A stretch of DNA of 64,000 nt from Octopus sinensis (taxonomy: Eukaryota): the NCBI RefSeq assembly GCF_006345805.1, contig NC_043000.1:40858001-40922000 (forward strand), written 5' to 3'. Below, piece after piece: positions 1 to 64,000 of the stretch. The position numbers and the translations under genes were made by a program. Within the stretch, counting starts at the first letter, position 1. Every line of letters starts with the position of its first letter. The notes under the pieces were generated by a model, which was not told where the DNA came from, did no database searches, and worked only from the letters and a program-made list of their open reading frames with translations.

Positions 1-655
1 AACGGGAAGGAAGAGCTTTTTATCATACTTGTGGCTATGGCGAAAGAATGTATCTGGTGGACGCGTCTGAAAGGATTAGAGACAAACACTTTCCTCTCTG
101 GTCAATCTCTCATCAACTTCTTCAAGTATCACTTGAAGAAAAAAGTGAGAGTAGAGAGGCAAGTTTTGTCTAGTGAATGTTTTAAAAAAGATGGGTGAAT
201 GTAGCAAGGATGGCACGTATGAATGACGAAGCCACCTTGACTATGATTCTATGAACCGTAAAAATTAATACAGAGAGTTGCTTATTTGCAAAAAAAAAAA
301 AAAAAGAAATATAACATGTGACTTCATTGACCGAGGTTACCGTGGTCTTTTCCGTAGGCTTTTCTTTCCACGGGTAAACCTCACCTGTCCTCCCCTTTAC
401 ACTTCATATTGACATTTCTGTGATAACGATCCCTATTGATCAATTTTTTTTCCTCTCCCCCTTTTTTTTTAACCCCCCCCTTTTTTTGTCCTCTTTCTCT
501 CATTTTACGATCCCTTTTGATCGACCCCCCCTTTTTTATTTTATTTTATTTGTTATTTTATTATTATTATTTTTTTTTTTTAAACCTTCAAAAGAAAAGC
601 TCTACCTTGTAATTTGTTCTATCTGTGTGCAGCCCTGTGTGGCTAATAAAGAAAC
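1..655 (+). mobile_element. 3' end of a Tx1/L1-type LINE (ORF2 C-terminus plus 3' UTR)
   Basis: Reads LFIILVAMAKECIWWTRLKG...FFKYHLKKKVRVERQV, then a T-rich UTR, AATAAA and a (CTAT)n tail. Confidence 0.6.
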
Positions 656-656
656 A

Positions 657-747
<91 letters not shown>

Positions 748-779
748 CTGTGTATACATATATAAATATATCAACTTAC

Positions 780-812
780 TTTTTTTTCTCCATTCATTTT
801 GTCTGGAAGAAC
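780..812 (-). CDS. Microexon, 33 nt, phase 1-1: (G)SSRQNEWRKK; gene probably continues off the left edge
   Basis: tcttcctcttttag|GTTCTTCCAGACAAAATGAATGGAGAAAAAAAA|gtaagttgat. Confidence 0.65.
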
Positions 813-1839
813 CTAAAAGAGGAAGATATATGTTATTTGTAAAAAAGAAAGGCAACATATTGAATAAAAAATTGTATTAGAGTTCTAATGAATTGAATTA
901 TCATGATGGCTATTAAAAAGATCCAATGTTTTGGAGTCTTGAACATTTTGGGGAGAAAGAACGAGGCTGCATTTTCATCTAAGTTGAAGAACTTCAAATA
1001 AGCAAACAAAATGAACGAAATGAAGGAGTGAAAGAGTTGATCCGAATAGAGAATGGGGAAAGCTAGTGTGATAGGATGCAAGTATTTTGGGAAGTAATGT
1101 GAAAAAAGTGGGGGGGTTGTATAAGTAATATGAGAGGAGGTATGAGTGGGGTAGTAGATGATTTGAGTTGTCGGTGAGCAGTACGATATGAGAGGAAGTA
1201 AAGTGCGAGGGAAGGATACTCAAAATTTGTAACGCTCTCTAGGTAAGTTGAAATAGAAGAAGGGGTTATGGGAAGACGGAGATGAGGGAGAAAGGAGGGC
1301 AGCAGAGGCATTATGCAACAATGCAGATGAACATTCAACAAATTGGACTGGGGGTTGAGGAGGAAAAGAAAATGAGTTAGCAAAGGACCGAGGTTAGTAA
1401 AGAGTAGTTGAAACTAAAGAATTACTAAGAATTTATATGTTAATTAGGTTGTGAAAAAAAAAAAGCGAGAATCGGGAATCTGCAACAATTGGTTATATAC
1501 TCAATTATTATTTAATTTAGATTTCCTAGTTATCGCCCATACTTTTCTGAACAATCGTCAACGCTAATGGATCTTCTCATTTTTTCATCAATATTGAACG
1601 AAGGTATAAGATTTAATTACAGACTACTACGCCATCATGCATTAAGTTAATAATGGTGACTCTATGTCACTAAATTTCAAAGGCATGTACAATGGTTAAT
1701 TGTGTGCCCTGGATCTTTGTCTGTGCCAAGATAGGCAGAGAAAGGTCATTTTCAGCATTCCAACTTACGTACTCTCACGTAATTATTGATATTTTTTTTA
1801 TCGATATGTTAAAATGTTAGATTATGTGAAACATATACA

Positions 1840-2220
1840 CAGGCGCCGGCGTGGCTATATGGAAACAATTTTGCGTCCCAATCATATGGTTCGGGGTTTA
1901 GTCCAACTGCGTGGTACCTTGGGCAAGTCTTCTGCAATTGACTCGGGCCGAACAAAGCCTCATGAATGGATTGCGTCGACGGAAATTGAGAGTAACCCGT
2001 CGCGCGCACATGCATACATAAAACACTCACACACACATGTTTGTGTGTGTGTATGTTTGTCTCCCCACCCACACGCATAATGAAAGAGGCCGATAGAATA
2101 TGTATCAGCCCTAACAAAATAGGTTTTGGGGTCGATTTGTTTGAGTAAACCTTTGAAGGTGGTGCTCCAGCATGGCCACAGTCTACTCACTGAAACAAGT
2201 AAAAGATAAACGATAAAGAT
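1840..2220 (+). mobile_element. tRNA-headed SINE with CR1-like tail
   Basis: Head GGCGCCGGCGTGGCT..., tail ggtggtgctccagcatggccacagtc...ctgaaacaagtaaaagataaa. Related copies at about 47680-48430 and 50710-51090. Confidence 0.6.
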
Positions 2221-2232
2221 ATGTCAACTTAC

Positions 2233-2274
2233 CGGCTGTTTTTCTAGGGGCGGTAACGATATGTTTATACTTCT
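2233..2274 (-). CDS. Microexon, 42 nt, phase 1-1: KYKHIVTAPRKTA
   Basis: ttcattttaattacag|AGAAGTATAAACATATCGTTACCGCCCCTAGAAAAACAGCCG|gtaagttgacat. Same donor flank as the 12185 exon; VTAP motif shared with the 15282 exon. Confidence 0.68.
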
Positions 2275-2553
2275 CTGTAATTAAAATGAATAACATCAAC
2301 CATTTCTGATGTTTAAGACAATTTATGATAAGTTTTAAGTTATGCAAAATCGTGACATATTTATAGCGGAGATATATAATTGATTCAATATTTTCAAGGA
2401 TACACTTTATGTTGGGTATCACCCATCTCTTCTTTAATACAGCAAGAGTGGCTTATATCTAACAGGTCTATTGTTGATACATAATATTGACTTCAAGAAA
2501 TCTAATAAGGTTTGAAGGAATCCATGGTTGGTTATTTAATGAACTAAGTTCTG

Positions 2554-4030
2554 CGAGGGCCGGCTGAAAGGTTTAAAGGTTGACTAAGATACTCTCATGG
2601 AATGTGACCAAAGGAAGTCTATTTTTCAACATAGTCCCCCTTGCAGTTCACACACTCCTTCCAACGGTATTGTAGTTCTTGGATCGCGTTGGTGAAGAAG
2701 CTTTCATCCTGTTGGTCAAACAAGTCACCACCAGCTCATGTGTCTCAACATTAATGCGATATCAGTTCCTAGTCAAGTGTTTTTTCATGCTGGGGAACAG
2801 ATGATAGTCAGTTAGGACCAAATCAGGAGAACAAAGCAGATGATCAACAATACAAAACCACAGTTACGCACAGAAGCCATTCAGTCCAAGAATTTGTGTG
2901 CTGTAATATTGTCCTAATGGAACAAGACTCCTTTCGTCAGTTTTTCTGGGCATTTCGTAACTGCCTCAGCAAGTCGGCATAGTAATCTCCATTGATGGCG
3001 TAGCCCTTTTGAAGATAGACAATAAACACAATGCCATTTGCATCTGCATTCCAAAAAACTGAGTTCACCTTCCCTTCAGATGAAATGGACATGACCTTTT
3101 TTGGAGTGAGGAGGGGTGTTGCTATTGCACGAATTATCTCTGTCTTTGGCTCGAAGTGATGAAGCCAACACTCATCCTGGGTTAGGAAACGCACAAAGAA
3201 ACCAGTTGGATCTGCCTCAAACAATGTCAGATTTTCCCGTGATGTGATCAGCCTGATGCTTTTTTTATCAGGTGCTCATCGAGCTGAGACCTTCGTCATG
3301 CCAAGTTCATTGTGTAAGATATTTTCAAATTTCTCAGGGAATATGATAATAGCATTGGCTATTTGATTTATCGGGCGGAGAGCTGACAGAAACGTTAGCA
3401 CGCCGGGCGAAATGCTTTGCGGTATTTCGTCTGTCTTTACTTTCTGATTTCAAATTCCACCGAGGTTGACTTTGCCTTTCGGAGTCGATAAATTAAGTAC
3501 CAGTTGCGTACTGGAGTCGATCTAATCGACTGACCCCCTCCACCAAAATTTCAAGCCTTGTGCTTAGAGTAGAAAAGAATATTTGATTTATAATCGATCT
3601 CCTGCCATCCATCACCGTGTGGTAAATACGATCAATGTTTTCCTCAGTGGTGGCAGTTGCAGGACGCCAAGGTCTTGGGTCATCTTCAAGATTATCCCTT
3701 CCCCTCCTAAATTCAGTTGCCCACTTTTGCACTACTGATAAAGCTGGAACGTTATTCCCTAATGTAGCACCCATATCAGCATGAATGTTGTTGGGGGCCA
3801 AAACTTTTTTGTGCAGTAAATGATAACCCCACAATACCAAATTTTCTCCATTTTTAAGAGAAGACGTAACTAGCTACGTTTGAAGCCTTCTTTGAACAGT
3901 TAGATATCAGTTTACCTGGAAAAAATAATGTAATTATAAATAAGAGGAGTTAAAATTAATGCATGCAAGATTTCACAACTCTAACATCACTCTTTCATAG
4001 TCAGCCTATTAACTTCTCGCTCCACCCTCG
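2554..4030 (-). mobile_element. Decayed mariner transposon interrupted by a SINE
   Basis: TIR-like ends cgaggg.../...ccctcg-TA. ORF fragments VQKWATEFRRGRDNLEDDPRPWRP and TQDECWLHHFEP...VFWNADANGIVF. Confidence 0.85.
3372..3580 (+). mobile_element. SINE (GGCGGxGAGCTGGCAGAAACGTTAGC family)
   Basis: Flanked by the duplication tatttgatttat. Other copies at about 16395-16630(-), 19888-20100, 29080-29240, 38990-39120 and 44286-44520. Confidence 0.8.
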
Positions 4031-6230
4031 TATATTGCCATGCAACCGACCCTTTGTTCCTTGTGATCCCTTCCTGCAGTCTTTCTGTCCATCCGCTAAC
4101 AGTTCATTTCTTTCAAGATAGTCATACAATTTCTTTCTCATTATTCCAGTTAGAAACGTCCACATAATAGTTAAACAAGCAATCGGACGATAGTTACTGG
4201 CCACAACACCCTTGGCTGGGTGTATCGGAATCACCACAGTTCTTCTTTTGATCATCCATTTTGGTACGATTCCTTGGTGTACAGAGCCTTGCAGGAAATC
4301 TTGTAGTATAGGATGTACGAGGGGTGTTCATTAAAGATTTTTTTCTGATCCACTTCCCAAAGACTGGGATAAACTAAACGAAACTTGGCATAGTTATTAG
4401 TCCTCCACATAGCCACCACCAATGGCGACACACTTATCGCATCGCTTTATGCACCTGTGAAGACCTCGTCTGTAGAAGTCAGTTGGTTGCGTCTGGAGCC
4501 AAGACTTTACCTCGGAAATAAGTTCATCATCATCCGAAAAGTGATTCCCCTTCAAAAAAGACTTCATGGTTGGAAAGAGGTGGAAGTTAAATGGTGCGAG
4601 GTCGGGAGAGTAAGGAGGTTGAGGACGGATTTCATAGTTGCAGGAGTGTGCTTTCATCTGGGCAACATGTTCATTGTGAAATGGGGCGTTGTCTTGGAGG
4701 AGACGGACCCCTTTGGTCAGCATGTCACTCCTCTCTGCTTTGATGGCGTCCCACAATTTCTGCAGCAGAGATGTATAATATGCCTCGTTAAATATGGTGC
4801 CTTTTGCCAGAAAATCCATCATCACTACTCCGCGCTGGTCCCAAAATACGATGAGCGTCACCTTGCCTGCTGAAGGTTGGACACGAGCCTTCTTTGGACG
4901 TGGTGAATTATGCTTCCATTGCTTCGATTGGACTTTAGTCTCAGGATCAGCAGCCGTATAAAAGACAAAGGAATACTGTAGAAAGCTACAATTTACAATG
5001 TAATATGCAGAGACATGTATAATTATACCTGTACAAGTTCCGTTCCCTGCAATAACCGGAAGTGGATCAAAGGGAATCTTTAACGAACACCCCTCGTAAA
5101 TTTGTCAAACTCTTGAACCCAAACCCCGGAGACAGGTCCGGGTTCGCTACCTTCCAATTTCTCATCAACTCCGGCTTGAATATCCTCCAATGTGATCGTA
5201 ATGTCCTTTTGTATCTACATGTCATTGAATTCTTCTTCTACTTCTTGGAGCCAGAGAGCCTTGTTGTGCTTGACATTCTCTGATCAGATCTTGCCCCAAA
5301 ACGAAGTTGTTTCTTTGGGATCAGGTAACTCTGATTCTTCCTTATTTCTTCCATCGAAAGTCTCGAAGAATAGCTGATTTGTCTTAAACGGCTTTGTTTA
5401 AACTGCAGATATATTTCCTCGTATCTTTTGGTCTTAACTTCACTAGATTTGCTCTTTTTTTTTAACGTCATCGATATAAATAGAGAGTCCTGGTATTTCT
5501 TATTCATTTATTGCTCTTTCGTTGAGCCTCATATTTCCTTTCCTTACTTCCTGGATCTTACTTAAATCCCCAAACCATGTATCGAGGATTTATTTTCTTT
5601 TCCTTTTCCAGAATGTTTCTCTGTATCACTGTAGTTTATTTTCTGTAAGCCTTCCCATCTTCTCTATGATGACGTAAGCAGCAACATACATCAAGTAATC
5701 TAACTTGGTGATGTCCTTAAATGGAACTCTCATGACAATTTCGTTCGCTTTTCTGAGTTCAGATCTTAGCTTTGTCCTATCACAAGACTTCAATAATGGT
5801 AACCTTTTCCTCAACTCAAGAAACATTACTTCCAGAATTTTGTTTTGGAGAATAGCTAGTTCTGGGCTAATTTCTTCAGTGATTCTCTAGTTGAAGGTAC
5901 ACTAATGTCTTCTATACATTGCAGATTTCCTCCCTCCTTATCCAAGCTCTGTAGATTTTCCTGTTCCATGGGTATTTCTTCTGGACCAGTAGTCCCCTGC
6001 AGCCTCGTTCGCACTTCTATTATAATCTCCTCCAGTTCCATCTTATCTAACCACTTTTTGGTCTTAAGTTTTCTTATCTGATCAGCCTACCTTTGCTCAT
6101 TCACATCCTTCAGCTCATCATATGGATAATATTTTTTCCCAGAGTTCCAGTAACCTTTTCCTATAGTCTCTTTTCTCTGACTCACTCCTAATATAACATT
6201 TAAACAACAAATTGTTGTTCTATTTTGTCC
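4031..6230 (-). mobile_element. R4/Dong-like non-LTR retrotransposon remnant split by a mariner insertion
   Basis: RT motif RTVVIP...NYRPIACLTIMWTFLTG...GQKDCRKGSQGTK, with frameshifted upstream fragments. Confidence 0.7.
4318..5096 (-). mobile_element. Internally deleted mariner element
   Basis: TA-cgaggggtgttc...gaacacccctcg-TA TIRs. The 154-aa ORF 4397..4861 has FWD, LLQDNAP and QPPYSPDLAP motifs. Confidence 0.92.
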
Positions 6231-6868
6231 ATTTTAATCAGTTTCGCTGTTGTGGGTCAGCTTGATTACCACCGGGCTACACACACCACACACACACACA
6301 CACACACACGCACACTACACGCACACACACACACATATGTATATATACTTACTGTTTGGATGCCCACCAGGAGAAGAGGCTTTAAGATTATTATTCTTAT
6401 CTGTAATTAAAATAAATAACATGAGTCATTTCTGGTGTTTAAGATAAATTATGAGGACTTAAAATATACAAAAATGACTTGTACATATAGAGGAGAAATT
6501 TAATTGATTAAGTCTACAGCAGTACTTAACTGGTACATGTCACATCAACCTCGAGGACATAAAGCGCAAATTTATTATTCGTAGGATTTGAACATGGTTT
6601 CCCATAACTTACATGACACATTACTTCCAAATGTTGACAGAAGAGGAAAAGTTGTGACAGTCATAGAAATTATAAACGAAACTGAAAATTGAATGTACAC
6701 TGAAATTTATATTTGCAACGAAATATGAATATTACAGCTAATAATTAAATTTAAATAAATGAATTTATGCACAAAAATACTTTCATAAGATTTGTAATAA
6801 CATTTTCAAATGCCATAGGGAAAAGGATATAACACGGTTATTTCAGACTAAGTTTTAAGGTATCTTAC

Positions 6869-6901
6869 GTATGTAGCTAAATTCTCTGGTAAGCGAATGC
6901 A
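6869..6901 (-). CDS. Microexon, 33 nt, phase 1-1: HSLTREFSYI
   Basis: ccttcttcttgtcag|TGCATTCGCTTACCAGAGAATTTAGCTACATAC|gtaaga. Confidence 0.55.
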
Positions 6902-7987
6902 CTGACAAGAAGAAGGCGAACATTTACATACAGAAGGCCAGCGAAACTTTGAAATCACTGTCGTTTTTTGTGAGCCCGTTTTTCAGTTAATATTCACGCG
7001 CGCGCGCACACACACACACATGTTTGTTTCTTATGTGTTTTTTTGTTTTTAGTTTCTTAATTTGCATTAGCCATTTCGACTAAAGCTGTGCTCAGGTAAT
7101 GATGGCATCTCCTCCAGAGTTGAGTACTTCTTTCACTGTTGACGGTTCTTTGACTTTTTTGCTATCTTGGTGCAAATGTTTTTATTTGTTTTTCACTAGA
7201 TTGTCAGAATCATTAGAGGGTCGGACAAATTTTTTTACAATATTTCTTCCGACTCTTTACATTCTAACCTCAAATGCAACCTAGATCACTTCCTTTCGGG
7301 TTTGATAAAATAAAGAACCAGTCAAGTACTGGAGTCAGTGCTATACACTAACGCATCCTCTTAAAATTGTTAGCCTTATCAGAAACCATTATATGTTTCA
7401 TTTCTGGTTGCTGGACCAACTTACTCCTGGAGTCTATACTACTTTGTTTGTAATCTTTAGAAGATGGTTGGTGACGACCTTATCACTTCTCCGCCGATGA
7501 CTATCGGAATGAGTCCGAAGAAACAAAACGAAACGAAACGAAAGCAATAAAAAAAAGCCATTACCATCCATTTCACCCAAATTATAATATCAAGACCACC
7601 ATATAATAACAGAAAAATCGTTTTGAATAGGTATTGGCAAGCCTTCTGTACACAAAATAAAGAGTAACACGTTCACCCGGAAAGTTATATATATGTTTTC
7701 TCGATTTGGTCAATAGTTCCGTTTCGCTTTCTTGTTTCAAATCAGTGTTCATAATAGCAAATGTCGTTTATATATGAATCTTAGTATTTAAATAATTCAT
7801 AATCATCATATTTGATCTATTGCTATAGTTTAATAAACAAGAAAGTAGTAATCATGAAATTGTACATACCTAAATTTACGTTCAGCCATACATTCATGTG
7901 CATAAATATGTTTCCTGAAAATGTTAAACTTAAGATTATATTACATTCATATATACTTATATTCATGCATAAAACAATGCATACCTC

Positions 7988-8040
<53 letters not shown>

Positions 8041-8042
<2 letters not shown>

Positions 8043-8138
8043 ATATATATATACATATATATATAATATAAATAATATATATATGTGCATGTATATATAT
8101 ATATATATAATATAAATAATATATATATGTGCATGTAT

Positions 8139-8176
<38 letters not shown>

Positions 8177-8503
8177 ATATATAAATAATATATATATATG
8201 TGCATGTATATATATATATATATATATAATATAAATAATATATATATGTGTGCATGATATATATATATATATAATATATATAATATATATATATATATGT
8301 GTGCATGTATATATATATATATATATATATAAATAATATATATATATGTGTGCATGTATATATATATATATATATATAATATAAATAATATATATATATG
8401 TGTGCATGTATATTATATATATATATAATATAAATAATATATATATATGTGTGCATGTATATATATATATATAATATAAATAATATATATATATGTGTGC
8501 ATG

Positions 8504-8534
<31 letters not shown>

Positions 8535-8825
8535 AATAATATATGTATGTGCATGTATATATATATATATATATAATATAAATAATATATGTATGTGCAT
8601 GTATATATATATATAATATATATATAATATAAATAATATATGTATGTGCATGTATATATATATATATAATATAAATAATATATATATGTGCATGTATATA
8701 TATATATATAATATAAATAATATATATATGTGCATATATATATATATATATATAAATAATATATATGTGCATGTATATATATATATATATGTGCATGTAT
8801 ATATATATATATATATATATTGTGC

Positions 8826-8864
<39 letters not shown>

Positions 8865-8917
8865 CATGTATATATATATATCTATATATATATAATATAT
8901 ATATATATATGTGCATG

Positions 8918-8955
<38 letters not shown>

Positions 8956-9002
8956 GTGCATGTATATATATATAATATATATATATATATACATATATAT
9001 AT
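8041..9002. repeat. TA-rich minisatellite, unit about 35-50 bp
   Basis: Recurrent ATATAATATAAATAATATATATATGTGCATGTATAT units. A similar array lies at 39480-39910. Confidence 0.9.
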
Positions 9003-9171
9003 GGAATCAGGACGTCACCAACTGTATTTCTATGAAGTTCATTAAATATCATTTTTTCTGTTTCAGATAGTACCTACCATGGCCTGGAATGGGAGGGCAT
9101 CGTTTTTTCTTGTAACTTTATGTGTTTGTTTTTATTAACCTTGAAATGAGAACAACCTTTCTGCCGCACCC

Positions 9172-9234
<63 letters not shown>

Positions 9235-10048
9235 ATATAGATGTAAAAAGGTTGACTTTAGATTCGTTCTTTAATTTGGAGGTTTCCAAAATGATTTCTA
9301 ATATTGCTTCTGGTAGTTTACAGGCGTATATTTGCGAAAATGAGAATAACACTAGTATATGATGTGTTGTGAATTTAAGGAAAGAAATCCCATACAACTC
9401 AACAGTTTAGTTAAAAATGGAGAGGAGAAGATGTTAAAATATATAAGAGAATTTTAATTTATGCAGACGATCGTTTCGTACAGAGATATAAAAATCAGGC
9501 AAATTCATGGTTGAATTGAATTAAATAAAATTAATTGGATTAATTATATATCAATGTACTCTTCAGTGCAAGAAGTATAAACCAAGGTTTTTACAAAGAA
9601 CTTGAGAAAGGAAATAGCAGAATAGAAATTAGGAGATTCATATTTATCCTAATGAGAACAAGAAATGTGAATCCAGTTAGGTATTAAATATAACTAAAGG
9701 CTATAACGGTTATTTGAAAATATAAGTCAATATATAGATGAATTATAATGTAGGAATTAAATTTCTAATCTCCTTACTCATCTATAGAGGGAACGTTTCT
9801 GAAACCTCTTTTACTTATATTTTCAAATATATATATATATAGGAAAAATGTTATTGTCCCTAATAATGACTGAGTGTGCAGTGTAGCACTTACATTGCTA
9901 GAAATAAGTGTCAAACACACTTATAGCCATAAAAAGTACATTGTCTATGTACTGGAAGGTGGAGATAACCGCCCCACACTGAGCGTGGTCACTATATTAT
10001 ACTATACTATACAATCTATCTATCTGCTTGTATGCATGTGAGTAATTT

Positions 10049-10102
<54 letters not shown>

Positions 10103-10210
10103 CGTATATATATCATCGCAGAAAAATATTTGTGTATATATATATATATATGTATATATACGTATATATATCATCGCAGAAAAATATTTGTGTATATATA
10201 CATATATATG

Positions 10211-10470
10211 TGGAGACGCGTGACTTAGTGGTTAGGGTGTCAGCATCATGATCGTAAGAGTTTGATTTCGATTCCTGGACCAGGCGACGCGTTGTGTTCT
10301 TGAGCAAAACACTTCATTTCAGGTTGCTCCAGTCCACTCAGCTGACGAAAATGAGTAACGCTGCGATGGACTGGCGTCCCATCCAGCTTGGGAACACATA
10401 CGCCATGGAAACCGGGAAACCGGGCCCATGAGCCTTGCTAGGCTTTAAAAGGGCGCATTTATTTATTTTA
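10211..10470 (+). mobile_element. tRNA-derived SINE
   Basis: A-box/B-box-like head GGAGACGCGTGACTTAGTGGTTAG...TTCGATTCC. A related copy lies at 39133-39470. Confidence 0.7.
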
Positions 10471-10650
10471 TTACACACACACACACACACATATATGTAT
10501 ATATGTATGTATGTATGTATGCATTTATTGATATGCGTATAATATGCACATATATTTTAAATATGTATATATACATATTGTAGTTAATGTGTGTGTGTGA
10601 GTGAGTGTGTGTGTGAGTGAGTGTGTGTGTGTGTGTGTGTAAGTGAGTGT

Positions 10651-10681
<31 letters not shown>

Positions 10682-12184
10682 CTAAAAGACAACAGCTGAA
10701 GGTAGCCAGTTATATGAATTTGCATTGAAAGGTAAAATGTGGTGCACTGAAAGACATACATGATAATTTTACATTTGTTAAAATTCTGGATAACTGACAG
10801 AAAAGAAAATAAACAGAAGCCCAACGATATTTCTTAACTGCTCTGAATAAGAAGTGGAAGTAATTTCAAGAAATTAAGAATAAATTGAAGTGAATTAACA
10901 CGTTTAAGGAAAATTGGAAACTGAAGCAGTGCTGTGGACGTGGTCCCGATTTTTGCTTATCAATTTAGCATTGTTCTTGCCTAGGCAATTTAGCATATAT
11001 AGTTTACGAAAAGTTTTCAAGTACACTCAAACGTCTCCGTTTTCTTCCACCCCCACCCCACACATAAATAACATGCATAGTATATAGATCTTTAATTTGC
11101 CATAAGCAACGGTCTGCGCTATATTTAAATTACACACCAAACTGAAGCTCCACCATCATGAGTAAATGGTATGATATATCTTTATGTGGGAAACTGATGT
11201 ATTCGATCAGGTATTCGATCACATACTCTGCAGTATCTATATCTGACTTTCCTACCCAACAAAGCAATATTCACTTTGTAGTTTATATCTTTTCTAAGTA
11301 TGCAGCAGAAAAACATACAGGAATCAATGTAACTACCCAGAAACCCTTGAAGACAGTGTTCAGGAATGACGATTGTCCGATGGCTAGAACCATTAGAGAA
11401 TAAAAGATGGGATATGCTAGCTACATTCAATAACTGTTACTGGTTGAGGCTGGCATTCATATTCCATCTGTTGTACATTTGATACACACGTGTTTTACTT
11501 ATGATGTACAACTTACGTACATATGTTTAGGATTCACACCAAAGTCCTAACTCATCTTAATTATTTTGCTTTTGCATTTCGGCTCTTCTGTTTATAATTG
11601 TTGTAAATGTCATCATCATTGTCGCCATGTATCGTACGCTTTTGCAGTGCGTTAATAATACTAAGGTAATAGTCTTTCTCATTAAGCGCGTCTTCTCCCT
11701 AAAGTTTTGACTTATAGTCTTTTCTTTTCAAAGATATTGAGATGGTTTGCCATAGCTTTCCCCAACTGGATGGCCGTTGGCCCACAAGGAGCTCATTTGT
11801 TCTTCGACATGTCTTATTTTTAGTACTGCTGGGTGTGTCTAGACACCCGCCTCAAGGATAGCAACCAACTCAGGTGGGGAAGTCGGTTTAGTCGCCGACC
11901 ACTCAATCATGGAACAGGTAGTACTTGTAAATGTATATTCTATAAATCAAATTAAGGACTCTGTTATAATAGTTATTATGTACAACCTGTTGTAAAACCA
12001 TCTTGTATTGAACAACCACTTAGTGAATATCTAGTCTGACTACATGAGTTTTAATAGCCACCACCAAGGTCACCCACTTCAATTGTGTCTCTTTGCAATT
12101 GAATACCAAATGATCAGAAGTGACCCTCAAAATATTATTTTGTGATAGAAAATTATGTCTTTTGAGAAATGTATGTCAACTTAC

Positions 12185-12217
12185 CGTTCTCTTTCTTTGA
12201 AATAACTTCAGCATTTT
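12185..12217 (-). CDS. Microexon, 33 nt, phase 1-1: NAEVISKKEN
   Basis: ttttttataccatcacag|AAAATGCTGAAGTTATTTCAAAGAAAGAGAACG|gtaagttgacat. Confidence 0.65.
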
Positions 12218-13976
12218 CTGTGATGGTATAAAAAATTTGAAAGAAAAAAGTATAAAAACATTTTCTTAATTTTCTTATTAAGGATTATCGTAGTTATTTA
12301 ATACCAAAATGGCTTTAAATAGTCAAAGTATCTTGGTAATTTCAGTGGAAGATTAATAGGAAATACAAAATACAAGCTTCTACATAATTGTATAGTTAAG
12401 ATAGATCTATATAGTGAAAATTACTTTGATAGTTGTGAGATTTTGGTAATTTAAACGTAAGACAAATAGATCATTTGTAATATATATCTTGTGAATTAAA
12501 TATCCGGTAAAGATTTTAGATATGGAAAAACCTAATTTAGGAAAAAGATAATCCATATTTTAGTTGTTGCCTTACATTATTACATGCATAAGCAAGTCTA
12601 CACAACGCATTTGAAACTATTATCCATTTGAATTAAGTTACTAAAAGACTCAAGCATGAGTATGACACGCCGCATTTCCTGTAACTAAAGATATATAACG
12701 TTTGTATCGTAATACATTCCAATATTGTATACAACTAAGTAGGTAAAGTGGTAGAAACATCCAAAGTTTGGATTAAATGTCTTATGGTGAATACAGTACT
12801 TTCCTGAGTTTACTTAGTCTGTTAGTCCTCATTCAATAAACACTACATCAGAAATTTAATGTGATCGATTCAAATTATCTATACCTACTTCCTTAAAATA
12901 AATTTCTCGTGTGTCGTTTAACCTAGATGACAGATTTATAAAAAGCTTACTATAGATAATTTGAGCTGTTACACTATACGCTGGTTGACCAATATCATAC
13001 TAACACGAGATTGTACAAATATTGATAGTGGATAGCTGATCACACGCAACATATATCTCCAGTTTTCCGGTTTTTGCAAAAGATAAATGTTTAAAAGCGT
13101 TACAGTATTAAATTTTGTATTTGTTAATTGTGAAATCATACTGCAACACAGCCATCTTTAGCACACTAGAATCATTTCAATCAACTGTATTGTGCTCATA
13201 CAACACGTAGCCTGGTTAAGAAAAGATCCTGTTACGGCTTCGGTTAGACATTGATTAAAGTTTATACAATTTATTTTCTCATGTGGAGATCCTAAACGAG
13301 ACAATATTAAAATTTCACCAGCTATAAAAATATAAAACCCTTTGGGGAATTTAAGCAAAGTAAGCTTCTTTTCTTTAACCTCTTTTAATTTCAACATTCT
13401 CCTATAAAATACTTGTGTGACTAGTTAAATAGGATCTCAGCGATATCGATGCAGAAAGTCAACCTGCAAATCGAAACTACAATTCAGCTACATAGACTGG
13501 TTTCGTGACTAAATACCGAATCACCTTTGAGGATTTTCATATATATATATATAATATAAAATATATATGTATATATGCATATATGTGTACAGGGCCTCAC
13601 CAACAGTAAACAACATGAAGTACGAAAAAAGATGAGTCAAATACGCAAACAACGAGAGAAAAACTGGAAAACAGAACAAGTAACACAAAGAACGACCCTT
13701 CATCAATTGTAGGCTGTCTATCTACTCCTCATTTCGAGCACTCAACGACAATATGAGTCTTCGAAGGCAGCTGTTTCGATAAATACCAAAATAAATTCTG
13801 GATTTATGGAAGGTCAAAGTTGGGAACAAAAACAGGACACTGGAGACACTCGATACATCAAGATGTCTAGAGTAGCATATTATTATATAAGTCACTTTTC
13901 TTACAGAGTTAGTCTTGTTTCCATACTTATTGATTATGCCCACAGCAAATGGCTACATTCAGCATAACTAAATATG

Positions 13977-14012
<36 letters not shown>

Positions 14013-14233
14013 ATGAATATGGTACTTAATTTAGATGCACCAGAATTTTGTATGGTGTTATCCATAAAAATTTGCGGGGTGATTATAATCAGAATAAGCA
14101 ACAATAATGACTCCGGTAATTTGGTACAATTGATTAGCACTACATCATTTTATTAAAAGTTGTAAGTATTACAGCAGATTTAAGATGCTGAGTGCATCTT
14201 AAATCTGCTGTAATACTTACAACTTATTTTGAT

Positions 14234-14271
<38 letters not shown>

Positions 14272-15281
14272 TATATTTAGACTAGAGACACGGGTTAAGG
14301 AGGTGGATATAATGCTTAGCAGTAAACAGAGAAGATGGGAAAAGAGTGTATGATGTGATGTAGAGGGAAGATATAGCTTCCACTAAGTGTTATTTTGCAG
14401 TTTCGAACCCAAAGCAAATTGTATTAAAATGATTATTGCCAGATTAAACCTAATGCTTTAGATTTAATCATAATGTGATCACTTTGAAATTTCATCAGTC
14501 CTCAATTCTTTCAAACCTTCGCTTCCTCTACTCTTTCCAAGTTGGTCCAACCGAAAGAGAAGCTAATATTAAGAATTGCAGCTATCAGAATCTGAATATT
14601 CCAAATTACTGCAGATACCTTGCAAAAAGTATAGTTTACCAGTACTTATACAAAATAGCCAAATATCAAAAATACATATTAGCCATACTCCTAATTATTT
14701 AATGGTACGCTATTACCAAAACAATTACGTGTTCTTAAACATTTTAGAAAAAAATGCTACTGAAGTAGCAAGCTTCGTCTACGAATGCAAAGCAGGAACA
14801 TCTCTTACTGCCTGAGTTTGAACCTAGTAAAGGCATACTCTTATGTAGATATTAACAAACCGAGCAAATTTGTACAGCTGGGAATCTAGAAATACTCTAC
14901 GCCAAGACCACCAATTTTCAACAAACACCCCGACAAAATTACTTTTACGTACTTAGGCATTGAAATACTAGACACTAAAACTTTTAAATAAACTCCAGAA
15001 GTAACATTGAAATAGTGAGAGAAATATAAAAATAAATAAATGAATATATAAATTTAAGTTACAATATATGGATTCAACTAACCCAGTGGTATTCATAAAA
15101 CAGTTCCTGAATGTATCATTCTACAAAATACATAGAATATATTGTACGATGCAAAAAGAAAAACTTAAGGAGAGTATAAAATTATAAAAAAAAGGAGATA
15201 AATATACTATGATATAATTTATCTTACCGTTGGATATTCATATTTAACAACAATATATATATATGTATATAATCGACTTAC

Positions 15282-15311
15282 TATTTATAGGTGCAGTCAC
15301 GCCACCATACT
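15282..15311 (-). CDS. Microexon, 30 nt, phase 1-1: (E)YGGVTAPIN
   Basis: ctaattcttcctcttgtttatattctccag|AGTATGGTGGCGTGACTGCACCTATAAATA|gtaagt. Branch-like CTAAT plus polypyrimidine tract. Confidence 0.7.
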
Positions 15312-15761
15312 CTGGAGAATATAAACAAGAGGAAGAATTAGTATTAAACATTTTTATAAAGAAAAACAAATCATATTAATTGATTTGAAATATTTCTTAC
15401 TCATACTTAAAACTTCTCTACGCAAGAAATTGGATTTGTGTGCTATTATAAAGAACGTCAGCAATGTAGCAAATAACGAGAGATGAAGTGTTTTGCTAAA
15501 AAATACCACACGCTACCCGGTCTAGGAATTGAAACTACGATCTCGCGGTAGTGAGTGCAACACTCCCTAACCACTAGGCCATGCGTCCTCACTATATTTT
15601 AAATATATAGACAACTGAATTGATATTACGATCGAAAAATGAAGGGTCAGTCCGAGGAATGACATCACATTACTTCTTCAAGGTTTAAGAAGTTCAAAAT
15701 CAAAAGACTGATGGCGAGTTTTCTATAGTCCCGGACAACCACACTACCACGCCTGCTGCAA

Positions 15762-16072
<311 letters not shown>

Positions 16073-17299
16073 GGGTACATATACAGTATATGTGTTTGTT
16101 TGTTTGTGTGTAGTCGTCTAAGTATTTATGAGTCAGTAAAAATAGACACTTGTATATTTGTCACTAGAGTATGTATATCAGCCGGCCTTAATAATCGGTT
16201 TCGTGCAGAATAATCAGACGAATATCTAAGACCGCAGTTGTGTGAGTATTTGTGCGTGAATGAATGTATGCATTTTTTAGTCCTTCATATAACAAAACAT
16301 GAAGTAATATGTTGTTCATGGGAAGCAAACTTAAAGGTTCATTGGTTGTTTTCTATTTAATTATATTTATATATCTTGAAATCAATTCAATATAATATTT
16401 CTTTACTACACACAAGGGGCTAAACACAGACGGGACAAACAAGGACAGACAAACGGATTAAGTCGATTATATCGACCCCAGTGTGTAACTGGTACTTAAT
16501 TTATCGACCCCGAAAGGATGAAAGGCAAAGTCGACCTCGGCGGAATTTGAACTCGGAACGTGACGACAGACGAAATACAGCTACGCATTTCGCCCAGCGT
16601 GCTAACGTTTCTGCCAGCTCGCCGCCCTTATATTATAGTTATATATACATACCTCTGCTCGCCTTGCTCCTCCACGTATTATATGTGGGATTTGGATATG
16701 CTAACAACAAATGATATTAAAATATAATTCATGTATCATGGTTTGTCAAACAGCAAAACTGTAATATCAAAAGAAGCTTAAACTATTAAATTAAGGGGTA
16801 AAATCTGTATTGATATTTCTCTCTGAAAAAGCAACTCGCCTGAAATAATTTATACTAATGAAGCCGAATATAGAGAATTTTCCTTGCGTTTAGGAAGCTG
16901 AGCTTCTAGCATATATCGAACTAAAGGCGTCAAGTCTCGATATTTGCCTATCTGTTTTATGCTTCTGGGACAACCTGCAAATAAAGTTATTGTTCGTTCC
17001 TCTTCTGACAATTTTATAACTATCGGCCCATAAATAACTTTTCGTTTTGTATGAATTGATCATGGTATTAAAAACCGACAAATCATTGTACGGATTACAG
17101 TGAGATATTTTATAATACCACGTGGGATACGTACATAGGATTTTCTAGATGGCTTTTCAAAGTTAGGTGTTCTTTACTGAAGAAGACACACTGTATCAAT
17201 GGGTGATTATATGTAACAGAGCTCCCTGCATTTTTGTTAAAATGAAATCACTCCGACGTCTACTCACTCAGCGATCTTTCCATAGCTCTTTGAGCAGTT

Positions 17300-17730
17300 A
17301 CCAGCCTCTGCTCCTCTCTCTTTGGCGTGATGGAGGTTTCGCTTCCGAACAAAGCTGCAGGTGAAGAGGTTGGTACGTGTAGTCCTATCCAGCTTACCTT
17401 TGCGCACATCTCCGATGAAGTTTAAAGCTTTCCACTCGGCTGCCCTTATTCTCCGATAGATTTACTTCTCCATGTCTTGGCACATATTCACCACTTGTCC
17501 AAGGTAGACGTATTCATCCACTTTCTCTATTTCATCATCTCCAACCACTATTCGGCTAATTGCTGAATATTTGGACTGCATGAACTTGGTTTTCATGTGG
17601 TTTATTCTGTGGCCTACTTCCGAGCTTCTGATGTCCAGCAACCTCAGCATGGTCTGCAGCTGATATGTGGTCTCGGCGATGAGCACGACGTCGTCAGCAA
17701 AACAGAAGCGGGTCAATGGCTTGCCGTCTT
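17300..17730 (-). mobile_element. RTE-type LINE RT remnant
   Basis: FADDVVLIAET...INHMKTKFM...IEKVDEYVYLGQ. Confidence 0.75.
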
Positions 17731-17936
17731 ACGTATGTATCGCTGACGAGGAGAAAATTCTTATGAATTAACTCTGAAATTGGGACCGATACGATAATAA
17801 CGGAATTTTTTAGAAATTTCTGTCGGCTTACTTCGAGACGCCTGTTTATTTGTGTTAAAATATATGGTTATTGACAATTTGTCTATTTTCGGCATATTTG
17901 GCGTTAGAACTTTTTTCTTTTGCCCTTGTTTATAAG

Positions 17937-17974
<38 letters not shown>

Positions 17975-17994
17975 TTTTATATACATATATACAC

Positions 17995-18791
17995 TTACAT
18001 AAAAATTAAAATAACACTGACATCTCATTTTATCAGATATATTTACCAACATTACATGAAAATATCTTGAAATACTAAAGAGTAAATTTATCCAATAAAA
18101 TCGTCATTGACTTCAACCACGGCCTCCAAACGACTTTGGAACCTCTTGCAGCTTTTCTGGCCGGCCTCCTTGTTTAAGTTGGTGAACGCTGTCATAATCC
18201 TTGTCTTTAGTTCATCTTTGGTGTTACAAGGATGTTTTCTGGTCTCTTGCACAACTGCGCTCCACACATAATAATCAAGTGGGTTGCAGTCTGGAGAGTT
18301 AGGTGGCCAGATGTTAGGGGTGATGTGATCGCAGAAATTGTCTGACAGCCAACTGGGTTCTCCTGCTTGTGTCGCATGGTGCTGGGTCATGTTGCCAAAC
18401 ATAGGGTATTCCAACAGCCACACTCTTGAGGCTGTGTGAGAAGATAAATGGAGGCATAACGTCACTATCACTAGTGATCACTCCAAACACCATGATATTG
18501 ACTGGTTGTTTGATTTTTATCACTCTCGGTACATATTCTGGTAACACGGCAAGCCAACGGTTGCTCTGTGTGTTCACCATCTGTGAGTATTGGATATTCC
18601 GGCAAGAATGCTAAGCAGTTCAGCATGTAATTTCCAAATTTCTAGCAGCGTGAATTGCGTCATGGTGGTTTTATTCTCAGAGACGGTACCAAACTAACCC
18701 TACTAAAATGGGTAGCCGACAAAATCAAAAACAAACAATATGCCTGCGTGTAATCAAAAATATAATATGGTTACAATATACCCATCACACA

Positions 18792-18796
<5 letters not shown>
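17995..18796 (-). mobile_element. Decayed Tc1/mariner-superfamily transposon
   Basis: VWQHDPAPCDT and IWPPNSPDCNPLDYYVWS motifs; CAGTG terminus next to a TA tract. Confidence 0.8.
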
Positions 18797-18852
<56 letters not shown>

Positions 18853-18899
18853 CATACATATATATATATATGAAATAAAAATATTAATACGAGATAGAT

Positions 18900-19620
18900 T
18901 AGGAGCTATTTCTTGCTGAACGTTACATATATTATGCACAGCATTGCAATGATAGTCCTCGGCAATAGCCGTATACGCGTATCTTCTGGTGATTAAATCC
19001 AAAGCTCTATTCATCCGAAGTAAAATCTGATGGGACTAGATCTGGTGAGTAGGGAAGGAGAGGAAGATATTCTCAGCCAAATGAATTTACCTTTTCTTGA
19101 ACTATCTTTGCTGTATGTGGCCTTGCATTATTATGTTGCCCGATGATCCCTTCCTTATTGACAAGAGCTGGTTGTTTAGGAGCAAATCTTGATCGACACT
19201 TTCAAATTGTTGACTAAATTTCTGCGGTAATGTTTTCTCCTTGTTTCAATTATTTGAAGTGAGCAACACCTACTGTATTCTACCAAACACACAATAATAT
19301 TTTGTTTGAGTGTCGGAACTGGATTTTTATTTGCCGATAGTCAGTGCTTCTTATGTTTATTATTGGCATGGACTGTCTATTTCTCACCAGAAAAGATGTT
19401 TGTTCATTCCTGGTTATCAAATTGTTGAACACACTGTTTCATTCTCAGGGAATAGATCATGAGGTACCCCAAATCCCATCACTATACTCTTTCCCACTCT
19501 AAGTCCCAGATATTGTGACGCCAATTTTCTTTCCCACTCTAAGTACCAGATAATTTTGACGCCGATTTTTTCCGTTGCTGTTAGCTTGAAAATACGAAAT
19601 TACTTTTTGGTAACCCTAAT
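18900..19620 (-). mobile_element. Highly decayed mariner fragment
   Basis: Minus strand reads HNNARPHTAK and a frameshifted PYSPDLVPSDF. Confidence 0.6.
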
Positions 19621-19697
19621 ACTTTCTACAGAATCGATCACTTCATACATCTTATACGCCAAAAACCAAATACTATATAAATAATGTATCTTCTTAC

Positions 19698-19727
19698 CTT
19701 TACCATTTGAAGCATACGATGCCCAAT
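19698..19727 (-). CDS. Microexon, 30 nt, phase 1-1: (D)WASYASNGK
   Basis: ctttctttttaatttcag|ATTGGGCATCGTATGCTTCAAATGGTAAAG|gtaaga. Confidence 0.7.
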
Positions 19728-19857
19728 CTGAAATTAAAAAGAAAGTAATTTATAATATATTTTATAGAATTATGTTGTTATACACATTATAAATAATTAC
19801 AAGGTATAAATCTAATCTTTAGATATCTCAGTGAAATATCAACATCTGATTAGTATG

Positions 19858-19888
<31 letters not shown>

Positions 19889-20159
19889 GGTGGTGATAGT
19901 CGTTTGTACACCTGATAAAATTGCGTAACGGCATTTCATCCGGCCTTTTATTTTCTGAGTTCAAATTCTGCAGATATTGGCTTTGCTTTCATCCTTTCGA
20001 GGTCAATGAAAGAGTCATCAGTTAAGTACTAGAGTCGATGTAATCTACTAACAGGTCTTACTAAAATTGCTGGCCTTGTGCCAAAATTTGAAGCCAGTAA
20101 GTATTCAGGTTGATATATATATATATGTATATGGGTTTCTGTGTGTAATATTTTAAGCA

Positions 20160-20226
<67 letters not shown>

Positions 20227-20232
<6 letters not shown>

Positions 20233-21400
20233 TGGCGGCCAAAATGTTCAGAACGGCATTGTTTTCGTCAGAAAAGTAGGTATAAGTTTATAATAGTAAT
20301 TTTCTTTGGTTTCTAAATAGAACCAAATAGGAAATAACACTTACTGACCAAAGACAAAATAAAATTAAAATTTTGTTACACAGTGTAATATACACGCCCC
20401 CATTTTTCACGATTTCTTTTCAAAATCCGACTAACTTGTTAATACCTTGACGGTAGAATTCATCAGATCTTGACTCGAAGAATTCATCGAACCACGTTTT
20501 CAGCTCCACGTCGTCGCTGAACGAAACGCCCCACAGACTGCTGGAGAGCAACCGAAAAAGTAATAAAGTGAAGGCGTAGAATAATGGTGGTTGCGTCAGA
20601 ACTTTCCTATCGAGCTCTTGAATTGAATTTTAGCGACATTGTTGGGGATGGGGCGAACGTCGTCGTGTTGAAGAAGCATGCTATCCCTTCGGTCAGGTAG
20701 TTTCAGCTGGATTGCCTCGTTAAGACGGTGTATTTACTAAAAGTATAGCAGTGCATTTACCGTGTGGTTGTTTACAAACATGTCCTAGTGAATTAGTCTT
20801 TCCCAGTGCTACCAAACTCAGAACGTTTGTTGATGTGGATGCTTCTATGACTTAATTCGAGGTATTGTTTGTTTGTCGGGACTCAGCCATTCTTTCCTCT
20901 GCGTATTGGCATAAATACATCATTTTTCATCGTCGCTGACGATGTGTCCACGATGTCCACGAGTAATCTAGTGCCGAGCGCTCCTCTATCACTGGTGGTG
21001 ATAGAGGAGCGCTGTAGTTTGTCTCTTTCGTTCAAAGCGTGTAGAACTCATACACGGGGATTTTGGATCTTACCCATTGAGTGAAAGTGACAACCGACGG
21101 TCTCATGAGAGCATCCCTTCTGCTGGTCCAATTACCAAGTGAATTGGGTTCTCGTGCGTGAGCTCCTCTAATCGATTCTCGTTGAACTCAACAGATGAGC
21201 CAGAACGTGGAAAGTCTATGAGATTGAAGTTTCCCCCTTTGAAGCGTAGAAACCATTTCGTGTAATTCTTTCAGTAATAGCAACTTCTCCGTATGCCGCA
21301 CAAATGTCTCGAGCGGCTTTGGTAGCTTTTGAACATCAATTGAAAGCGAATAAAAAAACGTGTCGATAGTGCTAATTTTCTTTTTATCTACGTGATACTC
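20227..21400 (-). mobile_element. Decayed mariner element
   Basis: Terminus cagtggcggccaaaatg after a TA tract; degenerate HDDVRPIP and DEKxC motifs. Confidence 0.55.
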
Positions 21401-21407
21401 CATCATC

Positions 21408-21795
21408 GTGGAGGCGCAATGGCCCAGTGGTTAGGGCAGCGGACTCGCGGTCATAGGATCGCGGTTTCGATTCCCAGACCGGGCGTTGTGAGTGTTTATT
21501 GAGCGAAAACACCTAAAGCTCCACGAGGCTCCGGCAGGGATGGTGGTGATCCCTGCTCTACTCTTTCACCACAACTTTCTCTCACTCTTACTTCCTGTTT
21601 CTGTTGTACCTGTATTTCAAAGAGCCGGCCTTGTCACACTCTGTGTCACGCTGAATATCCCCGAGAACTACGTTAAGGGTACACATGTCTGTGGAGTGCT
21701 CAGCCACTTACACGTTAATTTCACGAGCAGGCTGTTCCGTTGATTCGGATCAACCGGAACCCTCGTCGTCGTAACCGACGGAGTGCTTCCATTCC
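21408..21795 (+). mobile_element. tRNA(Arg)-like SINE with target-site duplication
   Basis: Head GGAGGCGCAATGGCCCAGTGGTTAGGGCAGCGGACTCGCGGTC; TSD actccatcatc on both sides. A second copy lies at about 54005-54290. Confidence 0.85.
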
Positions 21796-22210
21796 ACTCC
21801 ATCATCATATGTATGAAAACATGTTAAAACGATAATAAATGTTGTAGAAGAATAGGGCTAAAAACAAAACAAAAGAAAAAGCATGAAACACTACCAAAAA
21901 ATATTTTACGTGTTGATTCAAATAACAATGGAAAGAAAGGAACGAATTTATCTTTCAACTTAATACTATAAAACCACCAGACCAAAAACTTTCCTCCCAA
22001 CAACACACCAAGAACATGTCCGCCCAAGATCAAACTGCAGATCTATAAGCTTGAACGATCTTAAAACTGAGTGTTAAAAACTTCAGGGACAAGCTATAAC
22101 ATTGGTCTAACCAGTACAACACTCTCTAGTAGGCTCATCATGCACTTACAACATGGAGTTACCACACAACATTGCACCACCACTATAAAACGATATTAGA
22201 CAGGAAATTA

Positions 22211-23087
22211 CGGATCTTTTCTGTTTGGCTGTCGAATTTTAACCTCTTCAATGTCTGTTCGAATTGATGTCATATTCGGTATAATGGTGTAGTTTTATAT
22301 GCTAATCAGTGCCATGAAATTCCTTTTCACCATAAATCAATAATTAAAGAGTTATTAGCTTTTAAGGTTTGCAAATTTTGGGTAATTTTAGCCAATCGTA
22401 AGTCACAGTCACATTCATTCCTGTTTCCATAGTAACAAGCCAAACATAGTAACAAGTCTGCGAGATAGCTTGTCTTGACAAATATATTCTACGCGAAACG
22501 TGCCCATCTGCTGTTTGTATCCTGCTTTACTCACGACACACGACATGCAACCCCTCATAGCTGTTTTTATTCTTTGGAATTTTCAGAAAATTTTTGTGAA
22601 TTTGTATTCTACACTCGGAAATTCATACGATAATGCAAAATCCTAACAACAAAACAAAAAAAGAAGCGGGAGTGCGTGATTTAAGGCCTATTTGGCTATC
22701 AAACTAATACTATATAAAAACCAAACCAAAAACTTTCCCACGAACAACACGCCAGGAACATGTCCACCCAATATCAAATTGCTGATCTATAAGCTTGAAC
22801 GACCGTAAAACAGAAGGTTTATTTACAGTTTCATATCAAAGCACGTACTATTTCCAAAATATTGACAACTCATGCAGTCACGCGCAAAATGACAGATCCC
22901 AAATTCTGCTTTCTGACTGGGTGAAAATTATCAAAATTTAAACCTCTATAATCTATGTAAGAAAACTTTCTGGAAAAAATGAAATATCTCCTGAAATCCA
23001 GCTTGCAAAACTACATTGATACACCAAATTTTAAATTTTCAATAAACCTCGATATTTCTACAACTGCAGCCAGACAGAAGAGATCCG
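22211..23087. mobile_element. Non-autonomous TIR element with CGGATC termini
   Basis: cggatcttttctgtttggctg ... cagccagacagaagagatccg; flanks aaatta/aaaata. Confidence 0.6.
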
Positions 23088-23480
23088 AAAATACCAAAGG
23101 AAAATACATACATACTTTATAAATGTCCGCGCAAAAGTGGAAGATTAAGTATGTAATCTATACGCATATCGCAATAAAATGCCAAAATTAACACGAAAGC
23201 ACAGACATCAAAAAGTTAACCATTAGTGGGAAAGTTTCTCACAAATTGATCAATATATTAGAAACAACAAAACAGCTAAAGTCTTGATGATGTGAGTATG
23301 AAAGTTTAGAAACATCGGATATGGGTCTAAGACCCCTACTGCGCTAAACCAGCTAGGTAATATAAAGGTAATATAAAAATCTGAAAAAAATAATATACAA
23401 AACAATACATGAACATAGTCATGAATTTAATCACATATGCAAAAAAGGAAAAGCTTTTTCCCTGTTTCTGATATATATAA

Positions 23481-23520
<40 letters not shown>

Positions 23521-24504
23521 ATAGTATTTTGTGAGAATTAAAATATTTTTACGGCTGAACTCAAAATAGATAAATGAATATTAGATTAAAAACCCAGTTA
23601 ATGAACAAGTCTAATATTGAGTTATCTGTAGCTTTAACTACTTCGAGTTCCACACACACACACACACACGCATATATATATATGGTAGCTAATATCGATT
23701 ATGATCACGGTTTGACAGGTTTTATTTTTAACCCTGCTGTATCTTGCGCTCCCCCGTTCTATTTGTAATGACAGCACACCGTTCTTTGAATTTTTAACAT
23801 TAAGAATATTTAAACGTTTGAAATTGGAGTAGATTTTTTAAATAAGCACACATATATACATATATATTTACATTTATGTATATGTGCGTATGTATATATG
23901 TGTATATGTGTATCCAATATATGTACGCCTTTAATTCTCATCTCTTTTACTCTTCTTCTCTCAAAGACACAACACTGAATACGTTTCAAAGAAAACGTAC
24001 TCCAGTGGAACTAAAGCACATTCGACCACTTTCCTTATCCACTTTTTCCTGTCCAGGTATACATTTCTAAGGAGGATCAAACAGAAAGCGAAGTATATTT
24101 CCTTCAGTACTGTGGTATATCGTGAAAAATCATAAACTTGATTCAGACTTTTAGATGAAATAACCAATTACAATCCATTGTAGTTTGGCAATGATCAAAA
24201 AACATTGTGAAGTTTAATTATATTTACGTCTGAAAGGGCTAGGCCTCACGGGTGCCGCTTTATAGTAATTTTGGTAATAACGTTCGAGGTATTCTGAAAA
24301 AGAGCAAAGTGTATAATTTTATATAACTTGATATATTTATTTCTCAGTAATATATATTATGTTCATATTAGCAAATCTGCATTTATAAAATTAGTAATGT
24401 TTAAATGTTTGAGATTGCTTTGAACATATTGATATGTCCTGCATTATGACGACGTATTTCTTGGTCTGCGTGACTGGCCCGTACGGCATACCTCGCCGAC
24501 CGTT

Positions 24505-26200
24505 TTCTTTATTTGTCATACAGGCCATGAAACAGAGGGGGATGGCACAAGGACAGACAGAACACCACAATGGGAATAAAAATCATGAAATGAATGAATG
24601 AGAGATGTATAATAATTAAATGAGGATGTAATGGCTGCTTGAACCCCGCTCTCAAGCAGTACCATTTAACTGTTTTAATACAGTTTTTATATAATATTTT
24701 TCTCTTCTTTCATTTTTGTATCGTATGTGTAGTCTTTAAAATTTTAAAAGCTTACTCACGCTCTACCATTTTATATATGACAAGCCGTCGTAACCTATAA
24801 CTGGCGGTAGGTCGTCAAACTCTATTCTCATCCAATTGAATCTACTTTGTTTCCAAACCATTTCTTCAATTTCTCATATCTCTCTTTGTCTATTACTATG
24901 GCTGTTGTACTTTCTGGGTAATGTTCCCTTGGTAATTTAACTCTTATCACCGATTTAAATTTGGCGATTTCCCCTTCTATATCTGTGTTTTTTTGTATAT
25001 GTTACTATACGCCATTTGTTTTTTTCCTGGTCTTTGACTGTTCGTTCCTGCGATGGAATTGGGTTGTCTGTGATGGTTTCCTTTACTTTTTCCTTCGTTG
25101 TTGATGCTGGTGGAGGTTCATGTAGTGGAAAATGTGTGCAGTCTATTTCCCTCTACTTTTTTTTCTTTATTGGACTCTTCGGAGGTGAGTTCACTGGTTT
25201 ATTTCTCTTTTTCTTTTTGGTTACCTCCGTAAATGGTTCTCCCGCTTCTTCCGTGCATTTTTCATTTTCTAGGTCCGCTACTTCGGCTTTCTGCTCCTGT
25301 TGGCATTCATCGTTTTTATTTTCTCTCTTTGGACACTTTACTCTAATATGTCCCTTTTTCACCGCATTGATAGCAAGTTGGTGGCCTTCCTTCTACCACC
25401 ACTCTCAACCTTATATCCTCTGGTAGTCTTATTTCTTAAGCAATTTCATTTAGATCTTGTCCGATCTGGATGACCATTTCTAGTCCGTATCCCCAGTGAA
25501 TTACCTTCTTTGTCCTTATCACCTTTAGAATTTTGCCGTCTTCTTCAGTTTTGGGCATTGCGGCTGCCACCAGCCACGCTTCTTTCTGGTGGTAATCTGA
25601 TTTCTGGTGGTACTCTGCATATTCTCATTCTGGCGACCCTTTTGCCGCAGTAGGTAGGCAGGAGTACCCATTTTTCTGTCTTTAGCGTCACAGTGGAATG
25701 ATATATTGCCTCCTGTTCGTTGGCAAATAACACCTCCACTGTACCGTATTTTCTGCCTTTTGTAAAGAATGTTGTCAGGTGCTTTATTTCCTTTAGACAT
25801 TCTTCAATTGCTTCTTCCGTAGCTATCTCTATTTTCTTTGTGGTTGTAGACAGTGTTCTGTACACCACTATTCTTTTCTTGGTACTTGTTATTACTTCTT
25901 CTGGAGGGTGTCAGTTTTAAACTGGATTCTTCCTTCTGAATCAGCCTGTAGTATCCCTTTTGCTTCCTTTGTTCAATTTTAATTTCTCGCACTTCTAGCG
26001 ACTTTGCACATTTCCCAGCTACTGAAGCATAATTCCCGGCATGTGCTGGTTCACACTCCATTTCATTTTCTTTTTTGATTTACTTCGCCCCAAAATGGGA
26101 AAGAAGGCAAACACAAAATTTAACAAAAATGGTATTTAACAGATTCAACAAAACCTAACAAAGTATAACATGACTTACGTCAACCAGAATCAAAAATGAT
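24505..26200 (-). mobile_element. ORF1-only L1/Tx1-like retroelement, copy 1 (frameshifted)
   Basis: KGRKYGTVEVLFANEQEAI...LLPTYCGKRV; CCHC knuckle CYQCGEKGHIRVKC; SINE-like 3' tail; no EN or RT. Confidence 0.7.
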
Positions 26201-26229
26201 CTAACACTAACAAAAGTGCCTCGCTGACT

Positions 26230-27700
26230 ACTTTTCTTTATTTGGCACCCAGGCCATTAACACAGAGGGGACAAAACAAGTACAGACAGAACACTACAGA
26301 GGGGACAAAAGACATAAAACGAATGAAAAATGAAAAAATGTATAATGAAATCGATGGCGATGAAATGGCTGCATGCGCCCAACTCACATGCAATACCATT
26401 TGAACGTTCTTTCTTTCAGTTTGTAATCTTATTCTTTTCCCCTGTTTTTTCACTATTAGCATAATTTGTTTTCTCTTGTTTTAAAAAACAACAATTTTAC
26501 GTTCTTTTTCTTAAATATCTTATATATGGTTCTAGTTCACTTAATTCTACTACTGGCGGCAGTTCGTGGAACTCCACCACAAATCCCGGCTGCACAATTT
26601 GACACTTTTCCTTCAACTTGTTATATATTTCTTTATCGATTAAAATAGCTTTTACATTTTCACCGTACATGTCCTTGGGCATCTTAACCCCTATAACAGA
26701 TTTAAGCTTGGTTATCACTTTTCGGTATTTATGCTTTTAGCATATGTCACGAAATTCCAGCTATGTTTTCTCAGCCTTCTTACTTGTTTGCCATGTTTCA
26801 CACTTGGCGCGACCGCCGCCATCCTGGTTAGTATCATTGTTTCTTCTCGTTGCTGTTCTAAAAAATTCTCTAGTATGCTTGATTCTATCTCCTCCTCCAC
26901 CATAACCTCTTTCTCAACCTCCTTTTCTACCTCTTTCTCGACCTACTTTTCAACCTCCTTTACGACTTCCTTCTCCACTCCTTTATCTGCTTCTGTTTTA
27001 TTTTTCTATCCCTCCGGTGGAGAGCCTACTCTTCCTTTTCTCTTTCGTTTTTAATCACTTCACTTTCCTCCTCTATTCCTCATGACTCCTTTTCATCTTC
27101 TTGCACCACATCGTTCACCCTCTTCTGCTCCTCAGACTGTTCCATCTGTTGTTCCTTATATTCTCTCTGGGGGCATCTCGCCTTCATGTGGCCTTTCTCG
27201 CCACACAGGTAGTGTATGGGAGGCCTACCCTCCACTACCACTCTCAATCTCATATCTACGGGTAGGATAATTTCTTCCGGAATTTTATTCATGTCACTCA
27301 CACTTGCCTGTATTGCCATCTCGATTCCGTATCCCCAATAGTTCATTATTTTCGTTCTTGTTACTCTCAGGATTTTCGCTTAATCCACCTTATTGTACAT
27401 GACTGCGGCAACCAACCATATTACATTCAACTTCGGTGGCACTTTTCCCACTCTCACTCTGACAACTCGCTTGCCACAGTATGTCGGTAGGAGCACCCAC
27501 TCTTCTGTCTTTATGGTATCGGTGGAGTGCTTTATCGCTTCTTCTTCGCTTGCGAATTGCACCTCCACTGTACCATATTTTCTTCCTCTTGTTATAAACG
27601 TGGTGACCTTTTTGACCTCTTTTAAACACTTCTCAATCTCTTCTATAATAGCTATTTCGATTTTCCGTGTCGATACCTTCAGTACAGTTCTATATTTAAA
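26230..27700 (-). mobile_element. ORF1-only L1/Tx1-like retroelement, copy 2 (frameshifted)
   Basis: VEVQFASEEEAI...LLPTYCGKRV; RVVVEGRPPIHYLCGEKGHMKARC; same C-terminal domain and tail as copy 1. Confidence 0.7.
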
Positions 27701-27782
27701 AAATGAGGAATTATGTACATTATTTGCATTATTTTATGGTGAAATTTCGAACCTGAGTTCTTATTCCTAAGGTATTTTTCGA

Positions 27783-27818
<36 letters not shown>

Positions 27819-27967
27819 TTTTTTTTTCTTCTTTCAAATTTGCTTTCATTTCTTGCCGAGTGTCTTCCCGACTCCTAGGGCAAAGAAACTCATAGTATAC
27901 ATTGGTAGGCCATTAAACCAAACTCAATAGTTCGTTCATTTTTTTATTTATGTTTTTTTTTAAGTTA

Positions 27968-27968
27968 A

Positions 27969-28018
<50 letters not shown>

Positions 28019-28037
28019 CATTATTATTATTATTATT

Positions 28038-28109
<72 letters not shown>

Positions 28110-28454
28110 TTGAGTGAGAGAGCAATGCATGCCATCAAAGTGACACTGGGGTAAACTATACGAAGCTCATAAGTGTACACCAAGCACGTGCTTCACAACC
28201 ATATGTGCGCGACATGGTGATCTCATATCAAGAGAAACAACGCATAACCTTGCAGATAGGGCCTAGTTAGAATTTCCTTCAGGTCTAGTAGCTCATTCCA
28301 CTCAAAAGGTCATTGAACAAATTTTGTTTTAAGGATGATGAACAAAAGACCCATGTTTCCAGAGATGAATTATTCAAATCCCAAAGTATTCCTCTCACTA
28401 CATAGCTATGATGCTCCCCCCACTGTTCCTTTTGCTAAACGTCCCCGGTGTTCC

Positions 28455-28548
<94 letters not shown>

Positions 28549-28567
28549 CATTATTATTATTATTATT

Positions 28568-28617
<50 letters not shown>

Positions 28618-28987
28618 TATTATTATTATTATTATTATTATTTTGAGTGAGAGAGCAATGCATGCCATCAAAGTGACACTGGGGTAAACTATACGAAGCT
28701 CATAAGTGTACACCAAGCACGTGCTTCACAACCATATGTGCGCGACATGGTGATCTCATATCAAGAGAAACAACGCATAACCTTGCAGATAGGGCCTAGT
28801 TAGAATTTCCTTCAGGTCTAGTAGCTCATTCCACTCAAAAGGTCATTGAACAAATTTTGTTTTAAGGATGATGAACAAAAGACCCATGTTTCCAGAGATG
28901 AATTATTCAAATCCCAAAGTATTCCTCTCACTACATAGCTATGATGCTCCCCCCACTGTTCCTTTTGCTAAACGTCCCCGGTGTTCC

Positions 28988-29040
<53 letters not shown>

Positions 29041-29060
29041 ATTATTATTATTACTACTAC
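27968..29060. repeat. Tandem duplication of about 535 bp bounded by (ATT)n(ATC)n microsatellites
   Basis: 28110-28460 is essentially identical to 28644-28995. Confidence 0.9.
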
Positions 29061-29264
29061 TACTACTACTACTACTTCTAGTGGCAAAATCGTTAGCATG
29101 CTGAAAGAGACGCTTCGCAGCATTTCGTCCGTCTTTATGTTCACAGTTCGAATCCCACTCAGGTCGACTTTGCCTTTCATTCTTTCAGGATCTATAAAAT
29201 AAGAACCAGTTGAGCATTGCGGTCGATGTAATCGACTTACGCCAATTTTTGAGTTCGTCTAAAA

Positions 29265-30059
29265 TCTCTTATGATAAAAGGCAGATTTTCTCTGCCTGTG
29301 ACTATGTTTCTTTTTAATACAATTGTACAATATAGAATTTCTTCAATTGGAATTTACCTATGATTTTTCGAAGTAGATTCGATTGGGTCATGGCATATAA
29401 ATTTTTTTCAATTTGACCCCCAATTAAGCAAAAATTCGAGAAAACTAAATATTTTACGATTTGCCTCTCATTTCAAGTGCTTCACTCTTTCTATTATCAC
29501 ACTTTCTCCTACTTTCTCTTTGCAAGTGTACCTTAAACCTACCACACTTTCTGCTACTTTCTCTTTGCAAGTGTATACCACTATCATATCCTCTTTCTAC
29601 CACTCTTATTCAACATCACACATTCTGCTACTTTCTCTTATTAATGCTTAGACCACTCCTCAAAAAAATCATAAAAAAAGACAGACAGGAAACAGAACAA
29701 AATAAATACATAAGGATTTACTCCTCACACACACACATAGACACGCAAACATATACATATATGACAGTAACAAACACAAACGTTTCAAACAACTACATAC
29801 AAACACTCAAACACACTCACACGTGTGTGTTTGTTATTAGTAAAAAAGGCGCCAAACACAATTCACTTTCTCATTCGAACACATTTGCAAACACACACCA
29901 ACAATTCACTGACATATGGTGAGTAGATGCTATTGTTCTATATTTTATAAATTAAAATTGGTTTTTAATTTACTTTCTGTCGCTAAGTTTTGGTAGTATT
30001 AATTTGCAAGCGTACTTCACTTGTCAATTGTTGAAAGAAAGAAATTGTAAGCTAAGAAG

Positions 30060-30090
<31 letters not shown>

Positions 30091-32288
30091 TGTGTGTGTG
30101 TGTGTGTGTGTCTGTGTCTGTGTGTCTGAGTGTGTATGTGTGTGTGTAGGAAGTGAAGGATAAAAATATGGATAAAAGGCAGTATACATATACGAACACA
30201 TTTGCAAACACACACCAACAATTCAATTTTATTTCCGTACAGACAACATAACACTATCAACCTCATACCACCACAACAACATTTTTCTTTATCCTGTCAA
30301 AAACTGATTGATTCTATCCCTTTCACCTACGACCTCAGCTACGTCAGCCGAAAGTAAAATCAACAGAGGATCACCTATATACCTACAAACGCTGCTGACG
30401 TATGTCTATTTTTATAGCTGCAACCACATTATATATACCGTACTTAACACACACCATGATACACCACAAATGTACCCTGAACGAGATGGACTATTCATTA
30501 TAATACATCAGTTCCACACATTTACCCTGGTTACATTTCGGACAACTGCACAAACATTTGCCATTTGACACATGTATGTAAACAAATTCCTTTCTTAAAA
30601 ATTTCAATTCATTTTCTTTTTCAATTTACGTTTCTATACACTTTACACAAATATTTGATTAAACAACTGAAACACTTCACATTTGGAACATGTACGTAAA
30701 CTACTTCCATTCTTACAAATCTAACTTTATTTTCCTGCTTTTAACTCAAGTTTCAATACACTTTACACTCTGTCGCTATACTTGCATAAACAATTTCTTT
30801 CAGCTGCAAATATTTCTTTCTTTTCCTTCCACGGTCAACATTTTTCCACATTTCATTCACATTACGATTTCTATCTTTAAGTAACTTTCACCCTTTCTTT
30901 TTCACATAAAATGCCACCGAAAAAGACAAGTCGCCTCGGCCGCCATACTGCAGCAGCGGCGGCGCAAAAGACGATTATCGCAAACGAGTCCTCCGACAAA
31001 AAGGCTTTCAGTCTTTCACAGAGCGCCTTACGTTCAGCGGAATCACGAGCTGCTGAAAATTTACAACAGCGCAACGCACGCCTAGCAAAAATGGCTTCAT
31101 ACGATGCTGCTTCCAGGGTTTCAGAGGGTCCGGAAACAAGGTCGAATCGCATGGCCATAAAGGCTGCTGCTGTTGTTGCTGCACAAAAGGCTTCAGAGGA
31201 CCCACAACAAAGGGCCACTCGACTGGCTACAAACGCTGCGGCTACTGCTGCTTCAGCATTTTCGGAACATTTAGAACTACCGACCACTCACCTTCATACG
31301 AACGAGGCGCATTGCACTGCTTCCATGCCTTCTCAAGATGCAGACGGCCGGTCCATTACCATTGCAAACTTCGCTTCTGCTACTCATGCGACACATTCCC
31401 ACGACTCAGACCAGCAACGTTCTTCATTCCAGCGGAACAGTCGACGGCGCGAGGCTACCCGCGGTCTGACGAGTCCAAACAGCCCTTACTGGCATCTACG
31501 GGCTTTCAAGTATGAGCCCAACTTCAATTACTCGATGCACGCTGACATAAATATTGGGGAAATGTGCTTTAATTGCCAATTCTGCAATGCTAAAAAGTGG
31601 GCTGGGGAACCACCTGCAATGTGCTGCTTAAACGGTAAGGTCAGCTTGCCCCCTCTTCGGGAGCTGCCAGACCCTTTGAAGGAATTACTTACTGGTTCTA
31701 CCTCAAGGTCATCGAAACTCCTTCAACTCATTAGGAAGTACACTTGTGCATTTCAGATGACTTCTTTCGGGGCTAACGTTGTCAGAGAAACTGGTTGGAT
31801 GCCTAATTTCAAGGTCCAGGGCCAGGTGTACCACCTTATTGGGTCACTCCAGCCACTACAAAATTGCAAACCTTCGTTCCTTCAAATTTATTTCATTTCA
31901 AATTACAATAGGCAACTTGATGTGCGTTTCGGCGTAATTTCACAACCTGCAAATACTGACGCTGGCAATTTCGACAGGGATGTGCTGCTCAGTCTGCAAA
32001 ACATGCTTCATGAGCACAACAGCTACATTCGCAGTTTCAAATACGCCTTGGAAACAGCCCCTTCACCAACATTCACCATTGTCATCGATGCTGACAAAAG
32101 ACCTTCTGGGGAGCACGCACGCCGATATAACGCTCCTTCGTGCAATGAAGTGGCCATAGTTCTCCATGGTGAACAGCACAATAAGCGATACATAGTTCTT
32201 CAAAGCCGCGAATCATCATAATTCAGTTCAATCATTAACAGTACTTTCAAGCAATTCAGGCCCGAGCAACGCCGGGCAATTCTGCTAG
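29265..32288 (+). mobile_element. Helitron deletion derivative
   Basis: A|TCTCTTATGATAAAAGGCAG 5' end; 3' hairpin GCCCG..CCGGGC followed by CTAG|T. Confidence 0.88.
30911..32221 (+). CDS. Helitron RepHel N-terminal region (STPR-like repeats plus Cys-rich Zn-finger-like domain), ending before Rep/helicase
   Basis: 436-aa ATG ORF with CQFCNAKKW..EPPAMCCLNGKV, IRKYTCAFQMTSFG, FKVQGQVYHLIGSL and RRYNAPSCNEVAIV. Confidence 0.85.
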   Translation: MPPKKTSRLGRHTAAAAAQKTIIANESSDKKAFSLSQSALRSAESRAAENLQQRNARLAKMASYDAASRVSEGPETRSNRMAIKAAAVVAAQKASEDPQQRATRLATNAAATAASAFSEHLELPTTHLHTNEAHCTASMPSQDADGRSITIANFASATHATHSHDSDQQRSSFQRNSRRREATRGLTSPNSPYWHLRAFKYEPNFNYSMHADINIGEMCFNCQFCNAKKWAGEPPAMCCLNGKVSLPPLRELPDPLKELLTGSTSRSSKLLQLIRKYTCAFQMTSFGANVVRETGWMPNFKVQGQVYHLIGSLQPLQNCKPSFLQIYFISNYNRQLDVRFGVISQPANTDAGNFDRDVLLSLQNMLHEHNSYIRSFKYALETAPSPTFTIVIDADKRPSGEHARRYNAPSCNEVAIVLHGEQHNKRYIVLQSRESS

Positions 32289-32329
32289 TCACATTATATA
32301 TCTAATTAATTACTTTGATATACACTTAC

Positions 32330-32383
32330 CCAAGAAATCCCTGCCTGAACTATGAGAGCACGTGTTTCTCCTTGGGTATCTAT
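32330..32383 (-). CDS. Small exon, 54 nt, phase 1-1: RYPRRNTCSHSSGRDFL
   Basis: cttctatttctag|ATAGATAC...TTCTTGG|gtaagt. Confidence 0.65.
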
Positions 32384-32529
32384 CTAGAAATAGAAGCCAA
32401 ATTTCCATTATTTGAAATAAGAAAATACGTTCCATGATACATCGATACACATTTATCGAAATATAAAAAATGAGGGATGTTTAGTAATTGTTTGACATAC
32501 ATATATACATGCATGCATACATACTTACA

Positions 32530-33388
32530 CGAGGTGGTGTCAAAAAGTTCCCGGGCATGTTTTGTTGTGTGCCAACAGACAGTAGTATATAGTTACGTGC
32601 ACGGTAAGTGCTAGCAGTGATCTTCATAAGGCAATGTGCCGGGCGACATCACTGTATTTACCTTTGCAAGTTGTGAAATCTACGTTTGTGTATGCTGTAG
32701 TGTGTGATTTTGTCATAGACAGAAATAAAAATCCAGCGTGAAATTTTGCGTTAAAGTTAAGTCTGCTACAGAGTCATTGAGCGTGCTTCAACAAGCTGAT
32801 GGCGACGAGATAATGGGTCGTACGCAATGTTTTGAGTGGCACGGGCGCTTCAAAAAAGGAAGAACGTCCCTTGAAGGCGATAAGCGATCTGGAAGATATA
32901 TCATGTGTGCCACCCTCGGAAATATGCTATTGTGCATTGAGAATTCGTCCCATAGAGCCAGATCGTCAGTCAAGGGTTCTGTGACGTTTTGAAGCGTTTG
33001 AGGGACGACATTCAGCGAAAGAATTGGATTCCTCACCGAGCGATTCTTCACTCGAGTGTTTCTCGCCAAAAACAACATTGTATTACTTCGGACCCACACT
33101 ATTCACCAGGTTTAGCACCTACAGACTTCTATCTCTTCCCCAAGATGAAAATGCAGCTCAAAGGTCACCGTTTTAACACCATTGTCGAGATCAAATGCGA
33201 ATCGTAGAAGGTCCTCGACTCGCTTACGGAAAACGACTCCCAGGACGGATTCCATAAGTGGCAGGAACGTTGGGACCGGTGTATTGTTACGCAAGATGAC
33301 TATTTCGAAAGAGATGATGTTAAAACTTAGGTAAATAAGTTATTTTTTTAAAATATAATTAGCCAAAGAAATTTTTGATATAATCTCG
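32530..33388 (+). mobile_element. Internally deleted mariner
   Basis: TIRs cgaggtggtgtcaaaa / ttttgatataatctcg-TA; KFCVK...CFEWHGRFKKGR and PHYSPGLAPTDFYLFPKMK. Confidence 0.88.
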
Positions 33389-34343
33389 TATAAAGAACCT
33401 GACAAACCAAATACAAAAATGAAATGCACATGCACACACATACACACACACACACATACACACACACACACACACATACACAAACATACACACACATACA
33501 AACACACATTAAGGAAACAAGCTTGCATTATTAATACTTGGCGGGATACTGCTAACAGAAGGAAAATTCTTTTCATTTAAAGTAATTATTAATATAAATA
33601 TATCAGAATACAAAAAAAAAAAAAAGAAAATAAACAGGATAGCCAGTTCAAAAGTATAAGAATTTATCGATCGACTCATTAATATTGATCAGGGTCTATG
33701 ATACAAGGACATTGAGCTAGAATAAACTAATGCTCTGATTAACGTTTTACGCTTTCCTTCACTTTTATGATTTCCTGTCATTCAATAGGAAAAACAAAAT
33801 ACTAGAATGACACTCGTGTTTATAAACTAGCATATATATCTGATATATTTTTATTTGTAATTCTCAACTCCTATACTATTTTTCCTTAAGAGATCATGCA
33901 CTAAATGTATTTACTCGAAGCTTCTTCCTCGTCCACTTTTCGTAGACGCAATGCCAAATATTTAGTGGATTGGAAGAGTCTTTACTTTATCTCTGACTCA
34001 GAGTTAGGATGAGAATTTAACCATAAAGAGATTTTAATTCAGAACTTAAATACAACAAGGCATGTTTTCTTTCTCACTAGGTGATTGTTTCTGATATAGG
34101 CATAAGGATAGCACTTTGTGGAGGAGAAATTAGTCGATTCTATAGACCACAAGACTTGACTTGTACTGTATTTGATTGACCCTGAAACGATAAAAGGCAA
34201 ATTTGAGCTCGTCGGAATAAGAATCTAGAACCTAAATTTCTGCAAGAAAAACCCCAAACCATTTTTAACGGTCCTGCCAGTTCGAAACCGTTTTCTGACT
34301 ATATTAGGAATTAAAATCAATGGCAGTATAGCAAAATACTTAC

Positions 34344-34457
34344 TTCCATTTCTGGCATCATATCCATAACCACCATACTGAGGACGTACTAAGTGACCAC
34401 CTCGATATTGATGAGTGTCGTGAACATTATGGGCCATGGAATGACCTTCGTCGTGAT
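34344..34457 (-). CDS. Exon, 114 nt, phase 1-1: (D)HDEGHSMAHNVHDTHQYRGGHLVRPQYGGYGYDARNG
   Basis: tttacattttttcag|ATCAC...AATGGAA|gtaagt. His/Gly/Tyr-rich open frame that overlaps track ORF 34225..34437. Confidence 0.82.
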
Positions 34458-34559
34458 CTGAAAAAATGTAAAGGTATATGCAGATATATGATAAAGTATA
34501 AATTCATAAATCTTAGCGAAGTACATGCATAAAATTTTATTCCAGTGAAGACATCTCAC

Positions 34560-35900
34560 AGATCGTTGATGTTATGAAATGCAACACAGAGAACAACTTC
34601 ATACGACATCAGGAAAACCTTAGACAAAAAAAACAAAAAACTAGAGATGCATTTTGGTGATAACGGATTAAAAAAACTTAACTTTAAACTGGACCAGCTG
34701 CAATAACAACTCGCAGCTACAGATGGAAAGCTAAACGATACATCTACAGCATATAAACGGCAAATGCTCGGTAAATTATTTTAGGGATCTCAAGTCATTT
34801 TATTACGGTGTCAATACTTCTGTAAAGCATAAACTAAAACTCCACCCACGAAAGATCAGGTTCAGAACTACTGGAGTTCTGCGTGGGAAACAAATAATCA
34901 ACTCAACAAACAAGCTGTATGGCTAAAATAACTGGAGCAGGAATACTTCTAGCGAAATAATGGAAACCGTTCTAAGGAAAATATCGAACAGGAAATCCCC
35001 CAGGCCCATAACACATACCAGGTTATTGACTGAAGATTTTCACCATTTATCGACGAGATCTCATACGGTTGTATGGAGAATGTATCAAGGGCATATAAGA
35101 TCTGCCCTAATGATTATCAACTGTATCGACTCTCCTTATATCCCAGAATAGCCAAACCAACCTTGCCAAATTTACCACCCCAGAACCTGCCAGAACATCA
35201 CGTATAAATTATACAATGGGCACCTCAATCTGTTCTTACAGTATCAGTGCTAACAACAGCATTATAACACTTGAGCAAGCTAGAGGAAAGGAGGTGTGGG
35301 ATTGTATACAGCAGCTACAAATAAACAAAATGACCCAGGAAAAAACATAAAAAACAACGTGGGAACTTAACCGAAGTGTGTCAAGACTACGAGAACGCTT
35401 TTGATACTATAATACATACGAGGATTATCAAAGCATTACAGTTAGTCAAAGTCCCACAACTAATTGTAAGTGCTTTTGAACGCTTGACAAAGACTATGTA
35501 TATCATTTTGCTCCTTAGGAGTGATGTGGAGCTAATTGAATCGGATAGCATTTATTACCGTAAAAGTAACTCTTAGCTTGTTAGTGAAGCTGTTCTTATT
35601 ATTATGGAACCCATTATCATATCTGCACACAAATTATAGTAATCATAGAAATCGATCCAGAACTACCCATCTTTGTCGACGACCTGAAATTGTATAGGCC
35701 AAATATCAATCAAATAAAAAAAAAAGCAATTGGACCTCGTAACCCAATTTTCTACAGACACTGGGTTGTAATTTTGTGAGTACAAATCTTCATTCGTGAC
35801 AACGAATCGTAGAAAAGCTGTACCTCCCTCTGACAATCTAAAAATGAACAACCGCCTGATAATACAACCGCTATAGTCAAGTGAGAGTTACAAATATCCT
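34560..35900 (+). mobile_element. R4/Dong-like LINE remnant
   Basis: DYENAFDTIIHTRIIKAL and LFVDDLKLY fragments. Confidence 0.6.
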
Positions 35901-35970
35901 GAACAAGATGAGAATGTGAAACATGATATACATGTACATACATATACACACACATACACACACATATATG

Positions 35971-36011
<41 letters not shown>

Positions 36012-36267
36012 TAGTTTAACGCTCGGGAAGTGAGAAAGTCTTTTCGAGCGATCAATCATAGGGAATATATATATATATCTCTTATTATAATATATTAATA
36101 AAAGGAATTCCAACCTTGTCTGATTTTCACGTTTTATTTACAATCTTATAATGATATAATATAATATAATATAATATAATATACGTTTATTTACTACCCA
36201 CAATATAATATAATATATAATATAATATAATATATAATATAATATAATATAATATAATATAATATAA

Positions 36268-38358
36268 TCTCTTATTATAAAAGGCAGAATTTATCTGCCT
36301 CCCTTTGGGAGTTATAGAAATCTACAATATAGGATTTCTTCAATTACAATTTACCTAGCATTTTTAAGAGTACAATGCATCGCGTCATGCCAGGTCCAGT
36401 TTTTAAAATTTTAACTCCAATTAAGCAAAATTTACAGAAAACTCACATTCTGGTGTGTGTGTCAAATGCTTTTCTTAGTCTGGTTTACAGCACACGCAAA
36501 CGCACACACACAGTGTGCAATGAATAAACTGAAACTAATTCACTGTGTGTTGACAGGTAGAAAATAGAATGCGATGGCGATGGCTATGGCGATGGCGATG
36601 GCTATGGCGATGGCGATGTAATATTTGTTTTTCTCTATGACGCTCATAAAAGCATTGATATACATGTGTGCGTGCGTGAGTGTATGTGTGTCATTCCTCA
36701 CACACACGCATACACATACATATATGAGAGTGGCAAACACAAACGTTTCAAACAACTACATACAAACACGTGTGTGTTTGTTATTAGTAAAAAAAGGCGC
36801 CAAAACACAACTCACTTATCATTCCAACACATTTGCAAAGACACACGGACGGTCGAATAACAATACAGAAAAGGTAAATTGGTTTTTATTTTACTCTGTA
36901 TATATTTTATTATATAATATTATATATAGATATATGTATATATAATTGCAGTATGAAACAGTGTTTATGTATAAACAGACGACACTTATATATAGTTATT
37001 AATAAATGTATGCATCCGATTAACCCTTTCGTTACCAAACCGCCCGAAAAAAATTTTGGTTAATGTGACCAAGCCGCCCGAATTTACCTATTCATATTTA
37101 AATGAGAATATCAGAGTAAATCTCTTTAGAACATTCGTGAAAACACGTATTATACTTTGTAAACAGTTCAACTACAGTTTTGTACAAAAATCGAAGTGTA
37201 ATTTTAATTCCGTGAATTATGGGAGATTTTTTTTCCGAAATTTGTTCCTATTGTGTTTTCAAAATTTGTAATTCTGACAAAAAATGGATACGAATTTCAT
37301 TATATCAAGCAGCGAGTCAGAATTCGAAGGATTTTCTACTGAAGACCTTCATAAATCTAACTCTATGACTGAAAAAAAAAAGCATGTGGTATTTGATCTC
37401 AACCTAAACAAAGCGAAAGAAACGATAGTTTGTTATTTCCCACAACCTTAAATGAAATTAAGGCCTATTTTGCCATAAATATTATTATGGGTATTAGAAA
37501 GTTACCCAGAATAACAAATTCTATCGTAAAACTTTGTTGTATACCCAATTGAATATTAGCTAATAACCCATTTTCTATAGCGATGTTTGAACAAAATTTT
37601 TTTATAATTTTATATATTGTTGAATTTACCTGTATCTACCTGCAATTAGAGTCACTTTGTGACAAAAATTATAGTATAGAATTGGTTGAGAACATTTCAC
37701 TAAATTATCTTCCAAAAATCAGATTAATATATTCATAAATAAAAAAGTTATAGTTGTTTAATGAAACCAGACTAAATTTATGATTACGTTAGAAATTAAT
37801 TGAAACACATAAGGGGTGTATTTTGGTCAGAAATATAGTAACGAAAGGGTTAAGAAAAACCAAAAAATATTTTATTCTTTGTAAATGTTGTGTTCAAAAT
37901 AACATTTTCTTTTAAGAATGTGTATATAACAAAGTATGTGTATATAACTACGTGGCTTATATCTTTATATATAAGAGTGAAGTTGTGTGTCTGTCTCCTA
38001 CGATTTAGATTCGTAACTACTCCCACATTTTGCGGTGTAGTTTAACCAAAAGCGGGTATCTTATAGTCGTGATTCATATCGAGCCCTTCTGGGTATTAGC
38101 GCGCGTCCACGATGAGTCTACGATTAAAAAAAAATTTACCATCATATTTTTCCATTTTAATGCATATTTTTCGTTATTATATAAGGGAAGTAACTCTCTA
38201 AAAATATCTACGATGTGTCAACGATTTAAAAAAAAAATTACCTTAATTTTTTTCAATTTTTAATGCATTTTTTTGCTATTTTTTGGCTATAACTCTCTAA
38301 AAATGCTTATATAGTTATTTCCCTTACAAACCCGAGCAAGGCCGGGCGATACTGCTAG
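36268..38358 (+). mobile_element. Composite non-autonomous Helitron inserted in an (ATATA)n tract
   Basis: 5' TCTCTTATTATAAAAGGCAG like 29265; second 5' end TCTTTATATATAA at 37962; 3' CCCGAGCAAGGCCGGG...CTAG|T. Confidence 0.75.
37024..37849. mobile_element. piggyBac-like MITE
   Basis: TTAA-CCCTTTCGTTAC ... GTAACGAAAGGG-TTAA. Confidence 0.8.
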
Positions 38359-39473
38359 TATAATATAATATAATATAATATAATATAATATAATATAATA
38401 ATAGAATGTTAAATGTTCATTCTGATTGAACTAGTACTTTCATGCATTAAATTCTGCAATCTTCAGGTTCATGTAGTAGTGGTGACAGTCATGCTTCACA
38501 ATTTTTGACTGTAGCGAGATGATTGAATCTGTGCTTTAAATACAGCTGTGTAGGCTCCAGATGCTAGGTTTTGCAAACTGTATTCTGACCAATCAGTGTG
38601 TAGTATCACTCAATTACTTAAGCTGATTGGTTGGTTGAGCTGATTGGTTTAGGCGTCACGCTTTGTTGGACATGTCAAGAGTCCTGTATCTTGACCCTGG
38701 CCGAAGCAGCAATTATTGGGCTATTTTTAGAAATGTTGTAAATAGCCTTTGTCAGAGATTTTTATATTTTTATATTTCAATTGCCATCATCATCATTGTC
38801 AGCACCTTAATTATTGTTGCTAGTAGTGATGGTGGTGGCAATAGAACTTTTAACCCTAAATAAGATAATTTTCCTGCTATCTAAGTATTATCATTATTGC
38901 TTATTTAGCTTGGGTTTGAATTTATCAATAAAATTCTTTTCTCTGATTTTCCTCTCGATTTCACTTGGGCTGTGTAATTTGTAGAAATGCTTTTCATCCT
39001 TTCGGGGTCGATAAATAAAGTACCAGTTTCGCACTGGGGTCGACGTAATCGACTTAATCCCTTTGTCTGTCCTTGTTTGTCCCCTCTATGTTTAGCCCCT
39101 TGTGGGCAGTAAAGAAATATATATATATATAGTGAAGGCACATGGCTCAGTGGTTAGAGCGTCGAGCTTACGATCGTGAGGTTGTGAGCTCGAATCCCGG
39201 ACCGGGCTACTTGTTGTGTTCATGAGCAAGACTCTTTATTTCACATTGCTCCAGTTCACTCAGCTGTAGAAATAAGTTGCGACATCCCAGGTGCCAAGCT
39301 GTATCGACCTTTGCATTTCCCTTGGATAACACTGGTGGCGTGGAGAGCGGAGGCCGGTATGCATGGGCGGCTGCTGGTCTTCCAGAAACAACCTAGACCA
39401 GACCTGTGCCAGGGAGGGTAACTTTCTAGGTGCAATCCCATGGTCTGGGTCGTGACCGAAGGGGGTCTCAGAT

Positions 39474-39504
<31 letters not shown>

Positions 39505-40125
39505 ATATGTATGTTATATGTATATATTATATTATATTATATATGCATATATATATATATATTATATATATAGCATGTATATATGTATATATATATATAT
39601 ATGCATGTATATATGTATATATATATATATATATATGCAGTATATATTATATATATATATATATGCATGTATATATGTATATATATATATATATATATAT
39701 GCATGTATATATGTGTATATATATATATATATATATGCATGTATATATGTATATATATATATATATATATGCATGTATATATGTATATATATATATATAT
39801 ATTATGCATGTATATATGTATAATATATATCTATTGCATGTATATATGTATATATATATATATATATGCATGTATATATGTATATATATATATATATGCA
39901 TGTATATATACAGGTACACTCGTCCCATTCAGGACAACCATATTATGTTGGCAAATAGTCTTTATTTTAAATATATAAGTCTGTTTATAATAAAATATTC
40001 ACTTATACATACACACACACACACACACGCACAAAGAAAAACATACATATGTACAAACATATAACGGCAAAATACAATGTGAATATATATATTAATGTAT
40101 ATAGGTATCTACATACATGAGTATG

Positions 40126-40167
<42 letters not shown>

Positions 40168-40632
40168 CATACATTCATGTATGTAGATACCTATATATAC
40201 ATTAATATATATATTCACATTGTATTTTGCCGTTATATGTTTGTACATGTGTGTATGTATAAGTGAATATTTTATTATAAACAGACTTATATATTTAAAA
40301 TAAAGACTATTTGCCAACATAATATGGTTGTCCTGAATGGGACGAGTGTACCTGTCGTTTAGCTCTAAGAAATATCGTTTCCAGCTGGCTATACGACACA
40401 ATATCTGTGTCCTTATATTTTCGAACAGGGAGCAGAACACCCCCATCCAGCACAAAGCAACATCTGTAGATCGGTTTCTGGGTCATTGCTCTTTATCAGC
40501 ACAGAGTAGCTGCTTGGTTAGGTGGCGTTGTTGAATTCCTGTTCGAAAATATGTATATATGTTATATATTATATATGTATATATATATATGTATATATAT
40601 ATATGTATATATATATATGTATTGTATATATG

Positions 40633-40711
<79 letters not shown>

Positions 40712-41001
40712 GTATATATATATGTATATATGTATATATATGTATAATGTATATATATATATATTATATATATATATATGTATATATGTATATATATATA
40801 TATGTATATATGTATATATATATGTATTATATATATATATATATGTTATATATATATATGTATATGTATATATATATGTATATATATATATATGTATATG
40901 TATATATATATATATGTATATATGTATATATATTATATGTATATATGTATCTATATATTATATGTATATATGTATATATATATGTGTATATATATATATA
41001 T

Positions 41002-41046
<45 letters not shown>

Positions 41047-41437
41047 GTATATTTTATATGTAGAAAATACAAACTGGGACAAGAACGTAAAACATTTAGA
41101 AGACGATACAAAAAACACGGACGGGACATTCGAAGCCTTCGACCTTCAGTCAAGAACCGGATCATCCTCGCAATTTCAGCTGATTAATCTTGAGATCGCT
41201 CCGATCCGGCCAGCCCCAAGGAAAAACTAAGCTACGAGCATTAGATTTCTTGGAAAAAGGATCGAATGTATACGAAACAAGGACAGAAAAACGGACGATG
41301 CCACACGAATATAAATACAAAAAACAATAATAGAAATAACAGGACAAAAACAGGGGGTGTCTTACGACTAAAGACAGTACAATTAGTTTAGCCGGCGTAT
41401 TTGGAAAAAAATGCCCTTTTCGGCAGACGAAGACAAC

Positions 41438-41482
<45 letters not shown>

Positions 41483-42559
41483 CATACGTTTCCGTGCGTG
41501 TGTTCTAAATGCACAATTTTGTTGCAACAAATTAGGAAAATGAATCAGAATAAGAAGTGGTCGGATGAAGAAAAAAGACAACGAGAGAGAAAAATAGAAA
41601 GAGAGAGAGAGAGAGAGAGTAAATGATTTGAAAAATAGCATTCTTAAAGTATCTAACAATATGATACGTGAAAACTCTTCTGTATAAGCGTGCAAACGCA
41701 CACATGAAAAGCTGCATATTCACATAAATACATACATATATACAATAGTAACACATATGTATACACGCATACAAATATACAAATCATCATATACGCTTAT
41801 ATGTATCTACATACATATATACACATAAATATACATATATACCATAACATGTATACGAAAACGTTTATATTTAAAACTGTTTGTCTGGTATATTGAATAT
41901 TGAAAATAAAAAATAGCGCAATGAATTAATGTAATATAATTTAGTGTAATATAAAGATGAAAATGATTAAAAAATTTTTTCAATTCTGACCGCGGCGAAA
42001 TTTAAATCAGAAATTTAGCAACTGGCTAAAGATCGTCAAATATTTTGTTCAGCTCGCTAAAGCTCTGCACCATCACCTTAACAGCAAATAAATAAATGCA
42101 AGTAATTAAGTAAATAAAAAAATCATTAAAATAATAAGAAATTATAATAAAAAAAATAAAATTAAACAAATCCATTCGTGTGTTTGATATCTTAAAAAAC
42201 ATTTTGGGCGATTGTAGATACACGATATCTTTTAAGCATATTTTGGGCGGTTGTAAATGGACTTTTAAAGATATGCATTAAAAATCAAAATTGCGAGGTA
42301 TATTTTGGGCTAAATTGCAGTATAAAAGAACAATCATATGGCTAAAAAATGTGAATATAAAAGCAATAATAGCAATAAAACAATGAAAATGAAATTAGAA
42401 TAACATAAAAGTAATGAAATAAATAACACAGAATAAAATAAAATAAAATAATAGTTCATAAACAGTCGAAGGTTTACTTGAAAGTCGAAAAATTTTAAAT
42501 GTAGAAGGCAAAAAAATGTACAATGAATGTAATACTAAATGATGCCTGAATTTTAGTGA

Positions 42560-43250
42560 AAAAGCCAAAATCAAATGAGAAAGTCAATATTATCCGTACA
42601 GTATTTTTTCACTCGAATTTTTATACCTCGTAGCCTGTCTGAAGGAATTTAAAAGCTCCCGTCTTTGGGCCAGTGCGTATTTATACTGGAACAGGATGTT
42701 TTTCAGTCAGGCACAAATTGCATCTCACAGGGCGCCTATATGCTCCATGCTTATCAGGTTTTGCTTTCTCCAAGCTTGTCCAGCTGGTTTTTAAAGGGCG
42801 GGCATAATTTTCTTTCAGTTGTTAGATATGTTTAGCGTGACTTATTGCTGTCCTATTTTCGGGGTATCCAAATGAATTTCGGTGGGAATATAATCTAATA
42901 TTAAAGGAATTTCACGAAGCTCCTCTATATGTTTTGTATTCATGTGAGAAATCTATTTGTACCTTAGCTCTTTAGACTATTCCTTTCTCAAGACAATTTC
43001 TCTCTAACGGACAGCAACTTTGATAATTGAATTACAATACTTCTGGTTATTTCCGGCACTGTAGATGTTTCTAATGATTTTCGTGTTATACTGGTTAATT
43101 AAAGAGGCAAAGCTCCTGCAACAAGAATATCTAACTTTCAGCGTTTTCCTATTAAAAATTCTATAGAACTTCCTCCCACCACTACTTATTCTGATTCTCT
43201 TTCCTAATTTGTAGCAACGAAGTTGTGCATTTAGAACAGACGCAGGGAGA
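42560..43250 (-). mobile_element. Penelope-like GIY-YIG C-terminal remnant
   Basis: Minus strand reads TSWTSLEKAKP...VRCNLCLTEK...QRRELLN. Confidence 0.55.
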
Positions 43251-43844
43251 CGTATGATGTATATATAGGTATGTAGATACCTATATAAACATTAGTATAT
43301 ATATATTCATATTTACATTTTGCCAGTATATGTTTGCATGTATGCGTCAACGTTTGCATGTTTAGTGTATATACGTATGTATATGTTTTTCTTTTTTGTG
43401 TATGTGTAAGTATAAGTGAATATTTTTATACATTTGTATATGAACAACGTGTGTTTATTTTTATGCTATTAGATCTCTGTAAGTGAATATTTTATTATAA
43501 ACACTTATATTCATTTTAATTAAATTTATTTTACCATTAATTAATGTACTCCGGGTATGCATGTCTTCTTTCTATCTCAAGTTAATTTTTAGTTTAAGGC
43601 TTTCTTCGATTTTACATGATATGATTTTTAAATCTATATTAAATCTCTGAGCGAGACATAAACAGTAGCAATACAGAATCGTAACACATAATTGCCAACC
43701 AAGTGTGGCATCCTATACGAGACAGTGCTACTGACGTTTATAACTCCAGGAAGAAATCTCTTCCAGCTGGCTAACGACGCACATTCTGTGTCCGATTAGC
43801 ATTTGCGCGGGGAGGTCATCACTCCCACCTCTAGCCTTACGTGA

Positions 43845-43893
43845 TACACAGGGACTGGAGTTTCCAGGTGGTTACCCGTCCTCAGCGTATGTT
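43845..43893 (-). ncRNA. Minimal type I hammerhead ribozyme-like motif
   Basis: acatacg CTGAGGA cgggt-aacc-acctg GAAAC tcca GTC cctgtgt. All core nucleotides are present; helix I has one mismatch. Confidence 0.6.
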
Positions 43894-45814
43894 AATCACC
43901 AGCTAGTGATGAAATCTCACCCCACTCGCAAAATACCATATGCTTTTTCCAGCGACGAACCGTCGCTGATCTCGAAAATGGAGAAATAAGCTATGGGAGC
44001 GATGCCCACCCACCTCGCAAATAATAATCGGACACAGAATGTGTGTCATTAGCCAGCTGGAAGAGATGTCTTCCTGGGGCTATAAAGGCCAGTAGCACTG
44101 TCCCGTATAGGACGCTACATTTGGTTGGCAATTATATGTTACGATTCCGTATTGCTGCTGTTTACATCTCGCCCAGAGATTTTATATAACTTATTTCTCC
44201 TTTTTCGAGATCAGCGAAGGTTTGTCGCTGGAAAAAGCATATAGTATTTTGCGAGTGGAGTGAGTTTTATCACTAGCTGGTGATAAGGCGGCGAGCTGGC
44301 AGAAACATTAGCACACCGGGCGAAATGCTTAGCGGTATTTCGTCTGCCGTTACGTTGTGAGTTCAAATTCCGCCGAGGTCGACTTTGCCTTTCATTCTTT
44401 CGGGGTCGATAAATTAAGTACCAGTTACGCACTGGGGTCGATGTAATCGACTTGATACTTTTGTCTATCCTTGCTTGTCCCGTCTATGTTTATCCCCTTG
44501 TGGGTAATAAAGAAATATATCCTTAGCTGGTGATTAACACGCGTTGAGGTCGGGTAACCACCCCAAAACTTGAGTCCATAAGGCTAGGGATGAGAGCGAT
44601 GACCTCCCATCGCAAATACCAATCCGACGCAGAATGTGTGTCGTTAGCCAGCTGGGAGAGATGTCTTCCTGGGGCTATAAACGCCAGTTATATTTACTGT
44701 TGGATTTATAGGAAATGAAATGGGCAATTACCCTGGGCCCCGCTAAATATCGGGTGCCCTTGCTATGAAAGGTACGGAGCACTCAATACAGGAAGACTCT
44801 ACCTCCCAGAAATCTTGCATGAAGAGGTTTTCTTTCAAACATATCTTTAAAAATATTATGGATTCTCTCTTTGATAAATAGCCATAGATTTCTCCACGTT
44901 AACAACACGAATTCACTCAATTATAAAACTGTGGAACAATTGACAGAGAAAAGGAAAGAGACAAAACAGCCCTAAAATATATGTATGTATGCGTGTGAGT
45001 GTGTATGTGTTGGTGAGCGCATGTGAGTGAGAGAGGGAGAGAATATCAATGTATATAAAGATAAAGAGAGTGATAGAAAGAAAAGTTATTTTTTGTCGCT
45101 AGTTAAAATTTCTTCTTTCAAAGCATATCTGAGCAATGACTGGATTAATCACTTGCAATTAAATGCGAGTGTACACACACGCACCAAATATATTACCACT
45201 TATAAACTTCATTATCTCACGAGGCATTGAAAAGTTTGGTCTTATTTTACGAAAGAGCCAGTAAGTGAGGAATATGTTCCAGAATTAAAATTTTGAATTT
45301 AGTTCTGATTATAGCATTACATCTCACAACTGCTAAAAACATTTTTTTTCAGATGTAATTCTGGAGAATTCTGGGGAATTGAAGAGGCAAATTTACCTTT
45401 TCTTGTGTTACAAATTTTGCTCCATCTCAATTTGTATTCTATATGTTCAAAGAGAACGGAGGTAACTTTCTGAAAGTCTTCTGAATTTTTTATAGTGTTT
45501 TTAACGCGCGCGCGCGCACACATGCACACACACATCGTGCTTTTTGAACAGCAGCAACTACCTAAATGATAATTTTCTGTCCTTTTATCGTATTCTACGT
45601 TCTGAAACATTTGTAACTCTCTTTAAAGAAAACTAATCTTACCCCCTCTTTCTTCCTTCATTGGCAAAAACACAATGAAGGAAATGTCATGAGAAAAAAA
45701 TTAGAATTCTGAAAAGTATATCTATAGAGCGACATTTTCAGTCGTTTATTTATACATTTTCTACTAATTAGTCACATTCGTTTACGTGCAATAGATGAGT
45801 TTTGAGATTTAAAT

Positions 45815-46965
45815 TTCCCGAGTTGGAAAATTGGGAGAATGGCTTCATGACTTTCTGAAGGATAGAAGTCAGGGGGTTGTAGCCAATGGGGCCGCCTCCA
45901 ATAACACGCAAATAGTGAGCGGTGTTCCGCAAAGCACTGTTTTGGGACCATTACTTTTCATAATGACTCCCTCAGACATGCCCTCAGCCACACAGAGAGC
46001 CACGACCACAAGTTATGCAGATGATACAAAAGTTTCACAGGTAATACAGCACTTGCAATGTGAGGTGGATGAAATATACAAGTGGGCTGAAAAGAATAGC
46101 ATGCAGTTTAATGCTGAAAAGTTTCAAGCTTTGTGATATCAGCATGCAAATCTAAATGAAATACCCAATAAATACACTGGACCTGAAAGGATTGCAATCC
46201 CAGAGGCACAATCAGTAATGATGCAACCTTTCATGTGCATGTTGCTAAATTGGCAATGAAATGTAGGCGGCTGACCGGATGGATTCTTAGAACTTTTAGA
46301 ACAAGAGACCAGGATCCCATGATGGTCCTCTGGAGGACACTTGTCTTAAGCCACTTTGACTATTGCTCTCAGCTATGGTCACCAACCAGTGTCAAATTGA
46401 TCTCAGAACTTGAGGCAATCCAACGAAGCTACACGAAGACGATAGCCTCTATGCAGCATATAAGCTATTAGGAAAGACTCAAGAGATTAAGACTCTATTC
46501 CTTAGAGCGTAGGCGAGAAAGATATGCTATAATATACATCTGGAAGATCGTGGAAGGACTTGTCCCAAACTTTGGCGTCGAGAGTTACACAAATACAAGA
46601 ACTGGGCGCCACTGCATAGTGCCAAGAACTCCAAATTTGCCATCAAGATGTAGGACAAGATACTGCAATAACCTGGGCTTCATAGGTCCACAGCTCTTCA
46701 ATATTCTCCCAAAGGACCTGAGAGACATGCATGGGGTGGATGTAGATGTCTTCAAAATAAGCTGGACCTCTTCCTCTCAGGTGTCTCAGATGAACCAACT
46801 TTGCGGCAGGAGGTGCAGATGAGGGCAGCTGCATCAAACTCTCTCATGCACCAAATGTCAATTGCTAAAAAGCATTCGTGAAGTAAAATTATGTAGCAAA
46901 ACCAAATGGCGGTGCCCCGGCATAGCCACAGCTCGTGAGCTGAAACTAGATGAAATAAAATAAAA
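45815..46965 (+). mobile_element. 5'-truncated CR1/L2-group LINE
   Basis: WLHDFLKDRSQ..SGVPQSTVLGPLLF..YADDTK and LVLSHFDYCSQLWSP; A-rich tail. Confidence 0.88.
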
Positions 46966-47828
46966 AAGTAAAATACACCCTAAATTTCGTCCGAGAGTGC
47001 ATAAAGAAGGTATTCAGTCAACTTAGACCTTTATGAAATCATAGCTGAACTATAAATTTCAACATTCTTTTCCTTTTGGAACAGTTCGTATATAAACAAA
47101 TTACCAGAAATTTGCTAGGGTGGAATGCTCAATCTAATTGACTAGAAACATTTGGTTGTCACATCACTTTATCCTTCACTGAAGGCTAATAAGCAAAGTT
47201 TACTCTGGAAATATTTGAACTCAGAACCGAAATTATACGCTGTATGATGTTTTCTTCACTAAATAATGGTTTCTGATTTACCTGGAAGAGCAGCGCTTTT
47301 CGAAAAAAGAAGTTAGTCGATCGATGCACTGAAGGACTTGATTGTTACTGTATTTTATCGACACCAAAAGGTAAAATACAAACTTGGACTCGTCAGAATC
47401 TGAATCCAAGACGTAAATATCTAGAAGAAATACGGAATCTATTTTGCTTTTTCGATCTAACAATTCTGCGAGTTCACGAGACTTTTTTGGCTCAATAGTA
47501 CACAATTTTTCCCTGGATGTGTTGCCCATCATCTTCACCTTCTCCATCTTCTACTGCTTTGCCCATTTTCTTTTCCCTTTTTCTTTTTCATCTTTCTTAT
47601 TTATTAATTTTTTTTTGTATTTAAATGTTATAATTTAAAATATGATCTGCTGTACAACTCACTGTAGAAATAAGCCATTTAATTTATTAAAAAAATGCTT
47701 TCCAGCCATATGACTCCGGGTCCAGTCGCTCTGTGTGGAATCTTGAACAATCGTCTCCTGCTATAGCCTCGGGCCGACGAAAGCCTTGTGAGTGGATTAG
47801 GTACATGAAAGCTGAAAGAAGCTTGTCG

Positions 47829-47932
<104 letters not shown>

Positions 47933-48176
47933 TATATATATACACCGGAGTAAGCACATAAATGTGGAAAAAAGAGTACTCAAAGATGGAAAAAAGAGTA
48001 CTCAAATACCAGGGGTAGAGTAATATGCTTTATTTAAAAGCAGCAGAAATATAACAAAAGCTGTTACTCAAAGTTTCACGTTCCCATTCGTCGGACAGTT
48101 TAGCAAAACTCCGACGAACGGGAACGCGGACTCTGAGTAACAGCTTTTGTTATATTTCTGCTGCTTTTAAATAAAG

Positions 48177-48213
<37 letters not shown>

Positions 48214-48508
48214 ATATATATATATATATACATACATATATACATGTGTGCGTGTGTGTCGTAATTTATGCCCCTGTAAATTAACGGTTCAGCAAGGAGA
48301 CTAGTAGAATAAGTACCACGCTAAAGATAAAATAAAATAAGTCCTGGTTAGGATTCATTCGGCTAAAAGTAGGTGCCCCAGCATGGCCACAATCTCGTGA
48401 CTGAAACAAGTAAAACAAGCAAAAGAGATAAGCAAACAAAAATATTAATAATATAGTATGTTAGATGGTTATAGGAACTTAAATATATCGAGATTTAACA
48501 ATCATTAC

Positions 48509-48574
48509 CTTCAGATGAGCCATCATCTCTATTATTAAGCATGTGCATATTCCTATGAGGATTTTCAGAGGACT
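48509..48574 (-). CDS. Small exon, 66 nt, phase 1-1: (E)SSENPHRNMHMLNNRDDGSSE
   Basis: ttttacattttactcag|AGTCC...TCATCTGAAG|gtaatgattgttaaatctcg. Exon 3' end and donor flank are homologous to the 45-nt exons. Confidence 0.78.
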
Positions 48575-48703
48575 CTGAGTAAAATGTAAAAACATATTTG
48601 GCTGTATGTTGAACAAAACTCCATTAAGATATATATATATATGTGTGTGCGCGTGTGTGTGTGTTTGCGTGAGTGCATGTACATGTATATATATATACGT
48701 ATG

Positions 48704-48737
<34 letters not shown>

Positions 48738-48799
48738 CTTACACACACACACACATGTATATATATACATTATTATATATATATATTATACATACATTA

Positions 48800-50132
48800 T
48801 TTGTTTCGGCTGATATACCCTCAAGCCTTCATCAGGTTTCTTGGGCAAATTTCGAACCTGGGATATTTTTCGTTGTTGTGTTGTTGTTGTTATTATTATT
48901 ATTATTCAGGTCACTACCTGGGGTAGTAGCCTGCGCTCTTGACCACTACGCCATATACCCGTGGGCAATTATGGAGTGAACTTTAGGGCTTATAAATCTA
49001 ACATTTTCCTATCCTTCCTTAATACCGGTTCCCTTATGCTATTCATATCTGCACTCGGTCTGCTTAGGAGGTTGTGTCCTAGCATATGTCCTGTTTTTTA
49101 GTTTTCATATTTTCTAGTGGTGTTCTCTGTCTATCATTTTAATTTCATACCACAGGGGAAGGTGGTCTCCATTTTTTCATACATGACCAGCTATACCCAA
49201 TTTATCAATATCTCCTCGTGTCACTGCTTTAAGATGTTCCTCTACCCTTTTTTTGAGAGGGCGGCATGTTCCACCTTTGTATAACCTACAACAGCTTCAT
49301 GGGATGGAACACACGCACTTTCTGGTCATGTTCTCTTTTATTGGTGCTTTTACTCGAAGGAGATATTTGCGAAGTGTTGTAATACTCTTGAATTCTGTCC
49401 TGATGTCATATGGGCCGCATATCTTTTGTATCTTTTCGGAGAGGCTTTTCACATAGGGTAGACACACTGGATAGTTTATTGGTTTCATCCTCTCTTTTCT
49501 TCATAATTTGAGTGGATAGTATGTTTTTGGAGTAATTGTTGCTGAATAAATTGTTACTGAGCTTCATCATTTCTTCGTAGTGGGTATCACGATCGCTACT
49601 TATATTATTTGCTCGATATTTTAGCTACTGAGCAATCCCTCACTATACACTGTATGGATGGTGAGAATAGAATTTGAGGTATCGTCCAATGAAGGTCGGC
49701 TTGCGATATACGGATGTCTTGAATCTCCTTCGAATAAAACCACCAATAGAAGAGAATATAACCAAAAAATGCGTGTACTCCACCCCATGTAGCTTTGGTA
49801 GGTAATACAAAGGTGAAACATGCCGCGCCCTCAATATAAGGGTAGAGGAACATCGCAATGTTATGACACAAGGAGATATTGATTAATGGAGTATAGCTGC
49901 TCATATATAGAAAAATGGAGACCAACTCCCTCTGTAGGATGAAGTTAAAATAAGAGACAAAGAACACCACTGGAAAATACGAAAATTAAAGGAAGCAGCA
50001 CATATGCTAGGACACAACAACCTTCTAAGCCCTAAAATTCACTCCCTAAATGCCCACGGGCATATGGCGTAGTGGTTAAGGGCCCAGCCTACTAAACCCA
50101 AGATTCTAAGTTGGATTCCAGGTAGTGACCTC

Positions 50133-50177
<45 letters not shown>

Positions 50178-50340
50178 ACAATAAGCAACAACATCAAAAA
50201 ATACGTTAGGAATGAGAACCTAGGTTCGAAATTTCCCCAAGACACCCGATGAAGGTGGAGGGTATATCAGCCGAAATGTTGTGTTAACAATAAACAAGTG
50301 GACAAATATCCGTAAAATGTAAATAATGTAAATAATGTAT
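48800..50340. mobile_element. Penelope-like element: minus-strand body plus an inverted plus-strand copy of its 3' end
   Basis: VYRKPTFIGRYLKFYSHHP and VCLPYVKSLSEKI...CVCSIP motifs. 48800-49330 is inverted relative to 49740-50280. Confidence 0.85.
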
Positions 50341-51250
50341 ATAATTCCTCATCTCTAAAATATAGAACTGTATATATATATATCTGCCAGTGCTTACATT
50401 TGTAAGATCGCTCTATAAGTGTGTTAACATGGTGATTCTTAGAGAAGAGAATTTGGAAGAGTACAGAGTTGCAAATGTTATAAAATACTTTGCCCTTGTC
50501 TTAAGGGAAAGAGATGATCTAATCTCAATTAAAATCCTTATTGTTGTCAAGATACCAAACCAATATAATATAATAGATCGCGCCTTTCTCAGCCACGTGA
50601 TCCCAATCGCCTTCCTGAAATCGTTACGAGTTACGATATCAGTTACACACACACTCATATAAATATAAATATATATATATATATGTATATATATGTATAT
50701 ATATATAAGGAGGAGGCATGGCTGTGTGATAAGAAGTGTTCCTCCCAACCACATGCTTCAGGACTCGGTCCCAATGCGTGGCAAGTTGGACATATTTTAT
50801 GTCTACTATAGCCCCAGATTCATTGACAAGATTTTGATATATGCAAAGTGAAAAGAAGGAAGCCTGACATGTATGTGTATTATTGTGTGTCTGTTTGTCC
50901 CTAACAATCGCTTGATTACCGACGTTGGTTTGCTTACTTCCATGTAACCTAGCAGTTCAGCCAACAGTTCTGATAGAATATGTGCCACACTGAAAAAAAA
51001 CAGTCGGTTCGATTCACTCCACTAAAATTTACCAAAGCAGTGTCCCATCTTGGCCACATAGGCTAATGAGTGAAACAAGTAAAATATAATATATATATAT
51101 ATTATATATATACATTATATATATATCATATATTATTTATATATATGTAATATATATATATATATATATGTAATATATATATATATGTAATATATATATA
51201 TATATATATATACATTATATATATATCTTATATTATATATATATATGTAA

Positions 51251-51350
51251 NNNNNNNNNNNNNNNNNNNNNNNNNNNNNNNNNNNNNNNNNNNNNNNNNN
51301 NNNNNNNNNNNNNNNNNNNNNNNNNNNNNNNNNNNNNNNNNNNNNNNNNN
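51251..51350. other. Assembly gap (100 N)
   Basis: Run of n. Confidence 1.
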
Positions 51351-51469
51351 CTTCCTAACAAAAAATAAAGCTTGTCAAAATATATTAATGGAGCAAAATG
51401 AGGTGTCAATCTTTTACCATATACATTACTACAATTTCATGGTTGACGACCTAATATATAATATATATA

Positions 51470-51530
<61 letters not shown>

Positions 51531-51714
51531 ATATTAGGTCGTCAAGTATGAAATTTGTAGTAATGTATATGGTAAAAGTTTTACAGCTGAAATCAGAAGT
51601 AACTCTAATTTCTTAAACCACTGATCTAACAATGCATGCCTGGTCGACTGGGCAAGTCTCTGGGTCTCTATAGATGAATTTGGAGTAGGTGCCTTATGTG
51701 ACCTGTCTTTGATA

Positions 51715-51800
<86 letters not shown>

Positions 51801-52462
51801 AAGGCTGTTGGGGTTTAGTGAGCCATTCACTCTATCAATCTCCGACTCTGCTTGGATTTATTGGTGCAGTAAACAAGCGGATCATACCCTTCAACATTAA
51901 ATCTGCAGAGAAGTCTATTATGTGTTCTCGGCTAAAGTGGACCGGTTGTTCACTGCTACTCGGATGCTACTCAGAGCAAGTGGTTCCTGTGTTAAAACGA
52001 AGGAAACGCCTTAAGTGCATTCAAACGCCACTGACGATTCATCCCAGGGCATCATTATGTTGTACCTTAGAACTAAAATTCTGGGTTAATCTTTGGCGGC
52101 AGCGAAAGAATCAGATAATTTGGTAACTACTAGAATGCCGTCCGAGAGCACTCAGAGAAAGTTAACTGGGCAACACAACCCGTAAAGACATTCTTTGCTA
52201 AGATTAAACCACGTGAAGGACACTCCAGGAGAGAGGGAGGAGAAAATGACAATCCTCAACAGGTTGCATTTACTTATTTCTCACCGAACAGTCGTGAAAA
52301 GGACGATGAATATATAACGTAAATATCTGGAAAATATACCGTATATAAATCTTACGTTGCTCTGTCAATTCTGTCAGGTCGCGAGCCTTTTCTAGCTATA
52401 TAATACAATACATCAGATGCCAGCATATCAAGAAAATAATGTTGAGACGTAACAATAATTAC

Positions 52463-52507
52463 CTTCAGATGAGTCACCATAACTACTAAAATCATGTCCG
52501 TGGGATT
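52463..52507 (-). CDS. Microexon, 45 nt, phase 1-1: (E)SHGHDFSSYGDSSE
   Basis: tttttttcag|AATCCCACGGACATGATTTTAGTAGTTATGGTGACTCATCTGAAG|gtaatt. Confidence 0.8.
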
Positions 52508-53166
52508 CTGAAAAAAATTGAAATATATATGATGACTGCAGACTCATTTATGGCTCAGCCTCTCTCTGCCTTTCTCACACGCTCTCACACTCTGTCTTTC
52601 TCTCATCCACATGCCCACACACATGTGTACACGAACTCACACCCACATATAATGTTTGATAAATATACAGAGGTACAAAATGAAAATGTTTATTACACCA
52701 ATTGTCATCCATACAGCTATGATCGTTTCGAAGCCTTTATCATATGAAAACTATTTTAGTGTATGATAAATAATACTTTACTTTACATGCCGGTATTAAT
52801 ACGTATAGTATAAATTATATAATTCAGTTGCAGAATTTATAAATTAATACTGGTAAAAGGACTTGTTCATCACGTCAAAGAATATTGTTACTTTCATCGA
52901 CACAATGCATATATATAAACGCAAAGTGTTAGCATGCGTAATACTGATATATGGAAGACAATAATTAATAAAATATAGAAGAAAGGTAGGACATTTAGTA
53001 TGATATTTAAAAGTAAACAGTGGATTACGATGGTGGAAGAAAAGGTACATATAGTAAGATATATATGGAACATTATATAGTTATTGTTAATTAACCTCGA
53101 AGTGAAAATGGTAGGTAAAGTAAAAACGAAGCTATAGGTAGTGTTGAAGATATTCTGTTTACGGAA

Positions 53167-53495
53167 TACACCTCCCCCTCGACTTACGACCTGTGTAACT
53201 TACGAACATCAGCACTTACGATTACACAAATCAATCAATAAATAAATAATCGACTTTCAGATGTTGGGCAGCTGCGCGTTACAATAACTATGACAGCATC
53301 TGGCAACGCAGGCCTCCAGCAGACTCAGACTCAGACATTCACTGCCTGCCACCGTCTCTCACTCACTCACTGACAGGCATCAGTTGTGTTTGAGTGAAAA
53401 TAGTGTTGAAAAATATAAATACGACATACGACCAGATCGAATTACGACCTATCAGTCGGAACGGAGCTCGTTTGTAAGTCGAATAGAAGGTGTAA
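53167..53495. mobile_element. TA-flanked MITE, duplicated at about 63017-63318
   Basis: tacacctcc..tcgacttacga ... gtaagtcgaatagaaggtgta. Confidence 0.65.
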
Positions 53496-53912
53496 ATTGA
53501 TGAATAAGAACAATACAAGGAATAAATTGAAAGTATAAGGAAATAAAAGTAAAAAAATAGGATGAAATAAAGGAAGACAGGGCATGAACAATATTGATAT
53601 TGTAAATGGAAGACATTGAAATATATGTCAAACTAATAAAATAAACAATACCCCGACTCCTTCCTCATAGTTTATATACTCCTAATGAAATAATCATAAT
53701 CAAGTGGATCTATTGGATTTCAACTGTATCTGACTATATATTACATTCCTTTTTCTGTTTTGGTTTACTGTGTGGATTGTAGTCTCATCTCTTATAAGAG
53801 TTTTTGTTGTGAGTACCTCTGGATTAGTTACATCCATATATTGTCCATTAAATTTACAATAAAAATATACTTATGCATATAAATATACATACATACATAC
53901 ATATATGTATAA

Positions 53913-54007
<95 letters not shown>

Positions 54008-54284
54008 AGGCGCAATGGCTTAGTGGTTAGGGCAGCAGACTCGCGGTCGTAGGATCGCGGTTTCGGTTCCCAGACCGGGCGTTGTGAGTGTTTATTGAGC
54101 GAAAACACCTAAAAGCTCCACGAGGCTCCGGCACGGGGTGGTGATCCCTGCTGTACTCTTTCACTCTTTCTCCCACTCTTTCTTCCGTTAGCCTGCTCGC
54201 TTAGCGTCATTCGAAGGCTAAAACAATGCGAACGCATAGTGACCAGCGATGTGTAACTACATCTGATGGACTGGTCGGTCACGT

Positions 54285-54315
<31 letters not shown>

Positions 54316-54366
54316 ATCGTCACGTGACCGACCAGTCCATCAGATGTAGTTACACATCGCTGGTCA

Positions 54367-54437
<71 letters not shown>

Positions 54438-54688
54438 TTATTTATATATTTATTTATATTAAGGGCTTTACTATACATAAATGCTTCACACGCATATATA
54501 TCGTAGCGTGAAGCATTTATGTATAGTAAAGCCCTTAATATAAATAAATATATTTAAAGGGGATAACCAATAATTTTTCCCTCATGAGGTTTTTCACGCT
54601 GACTACTTCATAAATTCTTAAAAAAGATTTTATCCTATTTTAAAATTATATATATATATATATTATATATATATACACACACACGCAC

Positions 54689-54737
<49 letters not shown>

Positions 54738-54867
54738 TACAATGAACAAACGAAATAAATATTGTTTTCCCATGCGCTAACGTTTCTGCCTGTTCGCAAC
54801 CTTTATATAATAGAATACATTAGATGCCAGTAAGGTAGGGAAAAAGTCGAGATGTAACAATAATTAC

Positions 54868-54906
54868 CGCCAGATGATTTTTCATAATCATTATGGCTAT
54901 GTTCTT
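54868..54906 (-). CDS. Microexon, 39 nt, phase 1-1: (E)EHSHNDYEKSSG
   Basis: ttttacattttttcag|AAGAACATAGCCATAATGATTATGAAAAATCATCTGGCG|gtaatt. Confidence 0.78.
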
Positions 54907-54964
54907 CTGAAAAAATGTAAAAATATATGTAGCTATATGATGACTGTAGACTCATTTACAACTT

Positions 54965-56052
54965 AGTCACACACAGAGGAGGAAAGATTTAATGCGTAGC
55001 TACGTGGAGAAAGAAGTTTAATGAAAAGCTGTAGAAGATGTGCTGTAGCAGCAAAATTTACCCGCGATATTTAATGAAACTTTGCCAAAAGTAGATGTTC
55101 CGTAGTCGAGACTACACATCGATTTCGAAGGTCCTTTGAACGGTTCATACTACATAGTGTTAGTTGATAGTTTCTCTAACAGACACAGAGAACGCTTTGG
55201 CAATAGGTTTATAAGAGACCTAAGAAGATCAAATAAGGAAGTCACAGACGAAGCAGCTCTACAAAATTCTTAAGACTATACCGTGTGACACCATCCAAAT
55301 ATATAAGCAGGTATGTCATCAGCGGAGCTGATATTTGCGAGGAAAATAAAATCATTCTTCGACAAATTGCTACAGGACAAGAAAAGAAAAATTGCAAGGG
55401 AAATGCAGCAGGATTTTTCAAAATTCAAGTAAAGTTATTTGTGAGGGCATATAAGAACAGAAAACTGAATTAGGAAGATGGCGTGATTACCAAACGCATA
55501 GGAAAAATGCTATATTTTTCCTATGTAGAAATGGTGTATACGAGAGTCACATGAACCAACTGAAAAGAGATTCGTTGAGAGTGAACTCAAGAGAATGGGA
55601 AAAAAATGGAACGGTTATATGATGTTTCAAGCACCAACAGCAGTACAGGTGATTGAACTCAGGCGAACGAGCGTAAGAATAAGAAAATGTACGGAGTTCC
55701 TGGAAGTAGATTCCGAAAAAGAAAACTAATAATGTGTTACTGAGAAAACAAAGGAACCTCAAAAGAGGGAGGTGAGTTGATATAAAAAGTATTGTTAATA
55801 AAAGAAATAAAATGACTCTCCTTGAGAAAAAATAAATACTTAAAAGGGGAGATGTTGTGGGGATAATAGTAATAATGTAAAACCCACCCACGTGACGAGT
55901 AGTATATGCTAGTCGCTATAAATAAGATGACGTCGCTCAGTATAGGAAGAGATTACGTAGTAGTCATTCTTATTTGTGTATTTACTGGTCTAAAAATTAT
56001 ACAGCTCTACCAGAGTGGGCACTAGAACAATCCGACATTAAGGATTACAACA
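54965..56052 (+). mobile_element. Ty3/gypsy integrase remnant with PPT and 3' LTR
   Basis: RLHIDFEGPLNGSYYIVLVDSFS; PPT aaaaggggaga, then LTR TGTTGT(55853)...ACAACA(56052). Confidence 0.72.
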
Positions 56053-56054
56053 GT

Positions 56055-56760
56055 CACTAAAGAACATTACATCCGAATAAAGAAAAGCTGAACCTCGGAA
56101 CTCTCAGCATTCAATAAAACAGTGGCTCACAATGTGATTGGAGTGCCAGTACTCATATGAACATTTGGGCTGTTTGATTGGACGGGTGATGAGATCCGAG
56201 CCATTGACTTGGAAACATGGAAGATACTAACCAGCACAAAATATCCAACAGCGACGTAAACCGTCCCTACATGAAGCGAAAACAAGGGGCATAGATCTAG
56301 CATCGATTCAAACTACCTTGGGATGTCGTATCATATGAATGATACGAAGGGTCGGCAAAATATTTTAAGAATAAGTGTCGAAGTGTATCTCTTAACAAAG
56401 TTTACATACATGAGGTTGATAATATCATGAGACTTAGGAAGCAGCTCCTTGAGCAGCATTCCTTGTCTGAGAACGTTAAATACATGCCCAAGATAGTCGC
56501 ATGACTCTGCCTCAACATATGATCAGATGAAAGAATGAGCATATCTGAGAAGATGATGCATAGATATGTTAGGAGAAAGCTCCAGGATGATAGTAACATT
56601 GAGTAACAAAGCAGTCTATCATGGACCAACAACCGGATTACTGAACCCCACTTGGAAGGCTATGCGTTTGCAATCCAGCAACAGGAAATATCAATGAACT
56701 ACCTGATGCACAAAATGGATAGAGAAGCAAGAAAATTGGTGTACTAAGATAGCTAACATA
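56055..56760 (+). mobile_element. R4/Dong-like LINE C-terminal remnant
   Basis: VPVL..TFGLFDWTGDEIRAIDLETWKIL and LEGYAFAIQQQEI fragments. Confidence 0.6.
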
Positions 56761-58054
56761 TCACTTAAGTTCCAATCTTGAGAAATTAGGATTCTCAAAA
56801 CGAGAAAGAAGAAAGCTGATTCGAAGATTACGGTTTGAAGCCATTGCTGGAAATGTAAAAATCTCTAATACTTTCCAGAATTTAAAACAGTTAAGTATAT
56901 ACGTGTAAGTCTAGACGTGCAACTGTATGCAAGTGAAGATATATATAATAAAAATCATACAAATCTGCACATGTACTGACTCAAAATACAGCACATATAC
57001 GTACATACATGGAAAAGTACCTTGCTGATGTTGAAATTCCAATGAAGGAGTTTGGGATCTAGGTTAGAAAGCGGCGCTTTCTCTAATGGCAAGTGATCTT
57101 GAAATGAAACTGAATAATGACATACATACATACATAAGTATATGTTGTGTGTGTGAGTGTGTGTGTATGGGTGTGTTTATGTGTGTGTATTTGTGTGTAG
57201 TACTTTACCTATATTTTTCTTTTTAGTCTCGTTATGTTGAAATCGGAAGTAACCTCGCAAAGCACTGTTCTAACAATGCATGCCTAGACGACTGGGCAAG
57301 TTTCTGGGTCTCTACAGTTACAAATTTGGAGTAGGTGCCTGATGAGATCTGCTTTTGATAATGTATCTATCTATCTATCTTTCTATAAGACTGTTGGTGT
57401 TTAGTGGGCCATTCGCTCTGCCAATCTCTGGCTCTCCTTGGATTTATTGTTGCAGTGAACAAGTCGGCCATATGTTTCACCATTAAATCTACAGAGAAGG
57501 CTACCATGTGTCATTGACTAAAGCGAACACGTGGTTCACTGCCACTGGGATGTAAGCTGTGGCTCGATGAATTCTAGATTCGTTAAGCGAGCAAGTGATT
57601 CCGATGTTAAAACGACGGAAACTCCATAAGTGCAATCAAACATCACCGACGCTGCATCCCAGACCCTCATTATGATGTACCTTAGAACTAAAATCCTGCG
57701 TTAATCTTTGACTGCGGTGAAAGAATAAGATAATCTGGTGACTACAAAAATGCCAGCTGAGAGCACTCAGAGCATGTTAACAGGGCAACGCGACCCGTAA
57801 AGCCTTCCTTTGGGGAGATTAAAACATGTGAAGGATACCCCTGGAGAGAGGGAGGAGAGAATGATAATTCCAGCAGGTCGGATTTACTTGTTTCACTCCG
57901 AGTAAACGGGAAAAGAGCGTTGAATGTAAAACGTAAGTATTTGGAAAATATACCGCATATAGAGTTTCTGGTGCTCTAACGATTTTGTCAGGTTGCGAAC
58001 CTTTTATGGCTATTAGTATAACAAGAGAAAATGGTGAGAAATAACAATAATTAC

Positions 58055-58099
58055 CCTCAGATGAGTCAGGATCACTACGAAAATCATATTGGTGGGATT
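58055..58099 (-). CDS. Microexon, 45 nt, phase 1-1: (E)SHQYDFRSDPDSSE
   Basis: tttttttcag|AATCCCACCAATATGATTTTCGTAGTGATCCTGACTCATCTGAGG|gtaatt. Confidence 0.8.
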
Positions 58100-58163
58100 C
58101 TGAAAAAAATTAAAATATATATGATGACTGCAGACTCATTTATGGCTCAATCTATCTCACACA

Positions 58164-58243
<80 letters not shown>

Positions 58244-59100
58244 CACATTCCTCCACGTTAGGTCATCAAGTATGAAAGTTGCAGAAAAGAAAACAATGTT
58301 TGCTAGCGTTTTATAAATACAAGAAATAGTTTTATTCATTTAAGTATGCAGCCGCATTGTCAATACACATTTGCCATTTCAGTAGTAGCTTGTCCAGCCC
58401 GGAACTGCAAAAGCTTCGCAATCTAGAGTCAATAAAATCGTGGAAGGCCTGTTTTGCAGCATCGTCGGAATTATATTGTTTCTTATCAAAATGTTATTCA
58501 AATTCTGGAAGAATTCTTAGTCAGTGTATATACCAACAAGTATTTCACTAGAGGGCCCTACTCAGTTATATGTTAAAGAAAAATACAAGATGGTGTTGGA
58601 CTGATAAATAGCAGAATGCATTTGACGAGTTAAAAAGCATTTTAACATCGGGCCTATCGTTAAGGCATTTTGATCCAAAGTTGGATATTGTATTGACTTC
58701 AGACGCGAGTGACTATGGCGTAGGAGATATGTGTTTTGTGCAAATATGACTATAAGAGTAAAAAGGCGTCCATGTATGACCTGGTGGCTTCTAGAATGCC
58801 AGTCGAGAGCACTCAGAGCAAGTTAACTGGGCAATGCGACCCGTAAAGCCTTTCTTTGGGGAGATCCAACAGTGTGAAGGACAGTCCTGGAGAGAGGGAA
58901 GAGAGAATGATAACCCCAGCAGTTCGGATTTACTTATTTCGCTCCGAGTAAACGGGAAAAGAGCGATAAAAGTAAAACGTAAGTATTTGGAAAATATACC
59001 GCATATAGAGTTTCTGGTGCTCTCACGATTTTGTCAGGTTGCGAACCTTTTATGGCTCTTAGTATAACAAGAGAAAATGGTGAGACATGACAATAATTAC

Positions 59101-59145
59101 CCCGAGATGGGTCATCAATACTATGTAAACCATATTCGTGGGATT
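59101..59145 (-). CDS. Microexon, 45 nt, phase 1-1: (E)SHEYGLHSIDDPSR
   Basis: Identical to the 61198 exon, with intact AG/GT sites. Confidence 0.75.
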
Positions 59146-59218
59146 CTGAAAAAAATTAAAATATATATGATGACTGCAGACTCATTTATGGCTCAATATA
59201 TCTCACTCACTCATTCAC

Positions 59219-59283
<65 letters not shown>

Positions 59284-60141
59284 ATACACATTCCTCCACT
59301 TTAGGTCATCAAGTATGAAAGTTGCAGAAAAGAAAACAATGTTGCTAGCGTTTTATAAATACAGAAATAGTTTTATTCATTTAAGTATGCAGCCGCATTG
59401 TCAATACACATTTGCCATTTCAGTAGTAGCATGTCCAGCCCGGAACTGCAAAAGCTTCGCAATCTAGAGTCAATAAAATCGTGGAAGGCCTGTTTTACAG
59501 CATCGTCGGAATTATATTGTTTCTTATCAAAATGTTATCCAAATTCTGGAAGAATTCTTAGTCAGTGTATATACCAGCAAGAATTTCACTAGAGAGCCCC
59601 ACTCAGTTATATGTTAAAGAAAAATACAAGATGGTGTTGGACTGATAAATAGCAGAATGCATTTGACGAGTTAAAAAGCATTTTAACATCGGGCCTATCG
59701 TTAAGGCATTTTGATCCAAAGTTGGATATTGTATTGACTTCAGACGCGAGTGACTATGGCGTAGGACATGTGTTTTTGCGCAAATATGAACATAAGAGTA
59801 AAAAGGCGTCCATGTATGACCTGGTGACTTCTAGAATGCCGACCGAGAGTACTCAGAGCAAGTTAACTGGGCAATGCGACCCGTAAAGCCTTTCTTTGTA
59901 GAGATCAAACAGTGTGAAGGACAGTCCTGGAGAGAGGGAAGAGAGAATGATAACCCCAGCAGTTCGGATTTACTTATTTCGCTCCGAGTAAACGGGAAAA
60001 GAGCGATAAAATGTAAAACGTAAATATTTGGAAAATATACGCGCATATAGAGTTTTTCTGGTGCTCTCACGATTTGTCAGGTTGCGAACCTTTTATGGCT
60101 ATTAGTATAACATAGAAATGGTGAGACATGACAATAATTAC

Positions 60142-60186
60142 CCCGAGATGGGTCATCAATACTATGTAAACCATATTCGTGGGATT
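60142..60186 (-). CDS. Microexon, 45 nt, phase 1-1: (E)SHEYGLHSIDDPSR
   Basis: Identical to the 61198 exon, with intact AG/GT sites. Confidence 0.75.
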
Positions 60187-60258
60187 CTGAAAAAAATAAA
60201 ATATATATGATGACTGCAGACTCATTTATGGCTCAATATATCACACTCTCACTCATTC

Positions 60259-60341
<83 letters not shown>

Positions 60342-61197
60342 ACACATTCCTCCACGTTAGGTCATCAAGTATGAAAGTTGCAGAAAAGAAAACAATGTTT
60401 GCTAGCGTTTTATAAATACAAGAAATAGTTTTATTCATTTAAGTATGCAGCCGCATTGTCAATACACATTTGCCATTTCAGTAGTAGCATGTCCAGCCCG
60501 GAACTGCAAAAGCTTCGCAATCTAGAGTCAATAAAATCGTGGAAGGCCTGTTTTACAGCATCGTCGGAATTATATTGTTTCTTATCAAAATGTTATCCAA
60601 ATTCTGGAAGAATTCTTAGTCAGTGTATATACCAGCAAGAATTTCACTAGAGAGCCCCACTCAGTTATATGTTAAAGAAAAATATAAGATGGTGTTGGAC
60701 TGATAAATAGCAGAGGGTTTTTGACGAGTTAAAAAGCATTTTAACATCGGGCCTATCGTTAAGGCATTTTGATCCAAAGTTGGATATTGTATTGACTTCA
60801 GACGCGAGTGACTATGGCGTAGGAGATGTGTTTTTGCGCAAATATGAATATAAGAGTAAAAAGGCGTCCATGTATGACCTGGTGGCTTCTAGAATGCCAG
60901 CCGAGAGTACTCAGAGCAAGTTAACTGGGCAATGCGACCCGTAAAGCCTTTCTTTGTAGAGATCAAACAGTGTGAAGGACAGTCCTGGAGAGAGGGAGGA
61001 GAGAATGATAACCCCAGCAGGTCGGATTTACTTATTTCGCTCCGAGTAAAGGGAAAAGAGCGTTGGATGTAAAACGTAAGTATTTGGAAAATATACCGCA
61101 TATAGTGTTTCTGGTGATCTAACGATTCTGTCAGGTCGCGAACCTTTTATGGCTATTAGTATAACAAGAAAAAATGTTGAGACATGACAATAATTAC

Positions 61198-61242
61198 CCC
61201 GAGATGGGTCATCAATACTATGTAAACCATATTCGTGGGATT
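61198..61242 (-). CDS. Microexon, 45 nt, phase 1-1: (E)SHEYGLHSIDDPSR
   Basis: tttttttcag|AATCCCACGAATATGGTTTACATAGTATTGATGACCCATCTCGGG|gtaatt. Confidence 0.78.
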
Positions 61243-61299
61243 CTGAAAAAAATTAAAATATATATGATGACTGCAGACTCATTTATGGCTCAATTTATC

Positions 61300-61346
<47 letters not shown>

Positions 61347-61877
61347 ATACTCATTCCCCCACGTTAGGTCATCAAGTATGAAAGTTGCAGAAAAGAAAAC
61401 AATGTTTGCTAGTGTTTTATAAATACAAGAAATAGTTTTATTCATTTAAGTATGCAGCCGCATTGTCAATACACATTTGCCATTTCAGTAGTAGCTTGTC
61501 CAGCCCGGAACTGCAAAAGCTTCGCAATCTAGAGTCAATAAAATCGTGGAAGGCCTGTTTTACAGCATCGTCGGAATTATATTGTTTCTTATCAAAATGT
61601 TATCCAAATTCTGGAAGAATGTTAGTCAGTGGGGAAAGATCAGGTGAGTATGGTGGATGATGAAGAATTTGTAACTCCAACTCCTGCAGTTTCGTCAATG
61701 TTATTTTTGCAATGTGTGGTCTGGCGTTGTCTTGCAATAAAATAGGAGCGGATCTGTCCATTAATCTAGGCTGTTATTTTGTAAGTTTCTGCATCATTTG
61801 GTCCTATTGGCTGCAGTGTACAATACATTGGATGCCAGCATATCAAGAAAATAATGTTGAAACGTAACGATAATTAC

Positions 61878-61922
61878 CCTCAGATGAGTCACCATAAATA
61901 CTAAAATCATATTTGTGGGATT
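61878..61922 (-). CDS. Microexon, 45 nt, phase 1-1: (E)SHKYDFSIYGDSSE
   Basis: tttttcag|AATCCCACAAATATGATTTTAGTATTTATGGTGACTCATCTGAGG|gtaatt. Confidence 0.8.
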
Positions 61923-62216
61923 CTGAAAAAATTGAAATATATATGATGGCTGCAGACTCATTTATGGCTGAGCCTCTCTCTACCTCTCACACACACACGC
62001 TCTTCCACTCTCTCTTTCTCTCATCCGCATGCCCACACACATGTGTACACGCATACGCACACACACCCACATATAATATATGATAAATATACAGAGGTAC
62101 AAAATGAAAATATCTTTTACACCAATTGTCATCCATACAGCTATGATCGTTTCGAAGCATTTATCACATGAAAACTATTTTAGTGTATGACAAATAATAT
62201 TTTACTTTACATGCCT

Positions 62217-62638
62217 GGGATCCTTTCGGTTTGAACGGCAGTTTTTAACATAATTTCTAGGTAACTAAAAAATTTTAAATTTCGTTTACTTGTAGAATGT
62301 TTTTATAAAACATCTTTTTCTCCTGGCTTTATTGAGAAAATTCTATATTTTGTAAGATATTTGGTTGTTTTTTTTTTTTTCAATTTCTGCAATTTCAACC
62401 AATCAATGACCGTCTATTGAGATGAAAATATTGTGTGCCGTATGAATATGTCCCTCGTTTAAGAAACAGATTGGGTTTATTTACATTTCTGAAGAAAGAA
62501 AGATACCCTCCCCCCACCCCTAATCCTAACCCTAAAACAGATTGAAATGCAATAGATCGATGCTATGGTCATAATTATGGGTGACAATTTCATATGACAC
62601 CGCTAGAAAAAAGCTGCCGTTCAAGCCGAAAAGATCCC
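62217..62638. mobile_element. MITE with 6-bp TSD (ATGCCT)
   Basis: TIRs gggatcctttcggtttgaacggcag / ctgccgttcaagccgaaaagatccc. The paralogous site at about 52786 is empty (tttacatgccggtatt). Confidence 0.88.
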
Positions 62639-63779
62639 ATGCCTGTATTAATACGTATAATATAAATTATATAATTCAGTTTAAAAATTTATAAATTAAT
62701 ACAGGTAAAAGGACTTGTCATCACGTCAAAGGATATAGTTACTTTCATCGACACAATGCATATATATAAACGCAAGGAGTTAGCATGCGTAATACTGATA
62801 TATGGAAGACAATAATTAATAAAATATAGAAGATAGGTAGGAGATTTAGCATGATATTAAAAAGTAAACAGTGGATTACAATGGTGGAAGAAAATGTACA
62901 TATAGTAAGATATATATGGAACATTATATAGTTATTATTAATAACCTAGAAATAAAAATGGTAGATAAAGTAAAAACCAAACTATATGTAGTGTTGTAGA
63001 TATTCTGTTTACGGAATACACCTCCTCTTCGACTTACGACCATCCACACTTACGACTATAAAAATAAAAAAATAAATAATCGACTTTCGGACATTGGGCA
63101 GCTGCGAGTTACAATAACTATGGCAGCATCTGGCAACGCAGGCCTCCAGCAGACTCAGACATCCACTGCCTGCCACCGTCTCTCACTCAGTCACTGACAA
63201 GCATCAGTTGTGTTTGAGTGAAAATAGTGTTGAAAAATATAAATACGACATACGACCAGATCGAATTACGACCTATCAGTCGGAACGGAGCTCGTTTGTA
63301 AGTCGAATAGAAGGTGTAAATGGATGAATAAGAACAATACAAGGAATAAATTGAAAGTATAAGGAAATAAAAGTAAAAAAAAATAGGATGAAATAAAGGA
63401 AGACAGGGCATGAACAATATTGATATTGTAAATGGAAGACATTGAAATATATGTCAAACTAATAAAATAAACAATACCCCGACTCCTTCTTCATAGTTTA
63501 TATACGCCTAAGGAAATAATCATAATCAAGTGGATCTATTGGATTTCAACTGTATCTGACTATATATTACATTCCTTTTTCTGTTTTGGTTTACTGTGTG
63601 TATTGAATGCTGATCTATGAAAAGAGCTTTGTTTGTGAGTACCTCCGGATTAGTTACATCCATATATTGTCCATTAAAGTTATAAAAATATCATATATGT
63701 ATATAAATGTGCATATATTTATGTATATAAATATACATATATGTATGTAAATAAATATACATATATATATATAATATAT

Positions 63780-63846
<67 letters not shown>

Positions 63847-63995
63847 ATATATATATATTACAATGACCAGACGGCGTAAATAGTGTTTTCCCCATGCGCA
63901 TGCGTTACCGGCTCTGCCAGTTCGCGAGTTTGATATAATATAATATATTAGATGCCAGTATAGCAGGGAAAAAGTCGAGATTTAACAATAATTAC

Positions 63996-64000
63996 CACTA
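63996..64000 (-). CDS. Microexon gene: 3' end of an exon cut by the window edge
   Basis: Minus strand ...TAGTG|gtaattattgttaaatctcgac. Same donor and downstream intron as the exon at 54868-54906. Confidence 0.65.

Follow-up and report, generated by a model that had tools for sequence, protein, structure and literature searches.

The secreted phosphoproteins of the SCPP group (caseins, statherin, histatin 1, osteopontin) carry S-x-E clusters, and phase-0 introns are given as their rule in the available passages of two accounts (PMC7807025, PMC9122587). The DSSEE of statherin and the DSHE of histatin 1 are both listed as known Fam20C sites in the accessible part of PMC10454625. In the Lottia shell matrix, 16 of 46 phosphosites fit S-x-E or related motifs, and the same source states the invertebrate conservation of Fam20C sites as unknown (PMC4094399). 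Knockdown of oyster fam20C disturbed the nacre (PMC5824888, in excerpt). Our literature search for octopus together with Fam20C returned tubeworm work only, and one for a histidine-rich phosphorylated cephalopod statolith protein returned nothing. Here we analyse a window of 64,000 nucleotides of Octopus sinensis DNA (GCF_006345805.1 NC_043000.1:40858001-40922000; positions are counted from its first letter), focusing on the interval 48509-61922, in which a sequence-only reading had described SSEE phosphorylation motifs completed across splice junctions.

Exons and reading frame of the interval

The interval holds eight minus-strand exons of 39-66 nt, all symmetric phase-1, bounded by AG/GT and a multiple of 3 in length; they are referred to below by their upper coordinate.

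61878..61922, minus strand: 45-nt phase-1 exon, ends D-S-S-E and joins to E
61198..61242, minus strand: 45-nt phase-1 exon, starts S-H-E, ends D-P-S-R; first of three identical copies
60142..60186, minus strand: 45-nt phase-1 exon, second copy, identical to exon 61242
59101..59145, minus strand: 45-nt phase-1 exon, third copy, identical to exon 61242
58055..58099, minus strand: 45-nt phase-1 exon, ends D-S-S-E
54868..54906, minus strand: 39-nt phase-1 exon, ends K-S-S-G
52463..52507, minus strand: 45-nt phase-1 exon, ends D-S-S-E
48509..48574, minus strand: 66-nt phase-1 exon, S-S-E at its start and G-S-S-E at its end; CAI9721792.1 of O. vulgaris carries it in two copies
58100..61242, minus strand: three tandem exon-plus-intron units of ~1.04 kb each, 96-97% identical, 25-37 substitutions per pair
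51251..51350, no strand: assembly gap in the intron between exons 52507 and 48574, which could conceal an exon

The four TCA-TCT-GAR-G ends reported earlier are those of exons 61922, 58099, 52507 and 48574, whose following exons start with AA, AA, AG and AT, and the resulting junctions DSSE|E, DSSE|EE, DSSE|ESSE and GSSE|D are all present in the DNA, as is KSSG|E, supplied by exon 54906. To these must be added the S-R|E joins of the three identical exons, absent from the earlier list. S-H-E, also proposed to fit S-x-E, does so in three exons of the interval and in five of the whole N-terminal block. The interval contains 15 S-x-E sites, 7 junction-made and 8 internal; in DSSE|E the first site lies within the exon and the junction is needed for the second alone. 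All these joins are inferred from DNA rather than from a view of RNA. Over 52300-62200, no exon-to-exon joint occurs among the 15 contig matches listed (there are 116 further); contigs of sets X1-X3 continue through introns and are DNA-like, and set X4, RNA only by guess, consists there of short pieces spanning exon plus intron. For the 114-nt exon 34457, a look-up with 9 sampled words listed no RNA data set, a result that weighs neither way.

Phase 0 is likewise open in all eight exons. Phase 1 is nevertheless forced, because exons 85353, 34457 and others are open in phase 1 alone and all exons are symmetric; the frame chosen in the earlier reading is supported, and it is the one used in CAI9721792.1. 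A phase-blind scan of 643 kb returned 42 strong exon candidates (39 with length divisible by 3) on the minus strand inside the gene span, as compared with 2 on its plus strand and 7 per strand outside it, an enrichment that is partly circular since 27 of this gene's own exons served to train the splice matrix. The earlier observation as such is confirmed.

Extent of the gene and character of its product

The interval is part of the N-terminal block of a ~157-kb gene whose exons, at least 45 in number, are small, symmetric and in phase 1. This block comprises 15 exons, the eight of the interval and seven toward or past the window end, for which extended coordinates (G000:C4 position minus 40,858,000) are given.

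extended 93617-93587, minus strand: probable untranslated exon upstream of the signal-peptide-like exon
extended 93317-93232 (L004:232-317), minus strand: signal-peptide-like exon by hydropathy heuristic only, ATG at 93292, phase-1 end
extended 87192-87157, 85353-85303, 72274-72233, 69719-69675, 69114-69070 and 65830-65786, minus strand: six further block exons beyond the window
63996..64000, continuing to extended 64034, minus strand: 39-nt phase-1 exon, ends K-S-S-S, last 5 bases in the window
34344..34457, minus strand: 114-nt exon rich in His, Gly and Tyr, with phase 1 as its sole open frame, gives the D of GSSE|D
32330..32383, minus strand: 54-nt candidate phase-1 exon, not in CAI9721792.1
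24228..24293, minus strand: 66-nt Tyr-rich candidate phase-1 exon, not in CAI9721792.1
19698..19727, minus strand: 30-nt phase-1 exon, in CAI9721792.1
16653..16700, minus strand: 48-nt candidate exon with weak acceptor, not in CAI9721792.1
15282..15311, minus strand: 30-nt phase-1 exon, in CAI9721792.1
12185..12217, minus strand: 33-nt phase-1 exon, in CAI9721792.1
7870..7914, minus strand: 45-nt candidate exon, not in CAI9721792.1
6353..6400, minus strand: 48-nt candidate exon, not in CAI9721792.1
2233..2274, minus strand: 42-nt candidate exon, not in CAI9721792.1
780..812, minus strand: 33-nt candidate exon, not in CAI9721792.1

Past the window start, 19 more phase-1 exons extend over ~63 kb (L010-L015), with the last exon probably at G000:C4 ~40,795,030 and a TPR gene as downstream neighbour; the last two internal exons, inferred from DNA only, carry four Cys. 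Median exon size is 42 nt (40 of 45 at ≤51 nt), and it is because of these ~42-nt exons that annotation recovers the gene only as a fragment. A scan with the matrix trained on this gene found no second array across ~250 kb on its upstream and 237 kb on its downstream side, and DNA and protein searches of the octopus's own genome match this locus alone.

The sequence-only reading had made a signal peptide its refuting test. Exon 93317, which precedes the first exon of the array by 6 kb, is a plausible carrier: it shows a Kyte-Doolittle 9-residue peak of 3.08, has CAAA before the ATG and ends in phase 1. The call is heuristic; such candidates number 7 on the minus strand of the 643 kb, and this is the sole one inside or beside the gene. 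In SCPP genes a non-coding exon precedes a single exon that encodes the signal peptide plus two residues, an arrangement that the octopus layout recalls. An earlier candidate (extended 99020-98946) was rejected, as it is phase 0 with a donor below threshold. No membrane segment was detected (best 19-residue mean 0.82), and the gene product is predicted to be a disordered, likely secreted protein of ~735 residues. The N block (226 residues; S 21%, E+D 22%, H 11%, net charge -35) contains 24 His, 17 Tyr, five S-H-E starts and three DSSEE. The array makes up just one third of this longer protein, and the remainder is Ala/Thr/Asn-rich, with 11 N-glycosylation sequons.

The orthologous locus of Octopus vulgaris is represented by a 307-residue fragment, hypothetical protein CAI9721792.1 (UniRef A0AA36F281), which 16 of the 45 called exons match at ≥80%. 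It includes the joins GSSE|ESSE and GSSE|D, and its residues 34-71 are identical to exon 34457. The fragment starts inside exon 48574, without signal peptide or 45-nt array, leaves out 11 internal candidate exons downstream of 34457, and has a different last exon. We do not accept that exon as the true gene end: its acceptor is weak and further strong phase-1 exons follow. Since it lacks a signal peptide and ends on a poor acceptor, CAI9721792.1 looks truncated. Its Atlas model has a pLDDT of 0.41, and the ESM Atlas comparison yielded no usable feature match (TM values all under 0.4).

Homologue searches (protein, full HMMER, Pfam) were limited by the low-complexity sequence. The 114-nt exon has a real match in CAI9721792.1 alone (P0002 is an unrelated low-complexity match), exon 58099 with intron flanks matched no protein, and of 1,662 candidates close to CAI9721792.1 in length none matched it except itself; Pfam, run on this part of the protein, gave no family over cut-off. 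Two short motifs of CAI9721792.1 had no match in partial supplements of three O. vulgaris proteomes, those of skin mucus, ink and the posterior salivary gland (the third mostly protein tables), a result of little weight, and no mention of either accession was found in the searchable literature.

S-x-E sites, exon junctions and duplication

A strong excess of S-x-E supports the earlier reading: the N block has 21 sites against a shuffle mean of 5.6, and 10 against 2.9 with one exon per type (1 of 20,000 shuffles that high), P values that are overstated because block exons are paralogues. The protein outside the block shows no excess (4 sites in the other 475 residues; shuffle mean 2.2). The spacing is specific, with 21 S-x-E in the N block compared with 7 S-E, 10 S-xx-E and 6 E-x-S. 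Completion across junctions holds for 11 of the 21 sites; the 10 within exons, about half, need no junction.

Junction-made S-x|E is found at 11 of 15 block junctions and 2 of 29 elsewhere. The position x varies (E, G, R or S), whereas serine is retained, as is the glutamate at the junction, the serine codon itself alternating between TCT and TCC. The last base of each of the 15 block exons is G, the base preferred by the donor consensus, which makes Glu at the join cheap (phase-1 G plus AA). The exons being paralogues, 11 of 15 counts as about one event: the junction motif goes back to a single ancestral event that was multiplied by duplication, and it is partly favoured by the splice-site consensus. 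Since most block exons end S-x-G (first base) and begin AA or AG, exon gain, loss or skipping would alter the number of sites and leave frame and motif intact; of the 120 forward joins that are possible, 70 yield S-x|E all the same.

The array grew by tandem copying of exon-plus-intron units, and its exons show no general purifying signal (overall pN 0.29, pS 0.21), their cores changing rapidly in amino-acid sequence. The junction serine changed once on a 9-copy tree, against a core mean of 2.5, a difference not significant alone (P 0.29), and exon copy 65830 lacks it. A Poisson test on codons 1, 2, 11 and 13 was set aside, as these codons were chosen after the data had been seen.

Proposed function and relation to known systems

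We consider it on balance probable that the N block of this single-copy gene encodes a secreted disordered protein that is phosphorylated at S-x-E by Golgi Fam20C and binds calcium or zinc. The exon-duplicated block would be spliced into one transcript with the downstream exons; its product, to judge from the hydropathy of the upstream exon, would be secreted; Golgi Fam20C would phosphorylate the S-x-E serines, and the phosphorylated His-rich segment, then polyanionic, may bind calcium or zinc, or mineral. The earlier identification of S-x-E with the Fam20C consensus agrees with the statherin and histatin 1 sites cited above (PMC10454625, in part) and with the genome, where PF06702 occurs at two loci. 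One (L019) encodes a putative kinase matching Fam20C best (E 2.6e-42, versus 1.6e-18 for xylosylkinase); at the other (L021) the two tie. The most likely role would be that of a Ca- or Zn-binding matrix or secretion component, as for statherin, histatin and casein.

It is possible, though we think it rather unlikely, that the gene instead encodes a variable secreted MEG or mucin-like micro-exon protein (mucus, egg coat, recognition, defence), in which S-x-E is a by-product of phase-1 splice consensus and duplication and phosphorylation is incidental. In core codons 3-10 the first and second positions have the higher rate, with 21 changes in 16 sites; the corresponding figures are 4 in 8 for third positions (P 0.046, small sample) and 15 in 29 for the upstream intron (P 0.004). 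The downstream intron, however, changes as fast as the core (74 in 66), partly through misalignment. The Ala/Thr/Asn-rich remainder with its sequons would also suit such a protein, as would the exons omitted from CAI9721792.1, although their omission may equally reflect an isoform, a species difference or an annotation gap. Splice consensus, on the other hand, demands neither the AA/AG start (13/15 block exons, 7/29 elsewhere) nor a serine two codons before the join (12/15, 2/29), and 10 of the 21 sites lie within exons.

That part of the array is unused, its recent duplicates silent or assembly-inflated and the working gene the shorter CAI9721792.1 form, appears improbable. The array's absence from that protein, the fruitless search with exon 58099, the three identical exons and a downstream duplicate pair with just 4 substitutions in ~590 bases all point this way; yet AG/GT, frame and length are intact in every one of the 15 block exons whereas their introns carry indels, the three 1.04-kb units have diverged, and CAI9721792.1 itself looks truncated. 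A precursor of histatin-like His-rich metal-binding or antimicrobial peptides, cleaved after secretion, is highly improbable, for although the His, Tyr and histatin 1-like S-H-E content would fit, as would the gene model's total of seven basic pairs or R-x-x-R sites, the repeats are strongly acidic (pI 4.8) with no basic pair between them and the N block holds only one such site.

Should the secreted phosphoprotein we favour prove phosphorylated and mineral- or metal-binding, it would represent an independent mollusc origin of the casein/statherin design in another intron phase, would put forward a definite candidate for the mineral or adhesive matrices of octopus, and would offer a clean substrate with which to test the invertebrate Fam20C reading of S-x-E; it also exemplifies a 157-kb gene that annotation captures as a fragment. 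Rather improbable is the extended proposal of a first cephalopod casein/statherin counterpart, independently evolved in a tissue that mineralises or glues, such as statolith, stylet or egg cement. The kinase site would then be built by the splice junction itself, the valency of phosphate and histidine would depend on how many exon copies there are and on regulated skipping, and cores would diversify freely. Octopus mineralised tissue is scant, namely statoliths and stylets, which speaks against the secreted phosphoprotein reading we favour.

Among lophotrochozoans, the tubeworm cement proteins Sa-3/Pc-3 (PMC12621633) and the Lottia shell-matrix phosphoproteins (PMC4094399) are, in the passages available, likewise serine-rich and secreted, with Fam20C as proposed kinase. 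No homology to either was found, and Sa-3/Pc-3 are described there as polyphosphoserine, unlike the exon-built S-x-E/His units of octopus. Schistosome MEGs resemble the octopus gene in having a signal peptide (predicted in octopus), duplicated exons and a large number of exons that are short and symmetric, and possibly in raised amino-acid change (PMC8293314, in part). The octopus exons, however, are longer and mainly exceed 36 nt (8 of 45 at ≤36 nt), outside the MEG size class; they form one 157-kb gene of a free-living mollusc rather than families, and an S-x-E array is no stated MEG feature in those passages.

Likeness to SCPPs (PMC9122587, PMC6437144, PMC10454625, as excerpted) extends to a predicted signal peptide, S-x-E clusters, exon duplication and acidic, Tyr-rich low-complexity sequence, with DSSEE and SHE as in statherin and histatin 1, and neither a Kazal nor an EF family was found by Pfam in the CAI9721792.1 part. 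Judged from its sequence, the octopus gene is nevertheless not an SCPP: its introns are phase 1 instead of phase 0, it is a single gene with no cluster found in the flanks scanned, far longer and with a neutral Ala/Thr/Asn-rich half, and protein, full HMMER and Pfam searches for SPARC-L/SPARCL1 descent detected no relative except CAI9721792.1. Of the convergent phase-1 SCPP-like gene envisaged earlier, the secretion-signal-like exon and the acidic S-x-E chain stand; any novelty of the design is weakened. ODAPH is a non-SCPP secreted Fam20C-type phosphoprotein with phase-1 introns, SSEE and a few cysteines, a combination that the predicted octopus protein repeats (PMC7807025, whose available passages do not state that SSEE spans a junction). 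It gave no match in protein searches with octopus sequences and differs in being a vertebrate protein of 130 residues with two or three exons and no repeat array, but it gives SSEE in a phase-1 gene a precedent.

The exon array and its gene

All eight exons that the sequence-only reading had placed between 48509 and 61922 lie where it put them, bounded by AG and GT and 39, 45 or 66 nt long, and their phase-1 splicing, as computed from the DNA, yields the joins it had listed, namely DSSE/E, DSSE/EE, KSSG/E, DSSE/ESSE and GSSE/D (slashes mark splice junctions). Three identical exons among the eight also make S-R/E, a join outside that list, and the 125 residues encoded in the interval include 15 S-x-E motifs, 7 made at junctions and 8 internal to exons. 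The assumed phase-1 frame holds as well: phase 0 is likewise open in all eight exons, but symmetric exons nearby, among them 85353 and 34457 (named by minus-strand start), have only phase 1 open, and phase 1 is read by P0001, an Octopus vulgaris hypothetical protein fragment (CAI9721792.1 / A0AA36F281), part of which is identical to a 114-nt exon of the octopus studied here. A 100-base assembly gap lies inside the intron preceding the 48574 exon.

Scanning the window together with its flanking sequence yielded 45 internal exons, which span 87192 to -62719 (contig position minus 40,858,000) and have a median length of 42 nt. This list was partly selected for phase 1 and length, and the fair figure is that of a phase-blind scan, whose splice matrix was trained on exons of this same gene: 42 candidates on the minus strand of the gene span, 39 of them divisible by 3, compared with 2 on the opposite strand there; the remaining 480 kb gave 7 on each strand. 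The secretion proposed earlier gains a signal-peptide-like leader, identified by a hydropathy heuristic as 18 hydrophobic residues ending T-Q-S and followed by two His.

Terminal exons of the gene model (extended coordinates)
93617-93587 (flank stretch L004), minus strand: 31-nt exon, probably untranslated
93317-93232, minus strand: signal-peptide-like exon, ATG after CAAA, phase-1 donor
-48409, -54254, -58114 and -62696, minus strand: 3' exons, four Cys in the last two
-62970, minus strand: probable last exon, AATAAA 45 nt past the stop

The placement of the 3' end is less sure. The 93617 exon ends in ATG and the 93317 exon begins with TAA; joining the two would therefore place a mini-ORF made up of a start and a stop codon some 25 nt upstream of the main ATG. 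Two more possible phase-1 exons between the leader and 87192 (91963-91940 and 91190-91158, L003) have weak donors and were left out of the model, which encodes about 735 residues without a membrane segment. The part of the protein covered by P0001 has a predicted-structure pLDDT of 0.41, and a search of the animal's own 2.72-Gb genome returned matches at this locus only. The gene is real and largely unannotated.

The same gene carries a second, unrelated family of repeat exons (-28330 to -37740, L011-L012): six phase-1 exons of 42 nt that share a D-T-x-F-x-P core. Four of these six exons are present in P0001. On the opposite strand, some 28-31 kb past the probable 3' end, plus-strand exons L018:6073-6233 and 8635-8696 match TPR_1 below cut-off (E 1e-4 and 2e-4) and belong to a gene with TPR repeats, possibly of TMTC type. 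Judged by eye, a GC-rich LINE-type retrotransposon-like insert of about 3 kb is intronic just beyond the window start (L009, about 6860-9930); decayed mariner-like and LINE-like pieces lie at 2600-6200 and 24700-27700 of the window, and a GC-richer intronic stretch at 31000-32260 gives the impression of a Helitron.

Motif excess and the kinase

The DNA holds an array of phase-1 exons, their duplication, an excess of S-x-E motifs and, elsewhere in the genome, a kinase gene. On balance we favour a secreted phosphoprotein with a calcium- or zinc-binding segment and phosphorylated S-x-E sites, a function predicted from the motifs. In the N block (15 N-terminal exons, 226 residues) there are 21 S-x-E where shuffling gives a mean of 5.6, and in the 475 residues outside it there are 4 where shuffling gives 2.2; with one exon per type the block has 10 against 2.9. 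Other N-block spacings are rarer (S-E 7, S-xx-E 10, E-x-S 6), and S-x/E is made at 11 of 15 junctions in the block and at 2 of 29 elsewhere.

Against selection on the motif stand the common ancestor of all these exons and the preference of splicing for a final G. The main alternative is a secretion of variable sequence, MEG- or mucin-like, whose S-x-E sites would be incidental; we consider it rather unlikely. Among the nine 45-nt copies, amino-acid changes codon by codon number 0,0,4,2,2,2,3,3,2,2,0,2,1,2; the S-H start, one Asp and the junction serine are stable, the x position varies and the junction Glu is constant throughout the family. Junction-serine conservation taken alone is not significant (P 0.29), one copy has lost the serine, and synonymous changes are also zero in the invariant first codons, which may reflect splicing constraint. 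Overall pN (0.29) exceeds pS (0.21), and exon cores appear to diversify, with 21 changes in 16 first and second positions and 4 in 8 third positions; introns show 15 in 29 sites upstream and 74 in 66, poorly aligned, downstream.

The Fam20C-type kinase invoked by the sequence-only reading has candidates in the genome, where two loci match the Pfam family of Fam20C, one of them nearest to Fam20C itself (L019) and the other ambiguous (L021). In the excerpted text of PMC10454625, Fam20C reads S-x-E/pS, and the sites listed include statherin DSSEE and histatin 1 DSHE. The octopus N block holds three DSSEE and five SHE. Of the 46 phosphosites in Lottia shell matrix, 16 fit S-x-E or related motifs, according to a portion of PMC4094399 whose authors call the conservation of Fam20C sites in invertebrates unknown; oyster fam20C has a role in shell formation (PMC5824888, in part). 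FAM20C candidates are also among the genes expressed in the cement cells of a tubeworm (PMC12621633, in part).

Growth by duplication and a possible mechanism

The array exons and their flanking introns are paralogous. Three 1.04-kb units share 96-97% identity (25-37 substitutions per pair), and a larger block surrounding 61922 repeats that surrounding 52507 (1,330 matches, 86 substitutions). The 66-nt exon has two copies in P0001 and one in the present assembly, so its copy number may differ between assemblies, unless the gap conceals a copy. An exon pair at -18134 to -22574 (L010-L011) occurs twice here and once in P0001; one copy pair, with 4 substitutions in about 590 bases, may be very recent or an assembly duplicate. 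That array exons are partly silent or assembly-inflated seems improbable. P0001 matches 16 of the 45 exons and lacks 11 candidates within its span.

Under the favoured phosphoprotein reading, the array would be spliced into one transcript and the protein secreted, up to about 21 serines would be phosphorylated, and a segment of phosphoserine, Asp, Glu and His would bind calcium or zinc; the half to which it is tethered is neutral and, with 11 N-glycosylation sequons, probably glycosylated. As 70 of the 120 possible forward joins in the N block keep S-x/E, the design is predicted to tolerate exon skipping. A histatin-like precursor is the reading to which we give least credence.

Comparison with known systems

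The likeness to SCPPs proposed earlier stands in part: the protein would function in the manner of an acidic SCPP, yet by comparison criteria taken from portions of PMC9122587 and PMC7807025 it is not one, being phase 1, with no SPARC-L relation found and no cluster. The phase argument is less novel given ODAPH, already described in the latter excerpt as a non-SCPP, phase-1, SSEE-bearing secreted phosphoprotein. Exon duplication enlarged the casein genes, which also give rise to splice variants (PMC6437144, in part). The plan of symmetric micro-exons is also that of schistosome MEGs, whose exons are shorter (PMC8293314, in part), and the sponge and tunicate secreted repeat proteins in the available text of PMC11703226 are unrelated to the octopus gene. 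No description of this gene was found in the open-access papers searched. Its motifs show a specific, testable convergence with those of statherin, histatin and casein.

Follow-up and report, generated by a model that had tools for sequence, protein, structure and literature searches.

Background

The closest described layout to that of the gene reported here is found in the SmPoMuc genes of Schistosoma mansoni, a multigene family of a parasite in which, according to extracts of the published description (PMC2576457), each tandem repeat of about 1 kb carries one short exon and a (GA)n microsatellite, a 27-bp exon being present in two main types and in up to 20 copies. The introns are more than 93% alike while the exon types differ, and in the same extracts conversion of the introns together with selection on the exons is invoked. 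In the schistosome micro-exon genes (MEGs), as portrayed in extracts of PMC4350168 and PMC10526429, most of the coding sequence lies in short symmetric exons, a signal peptide is present, the introns are rich in repeats and dN/dS is high in the mature part of the protein. Alternative splicing has been demonstrated for these genes. They comprise 10-20 exons, the majority 15 bp long, and were described as apparently restricted to platyhelminths. In extracts of PMC3924837, exon 5 in the genes for red and green opsins forms a peak of divergence under gene conversion, and the vertebrate SCPP/SIBLING genes, in extracts of PMC3632108, encode secreted disordered phosphoproteins with duplicated short symmetric exons and S-x-E kinase motifs.

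The window analysed here is a stretch of 64,000 nucleotides from Octopus sinensis (contig NC_043000.1, positions 40,858,001 to 40,922,000, assembly GCF_006345805.1) which holds part of a predicted gene with a comparable design. The octopus gene resembles SmPoMuc, as far as the extracts describe it, in its 1-kb units, its GA microsatellite and introns that are more alike than the exons; the likeness is one of layout, a likeness in sequence not being among the matches found. It differs from SmPoMuc in being single-copy and in having two arrays (of 45-nt and of 42-nt exons), numerous types of exon and a peptide that is acidic and His/Ser-rich. Unlike the MEGs it has 34 predicted exons, mostly of 30-51 nt, spread over approximately 135 kb in a free-living mollusc, and exon skipping is predicted only. 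The pair of octopus exons at the centre of this study is like opsin exon 5 in that an exon of high divergence is flanked by introns of low divergence, in duplicates between which DNA is exchanged, but here the duplicates are exons inside one gene and the deficit of silent changes points to acceleration besides retention. With the SCPP/SIBLING genes the octopus gene shares short symmetric duplicated exons and S-x-E motifs, phosphorylation and mineral binding being predictions; no homology between them was found. SCPP introns are in phase 0 and those of the octopus gene in phase 1. The gene works like the SmPoMuc and MEG systems and, judging from searches with its downstream half, is not a member of them by descent.

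Results and discussion

Organisation of the gene

The predicted gene model contains 34 coding exons over approximately 135 kb. All 32 internal exons are multiples of three in phase 1-1 and 30 of them are no longer than 66 nt, which corresponds to the short symmetric exons of MEG architecture, although the exons here are longer than the typical 15-bp MEG exon. Joining 33 of the exons gives a frame of 533 residues with no stop (one 33-nt exon was entered 3 nt off). The copies keep their splice sites and have lengths of 36, 39, 42, 45, 51 and 66 nt, all in frame. A splice-site scan of 183 kb (the window and a further 119 kb), using a profile trained on 11 of the gene's own exons, gave 20 rows with 18 distinct symmetric candidates, all on the minus strand, and no symmetric candidate on the plus strand. 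The nine DNA matches to the exon region in the 2.72-Gb genome were all local.

Past the end of the window, upstream of the exon at 63996, six more micro-exons and a predicted signal-peptide exon (about 29 kb out) were located. This candidate was chosen by visual inspection of a hydrophobicity scan in which false hits were numerous. It consists of 20 hydrophobic codons, ends in a phase-1 donor, is situated 6 kb upstream of where the micro-exons start and is single-copy in the genome. A donor at 93587 was rejected as the signal exon because of its wrong phase and may belong to a 5' UTR exon. On the left of the window the gene extends for approximately 42 kb, a part which includes a second array of six 42-nt exons.

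When the 114-nt exon at 34344-34457 was used as query a single protein was retrieved, the hypothetical protein CAI9721792.1 / A0AA36F281 of O. vulgaris (here P0001). Its sequence can be aligned collinearly with the 66-nt exon, then the 114-nt exon, then three exons of 30-33 nt and further exons up to 42 kb left of the window, with 4 differences from the gene model in 253 aligned residues; it is the likely ortholog of the downstream half of the gene. Since the two are approximately 98% identical there is no sign of fast change between the two assemblies in that half. P0001 starts at an internal Met inside the 66-nt exon, without the signal peptide and without the whole 45-nt array, so the array exons have no annotation support. 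It further differs in that the 66-nt exon peptide is partly repeated once more and in that 55 residues (four exons) of the gene model are absent. Several good-looking exons of this locus are omitted from P0001, which may be a matter of skipping, of copy-number difference or of annotation gaps.

The initial annotation held that the exons are real, and this is upheld by the 32 symmetric phase 1-1 exons, the predicted signal-peptide exon and the downstream junctions that match the O. vulgaris model; on these sequence features it is well supported that they are parts of one gene. The gene is probably a largely unannotated micro-exon gene, predicted to be single-copy. Over 51810-63650, three putative RNA runs gave thin, unspliced or repeat-derived cover, and among the 15 joints listed of 160 none falls on an array exon border, which says nothing on expression. 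The features within the window are collected in Table 1.

Table 1. Features of the micro-exon gene in the window (positions counted from the first letter of the window; flanks are named in the direction of transcription)
Feature	Position	Strand	Remarks
Exon, 33 nt	12185..12217	-	Used in P0001
Exon, 30 nt	15282..15311	-	Used in P0001
Exon, 30 nt	19698..19727	-	Used in P0001
Candidate alternative last exon	24214..24293	-	With stop codon; absent from P0001
Exon, 114 nt	34344..34457	-	His/Gly/Tyr-rich; 38 residues identical to P0001
Exon, 66 nt	48509..48574	-	Matching peptide precedes that of the 34457 exon in P0001
Micro-exon, 45 nt	52463..52507	-	(E)SHGHDFSSYGDSSE
Micro-exon, 39 nt	54868..54906	-	(E)EHSHNDYEKSSG
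Tandem cassettes	57735..61631	.	About four units of ~1.04 kb; in every unit a single exon, fragments of high-copy repeats and a (CT)n microsatellite
Intron 3' of exon 58055	57740..58054	-	9.8% from its 59101 counterpart, rising from 5.6% near the exon to 15.6% far from it
Micro-exon, 45 nt	58055..58099	-	(E)SHQYDFRSDPDSSE; phase 1-1; T-rich CAG acceptor, GTAATT donor
Intron 5' of exon 58055	58100..58750	-	~2.4% from its 59101 counterpart; the comparison of the initial annotation falls here
Micro-exon, 45 nt	59101..59145	-	(E)SHEYGLHSIDDPSR; phase 1-1; T-rich CAG acceptor, GTAATT donor
Micro-exon, 45 nt	60142..60186	-	Identical to 59101; 3' flank 3.5% from that of 59101
Micro-exon, 45 nt	61198..61242	-	Identical to 59101; 3' flank 5-6% from those of 59101 and 60142
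Micro-exon, 45 nt	61878..61922	-	(E)SHKYDFSIYGDSSE; sister of 52463
Micro-exon, 39 nt, 3' end	63996..64000	-	A further 34 nt lie beyond the window end; sister of 54868

Some further observations were made along the locus. An assembly gap of 100 N at 51251-51350, between the exons at 52463 and 48509, could hide further exons; P0001 has the extra copy of the 66-nt exon peptide. The candidate last exon is Tyr/Arg/Pro-rich and basic, with A(A/T)TAAA motifs 280 and 490 nt downstream, and would yield a short His-rich isoform without the glycosylated half of the protein. Four symmetric exon candidates on the minus strand (16653-16700, 6353-6400, 2233-2274 and 780-812) are skipped by the O. vulgaris model; they have good splice sites and mostly basic peptides, and two more lie left of the window.

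Outside the window, the six 42-nt phase-1 exons of the second array lie approximately 28.3-37.7 kb left of the window start, near 40820260-40829670; the units are chimeric, 5' and 3' flanks differing in ancestry, and one pair has a spike of divergence. In-frame indels separate two paralogous exons of 42 nt (L010:9233-9274) and 36 nt (L012, 24.2 kb further), which share only about 21 aligned bases within an enclosing duplication that exceeds 3 kb and has 4-8% substitutions. A recent duplication of approximately 2.9 kb, 18-23.5 kb left of the window start, holds two exons in identical copies with flanks 0-2% apart; these exons are present once each in the O. vulgaris model, and the duplication may be a haplotype duplicate in the assembly. 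Within the window, an intron of the gene contains an open frame of 446 codons on the plus strand (30881-32218), probably derived from a mobile element. The window also holds a 576-nt tandem duplicate (27969-28541 / 28499-29074) with (TTA)n tracts, the copies of which are 97.9% identical with no substitution outside simple repeats.

The exon pair 58055/59101 and its flanking introns

Translated in phase 1-1, the exon at 58055 reads ESHQYDFRSDPDSSE and the exon at 59101 ESHEYGLHSIDDPSR. The initial annotation reported that the two differ at 11 of 45 nt, none of the differences being silent, and listed eight residue replacements (Q>E, D>G, F>L, R>H, D>I, P>D, S>P, E>R). Our recount gave the same 11 differences, with 11 replacement and 0 silent steps along every mutational path, and reproduced all eight replacements. 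That the paralogous microexons in general differ only at replacement sites is true of this pair but not of others: pS is 0 among 58055, 61878 and the 59101 type, and silent differences appear (pS 0.09-0.42) in the comparisons involving 52463, 65786, 69070 or 69675.

Private bases number 4 in 58055, all amino-acid-changing, and 7 in the 59101 type. Of the 11 differing sites, 9 have a base that none of the five other paralogs shows, and the two exon types have one derived base in common, so pasting from a surviving paralog was rejected. The two types also have a 23-nt deletion in common. An RNA-editing footprint was rejected, as A/G differences having G in the 59101 type account for only 2 of the 11 sites and transversions for 6.

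In the 5' flank the pair differs at 12 of 507 nt (2.4%), with 1 of 61 (1.6%) in the part adjoining the acceptor, and in the 3' flank at 31 of 315 nt (9.8%), with 10 differences in the first 180 nt and 21 in the last 135; the two flanks differ in divergence with p=6e-6. Single 45-nt windows of the 3' intron contain up to 9-10 differences. The introns had been called nearly identical on the basis of a stretch with about 9 differences in about 300 nt. This stretch has 7 substitutions in 297 aligned nt and lies on the transcript 5' side only, and the description suits that side but not the 3' side. Alignment of both flanks did not bring intron divergence to a level similar to that of the exon. As for an older recombined tract with equally diverged flanks, the 3' side is indeed older than the 5' side, but the flanks that adjoin the exon differ by no more than 1.6% and 5.6%.

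DNA exchange among the cassettes of this gene is evident from the unlike distances that the two flanks of 58055 give and from the mosaic flanks of the second array, one unit there differing at 3 of 175 nt from one neighbour on its 5' side and at 6 of 190 nt from another on its 3' side. The three exons of the 59101 type are identical despite 3' flanks that are 3.5-6% apart. The features of SmPoMuc cassettes are present, namely four 1.04-kb units, a purine microsatellite (the (CT)n tract is GA on the transcript strand) and introns more alike than the exon types, the last chiefly on the 5' side. Intron gene conversion had been offered as an alternative to selection. Since conversion too is active in this gene the two ideas are not exclusive, and conversion is compatible with selection. 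Unit 60142 resembles a mosaic of its neighbouring units (58781-61631).

In the intron tree 58055 and the 59101 type are grouped with a bootstrap of 98. The exon data are compatible with this tree (p-AU 0.35) and also with a tree of an older split, in which 58055 is placed with 61878/52463 (p-AU 0.41), both values being from AU tests of 5000 replicates, which is below the advised number; an old exon inside converted flanks therefore stays compatible. At the depth of this older split (19-20%) 11 differences are no more than usual (p 0.18-0.23); when the deficit of silent change is included the joint p becomes 0.016-0.02.

In the DNA-like run X2 the contig depths of the three identical units (24, 24-57 and 63) add up to nearly the depth of unique pieces (77-159), depth not being equal to copy number; there is a hint here that the 59101 triplet has fewer copies in the animal of run X2, or is over-assembled. 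The exon at 52463 was found within a 741-nt contig piece of the same run with 1 difference.

Rates of change across the array

Silent and replacement multipliers were estimated under a codon model with branch lengths fixed from the intron alignments and with splice-site bases excluded. For the nine 45-nt exons the silent rate was 0.82 and the replacement rate 1.91 times the intron rate (replacement against 1, p=0.0013), the latter becoming 1.87 (p=0.004) when 10% double mutations were allowed. With seven units and the distal 3' flank only, the replacement rate was 1.90 (p=0.005), and the variants with 10% double mutations gave 1.82-1.87 (p 0.004-0.018). Over the array as a whole, replacements occur faster than local neutrality predicts, at 1.8-1.9 times the rate of the introns (p 0.001-0.018). 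Silent and replacement rates do not differ significantly from one another over the array (p 0.06-0.10), and dN against dS gave p 0.17-0.47 for the pooled conservative set and p=0.32 for the pooled sister pairs.

On the branches to 58055 and to the 59101 type, which were chosen post hoc, replacements accumulate 3.7-6.3 times as fast as changes in the introns (p 1e-5 to 1e-3) and the silent rate is approximately 0; dN exceeds dS with a nominal p of 0.005-0.07 under this post hoc choice. That these branches are longer but neutral was rejected with a nominal p of 0.005-0.016, in a test that is generous at such small counts. The background branches have replacement rates of 1.07-1.34, never different from 1 (p 0.25-0.86). 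Positive selection, as proposed in the initial annotation, finds support on the two focal branches and none in the rest of the array, where replacements accumulate at 1.1-1.3 times the intron rate.

Over the whole gene, ten sister pairs carry 35.75 replacements where the divergence of the higher flank predicts 21.8 (p=0.005), and 9.25 silent changes where 7.9 are predicted. The replacement excess is confined to two of the ten pairs, and the other eight are near-neutral with 16 replacements against 16.7 expected. The pair 52463/61878 had been counted as 5 differences, 4 of them replacements, and this is correct (4 nonsynonymous sites in 3 residues and 1 silent); it belongs to the eight near-neutral pairs, 4 of 31 replacement sites against a flank divergence of 7.8% being no elevation (p=0.22). 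For the six exons of the second array, joined flanks gave a replacement rate of 2.6 and a silent rate of 2.0, and the 3' flank alone, in four units, a replacement rate of 1.3 (p=0.46), which is no excess. One pair of this array has a spike of 8.8 replacements in 28.8 sites against 7.4% (p=9e-4) together with 2.2 silent changes in 10.2 sites. As an independent replicate of the selection signal the second array is mixed.

Significance of the exon spike

The main pair has its 11 differences in 30.7 replacement sites, which against the higher flank (9.8%) corresponds to p=1e-4, against the distal 3' flank (15.6%) to p=0.005, and to p=0.002 when adjacent double changes are merged in both exon and intron. 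An empirical control was performed with 92 duplicated alignments from a 253-kb region, from which simple repeats and exon columns had been removed; windows of 45 nt, which are not independent of each other, were each scored against their own 150-nt flanks. None of 569 such intron windows matches the extremity of the exon relative to its own flanks. Of the 417 windows in which neither flank exceeds 10%, a single one attains 11 differences. A free window scan over the exon and the 3' intron gave p=0.26 only, so the significance of the spike hinges on the exon being a window named in advance. The spike ends at both exon borders, with 1 difference in 61 nt on one side and 10 in 180 on the other. 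The absence of silent changes is weak evidence when taken alone (p=0.03-0.07), and the contrast of silent and replacement changes in the main pair (exact p 0.017-0.07) would fail a correction for about ten pairs.

Possible explanations

The explanation that we consider probable, though well short of assured, is that unequal exchange both multiplies the cassettes and makes them alike, and that some of the exons have undergone episodes of positive selection. Unequal crossing-over and gene conversion would build and partly homogenise the units of about 1 kb, and the (GA)n tract perhaps assists in this, as has been proposed in the case of SmPoMuc. Positive selection would have driven the amino-acid burst in the exons of 58055 and the 59101 type, most other copies drifting at about the intron rate, and the array exons would be spliced into the transcript. 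The change between 58055 and 59101 likely reflects a burst of selection on that pair and not on the whole array. Against this explanation count the post hoc choice of the focal branches, silent and replacement rates that do not differ significantly over the array, the fit of the exon data to an older split, the mixed second array and the identity of the three 59101-type exons in diverging flanks.

A simpler history needs no selection, the exons being near-unconstrained spacers of mosaic ancestry and the spike a chance cluster, or an older tract in a patch of conversion, that was noticed because it is extreme. The eight near-neutral sister pairs and a background replacement rate not different from that of the introns are as expected from relaxed constraint, as are the mosaic flanks, the intron windows with up to 9-10 differences and the any-window p of 0.26. 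Relaxed constraint fits poorly with the control, in which no intron window is as extreme against its own flanks, with two of ten exon pairs having a spike (p<1e-3), and with a spike that halts at the exon borders and holds no silent change among its 11 differences; we regard it as possible but rather unlikely. Still less probable, in our judgement, is an old exon split that has been preserved while the flanks were repeatedly converted, selection purging conversions across the exon and leaving a peak of divergence. The climb of the 3' flank to 15.6% with distance, the homogenised 5' flank, the three identical 59101-type exons within diverging flanks and the compatibility of the exon data with an older split all speak for such preservation, and like patterns are described in the extracts of PMC2576457 and PMC3924837. 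About 2 silent differences are due in an old exon and none is present (the joint p given above for a depth of 19-20%), and the intron tree and the common 23-nt deletion unite 58055 with the 59101 type.

That the copies are degenerate non-coding repeats or mis-assembled, the codon pattern being incidental, is very improbable. It would agree with the lack of a spliced array joint among the 15 joints listed of 160, and with the summed depth of the three identical units, which in run X2 is near that of unique pieces. Against it stand the splice sites kept at every copy, the in-frame lengths, the predicted signal exon upstream and the annotated exons of the same phase downstream; moreover the differences are substitutions rather than homopolymer indels, and it makes no difference to the result whether the triplet truly has three copies.

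The predicted protein

The N-terminal array amounts to 226 residues with a pI of 4.8, composed of 21% Ser, 12% Glu, 11% Gly, 11% His, 10% Asp and 8% Tyr (Asp and Glu together 22%). It contains 21 S-x-E motifs, some of which arise by composition at such contents of Ser and Glu. The remaining part is Ala/Thr/Asn-rich with 10 N-glycosylation sequons, and neither part has a cysteine. An S-x-E motif spans the junction after 8 of the nine 45-nt exons, both fast lineages included, the Ser two residues before the junction Glu being kept in the same proportion. S-x-E is recognised by FAM20C. The kept junction Ser fits a kinase motif that would be preserved around a variable centre.

The product is predicted to be a secreted, disordered and cysteine-free protein of approximately 575 residues. 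In the secretory pathway its N-terminal array might be phosphorylated, and the array might also bind calcium or transition metals. The Ala/Thr/Asn-rich half with its 10 sequons might be glycosylated. This suggests a role as component of a secreted coat (mucus, cement, cuticle, egg or sperm covering), and an outside partner, for instance a microbe, a parasite or a mate, may reshape its exposed peptides. Since all internal exons are symmetric, skipping would tune the set of repeats without breaking the frame.

Searches for relatives

Among 1663 candidate relatives of similar length, P0001 retrieved one, itself, and none among 3288 longer candidates. In a search of P0001, the array peptides lying outside it, against 1.84 billion representatives, the protein itself was found together with one weak match to a repeat region (P0002, E 4e-4), which was rejected as a homolog and taken as low-complexity likeness. 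Pfam gave no family above cut-off for P0001 (best DUF6993, E 0.093) and the Atlas search no usable match. Descent from the schistosome MEG or SmPoMuc families is not indicated by these searches, which concern P0001 and not the peptides of the 45-nt array. No description of the gene was found in the literature searched (octopus micro-exons, secreted His-rich or cement proteins), a collection with few subscription journals.

Exons evolving faster than introns are a feature of venom toxin genes, and the initial annotation drew this analogy. It is not sustained, as the modelled mature region has no cysteine and there is no family match; a search on exon-over-intron evolution in venoms returned no match in the same collection of few subscription journals.

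Conclusions

With considerable doubt we put forward a wider reading, namely that a free-living octopus has independently evolved a diversified secreted protein in the style of the schistosomes. Its micro-exon gene, 135 kb in length, would consist of symmetric cassettes that undergo shuffling, copying and combinatorial splicing, single cassettes having been swept by positive selection in an arms race with a parasite, a microbe or a mate while the S-x-E frame at the junctions was kept. Since each exon's own duplicated intron serves as a neutral yardstick, acceleration and protection from conversion can be separated if a few further genomes are added. Genes that encode variable secreted proteins in micro-exons have been described as apparently restricted to flatworms and have been explained by escape from host immunity. 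If the octopus gene truly is of the same design, that design arises in free-living animals as well, and the burst of replacements in single cassettes would then point to an undiscovered ecological or reproductive partner of the octopus.
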